From positions 1 to 41,042 of the forward strand of contig CABMCT010000065.1 of the NCBI GenBank assembly GCA_902384675.1: DNA of 41,042 nucleotides, read 5' to 3'. The notes beneath the pieces were generated by a model. It searched no databases. It had not been told where the DNA came from and worked only from the letters and a program-made list of their open reading frames with translations. Shown piece after piece: positions 1 to 41,042 of this stretch. Position 1 is the first letter of the stretch; each line of letters starts with the position of its first letter. Position numbers and translations under genes: made by a program. Origin of the DNA: an uncultured archaeon. Lineage in GTDB: Archaea; EX4484-52; LFW-46.

Positions 1-433
1 CGTCGGGAGCCGGAATGTCAATATCCTGCCCGATAAACTTATGCACTCCGCGAATATATCCCCTGCTTAATCTCTGGAGCTCAGGATGTGAGAGCTTTTT
101 GGGGTCAACAACAATGCCGCCTTTTGCACCGCCATAAGGGATGTTTGCAACAGCGCACTTGAATGCCATCCAGAAAGCAAGCGCCGTGACCTCATCAAGC
201 GAGACATTCGGATGGTACCTAATCCCGCCTTTGTAAGGCCCGCGCGCGTCATTGTAATGCACGCGGTAACCATGGAACACTTCAAGCTTTCCTGAATCCA
301 TGCGCACAGGAATCGAAAATGAAAGGATTTCCTTTGGCGCGGAGAGAATTGCACGCGCATCATCAGTCATTTTGACATAGTTCATTGCTTTTTGGAGTCT
401 CAGAAATGCTTTTTCAAAAATCTGGTTTGACAT
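1..433 (-). CDS. gdhA: Glu/Leu/Phe/Val dehydrogenase (glutamate dehydrogenase), N-terminal part; runs off the window
   Basis: Not in ORF track. Manual translation from ATG at 433 gives [10 protein letters not shown]...[21 protein letters not shown]...[18 protein letters not shown]...DIPAPD, which are the GDH signature motifs. Confidence 0.93.
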
Positions 434-591
434 AGGAGTCACTTGAAATATTTTAATAAATGATTATTTAAGTTTTGACAGAAAACTATGGCTTGTAGTA
501 ATTGAGCTAGCTAAGGCAAATTATCGCATTCAGAGGATATTGAAAGGCTCATTAGTGAATTTCTGCAGGCAGGGGCTCTGCGTGAGCTTCT

Positions 592-2976
592 TCATTTCTT
601 CCCTTGCATCTTAGAAAGCATCACCCTCGTCTTTATCACGCTGTCAGGATTCAGTGAAATCGAGTCAATGCCCTCATCAATCAGGAACTGTGCAAAATCC
701 GGGAAATCGCTTGGAGCCTGGCCGCAGATGCCGATTTTGCGCTTGTATTTCTTCGCTGCATGGATTACAGAGGAGATAAGCCGCTTTACTGCCTCGTTTT
801 TCTCGTTCGCAATATGCGTCACAATTCCGGAATCCCGGTCTATTCCAAGAGTCAACTGCGTCAGGTCATTGCTTCCGATAGAGAATCCGTCAAATATTTC
901 GGAGAATTTGTCTGCCAGAATCACGTTGGACGGTATTTCGCACATGACATAGACTTCAAGGCCGTTCTGGTGCTGGACAAGCCCGTTCTTCTTCATCTCT
1001 GCAATTACCTTCTGGCCTTCTTCGGGAGTCCTGCAGAAAGGAATCATCACCTTGATATTGTTCAGGCCAAACTCCTCGCGCGCTTTTTTGAGCGCCTCGC
1101 ATTCAAGGGCAAATCCTGCCTTGTATTTATCATCATAGTACCTCGATGCCCCGCGCCAGCCAATCATCGGGTTCTCCTCCTTCGGCTCATAAGCAGTGCC
1201 GCCGATGAGGTTCGCATACTCGTTTGTCTTAAAGTCCGACAGCCTGACAATGACATCCTTTGGGTAAAACGCCGCTGCAATCATGCCTACGCCTTCTGCA
1301 AGCTTGTCGACAAAGAACTGCGACTTATCAGTGTATCCGCCGGTGTATTTGTCAATCTCCTTTTTGAGCTTTGCATCAAGTGACTTGTAATTCAGAAGCG
1401 CCAGCGGGTGAACCTTTATGTAGGAATTTATTATGAACTCCTCGCGCGCAAGCCCCACCCCGTCATTCGGGATAAACGACTCGTCAAACGCCTGCTCGGG
1501 GTTGCCCACATTCATCATAAGCTTTGTTTTCGGTGCAGGAAGATTGCTCAAATCCGTCTTTTTGACATTGAATTTCAGGCTGCCTGAATAGACTTTGCCT
1601 TCCTCGCCTTCTGCGCAGGAAACTGTTATTGTCTCGCCTGTCTTAAGCACCTTTGTCCCGTTTCCCGTGCCGACAACGCATGGAATTCCGAGTTCGCGCG
1701 AAATTATTGCGGCATGACAGGTACGGCCGCCTTTTTCCGTGACTATTGCAGAGGACAGCCTCATTATCGGCTCCCAGTCGGGGTCTGTCATTTCTGTTAC
1801 AAGCACGTCGCCTTTCCTGAACATGTTTATGTTCTTGACGTCCCTGATTATGTTTGCCCGCCCGGCACCGATTTTCTCCCCGACGCTCAATCCTTTTACA
1901 ATAACCTTTCCTTTTTCAAGAAGCGTGTACTGCTCAAGAACCGAGACATCTTTTCTTGACTGCACTGTTTCGGGCCTTGCCTGGACAATGAAAAGCTTTC
2001 CCATCCTGCCGTCCTTTGCCCACTCGATGTCCATGGGCTTTTTGTAATGCTCCTCGATTATACAGCCCCATTTTGCAAGATTCAGGACTTCTGCATCAGT
2101 CAGGCAGAATTTTGCCGCATCGCTTGCGGATGTTTTTATGTTCTTTGTCGGGGTGGATTTATCATCCGAATAAATCATGCGCACGTCCTTGCTTCCAAGC
2201 TCTCTTGAAATTATGGGCTTTTTGCCAAGCTTTAGCGTGGGCTTAAAGACAAAGAACTGGTCAGGGTCTACTCTTCCCTGCACTATGTTTTCCCCGAGGC
2301 CGTACGAGCCGTTAATCAGCACAACATCCCTGAATCCGCTTTCTGTATCGATTGTAAACATTACGCCGGAGCAGGCCATATCGCTTCGCACCATTTTCTG
2401 CACGCCAATCGAAAGATAAACCGAGAACTGGCCAAAGCCTTTTGTGTGGCGATATGATATGGCGCGGTCTGTGAAAAGTGATGAGAAGCATTTTTTGGAA
2501 GCCTCAAGAAGCGCGTCTACCCCGCGGATATTCAAATAAGTTTCCTGCTGGCCTGCAAAGCTTGCATCAGGCAAGTCTTCTGCTGTTGCCGACGAACGCA
2601 CTGCCACGTCGCAGTTTGGCCCGTATTCCTTGCAGAGCTTCTGGTAAGACGCAACAATTTCTTTTTTGAGCTCTTCGGGAAATTCTGCGGAAAGCAGTGT
2701 CTCGCGGATTTTTCTGCCGCGCTCCTGCAAATTCTTCAGGTTGGTGACATCAAGGTCAGAAAGTATCTCGCGCATTTTCTTCTCGATGCCGCTTTCTTTT
2801 AAGAATAAACGGTATGCATGGGCAGTTACTGCAAAGCCGTTAGGTATGTTTACGCCCTTCTTTGTCAGGTTCGAATACATCTCGCCCAAAGACGCGTTTT
2901 TCCCGCCGACAGTGCCGACATCAGTATATCTTATATCGCTGAACCAGAGAACAAGACTCTTTGTTTTATCTACCAT
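592..2976 (-). CDS. ppsA: Phosphoenolpyruvate synthase (pyruvate, water dikinase)
   Basis: VGGKNASLGEM, VAVRSSATAED, GGRTCHAAIISRE (phospho-His), FSIGSNDLTQ, ICGQ. Start placed at MVDKTK (2976). Confidence 0.96.
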   Translation of the reverse strand: MVDKTKSLVLWFSDIRYTDVGTVGGKNASLGEMYSNLTKKGVNIPNGFAVTAHAYRLFLKESGIEKKMREILSDLDVTNLKNLQERGRKIRETLLSAEFPEELKKEIVASYQKLCKEYGPNCDVAVRSSATAEDLPDASFAGQQETYLNIRGVDALLEASKKCFSSLFTDRAISYRHTKGFGQFSVYLSIGVQKMVRSDMACSGVMFTIDTESGFRDVVLINGSYGLGENIVQGRVDPDQFFVFKPTLKLGKKPIISRELGSKDVRMIYSDDKSTPTKNIKTSASDAAKFCLTDAEVLNLAKWGCIIEEHYKKPMDIEWAKDGRMGKLFIVQARPETVQSRKDVSVLEQYTLLEKGKVIVKGLSVGEKIGAGRANIIRDVKNINMFRKGDVLVTEMTDPDWEPIMRLSSAIVTEKGGRTCHAAIISRELGIPCVVGTGNGTKVLKTGETITVSCAEGEEGKVYSGSLKFNVKKTDLSNLPAPKTKLMMNVGNPEQAFDESFIPNDGVGLAREEFIINSYIKVHPLALLNYKSLDAKLKKEIDKYTGGYTDKSQFFVDKLAEGVGMIAAAFYPKDVIVRLSDFKTNEYANLIGGTAYEPKEENPMIGWRGASRYYDDKYKAGFALECEALKKAREEFGLNNIKVMIPFCRTPEEGQKVIAEMKKNGLVQHQNGLEVYVMCEIPSNVILADKFSEIFDGFSIGSNDLTQLTLGIDRDSGIVTHIANEKNEAVKRLISSVIHAAKKYKRKIGICGQAPSDFPDFAQFLIDEGIDSISLNPDSVIKTRVMLSKMQGKK

Positions 2977-3039
2977 ATCATTTATTTGGAGGAGAATGTA
3001 TATATAGAGATTTAACAGAAAATATAAACGAGGCATTGA

Positions 3040-3425
3040 ATGAAAAAAGAAATCGTCAATATTAATGGAATTGCGCCTCCCCGGGCCCGTTCAATCATGT
3101 TGTAAGGGCAGGAAATTTTCTATTTATTACAAGCCAGCTGTCAGCAGACCTTAAAACTAATAAAATTATTCCCGGCAATATCTCGGAACAGACAAGGAAA
3201 GCCATGGACAACATAAAATTATTGATAGAAGCCGCCGGAAGGAAAATGGATGACATTGTAAAGGTCATTATTTATATGAGAGATGTAAAGCAGTTTGATA
3301 AGATGAACGAAGTTTACCGAGGGTATTTCAAAGGCGGGCAGGAACCGGCAAGGGTTACTGTACAAGCATTATCTCCCATAAAATCTGTTGACATAGAAAT
3401 CGAAGCTATTGCCATTGTGAACTGA
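3040..3425 (+). pseudogene. ridA: RidA/YjgF/UK114 family protein split by a -1 frameshift near 3076-3085
   Basis: ATG at 3040 gives MKKEIVNINGIAPP and then stops. The -1 frame continues PGPFNHVVRAGNFLFITSQL...QTRKAMDNI...PARVTVQ...DIEIEAIA. Confidence 0.8.
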
Positions 3426-3467
3426 CTTATTTAACGCTTATTAACTTCCCCAAATATAATATCTGAT

Positions 3468-4220
3468 ATGGTTGTTTCTGATAATCCCGCTACAAGGATA
3501 CGGCTTGAGATATCCCATAATGCTGAAGACAAAAAAATTTCTGTTGGCGGCACCTGCGCGGTTGCGAATGTCTTTGACATGGCCGGAAATCTTGCAATAA
3601 AGCCGTGCGAGCTGGCAGAAAAAGCCCACCCCTCGGATGTATGGTTCAGGCTGGATGTTACGCAGAATAATTTCAGGGAAGGGCTAAAGGAGATGGCAAA
3701 ACTTTCGCACATGGGATTTTCTAATTTTAGCATAATGCTTTCCGGCTTAAAGGAAGCGGATGAAATACGGCGCGCAAGATTTGTTGCCGCAGAATGCGGG
3801 GTTCTGTTTGGCGTCGAGATACCGTTCGGCGTCTCTATAGATTCTCCAGGAATGGCGCTTTCCTACGACGAAATTTCAAGAGCGGGGGCAACATTTGCAG
3901 TAATGGACATTGACTCGCTTTCAAAGAAAATCATGTGCCATGAAAAGATTCAACATGAAATTCCTGAACCGGTTTCCAAGATAATCGAAAGCTCGATAAC
4001 ACGATTCAAGCAGAAAGGAATTCATGTTGCTGCGCGAGGGAATATGCTTGAAAGCACGGATGTCTTAAAAGAGCTGATGGCGTCAGGTATTGACTCGATT
4101 CTTGCGCATCCCGCAAACTTTGAAAAAATAAAACTCAAGGCACTGTATGCCGAAAAGCACCAGGAACTTGATTTCATGAAATCAAAAATGAGGATGCATT
4201 TGAGGCCGAGAAGCCGGTAA
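3468..4220 (+). CDS. Degenerate PEP-utilising enzyme C-terminal (TIM-barrel) domain protein
   Basis: Colinear resemblance to the PpsA C-terminus (VSKIIESSI...GIHVAARG...LMASGIDSILAHP vs VKRLISSVI...KIGICGQ...LIDEGIDSISLNP) without the catalytic motifs. Confidence 0.6.
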   Translation: MVVSDNPATRIRLEISHNAEDKKISVGGTCAVANVFDMAGNLAIKPCELAEKAHPSDVWFRLDVTQNNFREGLKEMAKLSHMGFSNFSIMLSGLKEADEIRRARFVAAECGVLFGVEIPFGVSIDSPGMALSYDEISRAGATFAVMDIDSLSKKIMCHEKIQHEIPEPVSKIIESSITRFKQKGIHVAARGNMLESTDVLKELMASGIDSILAHPANFEKIKLKALYAEKHQELDFMKSKMRMHLRPRSR

Positions 4221-4253
4221 AATCGTTATGAGCGCAAAGACTCGCCGGGGTTA

Positions 4254-4267
4254 AGTATTTAAATACT
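4254..4267 (+). promoter_or_regulatory. TATA-box-containing perfect palindrome upstream of tbp
   Basis: AGTATTTAAATACT is a 14-bp perfect palindrome containing TTTAAATA, about 120 nt upstream of the tbp ATG. Confidence 0.55.
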
Positions 4268-4290
4268 AGTGTGTATATAATAGAGTATTA

Positions 4291-4378
4291 CTTCCAACCG
4301 CCGAAGGCGTTGTTGGGATGCTTGAAAATCTGTGCAATATGCATAAAGATTTTCATGATTTTAGGAATATTTCTAAGG
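4291..4378 (+). repeat. Modular palindromic repeat cluster in the tbp leader
   Basis: TTCCAAC..GTTGGGAT-GC-TTGAAAATC..GATTTTCAT-GA-TTTT; same junction grammar as the tRNA-linked clusters. Confidence 0.65.
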
Positions 4379-4385
4379 GATTTGA

Positions 4386-4928
4386 ATGGGGGGTAATACA
4401 GTTATAAGAAATGTTGTTGCTTCTTGCACAGCCGACTCAAAAATCCCGTTATCCCGCCTTGCCATAGGGCTTGAGGGAACGGAGTATGAACCGGAACAGT
4501 TTCCGGGACTTGTTCTGCGCCTGACTGATCCAAAAGCTGCGGCATTAATTTTCAATTCGGGAAAAATTGTTTGCACAGGAACAAAATCTCCAGAGGATGC
4601 AAAATGTGCAATCGACAAGCTTGTGCAAACGATACAGACACTTGGCGTCAGCATCGGCGAAATAAAAGACATAACAATACAAAACATTGTCGTGTCTGCA
4701 AACATGGAAGCAAAACTGAATCTGAATAAAATCTCCGTGGAACTCGAGGGCACTGAATATGACCCTGAGCAATTCCCGGGATTGATTTATCGCCTTGATG
4801 ACCCGCAGGTCGTATTTCTTTTATTCACTTCCGGCAAAGTGATTTGCACAGGAGGAAAAAGCCAGAAAGAGCTGAACAAAAGCATCGAGAGGCTGCGCGA
4901 GAATCTGGCAGGGATTGGGGCGCTTTAG
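4386..4928 (+). CDS. tbp: TATA-box-binding protein
   Basis: Two direct repeats: NVVAS..YEPEQFPGL..LIFNSGKIVCTG and NIVVS..YDPEQFPGL..LLFTSGKVICTG. Confidence 0.97.
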   Translation: MGGNTVIRNVVASCTADSKIPLSRLAIGLEGTEYEPEQFPGLVLRLTDPKAAALIFNSGKIVCTGTKSPEDAKCAIDKLVQTIQTLGVSIGEIKDITIQNIVVSANMEAKLNLNKISVELEGTEYDPEQFPGLIYRLDDPQVVFLLFTSGKVICTGGKSQKELNKSIERLRENLAGIGAL

Positions 4929-4979
4929 CAGATTCCGGGTTAAGGCGGATATATAAGTATTGTATGGTTATTCTATCAT

Positions 4980-5522
4980 ATGAGCTATCTCGTAATACTC
5001 CGAGGGCCTGCGGGAGTCGGCAAAACAACTGTTGGAGAAAAATTAGCCGAAGTTCTAAATGGAGAGTGCATACACATAGATAAAATACTGGATGATAACG
5101 GACTGGGATACATTTCCGGGGAAAAATGGGTTCCTGAAATAAATTTCTTAAAAGTTAACGAAATTTTAGAGCCGCATATCAATGAGCAACTGAATAAAGG
5201 AATGGTTGTCGTAGTTGAAGGAAATTTTTACCATAAATCGCAGATAGAAGATATTCTGAGGAAAGTTCGCCACAAATATTACTCATTCACGCTTAAAGCA
5301 GGTTTAGAGACCTGTATAAATCGCGATAAAAACAGAAGCGGCATCGGCAAAGAGAGAGTTAAGGCTGTATTCAAGCTGGTCTCTACGTTTGATTATGGCA
5401 TTGTAATTGATACTGAGGATAAAATGCCAGAACATGTCGTCAAAGAAATTATTTCTCATTTGCCTAATTCTAATACCAAGAAAACATTTGAAGAAATTAG
5501 ATTGACGAAAATTCAGAAATAA
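4980..5522 (+). CDS. P-loop nucleoside/nucleotide kinase-like (AAA family) protein
   Basis: N-terminal GPAGVGKTT Walker A, VVVEG, RDKNR lid motif. Confidence 0.75.
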   Translation: MSYLVILRGPAGVGKTTVGEKLAEVLNGECIHIDKILDDNGLGYISGEKWVPEINFLKVNEILEPHINEQLNKGMVVVVEGNFYHKSQIEDILRKVRHKYYSFTLKAGLETCINRDKNRSGIGKERVKAVFKLVSTFDYGIVIDTEDKMPEHVVKEIISHLPNSNTKKTFEEIRLTKIQK

Positions 5523-5527
5523 AAAGT

Positions 5528-5614
5528 AAAAAATCATCTCGCAACGCTTGAAGCTTTTTCCAAGCAAAATTTGAAAAACAATGCGAAACTTCTGCCAAAA
5601 AAGACAGAAGTTTC
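5528..5614 (-). repeat. Degenerate member of the modular repeat family plus a 10-bp hairpin
   Basis: Minus strand AAAAA-GC-(17 nt)-GA-TTTT junction; GAAACTTCTG/CAGAAGTTTC stem at 5585-5614. Confidence 0.4.
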
Positions 5615-5653
5615 TAAAATAGTTTAATAAGAAAATAATTTTATCATTCAGAA

Positions 5654-5725
5654 TTATCTCTTTTTCTTTCTCTTTACTGTCCTTTTAGTTGTTCTTTTTG
5701 CTTTTGCTTTTTTCTTTGCCGCCAT
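5654..5725 (-). CDS. 23-aa highly basic micro-protein MAAKKKAKAKRTTKRTVKRKKKR
   Basis: Not in ORF track. Strong archaeal Shine-Dalgarno AGGGGTGA 4 nt before the ATG; TATATATA box at 5883-5890. Confidence 0.65.
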   Translation of the reverse strand: MAAKKKAKAKRTTKRTVKRKKKR

Positions 5726-5737
5726 TTTATCACCCCT

Positions 5738-5860
5738 TGATTCTTTATCTCCCTTGAGAACATATAGTGAATCGCTTAAAAGACATTGGATTCACTATCT
5801 ATCCAATCTCGAATACAATGCTGTTCAAAAGATGTGAGATTGGATATAGATTTAGAATCA
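5738..5860 (-). ncRNA. Structured 5' leader / candidate cis-regulatory RNA
   Basis: Closing stem 5738-5744/5854-5860; perfect stems 5764-5773/5789-5798 and 5800-5810/5836-5846. Confidence 0.5.
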
Positions 5861-5968
5861 GTAACTACTTGCACACGCGTAGTATATATAGTTTCTTAAA
5901 AAAATTTCTGGAACATTTTGGAAGTTTGACGATTTTTTGGCAGAAAATATTTCGTTTGATGTAAAAAA

Positions 5969-7798
5969 TTATTTCCCCAAAACTTTTTTCACTGCTTCCG
6001 CAATTTCTTTCCCGCTCGCCTTTCCTTTTAATTCTTTCATCGCCTCGCCGATAATTACGTTGATTTTATCGGTTTTCTCGCGCGCAATTACTGCTTTTAC
6101 AACATCTTCGATTTCTTTTCCTGAAATTTTCGGCGCGGCGGCAATTATTTCGGAAACTGATTTTCCTGTGCGGTAATTCTGGAGAATTATGTGCGGAATT
6201 TTGTCCTTCTGGATTCTTCCTTTTTGGAGCAATGCAAAAATCTCCATGAAAACATTTTCGTTTATCTTGTCGGCATCGATATTTTCGCGTACTTTAAGGT
6301 TCGGAAGCGTGTTTGTGAAAAAAGCCGCAACGTCTCTTTTGTCTACATTATATTTTCCGGAAATTTCCTCGAAAATATCCAGATAATCAGAAGCCATTAT
6401 CTGGCTCGCCAATTCTTTTCCGATTTCTTTTTCAAGGCGAGCCAACTTTTTATCCAGTGTTTCCGGAAGATTTATTTTTTGAATTATTGCGCGCGGAATT
6501 TCAACCGGCGCAACGTCAGTTTCAGGATACATTCTTGCAGCACCCGGGAGCGGTCGCATGAATTCGGAATCGCCGTTTTGCAGTGCACGCCTGGTTTCTT
6601 TCGGAATTCCATCAAGAAGAGCGTTCACACGGTTAATAACCGCATTCAATGCATTTTCTGCCATGTTTTTATCAGCCGCAACAATTGCAACCAAATCCGC
6701 ATCTTTTGCGCCAAGAATTTTTCTTAATTCATCAAATTCTTTTTCAATCCCGTACTTTGCCAAATCCTCATCAGAATGAATTATGCCCTTGACTTTTACC
6801 TTTGCGCGCGCATATCCTGCAATTTCGTTTCCAAGAGTCCTGAAATCATTAAGCTTTTCCTTAAACAGCCCTGAAACTTTTTCTATTTTTGCTGCATAAA
6901 TTTCCTTGCCGCGCAAAATATTGGATGCGGTATTTTTGAAAACAGAAGTTGCATCAATAATTTTTATTTCCTCCCTCTTAAAGCCCCTGTTTTCAAGTTC
7001 TTTCTTTATTTTAAGCAATCCTAACTGCCGCAAAACTTCCTGGCGCACAAGCTCCGGAATCATTTTCAGGTCCTGCGCCCCTTTTATTTCTGTGCGGGCG
7101 CCGTCTTTTATCGAAACATTTACATCCTGCCGGATTGTGCCTATGCCGCGCATAACTTTTCCTGTGCTTTTAAGGAGCATCCCGATTTTTTCTGCTGTCT
7201 CTTTTGCATGTGCGGGGCTTTTTATGTCAGGGGCAGTTCCTATTTCAACCAAAGGAATGCCAAGCCGGTTCAGCCCAAAAACTGTTTCCCCATCGCGGGT
7301 TTCAAGTATCTGGCAGCTCTCTTCTTCAAGCGAGATATTAGTTATACCTATAAAGCCTTGCGAAGTCGAAAATTTCCCGTCAAGCCCTACAATCGCGGTT
7401 CTCTGGAATCCCGAAGTGTTTGAGCCGTCGATTACGGTTTTTCGCATGAAAAGAACTTCGTCGGGAATTTTTGCCGAAAACATCTTGGAGACAAGAAGCG
7501 AAATTCCAAGAGCATCGGAATTCGCGCTATGCGGCGGCTCCTCGTCCATCTCTACAAGGCAGGATGATTTCGGATAAATTTTGTAAACGAACTCCTTTCC
7601 CCTGCCCAACTCATGCAATGCTGCAGGGTCTATTTCTCCGAGCTCTCCTGCAACAGCACGGAGCTTGCGCTTTATCTCGGATTTTGGAGTTTCTTCTGTT
7701 TCAGTTTCGCAATTGCAGAAAAGCTTCTTTGTTTTCAGCCTGCGGTGTATTTCAAGGCCGCATTTGAAGCCGAGTGCAGGGTAGTCTAAATTATCCAT
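5969..7798 (-). CDS. gatE: Glu-tRNA(Gln) amidotransferase subunit E
   Basis: GFKCGLEIH, KLFCNC, DEEPPH, RKTVIDGSNTSGFQRT, RGIGTIRQDVNVSI, RPLPGAARMYPETD. Start placed at MDNLDY. Confidence 0.96.
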   Translation of the reverse strand: MDNLDYPALGFKCGLEIHRRLKTKKLFCNCETETEETPKSEIKRKLRAVAGELGEIDPAALHELGRGKEFVYKIYPKSSCLVEMDEEPPHSANSDALGISLLVSKMFSAKIPDEVLFMRKTVIDGSNTSGFQRTAIVGLDGKFSTSQGFIGITNISLEEESCQILETRDGETVFGLNRLGIPLVEIGTAPDIKSPAHAKETAEKIGMLLKSTGKVMRGIGTIRQDVNVSIKDGARTEIKGAQDLKMIPELVRQEVLRQLGLLKIKKELENRGFKREEIKIIDATSVFKNTASNILRGKEIYAAKIEKVSGLFKEKLNDFRTLGNEIAGYARAKVKVKGIIHSDEDLAKYGIEKEFDELRKILGAKDADLVAIVAADKNMAENALNAVINRVNALLDGIPKETRRALQNGDSEFMRPLPGAARMYPETDVAPVEIPRAIIQKINLPETLDKKLARLEKEIGKELASQIMASDYLDIFEEISGKYNVDKRDVAAFFTNTLPNLKVRENIDADKINENVFMEIFALLQKGRIQKDKIPHIILQNYRTGKSVSEIIAAAPKISGKEIEDVVKAVIAREKTDKINVIIGEAMKELKGKASGKEIAEAVKKVLGK

Positions 7799-7920
7799 GC
7801 AGTATTCTTGGTGGGAAAAATGTATAAAGGAATGTGTGATTGTTCGCAAAGGGCTTGCCTGATTCACGATAGTTTATCCGCTGTTTATCAGATAATTTGA
7901 GTCTTCCCTGCCAGAAATTT

Positions 7921-8086
7921 AAAAGTACATGAGGTGGTATTATGGATACAATATGTTTAAACTTTGTTTAAAAAGTACGTCGTACGACGGTGCTTTTTTA
8001 TCGCGCCGCAAAAGTTTATATATGGGTCAAAAGTACTGTTACTGTATCACCAAAACCACATGCAACCACGGATTCCTTGAAAGTAC
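7921..8086. promoter_or_regulatory. Divergent promoter region with four AAAGTAC motifs, a 12-bp palindrome and a TATA box
   Basis: (A/G)AAAGTAC at 7921, 7971, 8029 and 8079; CGTCGTACGACG at 7978-7989; TTTATATA at 8015-8022. Confidence 0.45.
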
Positions 8087-8261
8087 CTTATGACTTCTGA
8101 TGTCAGATGATGAAACTGAGGGTATTTTTCAAGGTTTCCGCCAATTGAAATTTAAGGGTTTGATATTTCTTTCTTTAGGGTCATGGAAATCCCTATGCAA
8201 TGCGGATTTTCACAACTGCATTCGATTCAAAGTGATGAAATGAGTTAAATAAAACGAGGCG

Positions 8262-9794
8262 ATGGAAATGAAAACAGAAATCAGCGTAAAAGAGAATGAT
8301 AATGCCAGAAGGCTGGCAAATATATTTTCTATCCTTTCTATCGTGCTTGCATCTATACTTGTCATTAGCGTAAGCTCTGTCCTTAGCGCCGCTGCGCCGA
8401 ATGTCGGGCCGATAAGCGTTGAGCAGACGCAGGATGGCTCAAATACGAGCTCAAACATTACGGTAAAGGCGATAATTAATGCATCCGCGGGCACCAATGT
8501 CACATCGTGTTCGGTCCAGACAACTACTGGCGGGCTATGGTTCAATACCTCCATATGGAACCCAAATACAAGCACATGCGTGGCAAACATTAGCGGGCTT
8601 TCTGCAAATGCCACCTACCAGTTTAATATAAAAGCAATAGATAACGCAGGTAATGAAAGCGTAGGTTCTCCTGTAATAAAGGTCATAGGAAGCGCGGCCA
8701 ATATAACTGTCAGTAACGCATCAAGCAATATTACAAGCAATGTTAGTAGCATTAGCAATATTACTGCCAATATCACCAACATCACATCTAATATCACCTC
8801 AAATATTACCCAAATATCTAATATGTCTAATATTACAAACATCACCGCCCCCATGTCATTTACGACCTCGCCGGATAATGTGACTGCAGGACAAAACCAG
8901 ACAACAGTTGATTTTCCTGTGTGCTGGAACGGCTCTGATATCGGCGGGCCGGGAATAGCCAATTTCAGCCTGTTTGTTAAAAACAACACCTTGAGCTGGA
9001 TGCCCTGGACATCGCACGAAAACGCAACAAGCTTTGGCTGCGCAAACTTCACAGGAAGCACAAGAGATACATTCTGCTTTAAATCAAGGGCAACAGATTT
9101 AAACGGGACTATTGAGCCTGACAAGGACGTCGGCAATACCGGTGTAAGCTGCACTAATGTGAAAGCTTTCTCCTCCAACATCACAACTAACGGCACCAAC
9201 GTTACTGGCAACATCACTAATGTTACCGGGAATATTAGTGGCCTGTCAACATTCAATATCAGCCTATCCAGCGGCTGGAACCTGATATCCCTGCCAATCG
9301 TGCCTGTGGATAAAAGCATAACGTCGGTGCTAAAGGACATAAAAAGCAACGTAAGAAGTGTCTGGGCATATGACCCGCTAATGGCAAATTCCACAGGAGG
9401 CTGGCTGAGTTTCGCGCCGGATGCGCCAAGCAACCTTAATACAATGGACGCGGGCTTTGGCTACTGGATTGATATGGCAAACGCCAGCACCCTGACAATA
9501 TTTGGAAACTTTATGTCCCCGGCAACCACGCCGCCGCAAAGAACTCTGGTTCCCGGCTGGAACCTGGTAGGCGAGTATGGAACAGACGCCAAGAGAGCAT
9601 CTTGTTCGCTGTATTCTTTAGTCAATACAAACTCAGGCATTCCAAGATGGACTTCTCTGTGGTCGTACTCCGGAAACTTTACCCCGCTGACCGGCAATAG
9701 CACCATGAGCCCGGGAAAAGGCTTCTGGGCTGCGCTGAATTCGGAACAGGCAAGCTATATGTATGTCATAGGCGACTGCCCTTCATCGCCATAA
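8262..9794 (+). CDS. Secreted/surface glycoprotein with Fn3/Ig-like segments and Asn/Thr/Ser-rich linkers
   Basis: Hydrophobic signal segment; dense N-x-S/T sequons; YQFNIKAIDNAGNES Fn3-like strand; duplicated GWNL(I/V)...GxGYW/FW module. Confidence 0.75.
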   Translation: MEMKTEISVKENDNARRLANIFSILSIVLASILVISVSSVLSAAAPNVGPISVEQTQDGSNTSSNITVKAIINASAGTNVTSCSVQTTTGGLWFNTSIWNPNTSTCVANISGLSANATYQFNIKAIDNAGNESVGSPVIKVIGSAANITVSNASSNITSNVSSISNITANITNITSNITSNITQISNMSNITNITAPMSFTTSPDNVTAGQNQTTVDFPVCWNGSDIGGPGIANFSLFVKNNTLSWMPWTSHENATSFGCANFTGSTRDTFCFKSRATDLNGTIEPDKDVGNTGVSCTNVKAFSSNITTNGTNVTGNITNVTGNISGLSTFNISLSSGWNLISLPIVPVDKSITSVLKDIKSNVRSVWAYDPLMANSTGGWLSFAPDAPSNLNTMDAGFGYWIDMANASTLTIFGNFMSPATTPPQRTLVPGWNLVGEYGTDAKRASCSLYSLVNTNSGIPRWTSLWSYSGNFTPLTGNSTMSPGKGFWAALNSEQASYMYVIGDCPSSP

Positions 9795-9815
9795 AACCGG
9801 CGAGGGACGATTGAA

Positions 9816-10838
9816 ATGAAAACCGAAACTTTTGCTGTGTTAGCAATTTTAGCCGGCTTATTCATCGGAGGAGCCTTTGCAGAAGCTGCTGCCATACCCG
9901 GAATACCGAACCAGTTTTTCGGCTCTGTGAATTCTTTGAATGGCCCTGCCCCGGACGGCACTCTGGTTGAAGCAAAGATTGGCAATATTACAATTGCTTC
10001 AACCGTGACATCAAACGGTTTATACGGCTCTGCGCAGAACTTGTTTCTTATTACCGACCCGGACAACAACATGACTGGAAAAAACATCAGTTTCTACGTA
10101 GCCGGCGACTCTGTTGCTTCCGCAGCCTTTGCCAGTGGCCAGCATACAAAGCTGGACCTTTCTGTAAACAAAAACCTTTGGGCAGACTCAAGTTCCTCAC
10201 AGAGCAACGATAACGGAGTAAATACGAATGCAAACAAAGATAACAAAAACAGCGAAACGCCCGCAGGAATAAAAACACTGACTTTTTTTGATAATGCATC
10301 CTCAATAAAAATAAGCATCAACCTGAAGCGGGCAATTGTAAACCCGTCTCTTTTCATAACTCTTCTTCCGGGAGCTCCTGAAACTGCACCGCAGCAGCCC
10401 GTTTACCAATACATGAATGTCATTGAGAAGAACTTCGCAAATGCCGATATTGACAGCGCAACAGTAGAATTCAGAGTTAGCAGGCGCTGGATTACGGACA
10501 ATAACATAACTGCAGTATACATTTTAAGATATGACAACAGCTGGAATAAGCTACAGACCGAACTGACCGGCTCAACAGCAGATTACAACAGCTACAAGGC
10601 ATACACAAACGCATTTTCTTACCTTGCAATTGCCGGAGAAAAAGCGCCTGCTCAATTGCAGCCCCAGCAGAAAACAGGACAACAGGCTGCAAATTCCTCG
10701 GCCAACAAGGCATTGCCAACAGGCAGCTTTCTTGGCAGCGTCGCCAGCACAACATGGGTCGGCATAATCCTGCTTTTGGCAGTCATTGTCCTGTACGGGT
10801 ATCGCACAAAAGAAAAACGTAAGGAAATGACACAGTAA
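9816..10838 (+). CDS. PGF-pre-PGF-domain-like surface protein with C-terminal membrane anchor
   Basis: Signal peptide; VYQYMNV...ATVEFRVSRRWI...YKAYTNAFSYLAIAG; C-terminal TM helix and basic tail. Confidence 0.75.
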   Translation: MKTETFAVLAILAGLFIGGAFAEAAAIPGIPNQFFGSVNSLNGPAPDGTLVEAKIGNITIASTVTSNGLYGSAQNLFLITDPDNNMTGKNISFYVAGDSVASAAFASGQHTKLDLSVNKNLWADSSSSQSNDNGVNTNANKDNKNSETPAGIKTLTFFDNASSIKISINLKRAIVNPSLFITLLPGAPETAPQQPVYQYMNVIEKNFANADIDSATVEFRVSRRWITDNNITAVYILRYDNSWNKLQTELTGSTADYNSYKAYTNAFSYLAIAGEKAPAQLQPQQKTGQQAANSSANKALPTGSFLGSVASTTWVGIILLLAVIVLYGYRTKEKRKEMTQ

Positions 10839-10874
10839 TAAACCACCGGCAGTAACTGTGGGAACTTCTGCAGA

Positions 10875-11429
10875 TTACAGCCCGAGCCTTTCCGCGATTT
10901 CCTTCATTGCGGCAAGAGAAATCTCAACGAACTTGTCATAAGGAATCCCTGCTTTTTCGCATTCCATGATGTTCTCGCGCTTTGAGCCTGCAGCAAATCC
11001 CTTTTTCTTGAATGCGTTTTTGACAGAATCTTCGCTGACATTTGCCAGCTTCTTTTCTTTTACCATCGCGCATGCGATTATCAAACCCGTCATTGAATCC
11101 GCGGCAACAAGCATATGCTCCATTTTCTTTATCCTCTGCGGGGCATCGGGATTCATGTAGTTGTGCGCGACAATTGCATGAATCAGCTCTGCCGGCAAAT
11201 CCTTGTCCGCGAGAAGCTCCTTTGCAAGGACTCCGTGCATCACCGGATTTGCCTTTGTCTTCTCGAAATCGATGTCGTGCAAAAGGCCGCATAGCGCCCA
11301 CATCTCCACATCTTCCTTAAGATAGTGTGCTGCTGCCTTCATTATCGCCTCTGTCGCATACATGTGCTTCAGGAGAAACTCGCCATTTACGTGCTGTTTC
11401 ACTAACTCTTCTGCTTCCGAGCGGTTCAT
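10875..11429 (-). CDS. HD-domain (HDIG-like) metal-dependent phosphohydrolase
   Basis: LLKH...GLLHDIDFE...HG...AIVAH...AADSMTG. Confidence 0.88.
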   Translation of the reverse strand: MNRSEAEELVKQHVNGEFLLKHMYATEAIMKAAAHYLKEDVEMWALCGLLHDIDFEKTKANPVMHGVLAKELLADKDLPAELIHAIVAHNYMNPDAPQRIKKMEHMLVAADSMTGLIIACAMVKEKKLANVSEDSVKNAFKKKGFAAGSKRENIMECEKAGIPYDKFVEISLAAMKEIAERLGL

Positions 11430-11460
11430 ACAGATCAACAAATATTTTTAACTTACATTC

Positions 11461-13767
11461 TTAATAATCTTTCGAAAAAATCTTTGCCGCATCGCTTACC
11501 TGCATCCAGAAGAATGCATAGAGCCATACAAAAGCTATCATGGATAAGGATACCTGCTGCATTATTATCCCGAAGTAAGCGAATAATGAGGCTATAAGCT
11601 GCGTTCCCAAAACAGATGCAAGCAATATCTTACTTGGCATGAATTTGTACCATCTTTCCTTTGCCCTTGCAACAAGCAGGAGGAAATGGCCTCCCAGCGA
11701 CAGCTTCAAAAAGAACAGCGTCTGTAGCTGGCCAAGATTCAGATGGAAATACTCCAGCGCAAGCCATAAAAATATGATACTATTGACAACGCCCACCATT
11801 CCAAGAATTACCCCCAGCGAAGTCCTTTTTTTAAAATCAATTTTTGAAGGTGTGCTAGATATCTTAACACGGTCAAATGCTATCGAGATTATCGGAATGT
11901 CGTTTAGAAGAGACAGAAAAATTATCTGAAGCGGGGTTAAAGGATAGCTGCCTATCAGGAGGCTGATTAAAAGTATTGTCATGATAAGCCTGAAACTTTC
12001 CGATATCCTATATATTGTGTAATAATAGATTTTCTCGAATATTATCCTGCTTTCTATCAAGGCATCTGTTATGACCGAGATTCCTGGCGAGAGGAGCACC
12101 ACATCTGCCGAATTTTTTGTCGCATCAGTGGCAGTGCTGACAGCGATTCCCACATTCGCTTCTTTTATCGCAGGGATGTCGTTAACGCCGTCGCCGGTTA
12201 CTGCGCAGACGTATTTCGGCCTGGATGCAATGACCAGCTTATATTTATCTTCAGGGAACAGCCCGGAGAAGGAATCATAATTTTCTACAGTCGCTGCATC
12301 ATAATTTTTTATCTCATTCCTGCTGATTGTCCTGTCTCCTATGCCGATAATTTTTGAAATCATATTCGCGATAAACCTATTGTCGCCTGTCACCATCTTT
12401 GTTGTTATCTGGTTATCTTTCAGGAACCGGACCGCGCTTCCGGCGTCATTTCGCGGAGGGTTCAAGAGAAGGAGAAGCCCTGCCGGCCTGAAGCTTTTGC
12501 CTGCCTTGTGTGCAACAGCAATAATCTTGTAGCCGTCTTCGGAGAATTTCCTGACATTTTTCTCCATGCGCTCTTTTTCTGCTTTTGATAAGCTGCATAA
12601 CTTTGCGATTGTATCCGGCTCTCCTTTTGCAATAGAGAATTTTTTCTTTCCGAAAAATGCGGTGCTTAAAGACATCTTGCTCTCGGGGGTTGCAGGCAGA
12701 TATTTTGTAATCCGAAAATCGCGCTTCAAATCCATGCTTTTGGCTTTGGAAACTATCGCACTGTCTATCACGTCATCCGCTGATTCGTCGCTGCAGGCAT
12801 AAGCCAGCTTCATCACAAAGCCCTTTGTTCCTGTATACGGATAGACATCGGCAACCGATATGTCATTTGTAGTAAGCGTGCCTGTCTTGTCGCTCAACAG
12901 CAAATTGACGTTCGAGAGGTCCTCAAGCGATGCCAGCCTTCTTACTACAACATCTTTCTTCGATAAAGAATAAACACCGAGCGAAGTCACCAGCGTTATT
13001 ACAGTCGGCAACGCTATGGGAAAGCTTGCTATAGCGATGCTTATAATGAGAGTCAGTATTTCCAGAACCGGCTTTGAAAAATAAAGGAAATATGCGGCCA
13101 ATATGACCATTGAAATCAATCCGGCAGCTATGAGAAATTTCGTTATCATTATCACATCTTTTTCCAGTACGCTTTCCTTATGTCCTGATGCAATAAGCTT
13201 GATTGTTTTCCCGAAATACGTATTTTTTCCTGTCGCGGTTATTTCGCAGGTGCATTTCCCGGCTTTCACTATGGATGTCGAATAAAGCGCATCTCCTGCT
13301 TTTTTTTCTTTGGGAAACGATTCGCCGGTGAGCATCGACTCGTCAAGCGCCATGCCGGCTGCTTCAAGAATCTTGCAGTCCGCAGGCACTATGTCTCCTT
13401 TTTCAAGAATTATGGCATCCCCGGGAACCACCAGCCGGGAATCGATTTTTATTTCTTTCCAGTCCCTGATTACTTTGGTCTTTATGGCGAGCTTCTCTTT
13501 CAATTTTTCTATAACGTTTTCTGCCTTGTACTCGTGGTAGAACGAGATTATTATATTAATCAAAAGAAGCGAAAGAATCACATAAGCATCTTCGATTCTC
13601 TTGGCCAGAAACGAAAGCATCAATGCAACTTCCATCATCAATGAAGTCGGCTTGACAAACCACCTTAAGAATTGGATAATTGGATTGGATTCTTTTTCCT
13701 CGATTTCGTTGGCTCCGTATTCTTTTAATTTTGATTCTGCTTCTTGAGAACTCAATCCCCCATACAT
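11461..13767 (-). CDS. P-type ATPase, probably plasma-membrane H+-exporting (P3A) type
   Basis: DESMLTGES, PIALP, SDKTGTLT, TGDN, TGDGVND, LLND. Confidence 0.9.
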   Translation of the reverse strand: MYGGLSSQEAESKLKEYGANEIEEKESNPIIQFLRWFVKPTSLMMEVALMLSFLAKRIEDAYVILSLLLINIIISFYHEYKAENVIEKLKEKLAIKTKVIRDWKEIKIDSRLVVPGDAIILEKGDIVPADCKILEAAGMALDESMLTGESFPKEKKAGDALYSTSIVKAGKCTCEITATGKNTYFGKTIKLIASGHKESVLEKDVIMITKFLIAAGLISMVILAAYFLYFSKPVLEILTLIISIAIASFPIALPTVITLVTSLGVYSLSKKDVVVRRLASLEDLSNVNLLLSDKTGTLTTNDISVADVYPYTGTKGFVMKLAYACSDESADDVIDSAIVSKAKSMDLKRDFRITKYLPATPESKMSLSTAFFGKKKFSIAKGEPDTIAKLCSLSKAEKERMEKNVRKFSEDGYKIIAVAHKAGKSFRPAGLLLLLNPPRNDAGSAVRFLKDNQITTKMVTGDNRFIANMISKIIGIGDRTISRNEIKNYDAATVENYDSFSGLFPEDKYKLVIASRPKYVCAVTGDGVNDIPAIKEANVGIAVSTATDATKNSADVVLLSPGISVITDALIESRIIFEKIYYYTIYRISESFRLIMTILLISLLIGSYPLTPLQIIFLSLLNDIPIISIAFDRVKISSTPSKIDFKKRTSLGVILGMVGVVNSIIFLWLALEYFHLNLGQLQTLFFLKLSLGGHFLLLVARAKERWYKFMPSKILLASVLGTQLIASLFAYFGIIMQQVSLSMIAFVWLYAFFWMQVSDAAKIFSKDY

Positions 13768-13809
13768 AGAGAACTATTTATCAGGAGTCTTTTTATAGTT
13801 GAAAGCCAA

Positions 13810-14259
13810 TCATCGCAAATACTTTATAGCATCAACAGGATACAATTTTCCGGAAAGATAATCCCTGACAGTTGCCTTTACAGAAGAGCTACGCAGTTTT
13901 GAATCATCCATTGCAAGAATTTCTTTCGGTGCGAACCATTTTGCGTCAAGAATTTCGCCTTTCGGAATTTTCAGTTTGCCTGAAATAATTGATGCTTTGA
14001 ACTGGAAACGGATTGTCATTCGCTCGCCATTTTTTACAGCGTACTGATAAACGCCGAGCAAACCGTCAATTTTCACATCGAAACCGGTCTCTTCTTTTAT
14101 TTCACGGAATGCACCGTCGATAATTCTTTCCGGCGGGTCGAAGTGCCCTGCAGGGACATTCCATAATCCGCGCGCAGACTCTTTCGCCTCCTGCACAAGA
14201 AGAATTTTGCCGTCTTTCTCAACTATTCCGCCGCAGACCACAAGAAATTCCATAAACAA
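13810..14259 (-). CDS. NUDIX hydrolase
   Basis: Nudix box PAGHFDPPERIIDGAFREIKEETG. Confidence 0.9.
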   Translation of the reverse strand: MFMEFLVVCGGIVEKDGKILLVQEAKESARGLWNVPAGHFDPPERIIDGAFREIKEETGFDVKIDGLLGVYQYAVKNGERMTIRFQFKASIISGKLKIPKGEILDAKWFAPKEILAMDDSKLRSSSVKATVRDYLSGKLYPVDAIKYLR

Positions 14260-14262
14260 ATA

Positions 14263-15132
14263 TTACCTCGACAAAATATAAATGCCGATAATAAGCAGAA
14301 CCGCGCCGATTACGCGCGCCATGCCGTGCTTTTCTTTCAAAACGAGCCAGCCGATAAGCGCTGCAAACAACGGAAGCGTTCCTGAAACCGGCAGGACTTT
14401 TGCTGCGTTTTGCATTGAAAGCGAGTAAAACTGGAATGCGACCCCGAGAGGCGCGGCAATCGATGCGGCAAGAACCAGTCCAATAAGCTTCTTTTCTTTG
14501 CGTACTGTGTTTATTGTCTGAACAAGTTGCCTGCGCTTTGTTGCGAATGAAAAAATAATAACATAAATAGAATCAAGAAAATACATGTAAAGCGAAAGCA
14601 CAAGAGGATTCATTGTACCGACCCCAAGCTTGGCAACTATTCCAATAAGTGCAAGCAATACGGCAGATATTGCAATTAAAACGATACCTGCAGACTTTTT
14701 CGGAACTATTATTTTCCCGTCAGCCCAGACAATATAGCCGCCAAGTATAATGACAACGACTCCGAGAAAATCACGCGGAACAAATTTTTCAGACAGCAAA
14801 ACAACTGCAAGAAAAAATGAAAGCAGGACAACTATCGCATCGCGGTATGGGATTAATTTTGATACCTCGCCGGCTTTGAGCGCATAAAAATAAGTTACTG
14901 CAGCCAGAAAATAAAGCACCGATAACGCAAGCGCCGGGTAACTTATGCCCGATGCAAAAGGAACTGCAAGAGCAAGTACAAAAATAAACGCAACAACTGC
15001 ATTGATAGAAAACCTTATTGCAGAAAGCGCCAGCGCATCGACCTTTGCATTTTTCAGTATCTGCTTGTCGAAAACAGCTACAAGCGCGTGAAGGAAAGCG
15101 TAAGATAATGCGAGTATGAGCCAGAGTTCCAT
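14263..15132 (-). CDS. EamA/DMT family transporter
   Basis: About ten hydrophobic helices in two repeats ending LLSEK and VLKEK. Confidence 0.85.
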   Translation of the reverse strand: MELWLILALSYAFLHALVAVFDKQILKNAKVDALALSAIRFSINAVVAFIFVLALAVPFASGISYPALALSVLYFLAAVTYFYALKAGEVSKLIPYRDAIVVLLSFFLAVVLLSEKFVPRDFLGVVVIILGGYIVWADGKIIVPKKSAGIVLIAISAVLLALIGIVAKLGVGTMNPLVLSLYMYFLDSIYVIIFSFATKRRQLVQTINTVRKEKKLIGLVLAASIAAPLGVAFQFYSLSMQNAAKVLPVSGTLPLFAALIGWLVLKEKHGMARVIGAVLLIIGIYILSR

Positions 15133-15161
15133 TCAATTACCTCTCAATTACTTCTGCATTC

Positions 15162-16487
15162 TTAGTACAAAAACGTCTCATCCACAATCCTTTCAGAAAT
15201 CTCTCCTGCATAATTCGTAAGCATCATCTCCTTTGCTTTCTTTGCATCCTTTGTGTGCCCAAGAACCCATCCAAGCTTGATATAAGCGACTTCCGGAAGC
15301 ATATCCTTTGCGAAAATAACTCCGGCCTGTTCCATTTCAATCAGTGTGCGGTAGACGTGCGGATGCGTGCTGCCGTAAAGCGTCTGGGACGCGCTGACAA
15401 GAACGACTCCTGATTTTATGGCGTTTTTAATCGCGGTTTTCCAGGATTTTTTCGGGTCAATCGTAGCCCACGGAACATGGCCGAGAGCTGTTGTCAGCAT
15501 CACGATTCCGCGAAAACCTTTTTTCACATAAAAATCAAGTATCGTCGGGTCTGCGCCGGGATAGACTGCAACCTGCGCAACTTTTTCCTCGAATTTTGTA
15601 TCTGCAATGACGTTATTTTCATTTCTTGCGTGATAATTTCCGTCAATTACATCAAGCTTCCCATCGGTGCCGATTTTCCCAATTGGCAATGCATTTATCG
15701 GCCTGAATGCGTCCCTGCGCGAAGTGTGCATTTTCCTGACTTTTGTCCCGCGATTGATCAGACAATAATCATCATTTGTCGTGCCATGCATCACAATTGA
15801 AACTTCTGCGATGTCTGACAGGCAATAATGCGCCGCGCATACAAGATTCATTGCGCCGTCAAAACTTCCGCGGTCAGGCGAGCGCTGCGCTCCTACAACT
15901 GCAACAGGCTTGTTTAAATTATGCAGCATAAATGAAAGTGCAGCAGAAGTATAATGCAATGTATCTGTGCCATGGGTGATGATTACACCGCGCGCATCAG
16001 AGTTCAGTTCTTTGGCAGCTTCTTTTGCAAGCTCCTGCCATTGTGCAGGCGTCATATCCTCGGATGCAATCCTAAAAGGGCTCCTGATAGATTTTATGTT
16101 GACAAAATCGCGAAGTTCCGGAGTTGTACGCAGGATTTCATCCGGTTCCATCAGCATGAAGACACCCCCGGTTTTATAATCCACGCGCGATGAAATTGTC
16201 CCTCCGGTTGCAATCAGAGAGATAGGCGGTTTTGATTTGTCAAAGGATAATTTTCCAGCTGGCGCACTTCCAACCTTAGAGACGGCATGCTCCAATTTTT
16301 CTATCTTATCGCCCTTCGTGAATTTGATGCCGACATTATATCCGCTGTCCAGCTTGATTATAATATTGTTTGCATCGCCTGCTTCCGGGCGCGGCATTAA
16401 AATGCCCTCGTAATCTTTGAAAAGAATCCTGTCACCAACTGAAATTTTTTTTGATTTGAGAACCTGGCTGACTTCCTTGGGGTACAT
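15162..16487 (-). CDS. gatD: Glu-tRNA(Gln) amidotransferase subunit D
   Basis: N-terminal KLDSGYNVG, TGGTISSRVDY, HGTDTLHY, GAQRSPDR, RKMHTSRRDAF. Confidence 0.96.
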   Translation of the reverse strand: MYPKEVSQVLKSKKISVGDRILFKDYEGILMPRPEAGDANNIIIKLDSGYNVGIKFTKGDKIEKLEHAVSKVGSAPAGKLSFDKSKPPISLIATGGTISSRVDYKTGGVFMLMEPDEILRTTPELRDFVNIKSIRSPFRIASEDMTPAQWQELAKEAAKELNSDARGVIITHGTDTLHYTSAALSFMLHNLNKPVAVVGAQRSPDRGSFDGAMNLVCAAHYCLSDIAEVSIVMHGTTNDDYCLINRGTKVRKMHTSRRDAFRPINALPIGKIGTDGKLDVIDGNYHARNENNVIADTKFEEKVAQVAVYPGADPTILDFYVKKGFRGIVMLTTALGHVPWATIDPKKSWKTAIKNAIKSGVVLVSASQTLYGSTHPHVYRTLIEMEQAGVIFAKDMLPEVAYIKLGWVLGHTKDAKKAKEMMLTNYAGEISERIVDETFLY

Positions 16488-16619
16488 GATAATTATTAGG
16501 AAAGGGAATTTTATATGCTCGCGTTTCTGACATTAAACGCAAAACCGAAACACATAAAAACCTGACGGATAAAATTGAAAAAATAAAAGCTTATATACTA
16601 GTTACGCACAATAATACTT

Positions 16620-16800
16620 AGTGACTTAAATGGTACATGACACAGCAATGTGGAATTCTTTGAACCCGTTTGTGTCAGTTGATGTACTGTCTTTCAGATT
16701 CAACACCTGCATTAACTACTGCCTACACCTAAGTGCTTAATGCGGGATGATTCCAAATCTGATAAAATTCTAAGGATGACCGTGTTCTTCCAAGGTTAGT
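16620..16800 (+). ncRNA. Candidate structured ncRNA, domain 1
   Basis: TTATATA box at 16591-16597; stems 16632-16644/16671-16688, 16694-16700/16756-16762 and 16706-16715/16737-16746, with G-U pairs on the plus strand. Confidence 0.4.
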
Positions 16801-16826
16801 GTAATATTATTCAATCTATCCCAAAA

Positions 16827-16948
16827 GGGCTCCAGCGGGATTCTTGCAGTCTAAGCCCCTGCGAGAATCCCGGGGTTTTGCAGCCGTGATGTTCCCGGAG
16901 CAATTCCGTTTAAGAATTCATTGCAGGCTCAAAACCCGCCCGAAGCCC
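16827..16948. ncRNA. Candidate 122-nt three-way-junction ncRNA, unassigned
   Basis: GC-rich; closing GGGCT/AGCCC; 14-bp stem 16836-16849/16859-16872; GGGTTTTG/CAAAACCC stem with nested AGCC/GGCT, GTGATG/CATTGC and CGGA/TCCG. Confidence 0.55.
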
Positions 16949-16964
16949 GAAAGAAATTTTTTGA

Positions 16965-17393
16965 TTAGAATTCTGAAGCGATTGCTGGTGGACGATATCC
17001 TTTTTCTACAATCTTGGAAAGCTGTATGCTGCCTGTCGGCTTAGATTTAAGAATTTTAAAATATTCTGCGGCTGCGGTTCCTGTGCCTGTCAGTGTAATG
17101 GTCCTTAGACCGCCGTGATATACAATGCCATTTCGCTCTAAATAACTTAATGCCTCGCGCATCTCTTTCTTAACATTCCCGTTTATAGGATCTCTTGTTT
17201 CAACTAGCAAATGCGTTTCAATATCTTCTATATCTACAGACCCTGTGCTTTCGTAGTCTAAAAGAAAAAGTGCAATTTTTACTCCCGTTGGGCAACGCTC
17301 ATAGATGTGCTCCATCCGTGAGCTTCTTAATTCAAGGTACATTCTCTCGAATTTGTTTGTCTTTTCGGCGCCAGCTAAGCCCTGAGCCACCAT
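16965..17393 (-). CDS. Hypothetical protein, possible winged-helix
   Basis: EMREALSYLERNGIV...TITLTGTG resembles a wHTH recognition helix and wing; TATA-like TTTATAAA upstream. Confidence 0.55.
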   Translation of the reverse strand: MVAQGLAGAEKTNKFERMYLELRSSRMEHIYERCPTGVKIALFLLDYESTGSVDIEDIETHLLVETRDPINGNVKKEMREALSYLERNGIVYHGGLRTITLTGTGTAAAEYFKILKSKPTGSIQLSKIVEKGYRPPAIASEF

Positions 17394-17492
17394 AATTATT
17401 GTGTCTCGATGACATTTATAAATCTTTCAAAAAATCCACGCTCATATCCAATAGGTTTAAAAACCTTACTAATGAAGTTAATTTACGTTCTA

Positions 17493-17663
17493 GCTTTCCA
17501 ACCCATAGCAACGGGTTAATGGTTGGAATGCAGGATACGGTGTATCGAACTTTGAACCCGATGCATCGTATTCAGGGTTCAAAATCCATTCGCGACGCCT
17601 TGTCAACCATCGATTGCGTCGCTCTTGGCTTTAAAACCCAATGCGAATGAGGAATGGTTTTAA
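17493..17663 (-). repeat. Modular palindromic repeat cluster (3 units) in the fusA leader
   Basis: Arm pairs TTTAAAACC/GGTTTTAAA, TTTTGAACC/GGTTCAAAG and ATTCCAACC/GGTTGGAAA with 17-nt spacers; long linker nearly identical to the one after tRNA-Ser. Confidence 0.85.
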
Positions 17664-19859
17664 ATGGCACGAGCAAGTTTTATTGACGACCTAAAAACGA
17701 TTATCAAGGATGCAAAGAACATCAGGAATATCGCAATCTGCGCGCACATAGACCACGGAAAGACCACGCTTTCTGACAATCTTCTGTCAGGGGCAGGCCT
17801 GATTTCAAGCGAGCTGGCAGGAAAGCAGCAGTTCATGGACTTTGACAAGCAGGAGCAGGAAAGAGGCATCACGATTTACGCTGCAAACGTTTCTATGATT
17901 CACACGGTTGACGGCAAGGACTATGCAATCAACCTCATCGACACTCCGGGCCATGTTGACTTCGGAGGAGACGTGACCCGCGCAATGAGAGCAGTAGACG
18001 GCTGCGTTGTCGTTGTCTGTGCTGTCGAGGGCGCAATGCCGCAGACAGAAACAGTGCTTCGCCAGGCATTAAAAGAGCAGGTAAAGCCGATTCTTTTCAT
18101 AAACAAGGTCGACAGGCTGATAAAAGAGCTCAAGCTTTCTCCTGAAGAAGTGCAGCAGAGGCTTGCAAAGCACATTGCTGCAGTAAACACGCTTATCAAG
18201 AAATACGCGCCTCTTGAGCGACAGGCAGACTGGATGGTTGACGTAAATTCAGGAAAAGTAGTTTTCGGTTCTGCATACCACAACTGGGCAATTTCAGTGC
18301 CGTTCATGAAAAAATCAGGCGTCACATTCAAGGATATTTTTGATGCAGTAAATGGCGGAACGGAAAAAGAGTTTGCAAAGAAAGCAAAAGCATACGAAGT
18401 TCTTCTTGACGCTGTCATACACCACCTTCCAAGCCCATACGAAGCCCAGAGATACAGGATTAAGAAAATATGGACCGGCGACCCTGAAAGCCCGGAGGGA
18501 AAATCCATGGGTAACTGCGACCCGAACGGACCTGTTGTGGGCGTTATTACAAATGTAAATGTCGACCTCCATGCAGGAAGCATATGCACCGTAAGGCTTT
18601 TCTCAGGAACAGTAAAAGAGGGGCAGGCAGTATATCTTGTCAGCCAGGAATCCGAGGAAAGGGTGCAGCAGGTAGGGGTTTATGCAGGCCCGAGAAGAAT
18701 ACAATTAGGAGAGATTTCCTGCGGAAATATAATCGCAATATCCGGATTGTCAAAGGCATTCTCCGGGGAAACAGTCTGCTCCACTGAGATAAAGACTGCA
18801 CCTTTTGAGAGCATAAAGCACATATTCGAGCCGGTTGTCACAAAGTCCATCGAGGTAAAGGATGTAAAGAACCTGCCTAAAATGATAGAACTTTTGCGCC
18901 AGCGCTCAAGGGAAGACCCGACAATCGCAATAAAGATTTCCGAAAGCACAGGAGAGACTCTTGTGTCAGCGCTCGGGGAACTGCACATAGACGCCAAAGT
19001 CGAAAGATTCTTGCGCGACCGCGGGATAGACATAATTGTCTCAAAGCCTATTGTCATCTATAAAGAAAGCATTTTCAACAGCTCAGGCGAGTACGAGGGC
19101 AAATCGCCGAACAAGCACAACAAATTCTATGTAACCGTGAGCCCGATGCCTGAAAGCGTAAGGGATGCGATGAACGCAGGGCTCATCGAGGAAGGAAAAG
19201 TCCGAAAGCAGGACGTCAAATCAACTGTCGAGGAGCTTGTTGCTGCGGGAATGGACCGTGACGAAGCGAAAAAGGTCATTGACCTTTACAAGGGAAACAT
19301 TCTTCTGAACGACACAAAGGGTATTGTGCAGCTTAACGAAGTAATCGAGCTCGTTGTGCAGTCGTTCCACGAAATCTGCGACCAGGGACCGCTGGCAGGA
19401 GAGCCGGTAATGGGATTGATAATACACCTCACAGATGCAAAACTTCACGAGGACGCAATTCACCGAGGTCCTGCACAGGTGCTTCCTGCGGTCAAAGGCG
19501 CGATAAAGAACGCAATGGTTGATGCAAAGGCAGCACTTCTTGAACCAAAGCAAATTCTTCGTGTAGACTCACCCATAGAGAGAATCGGGGATGTAATGAA
19601 AGAAATCCAGAACAGGAGAGGCCAGATTCTTGAAATGGTCGAGGAGTCAGGCATGACTGTTGTCAAATGCAAGCTTCCTGTGGCAGAGATGTTCGGGTTT
19701 GAAAGCTCGCTAAAATCCGCAACAGGAGGACGAGGATTCCAGTCCCTGATTGACATAACCTACGAGAAATTGCCAAACGAATTCCAGGACAGGACGATTC
19801 TTGCAATCAGGAAGAGAAAGGGGATGAAAGAAGAGTTGCCGAGAATCGAAGTTGATTAA
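17664..19859 (+). CDS. fusA: Archaeal elongation factor 2
   Basis: AHIDHGKTT, RGITI, DTPGH, NKVD; diphthamide loop LHEDAIHRGPAQV. Confidence 0.98.
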   Translation: MARASFIDDLKTIIKDAKNIRNIAICAHIDHGKTTLSDNLLSGAGLISSELAGKQQFMDFDKQEQERGITIYAANVSMIHTVDGKDYAINLIDTPGHVDFGGDVTRAMRAVDGCVVVVCAVEGAMPQTETVLRQALKEQVKPILFINKVDRLIKELKLSPEEVQQRLAKHIAAVNTLIKKYAPLERQADWMVDVNSGKVVFGSAYHNWAISVPFMKKSGVTFKDIFDAVNGGTEKEFAKKAKAYEVLLDAVIHHLPSPYEAQRYRIKKIWTGDPESPEGKSMGNCDPNGPVVGVITNVNVDLHAGSICTVRLFSGTVKEGQAVYLVSQESEERVQQVGVYAGPRRIQLGEISCGNIIAISGLSKAFSGETVCSTEIKTAPFESIKHIFEPVVTKSIEVKDVKNLPKMIELLRQRSREDPTIAIKISESTGETLVSALGELHIDAKVERFLRDRGIDIIVSKPIVIYKESIFNSSGEYEGKSPNKHNKFYVTVSPMPESVRDAMNAGLIEEGKVRKQDVKSTVEELVAAGMDRDEAKKVIDLYKGNILLNDTKGIVQLNEVIELVVQSFHEICDQGPLAGEPVMGLIIHLTDAKLHEDAIHRGPAQVLPAVKGAIKNAMVDAKAALLEPKQILRVDSPIERIGDVMKEIQNRRGQILEMVEESGMTVVKCKLPVAEMFGFESSLKSATGGRGFQSLIDITYEKLPNEFQDRTILAIRKRKGMKEELPRIEVD

Positions 19860-19864
19860 ATCTG

Positions 19865-20470
19865 CTAAGCCTGCGGTGCCAACAGCTTAATTAACGTTAT
19901 ATTGAAAAGCTCTAGATCATAAGAGGGTCCCTCAGCCTCGAGAGGTTTTCTTGAGACACGCCTGAACTCATGCCGTGTTGATATTGGCGGATATTTCAAT
20001 TCGGCTTTTTTAGTAATAGGCTTCACAAAGTCTATAGTTTTCCATCTGCCGCCGTCATTATATTTTCTTGTTGAAGTCGTTTTGTGAAATCCGAGCTTGT
20101 TTCCCCAGTATTCATAGTTTTTGCCGTCTACAACATCAATCCTTTTAAGACCCTTTTCTTTTGCTATTTCTTCAAGGCGCTTTAAGGCAAAGGTGCCTGA
20201 TTGCTCTTCTTCCCCGATATTCGGTGAAATGACTCCAAGAATAAGCAGGGCGTCGTCATTCAAATCGAACTGACAGCAACCCGAACCTTCAGGCAAAAGA
20301 TATGCCTTTCCATCGACTTCTCCTAAGACATACCGGTCGATCCTGACAACATCCCCACAAAAAAGAAGATCTACGAATTTCCTATATTTGCTATCCTGGC
20401 CAAAAAATGTTCCGAATTCGTACCTTTCTACCAATGGAACGTCGGTTAATCGCACCATACCCGCGTACAT
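19865..20470 (-). CDS. Hypothetical protein with degenerate GNAT-like segment
   Basis: QSGTFALKRLEEIAKEKGLKRIDV...YWGNKLGF resembles GNAT motifs A and B. Confidence 0.45.
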   Translation of the reverse strand: MYAGMVRLTDVPLVERYEFGTFFGQDSKYRKFVDLLFCGDVVRIDRYVLGEVDGKAYLLPEGSGCCQFDLNDDALLILGVISPNIGEEEQSGTFALKRLEEIAKEKGLKRIDVVDGKNYEYWGNKLGFHKTTSTRKYNDGGRWKTIDFVKPITKKAELKYPPISTRHEFRRVSRKPLEAEGPSYDLELFNITLIKLLAPQA

Positions 20471-20493
20471 AGATGGTAAACCGTAGGAAACAT

Positions 20494-20877
20494 TTAAATT
20501 TTCGACTTAATCTCCGCAAGGCTGTAAGAGCGCCTGTTTCTGACAAAATCATGCACTTCAACAGAAATTCTTTTCATAAACAGCGCTGCAATTCCCCAGA
20601 GAAACGGGAGCCAGTACGGAACTCTCATTATGTTCGGAAATGCATACGTCCAGGCCCCGAATCCAATCGCGAATGATTCTGCAAGCGCTCCGGTAATGCC
20701 GCATATAAAGTAAGTAAGAATATCCTCCCTGCTTCTCCAGACCAACAGCATTAGGGCACTGACAATTGCCAGGATTCCTGCAAGAAGCGCCGGCTCGTTC
20801 CAGAGCATCGAAACAGACAACAGCGAGATTACTGCAAGAAGACAGCTATAAAGAAATGCTCTAAGCAGTCGTTTCAT
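20494..20877 (-). CDS. Small integral membrane protein (DUF2878-like)
   Basis: Four hydrophobic segments; E..AI.FGAWTY...VPYWLPFLWG. Confidence 0.6.
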   Translation of the reverse strand: MKRLLRAFLYSCLLAVISLLSVSMLWNEPALLAGILAIVSALMLLVWRSREDILTYFICGITGALAESFAIGFGAWTYAFPNIMRVPYWLPFLWGIAALFMKRISVEVHDFVRNRRSYSLAEIKSKI

Positions 20878-20975
20878 ATAAGCTCTATATTGTGTTACAT
20901 GAAAATATATGTTTTAAGCTCTCACTGATTCCCGGCCCTTAAATCAAGTGAGACGTTTCCAAGGGTATGTCACCC

Positions 20976-21983
20976 TCACGCCCCGCATCCTGTATGCGGT
21001 GCTTCATCCACCGGGGTCTGCTCGGTTCCGAGCTGCTCTGAGCATTCTTTTGGCGGATTGTTGAACGTCGAGCAGATTGCAGTCAGGAAACTTTCAGGCG
21101 TTCTCTGGCCGCGATAGTTCTGCGAGTTGATTATTACTGTCGGCGAGCTTCCAACGCCCATCTTGTTGCCAAGCGCTATATTTCTGGCAAGAAGACCTTC
21201 TCCTTCACTTCCTTCAGAGCATGCTTTTATGAGTTCCGCATTTATATTGTTCTTTGCCGCGCAGGACTGCCAGTCACTTCCCTTGATGTCGGAATTCCTG
21301 CAAATGACATAATCCATATAATTTGCATAAACATTCATTGCGCAGGCCTGCCTCATATCCTCCTGCACTTCGGGCTGCCCGTGAAGCGAAGAGAATGTTC
21401 CGTCATCGTTCCTGTTTGCGATAAACCTAAGCTCAAAAGAGATTTTATTCTTAAGGGCATCAAGAACCGGCTTTATCGCATTTTCTGCCTGTATGCCGTA
21501 CGGGCACTGGCTCATTACAAAAAGCTGGACTTTCGGGACATCGGTTTTATTCAGCTTAGGCGCTTCCTCCTGCTTTGCCTTTGCCTCACTTACCTGCTTT
21601 TTGGCATTTTCGACGTCAATTGCCTGTGTAAAAAGAATGGCGCCGTCTTTTGTGGCGTAAGAAACGGCAGCGGGCTTTCCGTCAACAATAACAGAAAATT
21701 TATAGAGCCCTTTCTCTTCGGTGATATTTTCGATGCTTACCTGTACAGCGCCCTGTAATAAAGTATCCTGTATAAATGCCTGCATTTTGGCGGAAACCTC
21801 GTCTTTTCCCGTATCTGATGGCGATGATTTAGATGAACCGGAAAATGCAGAAATCAGAAGAAGAATACCAAGAATCGCCGAAATTGCTGGCCAGAAATAG
21901 CTCTTCTTCTCTTTGTTTCCAGAAGTATCCTGCCCGGATTTATCCGCCTCTTCTTTCTTTACAATCTCCTTTTTGTTTTTCAT
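20976..21983 (-). CDS. Membrane-anchored thioredoxin-fold (DsbA/GILT-like) protein
   Basis: N-terminal TM; LFVMSQCPYG, SLHGQPEV, GVGSSPTVIIN (cis-Pro loop); several additional Cys. Confidence 0.8.
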   Translation of the reverse strand: MKNKKEIVKKEEADKSGQDTSGNKEKKSYFWPAISAILGILLLISAFSGSSKSSPSDTGKDEVSAKMQAFIQDTLLQGAVQVSIENITEEKGLYKFSVIVDGKPAAVSYATKDGAILFTQAIDVENAKKQVSEAKAKQEEAPKLNKTDVPKVQLFVMSQCPYGIQAENAIKPVLDALKNKISFELRFIANRNDDGTFSSLHGQPEVQEDMRQACAMNVYANYMDYVICRNSDIKGSDWQSCAAKNNINAELIKACSEGSEGEGLLARNIALGNKMGVGSSPTVIINSQNYRGQRTPESFLTAICSTFNNPPKECSEQLGTEQTPVDEAPHTGCGA

Positions 21984-21985
21984 AA

Positions 21986-22042
21986 TTTACAACCATAACT
22001 CTATTTCTTTGGGTTGGAAAGCTTGGCACCAAAGTGCCATGA
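21986..22042 (+). repeat. Single unit plus linker of the modular palindromic repeat
   Basis: TTTACAACC-17 nt-GGTTGGAAA-GC-TTGGCAC CAAA GTGCCAT-GA fills almost the whole intergenic gap. Confidence 0.85.
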
Positions 22043-22426
22043 TCATCGACACGCAGTTTCATTAAGGCAAAGATTGCAATTCTTAAGCAGCGGTATTGCT
22101 TCCCTGTGGAGCTTGCACAGCATCCCTGATTTTCTGATATCGCGGCAGACACTGCACAAAATGCCTGATTCAAACGTGTTTTTTGCCTTTGTAAGCAGTT
22201 TTGCGGCATTCTTTATCGAGCCGAATACAGTTGCATTGCTTTCAAGAAGCTTTGCCTTTTTTCCGCGCAACTCACGCTTGTACTGCGATATTGCCGGCTG
22301 GGTCACTCCCATTTTCTGGGCAGTTTCCGCCTGATTATAATTGAAAGTTTCCATTAATTCCCTGGCAATAAGAGCCCTGACTGTAGGGAAAACTTCCTGT
22401 ACCATAACCTCGCAGAAGGGGCGCAT
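22043..22426 (-). CDS. HTH transcriptional regulator (COG2522-like) with Cys/His cluster
   Basis: PFCEV...PTVRALIAREL...QAETAQKMGVTQPAISQY; CxxC...CxxH...CxxC. Confidence 0.85.
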   Translation of the reverse strand: MRPFCEVMVQEVFPTVRALIARELMETFNYNQAETAQKMGVTQPAISQYKRELRGKKAKLLESNATVFGSIKNAAKLLTKAKNTFESGILCSVCRDIRKSGMLCKLHREAIPLLKNCNLCLNETACR

Positions 22427-22521
22427 AATGCTATATGATTATTACAAATTTATATATTGAGGCGGTATGGACGCTTAACACCTCATGATAATTATTTATT
22501 GACCTTATATCCATATTATTT

Positions 22522-23247
22522 ATGTATTATTTAGAGCTGCTTGCGCCGATTATTGTTTTGCTCAGCGATATCTCTTCAAGCACAACAGGCATAGGAATCG
22601 GAATAATTTCCACGTCTTATTTTTCCCTGATTTATCCGCCGCGCGATGCTGTTCTGCTTGGGCTGTATGTGTTCACGATTTCCAACATTTTTATACTAGT
22701 CCAGTTCAGGGAGCATATAGACAAAAAATTCGTAATTAACTTTATTCCGTTTACAATCCCCGGCATTATCCTCGGAACAATAATGCTGAAATATCTGGAG
22801 CCGCGCCTTATAAGATTAATTTTCGGCCTGATTCTGTTATCGATTATCGCCCTGGCAATAAATAAGAAACTCAAAATAAACTTTGCAGAAAGAAAAAGTT
22901 CGATGATAGCCTTTGCTTCTATTATCGGCATCACTTCGGCATTCATGAACGCTTCAAGCCCTTTTATGGTGGCGCTATTGCTTTCATCGGGCTATTCAAA
23001 GAAAGAACTGGTATCAACTGCAACTGCGTGCTATTTTATCAACAACCTGATGAAGCTGGCCGCTTTCAGTTACGTTGGCATCTTTTCCGCTGAAATTATG
23101 AAGCTTAGCCTGTACTTCATTCCCTTTATGGCCGCCGGCATCCTGACAGGAAAATTCCTGATAGAAAAAATCCATGCAGATGCGCTAAGAAAGATAATAT
23201 TCTCGCTGCTCTCTACATTCTCTTTTGGGTCGATATTTGGCTATTGA
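22522..23247 (+). CDS. TauE/SafE (TSUP) family transporter
   Basis: TTGIGIGII, PGIILGT, GILTGKFL; about eight TM segments. Confidence 0.75.
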   Translation: MYYLELLAPIIVLLSDISSSTTGIGIGIISTSYFSLIYPPRDAVLLGLYVFTISNIFILVQFREHIDKKFVINFIPFTIPGIILGTIMLKYLEPRLIRLIFGLILLSIIALAINKKLKINFAERKSSMIAFASIIGITSAFMNASSPFMVALLLSSGYSKKELVSTATACYFINNLMKLAAFSYVGIFSAEIMKLSLYFIPFMAAGILTGKFLIEKIHADALRKIIFSLLSTFSFGSIFGY

Positions 23248-23320
23248 CTGCCGCAACAGGCAATCAGGCATATATAGGCGAGACTCTCAATAATATTGTA
23301 CATCCAGAGGAAGTAGTCCG

Positions 23321-24298
23321 ATGAAAAATAATGGAAACAAATTGTGGGAAAATTCATATGAAAAGTTCCAGAACGTGTGCAGCCCGTTGAGAAACCGGAG
23401 CTTATTTGAGTGGCTAAGTAATGCATATCAGTTTCTGTACCTGTCTTCTGTGGACAAACAATATATACCGACGCTGGTCGACCTTAAGACATCGCTATGT
23501 ATTATTGACGTGGCAATAGACGATGCCTGCGATAATGCCGAAATGATTAAAAAAATGGGCGGGGAAGAATTTACTTACGGGATACTTGGGCTGGCATACA
23601 ACATCGACAAGCTGATGAACGACAGGCACCAGAGGGATTTTAAGATTAGCAACGAATACGGGGCTGAATATTATAGCGTATTGCACGATATCATGGAAAA
23701 TACCATAAGCACATTAAAAACGCTTCCAAGGTTTAACGAATTCAAGCACGAGTTTATAATGGCGATGAGGCGGGTTTGCCATTCAATGGAATTTTCATAC
23801 CTGATAAACAAAGGCGAAAGCGTCTATCCGTCATCGCACATTGTCGAGAACAGATCGGCTTCCACAATGGTAACCGTGCATTCCCTGCTTGATTTAATGG
23901 CTTCCCCTACGGTCAATAAAAAAGACATAGGGAAGATGATTCCGTTATTCCATATGGCGGATACTGTGGCTATGCTTGGGAATACACTGAATACCTGGCC
24001 AAGAGAGATACTGGAAAAAGATTACAGCAGCCCTGTCCTGGCACTGGCTCTGGAAAAAGGCCTTGTTGGATTTGACGAATTCTACAATAGCAAGCCGGAG
24101 GAAATAGAAAAAAAACTGTCTCCTCTTTCGGACATTATCGAGGAGCTGATAGATGCTAAATTAAACGAAATGAGAAGCCATATAAGCAACAATAACATAC
24201 AGTCCTTTGATGCAATAAAGTATGTGGAAAATTACCTGAAGATTAAGGAAGCATTCAAGAACCGCGAAAGATATTGGGAAAAACCCTGCATAGCTTAA
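23321..24298 (+). CDS. Class I terpene synthase / isoprenoid synthase-fold protein
   Basis: IDDACD (DDxxD), ENRSAST Arg, NTLNTWPRE (NSE/DTE-like) and C-terminal RY. Confidence 0.6.
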   Translation: MKNNGNKLWENSYEKFQNVCSPLRNRSLFEWLSNAYQFLYLSSVDKQYIPTLVDLKTSLCIIDVAIDDACDNAEMIKKMGGEEFTYGILGLAYNIDKLMNDRHQRDFKISNEYGAEYYSVLHDIMENTISTLKTLPRFNEFKHEFIMAMRRVCHSMEFSYLINKGESVYPSSHIVENRSASTMVTVHSLLDLMASPTVNKKDIGKMIPLFHMADTVAMLGNTLNTWPREILEKDYSSPVLALALEKGLVGFDEFYNSKPEEIEKKLSPLSDIIEELIDAKLNEMRSHISNNNIQSFDAIKYVENYLKIKEAFKNRERYWEKPCIA

Positions 24299-24861
24299 TG
24301 CAGCTGCTGTTTTACTTCCTTGTCTTTAAAATCGAATTTATTTCTTGGCTTGGTTATAAATTCGCAGTATGCATCGCCCTTGGATAAACATTTGACTTCT
24401 ATACCATCGATATCCTTGCCAAAGAATACGCATGAAGCTCCTGCGAACCAGCCCCTTTGTATATGGCACACCGCGTGCCCTACCTTACCGGAATGCTGCG
24501 CTATTATGCTGTCATACACCCTGTAGACCATAATGGAGTCCTTGGCATTCCACTCTACAACTTTCATTTTTCCAAGCCCCGCAAGAGTAAAAACCTTCTC
24601 TCCCCATTCCGCCTGCTCTTCGATGGTATTCATTTTGTAAGCCTTAAACAGGCCTTTAATCCAGCTTTTTCCCAATTCCTTTGCCGCCGAATAAAGCTCG
24701 ATGGTCTTGCCTGATTCTTCAATTATTTTCTGCATGGAAAAGAGGTTTTCAAACGGGAATATAACTACATTCTGGCCAAGCAGCTTTATGCTCCCTTCTT
24801 CGAATTCGAGCTGCTTATGCAACATTAGTTTTGATACAACTTCAAACATAAAAGAAATCAA
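24295..24861 (-). CDS. V4R domain protein
   Basis: AGLGK...VCHIQRGWFAG...EVKCLSKGDAYCEF. Confidence 0.85.
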   Translation of the reverse strand: MISFMFEVVSKLMLHKQLEFEEGSIKLLGQNVVIFPFENLFSMQKIIEESGKTIELYSAAKELGKSWIKGLFKAYKMNTIEEQAEWGEKVFTLAGLGKMKVVEWNAKDSIMVYRVYDSIIAQHSGKVGHAVCHIQRGWFAGASCVFFGKDIDGIEVKCLSKGDAYCEFITKPRNKFDFKDKEVKQQLH

Positions 24862-24862
24862 C

Positions 24863-25585
24863 TTATGCCTTAAATTTTTCCAACTCGCTTACAACAATGC
24901 CGTTGTCCGTTATTTCCATAGGATAAACTGCCTTTGCATGATTTGTCCTTCGCATTTTCCTTACCTGTACACTGCCGAATCCCTGGCTGCCTATGCCCAT
25001 GAAATAAAGGACAATAACACCATCTGTCACAAACTCCTCAATGCCATATCTTGAAAGCAGCTTGCTGTCCTCCGTGATTTCAGAAGAAATCATGGCTGTG
25101 CAGTTTGTCGCCTTTATTGTCGAAACAAGTGAATAAAGCCCTTTTCGTATCTTGTAATCATCCTTGATATACATGCCAAAAAGGGATGTCGAATCAATGA
25201 CAACGCGCTTGTAATTATTGGTTATTATCAAATCCTTCAGGCGAAGGTTCACATCAGTAAGCTCGAAGGGGTCATACATCTCTATCCTTAATTGGCCGTT
25301 TTTTTCGTATTTCAAAAAATCCCAGCCGAACTGCAATGCATCCGCCTTTATGTCCTCAGCGCTTTCCTCAAGGGTTATGAAGATGCATTTCTCCCCGTTT
25401 TTAAGGCCTTCATTAAGAAACTGGAGCATCAGCGTTGTTTTTCCTGTCCCTGTCCCGCCGGTAACCAATACGCAGGAGCCTTTCAGAAATCCTCCCTGGA
25501 TTATTTTATCGAGTCCAGAAACGCCTGTAGATACGCGGGAATTATCTGGTAAAGGCGATTTTAATTTCGGGACATGTTTAAACAT
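24863..25585 (-). CDS. KaiC/RAD55-like single-domain RecA-superfamily ATPase
   Basis: STGVSGLD, GGTGTGKTT, ITLEE, RVVIDS, KMRRT. Confidence 0.9.
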   Translation of the reverse strand: MFKHVPKLKSPLPDNSRVSTGVSGLDKIIQGGFLKGSCVLVTGGTGTGKTTLMLQFLNEGLKNGEKCIFITLEESAEDIKADALQFGWDFLKYEKNGQLRIEMYDPFELTDVNLRLKDLIITNNYKRVVIDSTSLFGMYIKDDYKIRKGLYSLVSTIKATNCTAMISSEITEDSKLLSRYGIEEFVTDGVIVLYFMGIGSQGFGSVQVRKMRRTNHAKAVYPMEITDNGIVVSELEKFKA

Positions 25586-25690
25586 CTATAATATTTGTCA
25601 AAAGGAGTATATATAAATTACTTAAATCGGGGCTTTGCAAAAACTTGATTTGCTGATTTTAATATGGGCGGCTATTTGTACATCCAATCA

Positions 25691-26389
25691 TTACGGTTTT
25701 GTCCTGATTATCTTATAGTACGTGACATCGCCTTCCTCGTCAACAATCGCCATCAGCGCGGTTGCCCTGATATTGTGCGAAAGCCTGACATAGCGGGACC
25801 ATTCCTGCGGGGTAAGGGTGTGGTTCTCCGGGTAGGCATGAACATTATACTTGGTATGTTCCTTTGTTTCTTTAGTCCCTGCTTTGTATGGATTAACCCC
25901 CCTATCGTAAACGCGGAAGTGCGTGCCGAATTTGAATCCGGATTTCACAATGTATCCCCTGTTTCTTAAGTCGCGGTAAACCGTAAACTTTTGAGGGAAT
26001 TCCTTGTCCACAGCCATGCATTTTTCATAAAATGCTTGCGCAGCAAGCGGCTTTCCTTCGTAATTCACTTTTATATGCCCGCGGTCAAGCAAAAGCATTG
26101 CTTCCTCAAGGCTTAGCTGAAGGTAGCTTACTTTCTCCTCTTCTACCCATTTGCCGAAATATTTCTCGGAATAAATGCGGTTTGCCTCCTCCTTGTTCCA
26201 GACCACAACCTTGTTTTCCAGAAATTCCGCATTTGCAAGGATTTCCCCGGGCTTAAAAAGAGGCTGGATTTCGGGTTTTGATATTTCAATAGTTTCCGGG
26301 TTTTCAGACTCGTTAAGAATTTCATCAGAATCTTCGATTGCTGAATCTAACTGTTCTTTATCATTCTTGTTTTTATGCTTCTTTGACAT
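25691..26389 (-). CDS. endA: tRNA-intron lyase (splicing endonuclease)
   Basis: LSLEEA, VYRDLRNRGYIVKSGFKFGTHFRVY, EH, AIVDEEGDVTYY. Start placed at MSKKH behind GAGG; the upstream ORF extension lies within a repeat unit. Confidence 0.92.
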   Translation of the reverse strand: MSKKHKNKNDKEQLDSAIEDSDEILNESENPETIEISKPEIQPLFKPGEILANAEFLENKVVVWNKEEANRIYSEKYFGKWVEEEKVSYLQLSLEEAMLLLDRGHIKVNYEGKPLAAQAFYEKCMAVDKEFPQKFTVYRDLRNRGYIVKSGFKFGTHFRVYDRGVNPYKAGTKETKEHTKYNVHAYPENHTLTPQEWSRYVRLSHNIRATALMAIVDEEGDVTYYKIIRTKP

Positions 26390-26404
26390 ATTCATCCTCT
26401 TCCA

Positions 26405-26684
26405 GTTTTCACCTAATGCATTTGGCGAATGGCGAAAGGTCATTTTTTACTCAATGCTTTTGAACCCAATGCATTGTATGTAGGGTTCAAAATCATGGAA
26501 CTAACGTTCCAAGCTTTTTCGCCCGGTGCATATTGCAAATGGCGAAAAATCCGTTCGTTCTATTCTCGGCTTGCGAACCCATAGCACTCAGTTAATGGTT
26601 CGAAATCCTTTCGTTCGCCTTGTGAGCCATTGAGTGCTTCACTCAAGGCTCTCCAACCCAAATAAGTTGGCGTATGGTTGTAGA
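26405..26684 (-). repeat. Modular palindromic repeat cluster (5 units) between tRNA-Phe and endA
   Basis: Arm pairs TCTACAACC/GGTTGGAGA, TTTCGAACC/GGTTCGCAA, TTTTTCGCC/GGCGAAAAA, TTTTGAACC/GGTTCAAAA and CCTTTCGCC/GGTGAAAAC, each with a 17-nt spacer. Confidence 0.88.
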
Positions 26685-26880
26685 TGGGGCCGACGTGATT
26701 TGAACACGTGACACCTAGATAACTGAAACACACTAAACAGGTGACTTGCAAAGCAAGTCGCCCCAGTGCTCGAGGTTATGAGGATTTTGAGGAACGAATC
26801 CTCAAAAGCTTGAAAATCTCCAAGGATTTTCATGAACCTCGTCTTCAGTCTAGCGCTCTCCCGGGCTGAGCTACGGCCCC
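26685..26880 (-). tRNA. tRNA-Phe(GAA) with 122-nt intron at position 37/38 (intron 26721-26842)
   Basis: Acceptor GGGGCCG/CGGCCCC; anticodon stem CTAGA/TCTAG; CT-GAA-G; T arm ACGTG TTCAAAT CACGT; intron TCAG pairs with CTGA (BHB central helix). Confidence 0.93.
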
Positions 26881-26898
26881 ATATTAAAACTTTGAATC

Positions 26899-27017
26899 AT
26901 CGAACCCAAAGCATCAGTTAAAGATTCGAAATCCGTTCGCGACGCCTTGCGAACCATTATACGTGTCGCTCTCGGCCTTTTTGTTTTGCATCGTTTTATG
27001 TGTGGCAAAACAAAAAG
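26899..27017 (-). repeat. Modular palindromic repeat cluster between tRNA-Asn and tRNA-Phe
   Basis: 13-bp hairpin CTTTTTGTTTTGC/GCAAAACAAAAAG, then GCCGAGA-GCGACAC..GCGTCGC-GAACGGA linker, then a TTTCGAATC/GGTTCGATG unit. Confidence 0.85.
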
Positions 27018-27090
27018 CGCCCCGGGCAGGACTTGAACCTGCGACAACATGGTTAACAGCCATGCACTCTACCTGCTGAGTTACCGGAGC
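27018..27090 (-). tRNA. tRNA-Asn(GTT), no intron
   Basis: GCTCCGG/CCGGGGC acceptor; CATGG CT GTT AA CCATG; GCAGG TTCAAGT CCTGC; TTTATAAA box at 27119-27126. Confidence 0.96.
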
Positions 27091-27138
27091 AACATTCTAA
27101 ATATAATAGGAGAAAACGTTTATAAATCCTTAGAAAGA

Positions 27139-27747
27139 TTACGATTTCTTCAAATCATCCTCCTTGCTCTGGCTCGCCCCGCTTTCGTTGAAATACTTCG
27201 CACCCTTCTTTGCGCCATACGGAACTTCCGCAGGGCTGCTCAAATTTTCAAGAACAAGCTGGCATATTCGCATGCCGCAGGTGAGCTTTATCGGAAGCCT
27301 GCCGATATTCGTAAGCTCAAGCGTGAGATACCCCTTGTATCCTGCATCGACAACGCCGGCAGTGCTGTGGACCTGCAATCCCAGCCTGCCTAAAGAGCTC
27401 CTGCCCTCAAGCCTGCCGACAAGGTCCACCGGCATCTCAACATGTTCCATAAGAGAAGCAAGAACAAATTCTCCCGGATGAAGCACAAAGGGCTTCTCGG
27501 AGATTAGAAGCGTGCTGTACTCGTATTCCTCGACTTTCGCGCCGTCAATTTCCCATTCCGCGATTTTTTTGTCATTAAAAGTGGTGGGGTCTATTGCGGA
27601 CTGGTTCGATGTCTTAAAAGTGCGAAATCGTGTGCCTAATCTTAAGTCAATAGAGCTTGTGCCCAATTGGGCTGAAAGCTCAAGAGGCGCTATTTTAAAG
27701 TCGCCTTTTTTTAATCGCGCCTTGATATCGCGGTCAGAGAGAACCAT
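27139..27747 (-). CDS. dcd: dCTP deaminase
   Basis: MVLSDRDI, SIDLRLG, LHPGEFVL, EGRSSLGRLGL, AGVVDAGYKGYLTLE. Confidence 0.94.
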   Translation of the reverse strand: MVLSDRDIKARLKKGDFKIAPLELSAQLGTSSIDLRLGTRFRTFKTSNQSAIDPTTFNDKKIAEWEIDGAKVEEYEYSTLLISEKPFVLHPGEFVLASLMEHVEMPVDLVGRLEGRSSLGRLGLQVHSTAGVVDAGYKGYLTLELTNIGRLPIKLTCGMRICQLVLENLSSPAEVPYGAKKGAKYFNESGASQSKEDDLKKS

Positions 27748-27786
27748 ACAATATATTTTCGGGGAAGGTTTATAAAAGGCAAGCAT

Positions 27787-28470
27787 TTATCGCTTTTTAA
27801 GAAGGAACTGAAATTCCATTCCTGCTCGAACAATCTTTTTTATTTTCAGACCCGACTTTTGAATTGCTTTCTCTATCTTTTCCTGTGGATATGCGTATAC
27901 TCTGATACCGTCTTTTTCTTCACCTTTTTTGAACTCCTCAAAAAGCTCCCCGCCAAGAAGTGGAAAATCTATTACGACGCGCCCCTCGGGTTTTAATACG
28001 CGCTTTGCTTCAGAAAGAACTTTTCTTGCAAAAGAAAGCGGATAATAATCCATAGCGCCCATGCACGTAACAAGATCAAAATATCGCGCATTATATCCTG
28101 TTTTTTCTATAGAACCAATAGCAATTTCTCCACTGTTGCTTATTCTTCGTTCAGCAATCTTTCGCTTAAGAATAGAAAGCATTTTCTCGGAAATATCAAT
28201 CCCGTGAACTATACATCTTTTTTCAACCAACTTCAGAAAAACCCTTCCCGTACCGCAGGCCATATCAAGAGCAACTTCACCACTTTTCGGATTTGCGAGT
28301 CTTATGAAATTTTTATCTTCAGCTTCCATCCCCCGTACCCATTCGGAAGATAATGGCGCTCGGTTTTTGATAGAAAGATGCTTTTCCAAGCATACATCAT
28401 AGAGCGATGCCTGCTTATCATACTCTTTTTTCAGTTTTTGTTTCCTGACATCAAGGGTTGCTCTCGCCAT
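27787..28470 (-). CDS. Class I SAM-dependent methyltransferase
   Basis: ALDMACGTG, GIDISEKML, FDLV, RVLKPEG. Start moved downstream to avoid overlap with the upstream gene. Confidence 0.88.
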   Translation of the reverse strand: MARATLDVRKQKLKKEYDKQASLYDVCLEKHLSIKNRAPLSSEWVRGMEAEDKNFIRLANPKSGEVALDMACGTGRVFLKLVEKRCIVHGIDISEKMLSILKRKIAERRISNSGEIAIGSIEKTGYNARYFDLVTCMGAMDYYPLSFARKVLSEAKRVLKPEGRVVIDFPLLGGELFEEFKKGEEKDGIRVYAYPQEKIEKAIQKSGLKIKKIVRAGMEFQFLLKKR

Positions 28471-28487
28471 AAACATGCAGAAAGTAC

Positions 28488-29663
28488 TTAAAACCATTTC
28501 TTTTCTTTCTTCTTTTCCTCTTCCTCTTCTTTTTTCTGCTCGCGCCATGTCGGCTTTAGTTTGTCCTCAAGCCCCCTGAGCGATGCCTTTGTGTTTCCGA
28601 TTCCGCAGGTATTGCCAACTCCTATGATTAAGATGCGCTTCTTCTTTGTATCCTTGACAAGCCTCTCCAGAATTTCAATAGCGTTTTTCTGCGCATCAAA
28701 GACCTCTTTCTTAAGCGGTATTGAAGCCTCTTCGGGTGCCATTTTTATTGCAATGCCGTCTGTAGGAATATCGTATTTCACTGCCACTTCCTCAATCTGT
28801 GAGCGCTCGACTCCGACGCCGCCCATCATAACGCCAACGCCTTCTGCAATCGAGCCGGTTTTCTCTCCTTCAAGCTTTCCTGCCGCGTCTATTGTAATTA
28901 TGTGGTCTATTTTCTCGCTCTTATGAAGTGCCTCGACTGCCTTGCCGAGTTTTCCCAAGGCGCTGCCGGGACCCTTTGCCTTAAGGACAAATACATCGCA
29001 ACCTGCGAGATTTTCCTTGCTTGCAATAACGTCCTTTGCAATTTCGCTGCCTTCCTTAGTTTTGAGGCTTGCTGCAACCATAGGCCCTATCGCATCTCCT
29101 ATCGGCATGCCGTCTGCAAATGCCTTTGTCGCCTTTGTGTTCGCCTTTGCAACCTTCATTATCATTGGCATCAGCATCTGGAGCATCATGGCATACTGCA
29201 GGTTGTTCGTTTTCTTTGTCATGATAATATAATGCCTTATCACCTTGTAAATCTGGTTAACGCCTATCGCGCCTATCAGGGCGAATTTCAGGTTTGCCTT
29301 ATCAATTGCATTCATTTTCGGTGCAATGCTTTCAACAAAATATGAGAATCTTCGCTCGGACTCATCCATTATATGCTCGATTTTTTTGACGATTCCAAAT
29401 GGATCAAGGTCAACAGGCGGGGCAATAAAGAAATCCATGAAATTCTTTACCAAATCTTTTTGCCTCTTGTCCGGCTTCGGGCTTATTTTTTTGAGAACAT
29501 AATCCTCGGAAGCCTTTCTATACCCGTCAAGCTCGGTAAGGTCGCTTTCAAGCTTGTATGTCATCTGCCATATCATAAGCCGCGGGTAAAAAAAGAAGAA
29601 AATAATCAGCAATATGAACGAAAGAATGCTGTTATCGCCTGTTAAAAAAGTTGTTATCGACAT
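28488..29663 (-). CDS. DUF1512-family archaeal protein
   Basis: PVDLDPFGIV, PIGDAIGP, IITIDAAGKLEGEKTG, GVGNTCGIG. Confidence 0.8.
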   Translation of the reverse strand: MSITTFLTGDNSILSFILLIIFFFFYPRLMIWQMTYKLESDLTELDGYRKASEDYVLKKISPKPDKRQKDLVKNFMDFFIAPPVDLDPFGIVKKIEHIMDESERRFSYFVESIAPKMNAIDKANLKFALIGAIGVNQIYKVIRHYIIMTKKTNNLQYAMMLQMLMPMIMKVAKANTKATKAFADGMPIGDAIGPMVAASLKTKEGSEIAKDVIASKENLAGCDVFVLKAKGPGSALGKLGKAVEALHKSEKIDHIITIDAAGKLEGEKTGSIAEGVGVMMGGVGVERSQIEEVAVKYDIPTDGIAIKMAPEEASIPLKKEVFDAQKNAIEILERLVKDTKKKRILIIGVGNTCGIGNTKASLRGLEDKLKPTWREQKKEEEEEKKKEKKWF

Positions 29664-29837
29664 GCACTCTTATTTAATTTTCAGCTTTATATATGTTATA
29701 GGACATAATTATCTATAATACGATACTGCCGCAAACAAGCTCGAAAAATCAGTGCGGCTGTATGCGATTCACCATATTTCGATTGATGTCGAATAGTATA
29801 TTTATTCCGCAAATGCGGATTTAACAGATGTGAAGGT

Positions 29838-30554
29838 ATGCCCGACTCTGATTCAACGCCATCCGAGAGGAAAATTGCAGCATTGCTTCTTATCGCGGTC
29901 GTTGCCGGAGCAATAGGCTTGTACAGCTACGGGCAGGAACATCCGGATACTATAAGCTCATTCAACTCTATTTTCAAGAGCATATCTTTCCCGACGGGCT
30001 TTTCCGCATTTTCCGCAGGCCGGCAGCAGACAGTTTCCATAGACTCGGAATTGACGTTCGAAACAACGCCTGCAACAGAAATAAAGCTCCAGAATCCTGC
30101 AGAAGAATTTTCGGTTTCTTTCAACAATCCCAATAATACGCTTACAATAGACGGCACTTCATGGCAATATTCTTCAGAGACCAAAGCAATATTTGAGAAT
30201 TATACCGGAAGCGTGATTCTTTCTCAGCCTTTATCGCTTTCGGGTTCGGCAAAAGGCCTCTCGGTAAATTCGGCAATAATACCGGAATCCGGCAAAGGCA
30301 TAAGCGTTTCATCGCCGTCTCTTGCGTCGGATTTTGCCATATTAAAAGGGCTGGAAGGCGTTGACCTCCAGTTAAAAAACGTAAGCGGGACAATAAATGC
30401 AAAGGATGACAAAAATTCCGCGGTGTATACAATCTCGAATATGGCACTTTCAATTTCTTCCTTTAAAGGCGATATCGAATATTACGGCAAAAAAATCGTT
30501 CTTAAAGGCTCCGGGAAAATTGACACTGAGCTGCTTGGAGTTAAAAAGGATTAG
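29838..30554 (+). CDS. Membrane-anchored hypothetical protein
   Basis: One N-terminal TM helix followed by a Ser/Thr/Gly-rich beta-type region. Confidence 0.65.
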   Translation: MPDSDSTPSERKIAALLLIAVVAGAIGLYSYGQEHPDTISSFNSIFKSISFPTGFSAFSAGRQQTVSIDSELTFETTPATEIKLQNPAEEFSVSFNNPNNTLTIDGTSWQYSSETKAIFENYTGSVILSQPLSLSGSAKGLSVNSAIIPESGKGISVSSPSLASDFAILKGLEGVDLQLKNVSGTINAKDDKNSAVYTISNMALSISSFKGDIEYYGKKIVLKGSGKIDTELLGVKKD

Positions 30555-30569
30555 AGCTGATATAATATC

Positions 30570-30989
30570 ATGCTCTCGGGCATTGCAATATCGGACAGCG
30601 TGATTCTTGTAATACTGCTTGCGGTATTCATAGTCGTAGGATACAAAGTCCTGACGATATTAAGAAACGCAATCATTATCGCTGTCCTTGCCGCGATTTT
30701 CCCGTATGCCCTGAATTATTTCGGCGCGCACTTCTCGACAACTATTTCATCAGAAATCCGTTATATTGCAGTTGCGCTTGGGCTGTACCTGATTTATGAA
30801 ATCATTATCCTGATTTTTGGAATCGGCAGGTTCTTCTGGGCGGCTTTAAAAATTCTTGCAACGCCGATTGTGTGGATTGGCGCGGCGATAAAGAAGCTGC
30901 TGTTTGGCGGGAAGAAAGAGGAAAAGGAAGAGAAGAAGGGTAAGGGTAGCGAGAAAGAAAAGGAAGATGAGAATAAAAAGGAGGATTAA
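30570..30989 (+). CDS. Small membrane protein with charged C-terminal tail
   Basis: Three to four hydrophobic segments; K/E-rich tail. Confidence 0.65.
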   Translation: MLSGIAISDSVILVILLAVFIVVGYKVLTILRNAIIIAVLAAIFPYALNYFGAHFSTTISSEIRYIAVALGLYLIYEIIILIFGIGRFFWAALKILATPIVWIGAAIKKLLFGGKKEEKEEKKGKGSEKEKEDENKKED

Positions 30990-31531
30990 GCATCTTTGAA
31001 AAATTGAACCGCAAACTTGCAAAATTCAATAATTGTTTCTTTATCGGTTTCAAACTCTTTTCTGCTGCCAAGATACTGGAATTCTTTTCCATTTTTCAGT
31101 TCCTCGACTGTCGCGCATTTTATGTGCTTCTTTGAGACAAGGATTATGTGCGCATTTCGATAAGGATAATCGTCGCCGCCTAACTTTTCATAATTAAATT
31201 CGCCATCGGCTCTAAACTTTACTTCTACAAAAAATACCTCTCCGGTTCTTTTATTCTGGACAACAAAATCCGGCATCCTTTTGATATTTTGCGCGACATC
31301 GCCTCTTACGCCCCTAAGCAGAGTCATAACACCGGGAATACTATTTTCCATTCCGTATCTGAAAACGTTATAATCTAATGTCAGAAAAAGTTCCTCTATT
31401 ATTGTTTCCGCAATTCGGCCTTTTATAACCTGATATCTATAGCCTATCTCCTTCTCTTTTTTAAAGCATTCGAGACACAAATCATGCGAACTATTCGTCA
31501 GTCGCGCGCCGCAATTTGAGCAGGAAGCCAT
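30986..31531 (-). CDS. PD-(D/E)xK nuclease-fold protein with N-terminal Zn ribbon
   Basis: CSNC...CLEC; GRIAE...MPDFVV...FFVEVK. Confidence 0.75.
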   Translation of the reverse strand: MASCSNCGARLTNSSHDLCLECFKKEKEIGYRYQVIKGRIAETIIEELFLTLDYNVFRYGMENSIPGVMTLLRGVRGDVAQNIKRMPDFVVQNKRTGEVFFVEVKFRADGEFNYEKLGGDDYPYRNAHIILVSKKHIKCATVEELKNGKEFQYLGSRKEFETDKETIIEFCKFAVQFFKDA

Positions 31532-31604
31532 AGAAGAGAATATGCCACAAAATTTAATAAACACGTTAATTCTTAAATTTTATTGATTATCTATATAGAG
31601 ATGC

Positions 31605-31675
31605 ACGGCAATGGTCCAGTGGTATGATGCGGGCTTCCCAAGCCTGCGATCCGGGTTCGATTCCCGGTTGCCGTA
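31605..31675 (+). tRNA. tRNA-Gly(CCC), no intron, A1-U72
   Basis: ACGGCAA/TTGCCGT acceptor; CGGGC TT CCC AA GCCTG; CCGGG TTCGATT CCCGG. Confidence 0.93.
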
Positions 31676-31902
31676 TCTACAGCCATTCACCAACATACTT
31701 GGGCTGGAGAGCCGAGAGTTCCGCACATAATGGTTGGCAAGGCGGAACGAACGGATTTTTTGCCATTAACCTAATGCTTTGGGCAAAAAGGAACTTTGCG
31801 TCGCGAATGGATTTCGAACCATTCGCCAATTGTGCCATGTTCGAAAGCTTGACACAGAGTGTCATGATTTTCAACCATTCATTAATTGCAATGTGTTGAA
31901 AT
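31676..31902 (+). repeat. Modular palindromic repeat cluster (4 units) immediately 3' of tRNA-Gly
   Basis: Arm pairs TCTACAGCC/GGCTGGAGA, TTTTTTGCC/GGCAAAAAG, TTTCGAACC/TGTTCGAAA and TTTTCAACC/TGTTGAAAT. Confidence 0.88.
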
Positions 31903-31936
31903 CGGGGTGATAAACTCATTCCCCTTAAACTTGAAA

Positions 31937-32089
31937 TTATACCGGCCTGCGCCCCTGGATTATCCTGATAAGCACGATTATAATTGCGAGGATAAGTAAA
32001 AAATGGATAAACCCGCCTATAGTGTACGCAGTTACCATTCCCAACAGCCACAAAATGATAAGAATTGCTGCAATAGCTTCTAGCCACAT
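31937..32089 (-). CDS. 50-aa membrane protein (lmo0937/DUF5670-like)
   Basis: Not in ORF track: MWLEAIAAILIILWLLGMVTAYTIGGFIHFLLILAIIIVLIRIIQGRRPV, with AGGTGA Shine-Dalgarno. Confidence 0.85.
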   Translation of the reverse strand: MWLEAIAAILIILWLLGMVTAYTIGGFIHFLLILAIIIVLIRIIQGRRPV

Positions 32090-32212
32090 ATTAGTCACCT
32101 TAGTTGGTAATGGTCATTGTGGCGGTTATAAAGCTTATCATAAAGCGGCGCTCATGCTGGCGATTGTCGAAAAATGCATATGTTTTTATAACTGACCGGC
32201 TAAATCAGTTTT

Positions 32213-32542
32213 ATGATAACCTGGGATGATTTTGAAAAGGTGGAAATTAAAGTTGGAACAATTATCGAAGCAGAAGAATTTCCGCAGGCAAAGAATCCGG
32301 CATACAAGCTTAAAATCGATTTCGGGAACTCGCTGATTAAAAAGTCAAGCGCACAAATCACAGAGCTTTACAAAAAAGATGACCTGGTCGGCAGGCAGGT
32401 TATTTGCGTGACGAATTTTGCGCCAAAACAGATTGCGAACTTTGTTTCCGAGGTTCTTGTTCTTGGTGTTGTCCTTCCGGATAAAGAGGTTGTATTGCTA
32501 CAGCCGGAAAGAAAGGTTCCGGAAGGATATCGGATTGGCTAA
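32213..32542 (+). CDS. csaA: CsaA / tRNA-binding OB-fold protein
   Basis: DDFEKVEIKVGTI...PAYKLKIDFG...SSAQIT...NFAPKQIANFVSEVLVLG. Confidence 0.9.
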   Translation: MITWDDFEKVEIKVGTIIEAEEFPQAKNPAYKLKIDFGNSLIKKSSAQITELYKKDDLVGRQVICVTNFAPKQIANFVSEVLVLGVVLPDKEVVLLQPERKVPEGYRIG

Positions 32543-33110
32543 TGCCTGCATCTTGCGGAAAACACAAAGCGTTCATATACCGGAATGCAAGCATTGTGCT
32601 GATAAAAGACAGCCCAATCATAAAAACAAACAATGCTCCAAAGCCAAAAGTGTAGACTACTGCCGCGCCGATAAGAGGCGCTCCTCCGGTGATAAAAGAA
32701 TTTATGCTCATATTAAAACCCCACTCCGGCGAGAACCCGCGGTTATCCAGGTGCGCTGCAAACAATGAATTATAAGATAAGCTGCCCATTGCTTCCCCCA
32801 GCGCGAGAAATAATTGAATCAGATATAGCTGCCAGACACTGCCGGCGAAAATATACCCCATCCAGCCTGTTGCCCGAAAGACAAACCCGAGTATCAGGAG
32901 ATGGCTGACATATTCCCGGGAATGCTTCCATCTGCTGACAAAATAAGCGAGTATGCCGACAGAAAGAATGTAAAAGCTCCATATCCCTCCGATGTTGACA
33001 ACTCCGACATCCATCTTCTGGATGTATGAGGCGTAAAGAGGCGCAAACATATTTATGGCAAAAACGAAAAACGAGTTGATTAACATAAGGTGTTTAATTT
33101 GTTTGCGCAT
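32400..33110 (-). CDS. Half-size MFS transporter
   Basis: About six TM segments, LALGEAMG, APLIGA. The 3' end overlaps csaA antisense. Confidence 0.65.
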   Translation of the reverse strand: MRKQIKHLMLINSFFVFAINMFAPLYASYIQKMDVGVVNIGGIWSFYILSVGILAYFVSRWKHSREYVSHLLILGFVFRATGWMGYIFAGSVWQLYLIQLFLALGEAMGSLSYNSLFAAHLDNRGFSPEWGFNMSINSFITGGAPLIGAAVVYTFGFGALFVFMIGLSFISTMLAFRYMNALCFPQDAGISQSDILPEPFFPAVAIQPLYPEGQHQEQEPRKQSSQSVLAQNSSRK

Positions 33111-33270
33111 GGTAACCCTGCCATTAAGATGGGAACTCAATAATATATATTTAACGATATAGTTAGCGGATTGAATGACAGGGATTCTAATAGAGCATCC
33201 TGAAGGCAAGTTGCACCCGCCGGGAGCTATTAAAACCCTTTTTATTCTTTCCCACTACATTAGATTACGT

Positions 33271-33460
33271 GCCGGAGTCGCATAGCTCGGTAGTGCGACG
33301 GTCTCGAACAGTTTCTTTTCTTTCTTTTTCAAAGAAAGAATAGACAAATCTGGGTAGAAAAGAAAGAAACCGCCGACTTGCGCATCAGCGCAAGTCACCA
33401 GATATCTGTGAGCTAACCGTTGTCCGCAAGGACTCGCAGGTTCGAATCCTGCTTCCGGCG
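33271..33460 (+). tRNA. tRNA-Ser(CGA) with 106-nt intron at position 37/38 (intron 33309-33414)
   Basis: GCCGGAG/TTCCGGC acceptor; ACGGT CT CGA A...A ACCGT; long variable arm GTCC GCAA GGAC; G discriminator; intron TGAG pairs with CTCG. Confidence 0.93.
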
Positions 33461-33678
33461 TTTTTCGACATTAGCCAATGGGGTTGGTCGAAAAAGCCAA
33501 GAGCGACGCAATCGATGGCAGACAAGGCGTCGCGAACGGATTTCGAACCATTCGCCAATTGTGCCGGATTCGAAAGCTTGACACAAAGTATGCTGATTTC
33601 CAACCATCTGCTAAATGCGTTGGGTTGAAACAAAAGATTGATGTGAAACGTTTCACATCAACAGCTTTGGGCGAAAAT
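33461..33678 (+). repeat. Modular palindromic repeat cluster (3 units plus 24-bp perfect palindrome) immediately 3' of tRNA-Ser
   Basis: Arm pairs TTTTTCGAC/GTCGAAAAA, TTTCGAACC/GATTCGAAA and TTTCCAACC/GGTTGAAAC; TTGATGTGAAACGTTTCACATCAA at 33638-33661. Confidence 0.88.
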
Positions 33679-33688
33679 TACACTTTAT

Positions 33689-34336
33689 TTACTTCTCCTT
33701 TAGCAATCTCGTAATCCCGTTCACGTGCCCTGCCCCGACCACAACAACAATCGTGCTGAACTGCTCCTGCAATTTTCTGATATTGCGCGCCATGTGCCGG
33801 TTTCTCTCCTCGATAAGAACTTCGTAAATCGCCGGGAACTCCCTCTTTAACTCGGTTAGCGCGCGCTCAATCAGCTTTTCGTCGGGCACCTTGTTCAAAT
33901 CGATTTCGGCAAGCATGGTAACACCCTTGATAGGCACGCCCACAAGCGCAGGGATTAAATAAACCAGAAGCTTAAGTTTGCCGAAAAATCCGAGTTTTTT
34001 CATCAGGCGCGAAACAGTATAGTTTATGTCCTGGTCGATAAAAGCACACCGCACGCCGTTCATTGTGGCGAATTCAACAGCAGCCATCATCTCAGTGCCG
34101 GGAAAAATATTCGTCTGCTTGCTCAGATTCTCCTGCAGCTTTTGCATTAATGTCAGTATTGTTTTTTGCAAAAAAGGTAGTTTCACCTCGCCTCTTTGCT
34201 TATAAAGCATCGCATAATACCTGTTATAATCGAGTTCTACTGCTATGCATTCCGGCTTCTTTTCCTTTATCGCTTCTTTTACTTTTTCGACACTTTCGCG
34301 CGCGATGTGCGATGTTCCGATGATGTAGACTGGCAT
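33689..34336 (-). CDS. TraB/PrgY/GumN family protein
   Basis: IIGTSH, IAVELD..R, PGTEM, IDQDI, EERNRHM, VVGAGH. Confidence 0.88.
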   Translation of the reverse strand: MPVYIIGTSHIARESVEKVKEAIKEKKPECIAVELDYNRYYAMLYKQRGEVKLPFLQKTILTLMQKLQENLSKQTNIFPGTEMMAAVEFATMNGVRCAFIDQDINYTVSRLMKKLGFFGKLKLLVYLIPALVGVPIKGVTMLAEIDLNKVPDEKLIERALTELKREFPAIYEVLIEERNRHMARNIRKLQEQFSTIVVVVGAGHVNGITRLLKEK

Positions 34337-34358
34337 GAGAGTAATTTCGCGCAGGTTA

Positions 34359-35027
34359 TTATAAAGATATTAGAATCTTGTCAAGTTTTGGCGGCAAAAG
34401 TTCTTCAAGACTTCCAAGAACTATATCAGGCGCGAGTTTCTTCAAATCCTTCTTTGATGTCGTTCCTGTCGCAACTGCAATGCATTTCATCCCCGCAGCT
34501 TTTGCTGCCATAACGCCCCATGGAGAATCTTCGAAAACAACGCAATCTTTGGGTGCGACATTCAGCTTTTCTGCGGCTTTAAGAAAAATTTCGGGATGAG
34601 GCTTGCTGTTCTTGATATCATCAGCAGAAACTATTTCTTGGATTTTGTTTCTGACGCCTATTTTTTGGAGCATCATCTCGATTTCAACTTTTCGTGCCGA
34701 TGAAGCCACAGCCATCGGTATTTTGCGTTTTTCAAGTTCGGATATGAAGTCAACCACACTAGGCAGAGCGACAACAAACGTGCTGCCTCCGGAAGAAAAA
34801 AATTCTCGCTTAACTCGCGCCAGTTCTTCAACTGTTTTGTCAACAAATGGCTTTTTCAAAAACTGCCGGATAATTTCAGTGCCTGATTGGCCGTAGTATT
34901 TTGAAAATACTTTTCGCGTCATTTTAGGCATATTCAGTTTTTTTGCAGCTTCGTCATAAGCCCACAAGTGCCCCGCGAATGCGTCAACCAGCGTCCCATC
35001 AAGGTCAAAGATTACTGCGCGAATCAT
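34359..35027 (-). CDS. HAD-superfamily phosphatase
   Basis: FDLDGTLVD, VASS, KPHPE, FEDSPWG. Confidence 0.92.
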   Translation of the reverse strand: MIRAVIFDLDGTLVDAFAGHLWAYDEAAKKLNMPKMTRKVFSKYYGQSGTEIIRQFLKKPFVDKTVEELARVKREFFSSGGSTFVVALPSVVDFISELEKRKIPMAVASSARKVEIEMMLQKIGVRNKIQEIVSADDIKNSKPHPEIFLKAAEKLNVAPKDCVVFEDSPWGVMAAKAAGMKCIAVATGTTSKKDLKKLAPDIVLGSLEELLPPKLDKILISL

Positions 35028-35049
35028 GAAAATAAATGGCAAGAAAAAG

Positions 35050-35202
35050 TTATAACCTCAAGAAATGCACCACTACACTAGCAAGAACAAAGCCGATTAT
35101 ATCGCCGATAAAAACCGATATGGACGGGAACAAAAGGTAAAAGACAGCTTCTGCAAGAAGATATACAAAAATGAAGACCACTGCCTTGGTTAGGTAGCCC
35201 AT
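35050..35202 (-). CDS. Small two-helix membrane protein
   Basis: MGYLTKAVVFIFVYLLAE...IIGFVLASVVVHFLRL. Confidence 0.5.
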   Translation of the reverse strand: MGYLTKAVVFIFVYLLAEAVFYLLFPSISVFIGDIIGFVLASVVVHFLRL

Positions 35203-35269
35203 ATTAAAAATATGGACAAAAGAAGATATAAGCCGCAACTACAATCTTAGAAAGTGCATAATCAAGAGC

Positions 35270-35671
35270 TCACACCACTTTCCATTTCAGCCCGTAATGG
35301 ATTATGCCTTCCTTGCCGTCTTCGTAAATTTTCCTGAAAACTGCCGTGACTTTTGCCCCGATTTTGACCTGGTCAAACGGCGCGTCCACAATCTGCGAAA
35401 CAAGAACAGGGCCGTTATCAAGCTTTATCAGAGCAACTGCATAAGGAGTCTGCTTGTCGAATCCCACAGGACCTGCATAGATTATCGAATATGTCTGGAT
35501 AGTTCCCTTTTTCTCGAACTCCTTTTCCTCAAGCACTCCTTTTCTTCGGCAGGTCGGGCAGATTTCGCGCGGGGGGTAATAATCAGTCTTGCAAGTCTTG
35601 CAGTGATTTCCAAGCAGCCTGTAGTGGTGCTTAAACCTTCGCCATAAAAGCGGAACTGATGTGCGGTGCAT
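35270..35671 (-). CDS. DUF35 Zn-ribbon/OB-fold protein (thiolase-HMGCS scaffold)
   Basis: CKTC...YYPPREICPTC...PYAVALIKL...VFRKI...GIIHYG; downstream of thiolase. Confidence 0.92.
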   Translation of the reverse strand: MHRTSVPLLWRRFKHHYRLLGNHCKTCKTDYYPPREICPTCRRKGVLEEKEFEKKGTIQTYSIIYAGPVGFDKQTPYAVALIKLDNGPVLVSQIVDAPFDQVKIGAKVTAVFRKIYEDGKEGIIHYGLKWKVV

Positions 35672-35673
35672 AA

Positions 35674-36084
35674 TTATACCTTTAATTGATTATTTTCCTT
35701 GATTTTTTGAATGAATCGTTGATAGTATATTTTAATATCATACCAATCATCAAAAGAGATAGCCACATACGCGTTGTTGTCTTTTTCTGCTCTAATGAAT
35801 AGGAATGGATTCGGACAAAGTGGATCACCTCTATAGCGCTCCAAGACTGTTCTGTAAGTCACACCATCCCGGCTTATACAATTGTCAGTAGTTTTAACTT
35901 TCGGGTATGATATATCAATTATTCTCTCAATCGCCTTTTCTAATGGGACTAGCCAAAGAATCCCCCTTTTTTCGCGTATTGGGATTCCAAGGTATGCTAG
36001 ACTGGTATTATGATGAAATACGACTTCTACACCTTCTTTTGGCATACTGCAGATTTCTTCGTATTGTCCTTCAACACCAACCAT
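35674..36084 (-). CDS. Hypothetical protein (ORFan)
   Basis: 136-aa ORF packed in-operon; no recognisable motif. Confidence 0.55.
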   Translation of the reverse strand: MVGVEGQYEEICSMPKEGVEVVFHHNTSLAYLGIPIREKRGILWLVPLEKAIERIIDISYPKVKTTDNCISRDGVTYRTVLERYRGDPLCPNPFLFIRAEKDNNAYVAISFDDWYDIKIYYQRFIQKIKENNQLKV

Positions 36085-36102
36085 TCAATCACTTTCTAAA
36101 CA

Positions 36103-36139
36103 TCCGTTCATCTCGCTTTGCTCGTTCTCGGCTTTTCAA
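36103..36139 (-). repeat. Linker module of the modular repeat family
   Basis: TTGAAAA-GCCGAGA-ACGAGCAAAGCGAGAT-GAACGGA matches the GCCGAGA...GAACGGA linker ends. Confidence 0.6.
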
Positions 36140-36489
36140 GCATTGGCGCCGAAAGGGCTTTCTCTTATTGTTGCTGATATAAATGCATGCCCAAAATTTG
36201 CCGTTACATATTCAGTTTCAATTGTATTCATATCTTTCTTGGATAAATAGTACGTCATGTCGTTGGGCACTGTAATTAAATAGCCACCGGATTTTCCGAG
36301 GTGCTCTATGCGTAATTCACTTATATTGGGTATGTCGGTCATATTTCTTGCTGCAAAAATATCATCGAGTAATATTGTTTTTCTGGGTTTGCCCTGCCCG
36401 ACACCTATAACAAGCACCCCATCTTCGCGCCCAATTGACTTATATCCATTGGAGATTCTGCGTATTTCTTTGTAAACCATACAGTCCAC
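36136..36489 (-). CDS. Hypothetical protein (ORFan)
   Basis: 117-aa ORF starting 3 nt after the thiolase stop; no recognisable motif. Confidence 0.55.
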   Translation of the reverse strand: MDCMVYKEIRRISNGYKSIGREDGVLVIGVGQGKPRKTILLDDIFAARNMTDIPNISELRIEHLGKSGGYLITVPNDMTYYLSKKDMNTIETEYVTANFGHAFISATIRESPFGANA

Positions 36490-36492
36490 ATC

Positions 36493-37659
36493 TTATTTTT
36501 TGAACACATGCACCACAGCCGTCGCCCCGGACCCGCCGACATTGTGCGTCATTCCTATTTCAGCGCCCTTAACCTGCCTTGCCCCTGCCTCGCCGCGCAG
36601 CTGCATAACTACTTCGCATGCCTGCTTTATTCCTGTTGCGCCGACCGGGTGCCCGCATGCCTTCAATCCTCCTGAAGTATTGAACGGGATTTTTCCGCCA
36701 AGCTTTGTGTTTCCTTCCTCGATGAATTTTCCGCCTTTTCCTTTTTCCGCAAATCCCAGGTCTTCAACAGCCATGAGCTCTGCGATTGTAAAGCAGTCAT
36801 GCACCTCGACAACATTGATATCTTTTGGCGCAACTCCTGCCTGCTTATAAGCCGCTCTTGATGCCATTATGGTTGCATCAAGGCGCGTAAGTGATTTTCT
36901 CTGCGCGAGCGCCAATGTGTCGGATGCCTGACCGGAGCCGACAATATAAACCGGATTATCAGTGTATTTCTTTGCAATGTCTTCCCTGCACAAAATCAAT
37001 GCAGCCGCGCCGTCAGAAACCGGGGAGCAGTCAAGAAGCGTCAGCGGGTCAGCAACCATTGTGGATTTTAAGACCTGGTCGACAGTTATTTTGTTCTGGA
37101 ACTGCGCAATCGGGTTCATTGATGCATGCTCGTGGTTCTTTACTGAAATCATTGCCAGATGCTCGCGGCGTGTACCGTAATCATGCATGTGCCTGCGCGC
37201 CATCAGCGCATAAAGCCCGGGAAATGTCAAGCCCTGGAAGCCTTCCCATTCCTCGTCTGCGGCGCCCATTAAAGTGGTTGTGACCTGGTCAACCGACATA
37301 TCGGTCATTTTTTCTGCGCCGCCGACAAGAACAACATTATGCTGGCCTGAAAGTATTGAAAGCAATCCCTGCCGGAGTGCCAAGCCGCCTGAAGCGCATG
37401 CTGCCTCAACGCGCGTTGCAGGAATATTCATGCCAATTTGGTCTGCAACTAAAGCGCCTAAATGCTCCTGTCCGGTAAGGCGGCCGGATGCCATGTTTCC
37501 GATATACATTGCATCGATTTCTTTTCCCTCTATTTTCGCGTCGGTTACTGCATTTACCCCTGCCTCGATGGCGAGGTTTCTCAGGCCTTTTTCCCAATGC
37601 TCGCCGAATTTTGTAAGGCCTATTCCTATAACTGCGACACGGAATTTTGAATTATCCAT
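36493..37659 (-). CDS. Acetyl-CoA acetyltransferase (archaeal thiolase)
   Basis: [43 protein letters not shown]. Confidence 0.95.
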
Positions 37660-37671
37660 AAAAATCACCAA

Positions 37672-38778
37672 CTACTGCGCCCCTCCATAATGCAATTTCC
37701 CTTTTATCTTCGCATACTGCGCATATGAAACATATTCCTTGTCTTTGATGTAATCCTCAACTGTCGGTGCTGCGTTTCTTACTTCGTTCAATTTGTCGGT
37801 TGTCCTGAAAACAAACGAATCAGAGCCCGCACCTGAGCCGTATGAAGTGAGGAGTATCAGCTGGTTCGGCTTTGCAACATCAAGAGTTGCGCACAATCCC
37901 AAAATAGATGAGCCCGAATAGGTATTTCCGATCCTTTTTACGACAAAGCCGGGCGCAATCTTCTCAAACGGAATCCCCAGCTTTTTTGCCATTCCTGATG
38001 CGAATTTGCCGTTTGGCATATGGAATACCGCGAAATCAAAATCATTAATTTTATAGCCGGTTCGCTCAAGAAGCCCCTGCGTTGCCGAGAAAACATGCTT
38101 GACGTATGCAGGCTCTCCTGTAAATCGCCCTCCGTGGCTTGGGTACATCGCATGCGACCTTCTCCAGAAATCAGGAGTGTCCGAAGAATATGAATATGTC
38201 GCCTCGATTTGGGCAACTATCTCCCTTTTATCAGAGCCTATGATAAATGCTGCGCCTCCTGCAGCTGCAGAGTATTCTAAAGCATTTCCCGGTGCTCCCT
38301 GTGCAGTATCTGCGCCTATTGCCAGGCCGTATTTAATATAGTTGGACTTGACAAGACCTGCGCACATCTGTATTGCCGCAGTCCCTGCCTTGCATGCAAA
38401 TTCCGTGCTTGCCGCAGTGTAATCATGGCCTGCATTTATTGCATCCCCGACTATTGTTGCAGTGGGCTTTACAGCATAAGGATGGGACTCCGAGCCGACA
38501 TAAATCGCGCCTATTTCTCTTGGGTTGATTTTTGCGCGAAGAAGCGCGTTTTGCGTTGCCGCTACGGAAATTGTGGCAGTATCCTCGTCGATTCCCGGCA
38601 CTGCCTTTTCCTCAATCATAAGCCCGTTCTTTATGTCCTCCCCGTCCTTTCCCCAGACCTCGGCGATTGTTTCGGCTTTTATCCTGCGCTTTGGGATATA
38701 CGCGCCGTAGCCGATGATGCCGACGCCATTGTCAAGGGCTTTTTTTGAATTATTCATAATTAACTCAACTTTGTTCAT
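37672..38778 (-). CDS. Hydroxymethylglutaryl-CoA synthase (archaeal type)
   Basis: [40 protein letters not shown]. Confidence 0.95.
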
Positions 38779-38805
38779 TGGTGGGGAAGTTTTATAAATT
38801 GATTT

Positions 38806-39339
38806 TTAACAATGCAATGAGTTCATGTAATCTAAGCGTTCTTGATATTTCGTAGCTTTATTTCCTACAGATGGTTCTCCAGTATAAGGATGGTGTCGCA
38901 ATAGCGCCTTTTCAATATCCTTCTTTATAAGTTCAACCGGCCTAGCATACATTATATTGCCATCAATATTCAGTTTATTCGCTGCGCACAAATTACCGCT
39001 TAGAAAGGCACTTATATTATCTCCATCGAACACTTCTATCTTCTGAGTATTGTAATGGAATTCAAATATATCTCGTGACATAAAATCAAAGATGATTTCG
39101 TTTACCGTTGTAAATTTCCCTTCAATTCCTTCGCTATCTAGAGCTTCAATAATATGATTAAATGCCGCATCATCTACCGCGATTACATCGATATCTGAAG
39201 GCTTATCGCCTTTTCTCAGTTTTTTCTGAAGATACAATCCATAACTTCCTGCAACTCTTGTCGTCTCTCGCGGTATCTTGTGTTTCTCTATCAAGTTATA
39301 GAATCTCAGCAGAGCCTGAAACTGTGCATCATTATACAT
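38806..39339 (-). CDS. Pol-beta-type nucleotidyltransferase-like hypothetical protein
   Basis: VAGSYGL...PSDIDV...KIEVF. Confidence 0.55.
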   Translation of the reverse strand: MYNDAQFQALLRFYNLIEKHKIPRETTRVAGSYGLYLQKKLRKGDKPSDIDVIAVDDAAFNHIIEALDSEGIEGKFTTVNEIIFDFMSRDIFEFHYNTQKIEVFDGDNISAFLSGNLCAANKLNIDGNIMYARPVELIKKDIEKALLRHHPYTGEPSVGNKATKYQERLDYMNSLHC

Positions 39340-39557
39340 ATATTACCACTTTTAAGTACTATCCACGCGAGGATTATATCAACATACGTATTTATAAATC
39401 TATCCTTACCATATAATATGTCGAAGAAAAGGATAATAGGGATACACCCAACATAACAAATACTCGTAATGTATATTTTATATAGTGAATTTTGTTGTTA
39501 TTGATGCTGATTCTCTATTATTTTGATTTTATATTTGAATTAAGAGTTGATTGAAAA

Positions 39558-40411
39558 TGATACAATCTCAGACACACTTAGACAGACAGCCTGAGGCACC
39601 TGTTGCCGAGGCTCAAAAGGAACAAAAAATAGTTCTTCCAGGCGAACTCCTTATCGAAAGCAAGGAAATATTGCCCGGATACGGAACATACAGGATAGGC
39701 GATAAAATCTACGCAAAGCTTATCGGCATACTGATGCACGGCCCGCGAGTAATATACGTTGTCCCTCTTGCAGGAGCATATGTTCCAAAGGCAGGCGACT
39801 ATATTATAGGCGAAATAAAGGAAGTCGCATTCTCATTCTGGAATGTCGACATAAACTCGCCTTACACTGCGGCAATGTCCTCGATGGACACAAATGATTT
39901 CATACCGAAAAGCGCAGACCTTTCGCGATACTTCAATGTAGGCGACCTCTTATTCTGCGTTGTCTCGGGAGTGACCCAGAGCAAATATACCAATGTTTCA
40001 CTGAAAGACCCCAAGGCAAGAAAGCTTGTCGGCGGGCTTGTGGTTGAAATGACATCAAGCAAAATTCCAAGATTAATCGGAAAAGAAGGCTCGATGATAA
40101 ACCTGATTAAGGACAAGACAAAATGCTTCATTACCGCAGGCCAGAACGGCAGGGTATGGATTAAAGGAGAACACGAAGACATCGCGGTTGAAGCAGTTGA
40201 GATGATTGACAAATATGCTCATACACAGGGTTTGACGGACAGGATGAACGCATTCCTGACCGAAGCACTTGCAAAAAAAGGCGTGCATGTTTCCAGCCAG
40301 CCAGAACCTAAAAATGATGAGGATGAGGAACGAAAGCGCGGCAATACGTCGGACTCGCGATTGAGCGACGATGACCAAGGCAAGCTGGAAGAAGGCGAGG
40401 TAATAGAATAG
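39558..40411 (+). CDS. rrp4: Exosome complex RNA-binding protein Rrp4
   Basis: IVLPGE, YVPKAGDYIIG, VDINSPY, PRLIGKEGSMI, GQNGRVW, HTQGLTDR. Confidence 0.95.
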
Positions 40412-40423
40412 ATAGTGATTTTT

Positions 40424-41042
40424 ATGAAAGCAGAAACAGAAAAAACATTCAAGCCAAGCGACCCAAGACCTGACGGAAGGCGAAACGATGAAATGAGGCC
40501 GCTTAAAATCGAAGTCGGAGTAATTGAGAGAGCAAACGGCTCTGCTTATGTTGAATTTGGGAATACTCATGCAATAGCTGCTGTATATGGACCGAGCCAG
40601 GTTCACCCGAGGCACCTTGAAGACCCCCAGAAGGCAGTCATCATGTGCAAGTACAACATGATTCCTTTCTCGGTAGGGGACAGGAAAAAGCCGGGATACG
40701 ACAGGCGCTCGATTGAGATTTCAAAAGTCATAAAAGAGGCGCTTGAGCCGGCAATTTTTGTCGAGGAGCTGCCGAAGACCATGATTAATATCGAAATGGA
40801 AATAGTGCAGGCAGATGCAGGAACAAGAGTTACTGCACTAACCGCAGCTGCTGTCGCACTCGCTGACGCAGGAATCCCGATGAGGGACATTGTGTCTGCT
40901 GTTGCAGTGGGGCGGGCAAACGGCAAGATTGTTGTTGACCTCACAAAAGAGGAGGAAGATGCCCCTGATGCAGTTGACATGCCGATGGCAATGATGCCAA
41001 ATTCAGGCAGAATTTCGCTTTTGCAGATGGACGGCGACATAA
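40424..41042 (+). CDS. rrp41: Exosome complex exonuclease Rrp41, partial (runs off the window)
   Basis: Not in ORF track: RPDGRRNDEMRP, ANGSAYVEFG, AVYGP, RRSIEISKVI, QADAGTR, LQMDG. Confidence 0.95.
   Translation, partial: MKAETEKTFKPSDPRPDGRRNDEMRPLKIEVGVIERANGSAYVEFGNTHAIAAVYGPSQVHPRHLEDPQKAVIMCKYNMIPFSVGDRKKPGYDRRSIEISKVIKEALEPAIFVEELPKTMINIEMEIVQADAGTRVTALTAAAVALADAGIPMRDIVSAVAVGRANGKIVVDLTKEEEDAPDAVDMPMAMMPNSGRISLLQMDGDI

Follow-up and report, generated by a model that had tools for sequence, protein, structure and literature searches.

A genus-restricted family of modular hairpin arrays at tRNA 3' ends and start codons in a small DPANN archaeal genome

The intergenic spaces of a small DPANN archaeal genome (1.2 Mb) carry, genome-wide, a family of 35-nt hairpin units and hairpin linkers without coding capacity, assembled into arrays that abut tRNA 3' ends and protein start codons with single-base precision. 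The arrays were recognised in a window of 41,042 nucleotides (GCA_902384675.1, CABMCT010000065.1:1-41042), the whole stretch of DNA analysed, in which an earlier note made from the sequence alone had described palindromic repeats attached to tRNAs. That observation is confirmed and the family is larger than described; its interpretation as a structure-recognised, non-autonomous element is partly supported. We give an even chance to the reading that the arrays are copies of genus-specific, tiny, modular, non-autonomous mobile elements of a REP/BIME- or MITE-like kind, moved through a single-stranded intermediate.

Results

Architecture of the modules

Each 35-nt unit consists of a 9-bp arm, a 17-nt loop and a second 9-bp arm, with the consensus TTTTCAACC-ATTCACCAAATGCTTTG-GGTTGGAAA; in the alignments the 5' start is TTTT or TCT, the 3' end is AAA(A)GC and the loop sequence is conserved across units. 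Units are joined by two hairpin linkers, type A with the form GCTTG-stem-loop-stem-CATGA and type B with the form GCCGAGAG-stem-17 nt-stem-CGAACGGA, the latter displaying conserved purines in a symmetric 3x3 internal loop (AGA/GAA). The unit dimensions and the two linker types given in the earlier note are confirmed. A unit HMM, which overlooks some unit types, recovers 104 units in the host genome (G000) at E<0.01 and 142 non-overlapping units at E<0.1, grouped in 101 clusters, while the covariance model R1, a check proposed in the earlier note, gives 101 matches in this genome with E down to 1e-22. Most units (110 of 142) lie outside ORFs, the ORFs being our own crude calls. The arrays take up nearly entire intergenic spaces, with units running head-to-tail and with unlike ends, the left end being an S or T unit and the right end a terminal unit. 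An A, mostly as part of CA, precedes 124 of the 142 units with no further target word, and the junctions examined show neither terminal inverted repeats nor target-site duplication, apart from an ambiguous T run.

The arrays are not CRISPR, as had been recognised, in that the units differ from one another and the intervening sequences are repeated linkers, with no constant repeat and unique spacers. An Rfam scan of the window matched the tRNA family alone, and a permissive scan of 26350-27120 returned chance-level microRNA and snoRNA matches far under gathering scores. Units and linkers, compared by eye with C/D box, H/ACA, K-turn and bulge-helix-bulge patterns, fit none of them; the internal loop of linker B is symmetric and no K-turn, and a pairing of its loop with unit arms was dropped after neighbour comparison by eye. 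The family has no match in viral contigs, phage records or plasmid records.

Arrays of the window

All four tRNAs of the window adjoin arrays in the tRNA orientation, each array opening with a hairpin unit immediately 3' of the discriminator base, from where linker and unit modules follow, as the earlier note had claimed. On the minus strand, tRNA-Asn(gtt) (27017..27090; ARAGORN and Rfam) is directly followed by a T2-type trailer hairpin with 12-bp arms TTTTTGTTTTGC..GCAAAACAAAAA (26978..27016), a type that follows five tRNAs in the genome. Its first bases are a T5 run, which is how archaeal transcripts are usually stopped. A linker B hairpin (26932..26976) and a unit with a degenerate 3' arm (26897..26931), both detected by the covariance model, complete this array. 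The tRNA-Phe(gaa) gene lies on the same strand at about 26685..26881 (ARAGORN with introns, ends read from the sequence), and its intron of ~122 nt contains, on the plus strand and thus antisense to the tRNA, a short unit (26785-26807) and a linker A (26808-26835) that together span 26785..26835 (read from the sequence). Directly 3' of its discriminator is a T1-type unit TCTACAACC..GGTTGGAGA (26650..26684), from which the minus-strand array extends through linker B (26606..26649, covariance model), a unit (26571..26605, unit HMM), a short linker B without inner hairpin (26550..26570), a unit (26515..26549), linker A (26493..26514), a unit (26458..26492, unit HMM) and a degenerate linker (26440..26457) to the last unit (26405..26439, unit HMM), followed by GAGGA and the ATG of the next minus-strand gene at 26390.

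The remaining two tRNA arrays are on the plus strand. tRNA-Gly(ccc) (31605..31675; ARAGORN and Rfam) adjoins a T1-type unit (31676..31710), linker B (31711..31755, covariance model and folding), a unit (31756..31790, unit HMM and folding), the 3' half of a truncated linker B (31791..31811, read from the sequence), a unit (31812..31846, unit HMM), linker A (31847..31867) and a terminal unit (31868..31902, unit HMM). Similarly, tRNA-Ser(cga), with a 106-nt intron (33270..33460; ARAGORN with introns), is followed directly after its discriminator by a unit (33461..33495), linker B (33496..33540, covariance model), a unit (33541..33575, unit HMM), a degenerate linker A (33576..33596, read from the sequence) and a terminal unit (33597..33631, unit HMM).

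Further copies had been placed at four positions, two of which are clear members of the family. The minus-strand array at 17493-17664 comprises an S-type unit (17630..17664) whose first base lies opposite the A of the ATG that opens EF-2 (ORF 17664-19859, plus strand), linker B (17585..17629, covariance model), a unit (17550..17584), a linker A variant (17530..17549, read from the sequence) and a terminal unit (17495..17529, unit HMM). On the plus strand, a unit (21986-22020, unit HMM) and a linker A (22021-22042) form the element at 21986..22042, separated by 2 nt from the reverse-complemented start codon (CAT, 21981-21983) of the minus-strand ORF 20976-21983. The other two are degenerate and are called by neither the HMM nor the covariance model: a short hairpin with a linker-A-like hairpin (4291..4358, plus strand) and a short linker B fragment (36103..36132, minus strand), both seen by eye.

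Covariation and the folding strand

The claim that arms and linker stems covary is borne out for the arms and for the stems of linker B. Across 41 copies of linker B plus unit, 93.0% of cells pair where shuffles give 78.7%, and changes on both sides occur in 116 cells where shuffles give 32.8, values that none of 500 shuffles reaches, although shared descent of the copies means that these figures and the G-T counts below overstate independent events. As a control, sliding the partner columns by 1-3 positions leaves 23-53% paired. In the tRNA-sense orientation, mismatches are G-T rather than A-C (29 against 11 in 79 distinct arm pairs; 44 against 11 in all copies), while in gene sense the 34 different arm pairs of S units show 15 A-C and 3 G-T, which is the same folding strand as that of the generic units. 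This one-sided bias argues that one single strand folds. Since the gene-sense mismatches are A-C, we rejected the idea that selection acts on the S hairpin as a 5' structure of the mRNA. Folding recovers the hairpins of the unit-B-unit segment in the tRNA-Gly array, with no strand difference in folding energy (RNA z-scores -1.6 and -2.2; DNA z-scores -7.0 and -6.8).

Junctions at tRNA 3' ends and start codons

Genome-wide, 11 of the 24 tRNAs detected have a T unit immediately 3' of the discriminator, so that the attachment to every tRNA described from the window holds there (4/4) but not for the genome. With 101 clusters spread over 1215 intergenic intervals as the background (binomial P ~1e-6), tRNA 3' ends are, as proposed, a preferred site, yet a minority of the family's sites: about 90 of the 101 clusters have no adjoining detected tRNA, and start codons are commoner. 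The T subtype is found after tRNAs only.

The commonest exact position is the protein-gene start codon, in antisense orientation. In 45 of 53 matches the final base of the S unit is at the same time the first base of the ATG of an ORF of at least 60 aa, and four more matches adjoin short or contig-end ORFs; GGAG lies 10-11 nt upstream of that final base. For orientation relative to tandem genes, the counts are 36 opposite and 7 same. The genes with S units include those of five ribosomal proteins (L14, S8, L19e, S5 and L30), and EF-2, SerRS, aEF-1beta, RNase P p30 and FttA are also affected. In the sister genome of the same genus (G001), orthologs exist for 44 of the 45 genes with an S unit at the ATG, only ~8 with an S-like hairpin; the remainder have GGTGAT-type sites 5-7 nt upstream of the ATG. 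The insertions at start codons measure 38, 76, 102, 106, 112, 172 and 213 nt, and for L19e, L14 and C54 6877 an ancestral-type upstream region is kept distal to the array. The upstream profile of the host genome suggests many leaderless genes, with GGTGA as the preferred SD. As a separate observation, the unit loops AUUCACC and AUUCUCC resemble the 16S rRNA 3' end, their complement corresponding to this SD.

Distribution, turnover and nesting

The family is restricted to the genus, being present in the two genomes and some metagenome contigs, where the pattern occurs in 16 stretches 70-85% identical to either genome. Outside the genus, R1 gave two weak matches in one of 40 genomes of the same order and no match in 19 other archaea, and units are absent from the EF-2 neighbourhoods of more distant Aenigmatarchaeota and other DPANN MAGs. 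The comparison of filled and empty sites suggested in the earlier note was possible for the 68 of 101 clusters with both flanks mapped in the sister genome, where 58 of the orthologous intervals lack a unit, an upper estimate because the HMM misses some unit types; at the identity of 70-85%, insertion and loss look alike. Neither the genus restriction nor these site-by-site differences could have been seen from the window. The Asn/Phe locus shows four states in four genomes. Modules are also nested, a unit plus linker lying within loops, preceded by ..CCA or ..GGA and followed by TTTT, and one unit occurs in five identical copies, four of which carry the same composite at different gene starts. 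Among metagenome stretches, the sole overlap is 75% identical and no near-identical pair with a fresh insertion was found.

Search for a mobilising enzyme

The window holds no transposase, as had been stated, and the only Y1 transposase of the host genome belongs to an ordinary IS200/IS605 copy on another contig. With the IS200 model, the four Y1 proteins of the two genomes score 98-144 bits, above its cut-off of 55, whereas REP_Tyr_transpos gives 26-32 bits, below its cut-off of 80; no RAYT was found in either genome. No units lie near these four genes, and the ends of resident IS copies look unlike the units. The sister genome has three Y1 genes against one in the host, yet fewer units. TnpB is represented by two genes in the host genome and none in its sister, and two tyrosine recombinase matches in the host (contigs C12 and C25) adjoin no cassette array. 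No mobilising enzyme is tied to the family, and the sole candidate is an IS200-type TnpA that would act in trans.

Discussion

Relation to known systems

Bacteria are well known to carry interspersed mosaics of small palindromes, and in the abstracts and article passages searched we found none described for DPANN archaea. Like REP/BIME and REPIN sequences, which the parts of the sources covered describe as short imperfect palindromes in extragenic mosaics thought to move as single strands (PMC3733652, PMC2817692), the present family has more than 100 extragenic copies in composite mosaics with defined linkers. The proposed analogy stands for a structure-constrained, non-coding, modular mosaic, but the family does not belong to the REP class, as the two genomes yielded no RAYT and the unit alignments show no GTAG or CGTC tag. 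In contrast to REP, moreover, the arms are A/T-rich and enclose a long conserved 17-nt loop instead of forming a G+C-rich stem, units run head-to-tail instead of alternating, the host is an archaeon, and the arrays meet tRNA ends and start codons at exact bases. The analogy to integron attC sites found no support: there is no integron context, neither tyrosine recombinase match of the host adjoining a cassette array, and the units flank ordinary housekeeping genes.

IS200/IS605-derived palindrome-associated elements have strand-specific hairpins, lack terminal inverted repeats and target duplication, and insert at a short word. The family shares the strand specificity, seen in generic and S units, and the absence of both terminal features, and both genomes encode Y1 transposases; unlike those elements, it has no fixed 4-5-nt target word, looks unrelated to the resident IS ends, and stacks and nests its modules far more. 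Neisseria Correia elements, promoter-bearing MITEs and cases of 'promoter reuse' are, in the parts of the sources covered, small repeats upstream of genes that supply expression signals (PMC10969869, PMC3575422). The family similarly lies directly upstream of genes with apparent expression signals. Correia elements are bounded by terminal inverted repeats and duplicate a TA, whereas the family has neither trait, its junction being a start codon and its ribosome-binding-like motif lying in a hairpin loop; inverted repeats matching a resident IS, as in MITEs generally, are likewise absent. Pneumococcal BOX elements are modular, with few box types in variable number, and mycobacterial MIRUs are intercistronic in operons and provide the next gene's translation signals via small overlapping reading frames. 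The family differs from both in sequence, size and host; neither has a link to tRNA ends, and no MIRU-like reading frames were found in the family. Archaeal MITEs (Sulfolobus, Halobacterium, Haloquadratum and others) are also small non-autonomous repeats (PMC10969869), but derive from known IS elements and have inverted-repeat ends, and the archaeal MITE literature covered reports none for DPANN archaea.

Origin of the arrays

As mobile elements, the modules, each a hairpin unit with conserved loop usually followed by one of the two linkers, would be copied or inserted singly or as composites beside other modules (forming arrays), within their loops, at tRNA gene 3' ends or just upstream of start codons. 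Copying would proceed through an intermediate of one fixed strand, either ssDNA, as for IS200/IS605 and REP, or RNA, whose hairpins would have to remain intact. At a start codon, the S unit may supply a T-rich or TATA-like arm and the GGAG motif, its last base serving as the A of ATG, and T units may form the tRNA 3' trailer; copies could persist, even in the ribosomal-protein gene cluster, because end modules would replace the displaced signals. If the elements are mobile, they illustrate how a streamlined, symbiont-type genome of 1.2 Mb puts up with repeats that invade its most conserved operon, and perhaps makes use of them, and the family would provide a naturally occurring collection of portable translation-start modules for archaea. 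On the other side, random insertion followed by selection does not easily explain that 85-92% of S units lie exactly at an ATG, and there is no enzyme tied to the family, no target duplication and no recent insertion with near-identical flanks.

The position-specific subtypes, T after tRNAs only and S at ATG, would also be expected of host modules that evolved in the lineage as expression signals (stop, start, ribosome binding, tRNA and rRNA processing) and that owe their spread and uniformity to recombination or gene conversion instead of transposition. Such an origin, possible although rather doubtful, would suit the modules downstream of the 16S 3' end in the sister genome, their presence at essential, highly expressed genes, the nearly filled intergenic spaces and the lack of a linked transposase. 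It fits poorly with the genus restriction, with most sites being unshared with the sister genome, whose orthologs manage with ordinary SD sites, with copies nested in loops and tRNA introns in either orientation without obvious signal role, and with a pairing strand antisense to the protein genes that S units serve.

The exactness of the junctions raises a further reading, which we hold to be unlikely: a self-propagating 35-nt module that would integrate base-exactly at start codons and tRNA 3' ends by reading gene or transcript boundaries, guided perhaps by anti-SD-like pairing of its loop with ribosome-binding sites or by joining to nucleic-acid 3' ends. By bringing its own ribosome-binding, promoter or terminator signal it could colonise a ribosomal-protein operon. 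Were this true, it would rewire the expression of essential genes, in a mode of mobility and ribosome-binding-site replacement undescribed in any domain.

It is improbable that the arrays encode trans-acting or processed small RNAs, transcribed in tRNA sense with tRNAs or rRNA or alone, that would pair with ribosome-binding sites through loops like the 16S 3' end or bind a protein. The folding strand is indeed the tRNA-sense strand, the conserved loops complement GGTGA, the 16S 3' end of the sister genome reading ..GGATCACCTCC, and linker B has its conserved internal-loop purines; upstream of protein genes, however, the promoter would have to sit inside coding region, site turnover is high, and none of the RNA families or motifs searched for was found. 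More improbable still is the addition of elements to 3' ends, such as a tRNA 3'-OH or a run-off mRNA copy, by a templated or ligation step with later fixation in DNA. This would account for the base-exact junctions, both types of which fall where an RNA could end, at the discriminator of a tRNA or at the first base of the AUG if the mRNA is leaderless, as the upstream profile suggests for many genes, but no RVT_1 reverse transcriptase was found in the host genome (89% complete) or its sister (95% complete), and the sister orthologs of S-unit genes are SD-led and not leaderless. Double-stranded sites bound by a protein dimer with a role in chromatin, at an origin or in regulation would fit the palindromic shape, the fixed 17-bp spacer and the conserved centre, and are scarcely credible given arms that vary with complementarity kept, which a sequence-reading protein would disallow, and a strand-specific G-T bias.

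Whatever their origin, the modules combine unusual traits: base-exact junctions at tRNA ends and start codons, end modules in place of the ancestral ribosome-binding site of EF-2, L14, S8, L19e, S5 and L30, and a clear one-strand pairing signature with no matching transposase. The family also confounds the prediction of gene starts and tRNAs in such genomes.

Anatomy and covariation of the hairpin modules

All four tRNAs of the window have a hairpin of 35-39 nt, read by eye, that begins directly after the discriminator and shares the orientation of the tRNA; alternating linkers and units come after this first hairpin, as the earlier note had described. These are tRNA-Asn (27017-27090, minus strand) and tRNA-Gly (31605-31675, plus strand), both found by ARAGORN and Rfam, tRNA-Phe (about 26685-26881, minus strand), located by ARAGORN allowing introns and carrying an intron of about 122 nt, and tRNA-Ser (33270-33460, plus strand), with an intron of 106 nt, found in an intron-allowing tRNA search. 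The unit displays a 17-nt loop between 9-bp arms, and an ungapped profile iterated until convergence over G000, the genome containing the window, gives the consensus TTTTCAACC-ATTCACCAAATGCTTTG-GGTTGGAAA. Both of the linker types said to join the units were found: linker A comprises GCTTG, a stem, a short loop, a stem and CATGA, and linker B has a stem of 6-7 bp around a 17-nt loop, with GCCGAGAG before and CGAACGGA after it. Among the additional copies claimed for the window, sequence reading confirmed an array of three units with linker B at 17493-17664 and a further copy at 21986-22042, but 4291-4358 and 36103-36132 hold only degenerate family pieces. Beyond the tRNA-Ser array, positions 33636-33669 form a perfect hairpin (GATTGATGTGAAACG / CGTTTCACATCAAC region) that faces the 3' end of a convergent ORF (33689-34336). 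Direct repeats of 23-29 nt occupy 8724-9244 within a 510-aa ORF (8262-9794), which probably encodes a repeat-containing protein.

The proposed covariation of arms and linker stems is borne out by 41 aligned copies of linker B plus unit (40 distinct), in which 93.0% of the cells are paired against 78.7% in shuffles and 116 cells are changed on both sides against 32.8, each value being reached by 0 of 500 shuffles, although these figures overstate the independent events because the copies are kin. Despite this kinship, B stems come in at least 10 different sequences and unit arms in 79 distinct pairs. Sliding the partners by 1-3 columns lowers pairing to 23-53%, and RNAalifold gives the same helices. 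Folding of single strands returns the annotated hairpins, with energy z-scores that are modest under RNA parameters (-1.6 and -2.2) and strong under DNA parameters (-7.0 and -6.8), and no strand difference under either set. The Rfam search that had been suggested matched no family besides tRNA.

Genome-wide occurrence and tRNA ends

The G000 assembly (1.2 Mb, 76 contigs, 44% G+C, 89% complete; the window is contig C65) contains 104 units by the unit profile at a cut-off of E<0.01. Relaxing it to E<0.1 gives 142 non-overlapping units, which fall in 101 clusters spread over most contigs. R1, a covariance model of linker B plus unit, was scanned over the genome and its relatives as had been advised and gave 101 matches in G000; the full 115-nt unit-B-unit composite is present at about 44 loci. 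Together, units and those linkers that could be recognised account for at least 8.3 kb, a lower bound because the profile overlooks short unit types; this makes up 0.7% of the genome, or 5.6% of all sequence not covered by our own ORF calls.

In a set of 24 G000 tRNAs (19 from ARAGORN and 5 more from Rfam), a hairpin stands immediately 3' of eight by a strict script and of eleven after flank reading, the three added by eye (tRNA-Ala on contig C13, tRNA-Met on C23 and the window tRNA-Phe) having been missed because the ARAGORN end was 1-2 nt off. With 101 clusters distributed over 1215 intergenic intervals as the background, 11/24 has a binomial P of 1.2e-6. The view that tRNA 3' ends are preferred targets thus holds as an enrichment, but 13 of the 24 tRNAs have no such trailer and only about 12 of the 101 clusters adjoin a detected tRNA. 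The trailer units belong to special subtypes: T1, TCTACAACC..GGTTGGAGA, and T2, TTTTTGTTTTGC..GCAAAACAAAAA, with 12-bp arms. In G001, a sister genome of the same genus, 2 of 20 tRNAs have a trailer hairpin by script and 4-5 by eye. On G001 contig 36 (about 23,374-23,480) a short unit and linker A lie within about 50 nt of the 16S rRNA 3' end (..GGATCACCTCC), and the rRNA spacer is thus also occupied by modules; the 16S end is absent from the G000 assembly.

Arrays at start codons

In many units the first T is immediately preceded by CAT. In gene sense this S type reads TTTTTAATC-CAATGAAAATGGAGAAT-GATTAAAA|ATG, the last hairpin base being the A of the start codon. An S profile gave 53 matches in G000, of which 45 adjoin the ATG of an ORF of at least 60 aa, 4 the ATG of a short or contig-end ORF, and 3 or 4 lie inside arrays; in G001 the ATG of an ORF of at least 60 aa is adjoined by 12 of 20. 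The window EF-2 gene (ATG at 17664) is such a case, and its N-terminus looks like that of an ordinary aEF-2. Pfam names 13 of 20 other S-unit genes examined and leaves 7 without a match; the named genes include seryl-tRNA synthetase, aEF-1beta, RNase P p30, FttA, a peroxiredoxin and ribosomal L14, S8, L19e, S5 and L30, the ribosomal genes all being on contig C62, where nine arrays occur in 10.8 kb. In tRNA-free tandem gene contexts, 36 clusters are oriented opposite to the genes, 7 in the same sense and 1 is mixed (P about 9e-6).

G001 orthologs exist for 44 of the 45 S-unit genes, and an S-like hairpin is present at 2 of them by a proximity test and about 8 by eye; the remainder have a GGTGAT-type site 5-7 nt before the ATG, the usual SD register of the genome. 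The proteins align from residue 1 in most G000/G001 pairs. Local alignment of the 70 upstream bases of G001 with the G000 upstream region was significant (z of at least 4) at 15 of 32 loci. Seven of the 15 show a shift of the conserved block in G000, by 38 (L19e), 76, 102, 106, 112 (L14), 172 and 213 nt. At L19e, L14 and C54 6877 the stretch from block to array in G000 is about as long as that from block to ATG in G001, and a solo unit or array therefore appears to have entered within 1-2 bases of the ATG. The old site is now distal to the array and decaying, and other comparisons of individual sites agree with this. Because essential genes have lost the old site, the S unit would have to permit initiation. 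It carries a conserved GGAG, GAGG or GGGG 10-11 nt before the ATG, about 2 nt past the usual register, and its T-rich arm, at -34 to -26, is TATA-like, its position being about 4 nt further from the start codon than that of the T/A signal seen genome-wide (-30 to -23). The upstream profile of 1078 G000 ORF starts is T-rich at -30 to -27 and A-rich at -26 to -23, with GGTGA-type sites 4-7 nt before the ATG, which suggests that leaderless-type genes coexist with SD-led ones.

Strand bias of arm mismatches

In tRNA-sense orientation the unit arms contain 44 G-T and 11 A-C mismatches over all copies, or 29 and 11 over 79 distinct pairs; the hybrid TTTTCAACC/GGTTGGAAA occurs commonly, its reciprocal only rarely. 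S units in gene sense display 15 A-C and 3 G-T (34 distinct pairs), a bias on the same physical strand as that of generic units, antisense to the S-unit gene. Linker B stems, with 3 mismatches against 2, are too few for a judgement of strand. Strand-symmetric mutation would give equal counts, and one specific single strand, of DNA or RNA, is therefore constrained or exposed. Duplex protein binding sites are argued against by the strand specificity of the bias, and so is selection of the S hairpin as an mRNA structure, the constrained strand being antisense to the gene.

Copying, candidate enzymes and known repeat systems

Unit-plus-linker modules occur nested in the loop of another unit, where they are preceded by ..CCA or ..GGA and followed by TTTT, the host loop being otherwise intact. 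One unit is identical in five copies, four of which sit in the same composite of about 150 nt at four different gene starts. The base before the unit is an A in 124 of the 142 units. Some linkers are chimeric, truncated or internally deleted. Neither inverted terminal repeats nor a clear duplication was seen; a TTTT duplication is possible.

The element-flanked HUH/RAYT or tyrosine recombinase gene sought at the earlier note's suggestion did not emerge near or linked to units. G000 has one IS200/IS605 copy at a contig end (C57 2142-4087; TnpA of 129 aa, TnpB of 403 aa) and a second TnpB on C74 (4027-4224), while in G001 TnpB is absent and TnpA is encoded by three solo genes of the IS200 type. 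None of the four TnpA proteins passes the RAYT model, the hairpins flanking their genes look unrelated to units, and no units lie near these genes in either genome. RVT_1 is absent from both. For tyrosine recombinases, G000 gave 2 matches and G001 gave 12 match rows, none linked to arrays in either genome. A 434-aa tyrosine recombinase directly after a tRNA (G000 C25 39442-40572) probably belongs to an integrated element that has no relation to the hairpins.

Membership of attC sites is rejected, that of MITEs is ruled out by the lack of both inverted ends and duplication, and that of REPs by the lack of a RAYT and a tag. The suggested likeness to REP/BIME mosaics holds as an analogy: the family is best read as working like REP/BIME or IS200/IS605-type miniature elements. 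MIRU-type intercistronic repeats are a functional analogue. In the library of paper texts that was searched, no article on repeats of this kind in DPANN archaea came up. Correia-type promoter-bearing MITEs (PMC10969869) are a further functional analogue.

Distribution and turnover among relatives

Among named MAGs, the closest relatives by EF-2 are Aenigmatarchaeota (59-70% amino-acid identity), and no units were found upstream of EF-2 in those MAGs. Under stricter filters R1 gave 71 matches in G000, 36 in G001 and 2 weak ones (E about 0.002) in the genome G007. The remaining 58 genomes searched, many of them incomplete, gave no match; 39 belong to the same order and 19 are other archaea. A pattern scan recovered 16 stretches of metagenome DNA that share 70-85% identity with G000/G001 and hold 24 R1 matches; they represent additional members of the genus.

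Both flanks of 68 of the 101 G000 clusters are collinear in G001, where the interval holds a unit in 10 and no unit (E<0.1) in 58, an upper estimate because the profile misses some unit types; G001 has 27-31 units in total. The Asn/Phe locus reads Asn-T2-B-unit-Phe(intron)-T1-array-gene in G000. In G001 (contig 34, about 53750-53902) Asn and an intronless Phe are 1 nt apart and followed by T2-B-unit-gene. Of two metagenome stretches from congeners, L176 reads Asn-T2-B-unit-unit-spacer-Phe, with the array after Phe absent, and L174 reads Asn(intron)-T2-like-B-unit-Phe(intron). In G001 neither is EF-2 preceded nor tRNA-Gly followed by an array, but the tRNA-Gly there has an intron of about 120-140 nt that contains a unit and linker A.

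Large tRNA introns (100-235 nt) with the common motif GGCGAC..hairpin..GTCACCTGT and repeat modules inside occur in the window (26685-26881, minus strand; 33270-33460, plus strand), on G001 contig 34 (58067-58268), in L174 and on G000 C13 (6580-6900), and their presence varies among congeners. The tRNA-Phe intron is present in G000 and L174 and absent from G001 and L176, that of tRNA-Gly(ccc) is present in G001 and absent from G000, and that of tRNA-Asn is in L174 only. The large module-bearing introns look like mobile introns.

Follow-up and report, generated by a model that had tools for sequence, protein, structure and literature searches.

The window, a stretch of 41,042 nucleotides corresponding to contig C65 of genome G000, carries genes for tRNA-Ser(CGA) and tRNA-Phe(GAA) on opposite strands, each interrupted by an intron at the canonical position 37/38 (Table 1). 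G000 (1,197,762 bases in 76 contigs, 43.7% G+C, 89% complete) and the genome G001 of a congener from the same genus are both metagenome-type assemblies, and the host is here called a DPANN-type archaeon, with no finer assignment. The exons of both genes join into a cloverleaf across introns of 106 nt (Ser) and 122 nt (Phe). G000 has a single tRNA-Phe gene, as judged from ARAGORN and from one exon match in the genome, and one gene for tRNA-Ser(CGA) was found, so we infer that both introns must be spliced out if the cell makes these tRNAs. ARAGORN reported 19 tRNA genes in G000 and mislabelled tRNA-Ser(UGA) as tRNA-Ala.

The only endA gene found in the genome also lies in the window, by coincidence 240 nt downstream of tRNA-Phe. 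It encodes a tRNA-splicing endonuclease with one N and one C domain in a single unit and an N-terminal extension of about 70 aa, and has relatives with 63–70% identity in archaeal metagenome bins. The predicted fold of the tRNA-Ser(CGA) precursor has a 3-nt 3' bulge (CUA), a helix of 3–4 bp and a 5' bulge of 2–3 nt, and that of the tRNA-Phe precursor has a 3-nt 3' bulge (UUA), with its 5' side pairing further in the minimum-energy fold. Both splice sites are thus predicted to be relaxed forms of the bulge-helix-bulge, which EndA would cut. The two pre-tRNAs fold far better than their shuffled sequences (z about -4.9 and -4.8).

Table 1. Features of the two tRNA genes, their introns and endA in the window
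Feature	Position	Strand	Basis or remark
tRNA-Ser(CGA) gene	33271-33460	+	ARAGORN, introns allowed; tRNA covariance model 34.2 bits
tRNA-Ser(CGA) 5' exon	33271-33308	+	boundary read from sequence
tRNA-Ser(CGA) intron (106 nt)	33309-33414	+	boundaries read from sequence
tRNA-Ser(CGA) 3' exon	33415-33460	+	boundary read from sequence
A-type element, whole Ser(CGA) intron	33309-33414	+	nhmmer E = 6.9e-18
P1, polypyrimidine tract	33312-33330	+	folds; paired with R1
P1, purine tract R1	33333-33344	+	folds
P2 closing helix	33348-33353 (ATCTGG) / 33398-33403 (CCAGAT)	+	folds; encloses P3 and R2
R2, single-stranded purine tract inside P2	33356-33369	+	folds
P3, Ser intron	33375-33396	+	9-bp stem, ATCA loop
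tRNA-Phe(GAA) gene	26880-26685	-	ARAGORN, introns allowed; fold keeps cloverleaf
tRNA-Phe(GAA) 5' exon	26880-26843	-	boundary read from sequence
tRNA-Phe(GAA) intron (122 nt)	26842-26721	-	boundaries read from sequence
tRNA-Phe(GAA) 3' exon	26720-26685	-	boundary read from sequence
B-type element, nearly whole Phe intron	26738-26841	-	nhmmer E = 1.6e-08; aligned by eye
Nested 51-nt module in B hairpin 1 loop, Phe	26783-26833	-	comparison with unfilled B copies; BLAST
P3, Phe intron	26743-26759	-	7-bp stem, TTT loop
Spacer between tRNA-Asn (27018-27090) and tRNA-Phe (137 nt)	26881-27017	-	dispersed repeat 26903-27016 inside
endA, tRNA-splicing endonuclease (250 aa)	25691-26443	-	PF01974 (97.9 bits) and PF02778; N and C domains

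Repeat families that make up the introns

The starting point of this analysis was an 18-nt motif that the preliminary description had reported from both introns. It reads CGACTTGC-GCATCAGC-GCAAGTCACC in the Ser intron (33374-33399, plus strand) and CGACTTGC-TTT-GCAAGTCACC in the Phe intron (26760-26740, minus strand), 15 and 19 nt before the respective 3' splice sites, exactly as had been described. In the whole 1,197,762-base genome the pattern occurs in exactly two places, one per intron; a reversed control pattern had no match there, and the motif did not appear in any of 100 dinucleotide-shuffled versions of the window, which rules out chance for the exact motif. The hairpin that it forms is not an intron-specific signal. 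It is the terminal stem-loop, termed P3 here, of two dispersed families of mosaic repeats, A-type and B-type.

Parts of both introns recur on many contigs in BLAST searches of G000, and a self-BLAST of the genome delimited 300 repeat intervals, with 44,240 bases (3.7%) having at least one other copy. A-type elements begin with P1, in which a polypyrimidine tract pairs with the purine tract R1, followed by the linker CAAATC and a closing helix CYGGG(T)...CCRG (P2) that encloses a second purine tract, R2, and P3. P2 recurs with compensating changes in T-loop copies. A profile built from six A-type copies gave 23 nhmmer hits, which represent 15 loci (one copy is split between the contig ends of C63 and C22). 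Eleven of these loci lie in tRNA genes, four of them assigned from T-arm-like flanks alone, and four are intergenic. Within the tRNA genes, ten elements occupy the T loop and one, in tRNA-Ser(CGA), the anticodon loop. ARAGORN confirmed seven of the eleven tRNA genes, that of Ser(CGA) directly and six after deletion of the insert: Ala(CGC), Asp(GUC), Pro(GGG), Leu(CAA), Ser(GCU) and the tRNA at C31:12891-13063. Deletion of the insert recovered no tRNA with ARAGORN at C40, C36:6953-7058, C32 and C75:14634, the four flank-assigned loci, which probably carry further introns. The four intergenic copies (C13:6461-6534, C18, C63/C22 and C48:11665-11815) directly follow ORF stops, with no tRNA.

The entire Ser(CGA) intron is an A-type element and is about 90% identical over 58–70 nt to the copies on C48, C40, C31, C29 and C36. 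At about 89–91% identity over 58–70 nt, the element is found in different isotypes, namely Ser(CGA), Ala(CGC), Asp(GUC) and Ser(GCU), as well as at tRNA loci on C40 and C36; the copy in Pro(GGG) has diverged further (75% over 63 nt). The second purine tract of the A-type element, R2, mirrors R1 and is not complementary to the pyrimidine tract in the Watson-Crick sense. Of 15 copies, 10 show a perfect mirror and 14 fit the mirror better than a direct alignment, and the relation holds across three co-varying sequence subtypes. We speculate that it reflects a purine-motif triple helix or an H-DNA-type mirror repeat.

B-type elements are about 65 nt long and consist of a hairpin CGAGGTT/AACCTCG, the linker GAGCACTGG, and a P2/P3 module. 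With a profile built from three intergenic copies (C55, C56, and C75), six credible hits were obtained, four of them intergenic (C55, C56, and two on C75) and two intronic, in tRNA-Phe and tRNA-Ser(UGA), where the element makes up the 5' part of the intron. In tRNA-Phe, the loop of the first B-type hairpin is filled by a 51-nt module of two small hairpins that starts with ATG, ends with AAAATC, and belongs to the repeat found most often in the genome. The Ser(UGA) intron harbours a similar module too, nested there within the P3 loop itself.

The two introns of the window had been called dissimilar outside the shared motif. Their similarity extends outward into the common closing helix (CTGGG...CCAG/CCTG). 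The bases CC that flank the hairpin, described as unpaired in the Ser copy, pair in the predicted fold with the upstream GG of P2, and in folds of B-type copies the same CC pairs with the GG immediately before the hairpin.

Conservation of the P3 hairpin

To describe P3 across the families, we tabulated 16 copies picked by the similarity of their flanks, 12 from G000 and four from G001. Introns hold nine of them and intergenic DNA the other seven. Pairing at the three basal positions, GAC/GTC, is intact in 47 of 48 cells, although choosing the copies by their flanks favours this conserved base, and copies of A- and B-type elements with the hairpin base CCG...CGG or GCG...CGC in place of GAC...GTC were left out (C48 Ala, C29, C40, C32, C75, and C11 in G000; L023, L024, L028, L031, L032, and L033 in G001). 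At stem positions 4–8, 72 of 79 cells are paired, and each position shows two to five pair types. The compensating changes in the 16 copies indicate that the stem is conserved as a structure and that its distal part tolerates changes in sequence. A strict scan for GAC...GTCAC hairpins found 18, nine of which (C31:18069, C49, C65:20952, C20, C14, C8, C63:20948, C12:116, and C15) were dropped as chance occurrences with unrelated flanks. On the same stem, the P3 loops of two copies are reverse complements of each other (GAAG at C31:12916 and TTCG at C36:23478), and the same holds for the loops at C31:69900 and C36:6975. Reverse-complementary loops on one stem are a mark of loop inversion in palindromic DNA.

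The 18 identical bases of the two introns can be explained within this family. Ser, Phe, and an intergenic copy of G001 have TTGC/GCAA at stem positions 4–7 in common, the intergenic copy at C13:6509-6531 has the same stem with one change, and P3 of the G001 Ser(UGA) intron differs from the Ser/Phe stem by one compensating change from T-A to G-C. The identity of Ser and Phe thus follows from these five copies being one recent sub-lineage. A search of 41 genomes for the exact stem GACTTGC...GCAAGTCAC gave three matches, namely the two introns and G001:C20:2679-2701, a site flanked by a TFB-like ORF and ndk in a 3-kb locus that contains no tRNA. For two unrelated stable hairpins to have become identical by chance or convergence would need less coincidence than it appears, since within the family only the four TTGC/GCAA pairs and one flanking base are free, and at equal base frequencies the 120 pairs among 16 copies would yield about 0.5 pairs that share four base pairs. 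We nevertheless regard it as very improbable, given the shuffling result, the recurrence of the stem in a third copy and, with one change, on C13, and the similarity that reaches into P2.

These copy numbers also bear on the preliminary description's own counter-case, a motif as common outside introns as within them. For the hairpin family, with its nine intronic and seven intergenic copies, this counter-case holds; for the exact 18-nt string, which in G000 is found in the two introns only, it does not. The preliminary description had further suggested a protein-binding or otherwise functional motif of the excised intron RNA. Such an RNA, probably circularised and with a protein-binding, regulatory or guide role, could have been kept by selection: the stems are kept by compensating changes, the flanks are conserved (C...ACC or C...ACA), the GAC/GTC base retains a neighbouring C-A mismatch and the 3' AC, both pre-tRNAs are unusually stable, and inspection places eight of the nine copies outside tRNA genes in the same orientation as the adjoining ORFs, so that they may be transcribed. 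Against this, the sequence of the distal stem is different in nearly every copy, and the copies between genes have the same structure as those in introns. No known RNA family accounts for the introns either. An Rfam search of both introns, at the gathering score and at E up to 1, returned the tRNA itself and two sub-threshold chance matches only, with no C/D-box, K-turn or other family, and on reading both introns we saw no C/D boxes, as had been noted before. A functional role of the excised RNA thus found no support, and two further observations against it, the absence of the Phe intron from the congener and an antisense intron copy, are described below; we consider this explanation unlikely.

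Differences between congeners and the spread of the elements

Among forty relatives searched for the intron parts and exons, matches to the intron parts are nearly confined to G000 and G001 (G000 itself included), and the commonest module has a few weak matches in family f7. The two congeners differ from each other in where the elements reside. In G001, tRNA-Phe is intronless and lies 2 nt from tRNA-Asn, whereas the same pair is 137 nt apart in G000. Since the intron is absent from the congener, it carries no needed function in tRNA-Phe. tRNA-Phe is also intronless in G004, G011, and G032, and in G013 and G018 the two Phe exon matches abut, while four genomes of family f2 have unrelated introns of 44–50 nt at the same site. 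G001 and family f4 may have lost a short Phe intron of older origin.

The introns of the two serine tRNA genes are swapped between the congeners, with the A-type in Ser(CGA) of G000 and Ser(UGA) of G001, and the B-type in Ser(UGA) of G000 and Ser(CGA) of G001, while each gene keeps its own exons and upstream region in both genomes. The A-type intron of Ser(UGA) in G001 has the same 3' flank as the G000 copy. Serine tRNA genes of more distant genomes (G006, G018, and G040) are intronless. tRNA-Ile(GAU) has a 26-nt anticodon-loop intron only in G000 and an A-type T-loop intron only in G001, and in tRNA-Thr(GGU) the T loop is interrupted by an A-type intron in G001, and the gene of G000 has a 42-nt insert with three TTCGCGC copies at its flanks. 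Even where both genomes have orthologous T-loop introns, as in Ala(CGC) and Pro(GGG), the A subtypes and P3 stems differ. Many short non-coding copies together with presence/absence differences between close genomes are a trait of MITE-type elements, and this pattern suggests that the A and B elements are young and mobile. The common mobile origin that had been proposed for the shared hairpin is thus supported by its membership in dispersed repeats, whereas a hairpin element that targets introns is at odds with the intergenic copies.

Several observations bear on the level at which this spread takes place. On C29, the A element is inserted antisense in the T loop of tRNA-Ser(GCU) (71 ARAGORN calls after its deletion), an arrangement that recurs in G001, and the RVT_1 profile had no match in the 89%-complete genome G000. 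The antisense copy, the intergenic copies, and the lack of an RVT_1 match favour movement at the DNA level over reverse splicing of RNA. In the latter scenario, an excised intron would have been reverse-inserted into a tRNA, reverse-transcribed, and recombined into the gene together with its hairpin. The precise exchange of the Ser(CGA) and Ser(UGA) introns at the exon borders and the related introns at one T-loop position in many tRNAs would fit such a route. Yet it also fails to account for intergenic copies without any tRNA context and for modules nested in hairpin loops, and we judge it slightly less probable still than a functional intron RNA.

We consider it likely that the A and B elements are instead mobile hairpin elements that move at the DNA level and survive in tRNA genes where their flanks form a bulge-helix-bulge. 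A P2 and P3 module ends both families of short non-coding mosaic repeats, which would have spread as DNA into intergenic regions and tRNA genes alike. For a copy in a tRNA gene to persist, as an intron, its ends would have to combine with the adjacent loop into a bulge-helix-bulge that EndA can cut. The Ser(CGA) intron is an A element and the Phe intron a B element with a nested module, and P3 would be a structural or recognition hairpin that is kept as a structure of single-stranded nucleic acid and not as a splicing signal. No clear or convincing terminal inverted repeats or target-site duplications were found at the intergenic copies. As a candidate mobiliser we considered a putative IS200/IS605 tnpA-tnpB pair on C57, comprising the sole Y1_Tnp gene of the genome (C57:3642-3992) and a 415-aa ORF in the tnpB position. 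The left end of this insertion sequence is lost at the contig end. Its end hairpin is unrelated to GAC...GTC and none of the repeat intervals lies on C57, and the candidate was rejected.

The borders of the introns give further indications of how insertion and splicing may be connected. The predicted fold of the Ala(CGC) T-loop precursor contains a nearly canonical bulge-helix-bulge (AAA / UUCA-UGAA / AUU). Read in tRNA orientation, all T-loop copies are bracketed by TTCAAA before the insert and TGAAA(A)T after it (TTCG...CGAA in Asp), and the inserts have the ends CGGTT...AACCG. This bracketing fits short inverted ends and a duplication of AAA, but a bulge-helix-bulge demands the same pattern. 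In the anticodon loop, the 3' tails of the introns are unique and complementary to the anticodon loop of their host (UUUCAG in Phe, UGAG in Ser(CGA), and CAAG in Ser(UGA)), and the Phe and Ser tails had no strong BLAST match in G000. Plain insertion does not explain tails that match the host; their origin may require a short intron already in place, or selection from a large number of insertions.

Relation to known mobile elements and tRNA introns

REP/BIME sequences, the Rickettsia palindromic elements, and MITEs are short non-coding hairpin units that are mosaic, dispersed, often located behind genes, and able to nest within one another. The elements described here are likewise mosaic, dispersed, and hairpin-forming, but differ in that they also sit in tRNA genes as introns that are predicted to be spliceable. 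A RAYT-like partner for the repeats was looked for and none was found.

Families of transposed tRNA introns were reportedly recognised in Thermoproteales by Fujishima and colleagues in 2010. A review gives the mechanism of this transposition as unknown (PMC4090602), and intron gain in Thermoproteales is considered to occur at the DNA level (PMC4090602; bioRxiv 10.64898/2026.10.13.758758). As far as these sources describe the Thermoproteales introns, they resemble ours in that similar introns with bulge-helix-bulge borders are found in different isotypes of one genome. The introns studied here differ by being long (106 to about 256 nt) and mosaic with nested modules, and their elements are also free between genes, include an antisense copy, differ within one genus, and reside in a DPANN-type host.

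Other archaea provide partial parallels. For ARMAN-2 (Ca. Micrarchaeum acidiphilum), two papers report non-canonical T-loop tRNA introns and an endonuclease of broad specificity (PMC3239211, PMC3488258). This tiny DPANN archaeon shares with our genome the T-loop introns and a protein endonuclease, by which splicing is predicted in our case. In contrast to the three-unit form of that enzyme, EndA of G000 is a single unit of 250 aa, and the T-loop inserts, of about 105–250 nt, are members of a repeat family. In Caldiarchaeum subterraneum, tRNA intron gain was attributed to a 1.8-kb element that encodes a recombinase (Sugahara et al. 2012, PMC3293823). As in the genus studied here, presence or absence of the intron at a tRNA locus changed over a short time and was ascribed to mobile DNA, whereas here non-coding units of 60–150 nt would themselves form the intron.

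The closest conceptual parallel comes from eukaryotes, in which introners are spliceosomal introns derived from transposons (PMC11282704). The idea is the same, namely that mobile DNA is tolerated in genes because host splicing removes it; in the archaeon, however, a protein endonuclease and a bulge-helix-bulge in tRNA genes would take the place of the spliceosome. We tentatively raise the possibility that A-type elements are an archaeal counterpart of introners in a stricter sense, a reading with clearly less in its favour than DNA-level mobility as such. Their inverted ends (CA-CGG...CCG-TG) and the duplicated AAA would then rebuild the bulge-helix-bulge on insertion into the T-loop target TTCAAAT, so that insertion either way would create a spliceable intron in any tRNA, and P3 would be read by the mobilising enzyme. 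The pyrimidine tract, R1, and the mirror copy R2 (P1/R2) would form an intramolecular purine-motif triple helix, which would aid mobility or compaction of the intron.

We found no description of archaeal tRNA introns built from dispersed repeats in the full-text literature, in which subscription journals are thinly covered. What appears to be new here, judged from the sequences, is that the introns themselves are copies of short mosaic non-coding repeats whose other copies sit in intergenic DNA, that they seem to have been inserted in both orientations, and that they differ between two congeners. These repeats would have created or enlarged many tRNA introns of G000, many of whose tRNA genes are overlooked or misnamed by standard tRNA finders, so that estimates of gene content for such genomes are biased. 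In this genus the donors are visible: the same elements lie by themselves in intergenic DNA and also form entire introns, in either orientation, and the filled and empty sites of the two congeners (Phe, Ile, and Thr, together with the swapped Ser introns) offer a rare before-and-after view of how an intron may originate. The origin of archaeal tRNA introns thereby becomes testable in this system.

Mirror-related purine tracts

Among the dispersed mosaic repeats of this genome and its same-genus congener, A-type elements carry two purine tracts, R1 opposite a pyrimidine tract in helix P1 and R2 within helix P2. In the intron of tRNA-Ser(CGA), R2 is the mirror image of R1, i.e. the parallel complement of the pyrimidine tract, and this relation is present in all A-type copies, including one on contig C32 and one at congener locus L031. 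R2 mirrors R1 exactly in 10 of 15 copies, and three co-varying sequence subtypes all retain the mirror. This pattern, read from sequence, points to a purine-motif triplex formed within one molecule or to a mirror repeat of the H-DNA type. One A-type element lies in antisense orientation in the T-loop of tRNA-Ser(GCU), an arrangement kept in the congener (L032).

Table. Locations of repeats and associated genes (contigs C11 to C75 belong to the same genome as the window)
Feature	Location	Strand
R1, tRNA-Ser(CGA) intron	window:33333-33344	+
R2, tRNA-Ser(CGA) intron	window:33356-33369	+
A-type copy with R1/R2 mirror	C32:11166-11230	
Antisense A-type element in tRNA-Ser(GCU)	C29:16794-16912	
Nested module	window:26833-26783	-
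Nested module	C13:about 6657-6727	
Repeat adjoining tRNA gene	window:26881-27017	-
Repeat adjoining tRNA gene	window:31696-31878	+
Repeat adjoining tRNA gene	window:33484-33580	+
A/B copy not in sense orientation	C75:36601-36654	
Near-copy of tRNA 5' end, with repeat modules	C36:24909-25110	-
IS200/IS605-type element	C57:2422-4040	-
tRNA-splicing endonuclease gene	window:25691-26443	-
A-type element without R2 and tRNA-Ser(UGA)	C13:6461-6534; 6580-6900	
tRNA-Thr(GGU)	C11:about 14200-14310	-
Probable tRNA-Ser(GGA)	C36:6940-7170	

Nested modules and repeats between genes

The commonest repeat occurs as nested modules in the window and on contigs C13, C31, C48, C22, and C18. These modules begin with ATG, end with AAATC, and are placed 3' of TTC or ATC within a host hairpin loop or linker, so that, judged from these boundaries, the repeat looks like it follows one insertion rule.

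Dispersed repeats also directly adjoin tRNA genes of the window, where tRNA-Asn and tRNA-Phe are 137 nt apart, compared to 2 nt in the congener. On C36, a 17-nt near-copy of a tRNA gene 5' end is found ~190 nt upstream of that gene, separated from it by the first hairpin of B-type elements and other repeat modules. Outside tRNA genes, A- and B-type copies (n = 9) are located on C13, C18, C63/C22, C48, C55, C56, C75 (two), and C20 of the congener. All except one C75 copy are in the sense orientation of adjoining predicted stop-to-stop ORFs (8/9), in most cases directly 3' of a stop codon. The genome also contains an IS200/IS605-type element in which tnpA (136 aa) precedes an ORF of 415 aa, a candidate tnpB by position; no dispersed repeats were found on the 4-kb contig carrying it.

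Interrupted tRNA genes and their detection

A single tRNA-splicing endonuclease gene was found in the genome; it shares a strand with the intron-bearing tRNA-Phe and sits 240 nt downstream of it. Its 250-aa product is extended at the N terminus by ~70 aa ahead of the usual N and C domains. On C13, the promoter of tRNA-Ser(UGA) is preceded by an A-type element lacking R2, which itself follows an ORF stop. This tRNA gene has a 235-nt B-type intron (module nested in the P3 loop) and was wrongly labelled tRNA-Ala by ARAGORN. In tRNA-Thr(GGU), a 42-nt T-loop insert is flanked by the 3' T-stem sequence TTCGCGC, present in three copies, and the same site holds a 117-nt A-type intron in the congener; the insert may be the footprint of intron replacement or loss. 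Genome-wide, ARAGORN with introns allowed identified only 19 tRNA genes, and a tRNA covariance model gave 29 matches. Long or multiple inserts hide many tRNA genes of this organism, a probable example being tRNA-Ser(GGA) with three introns.
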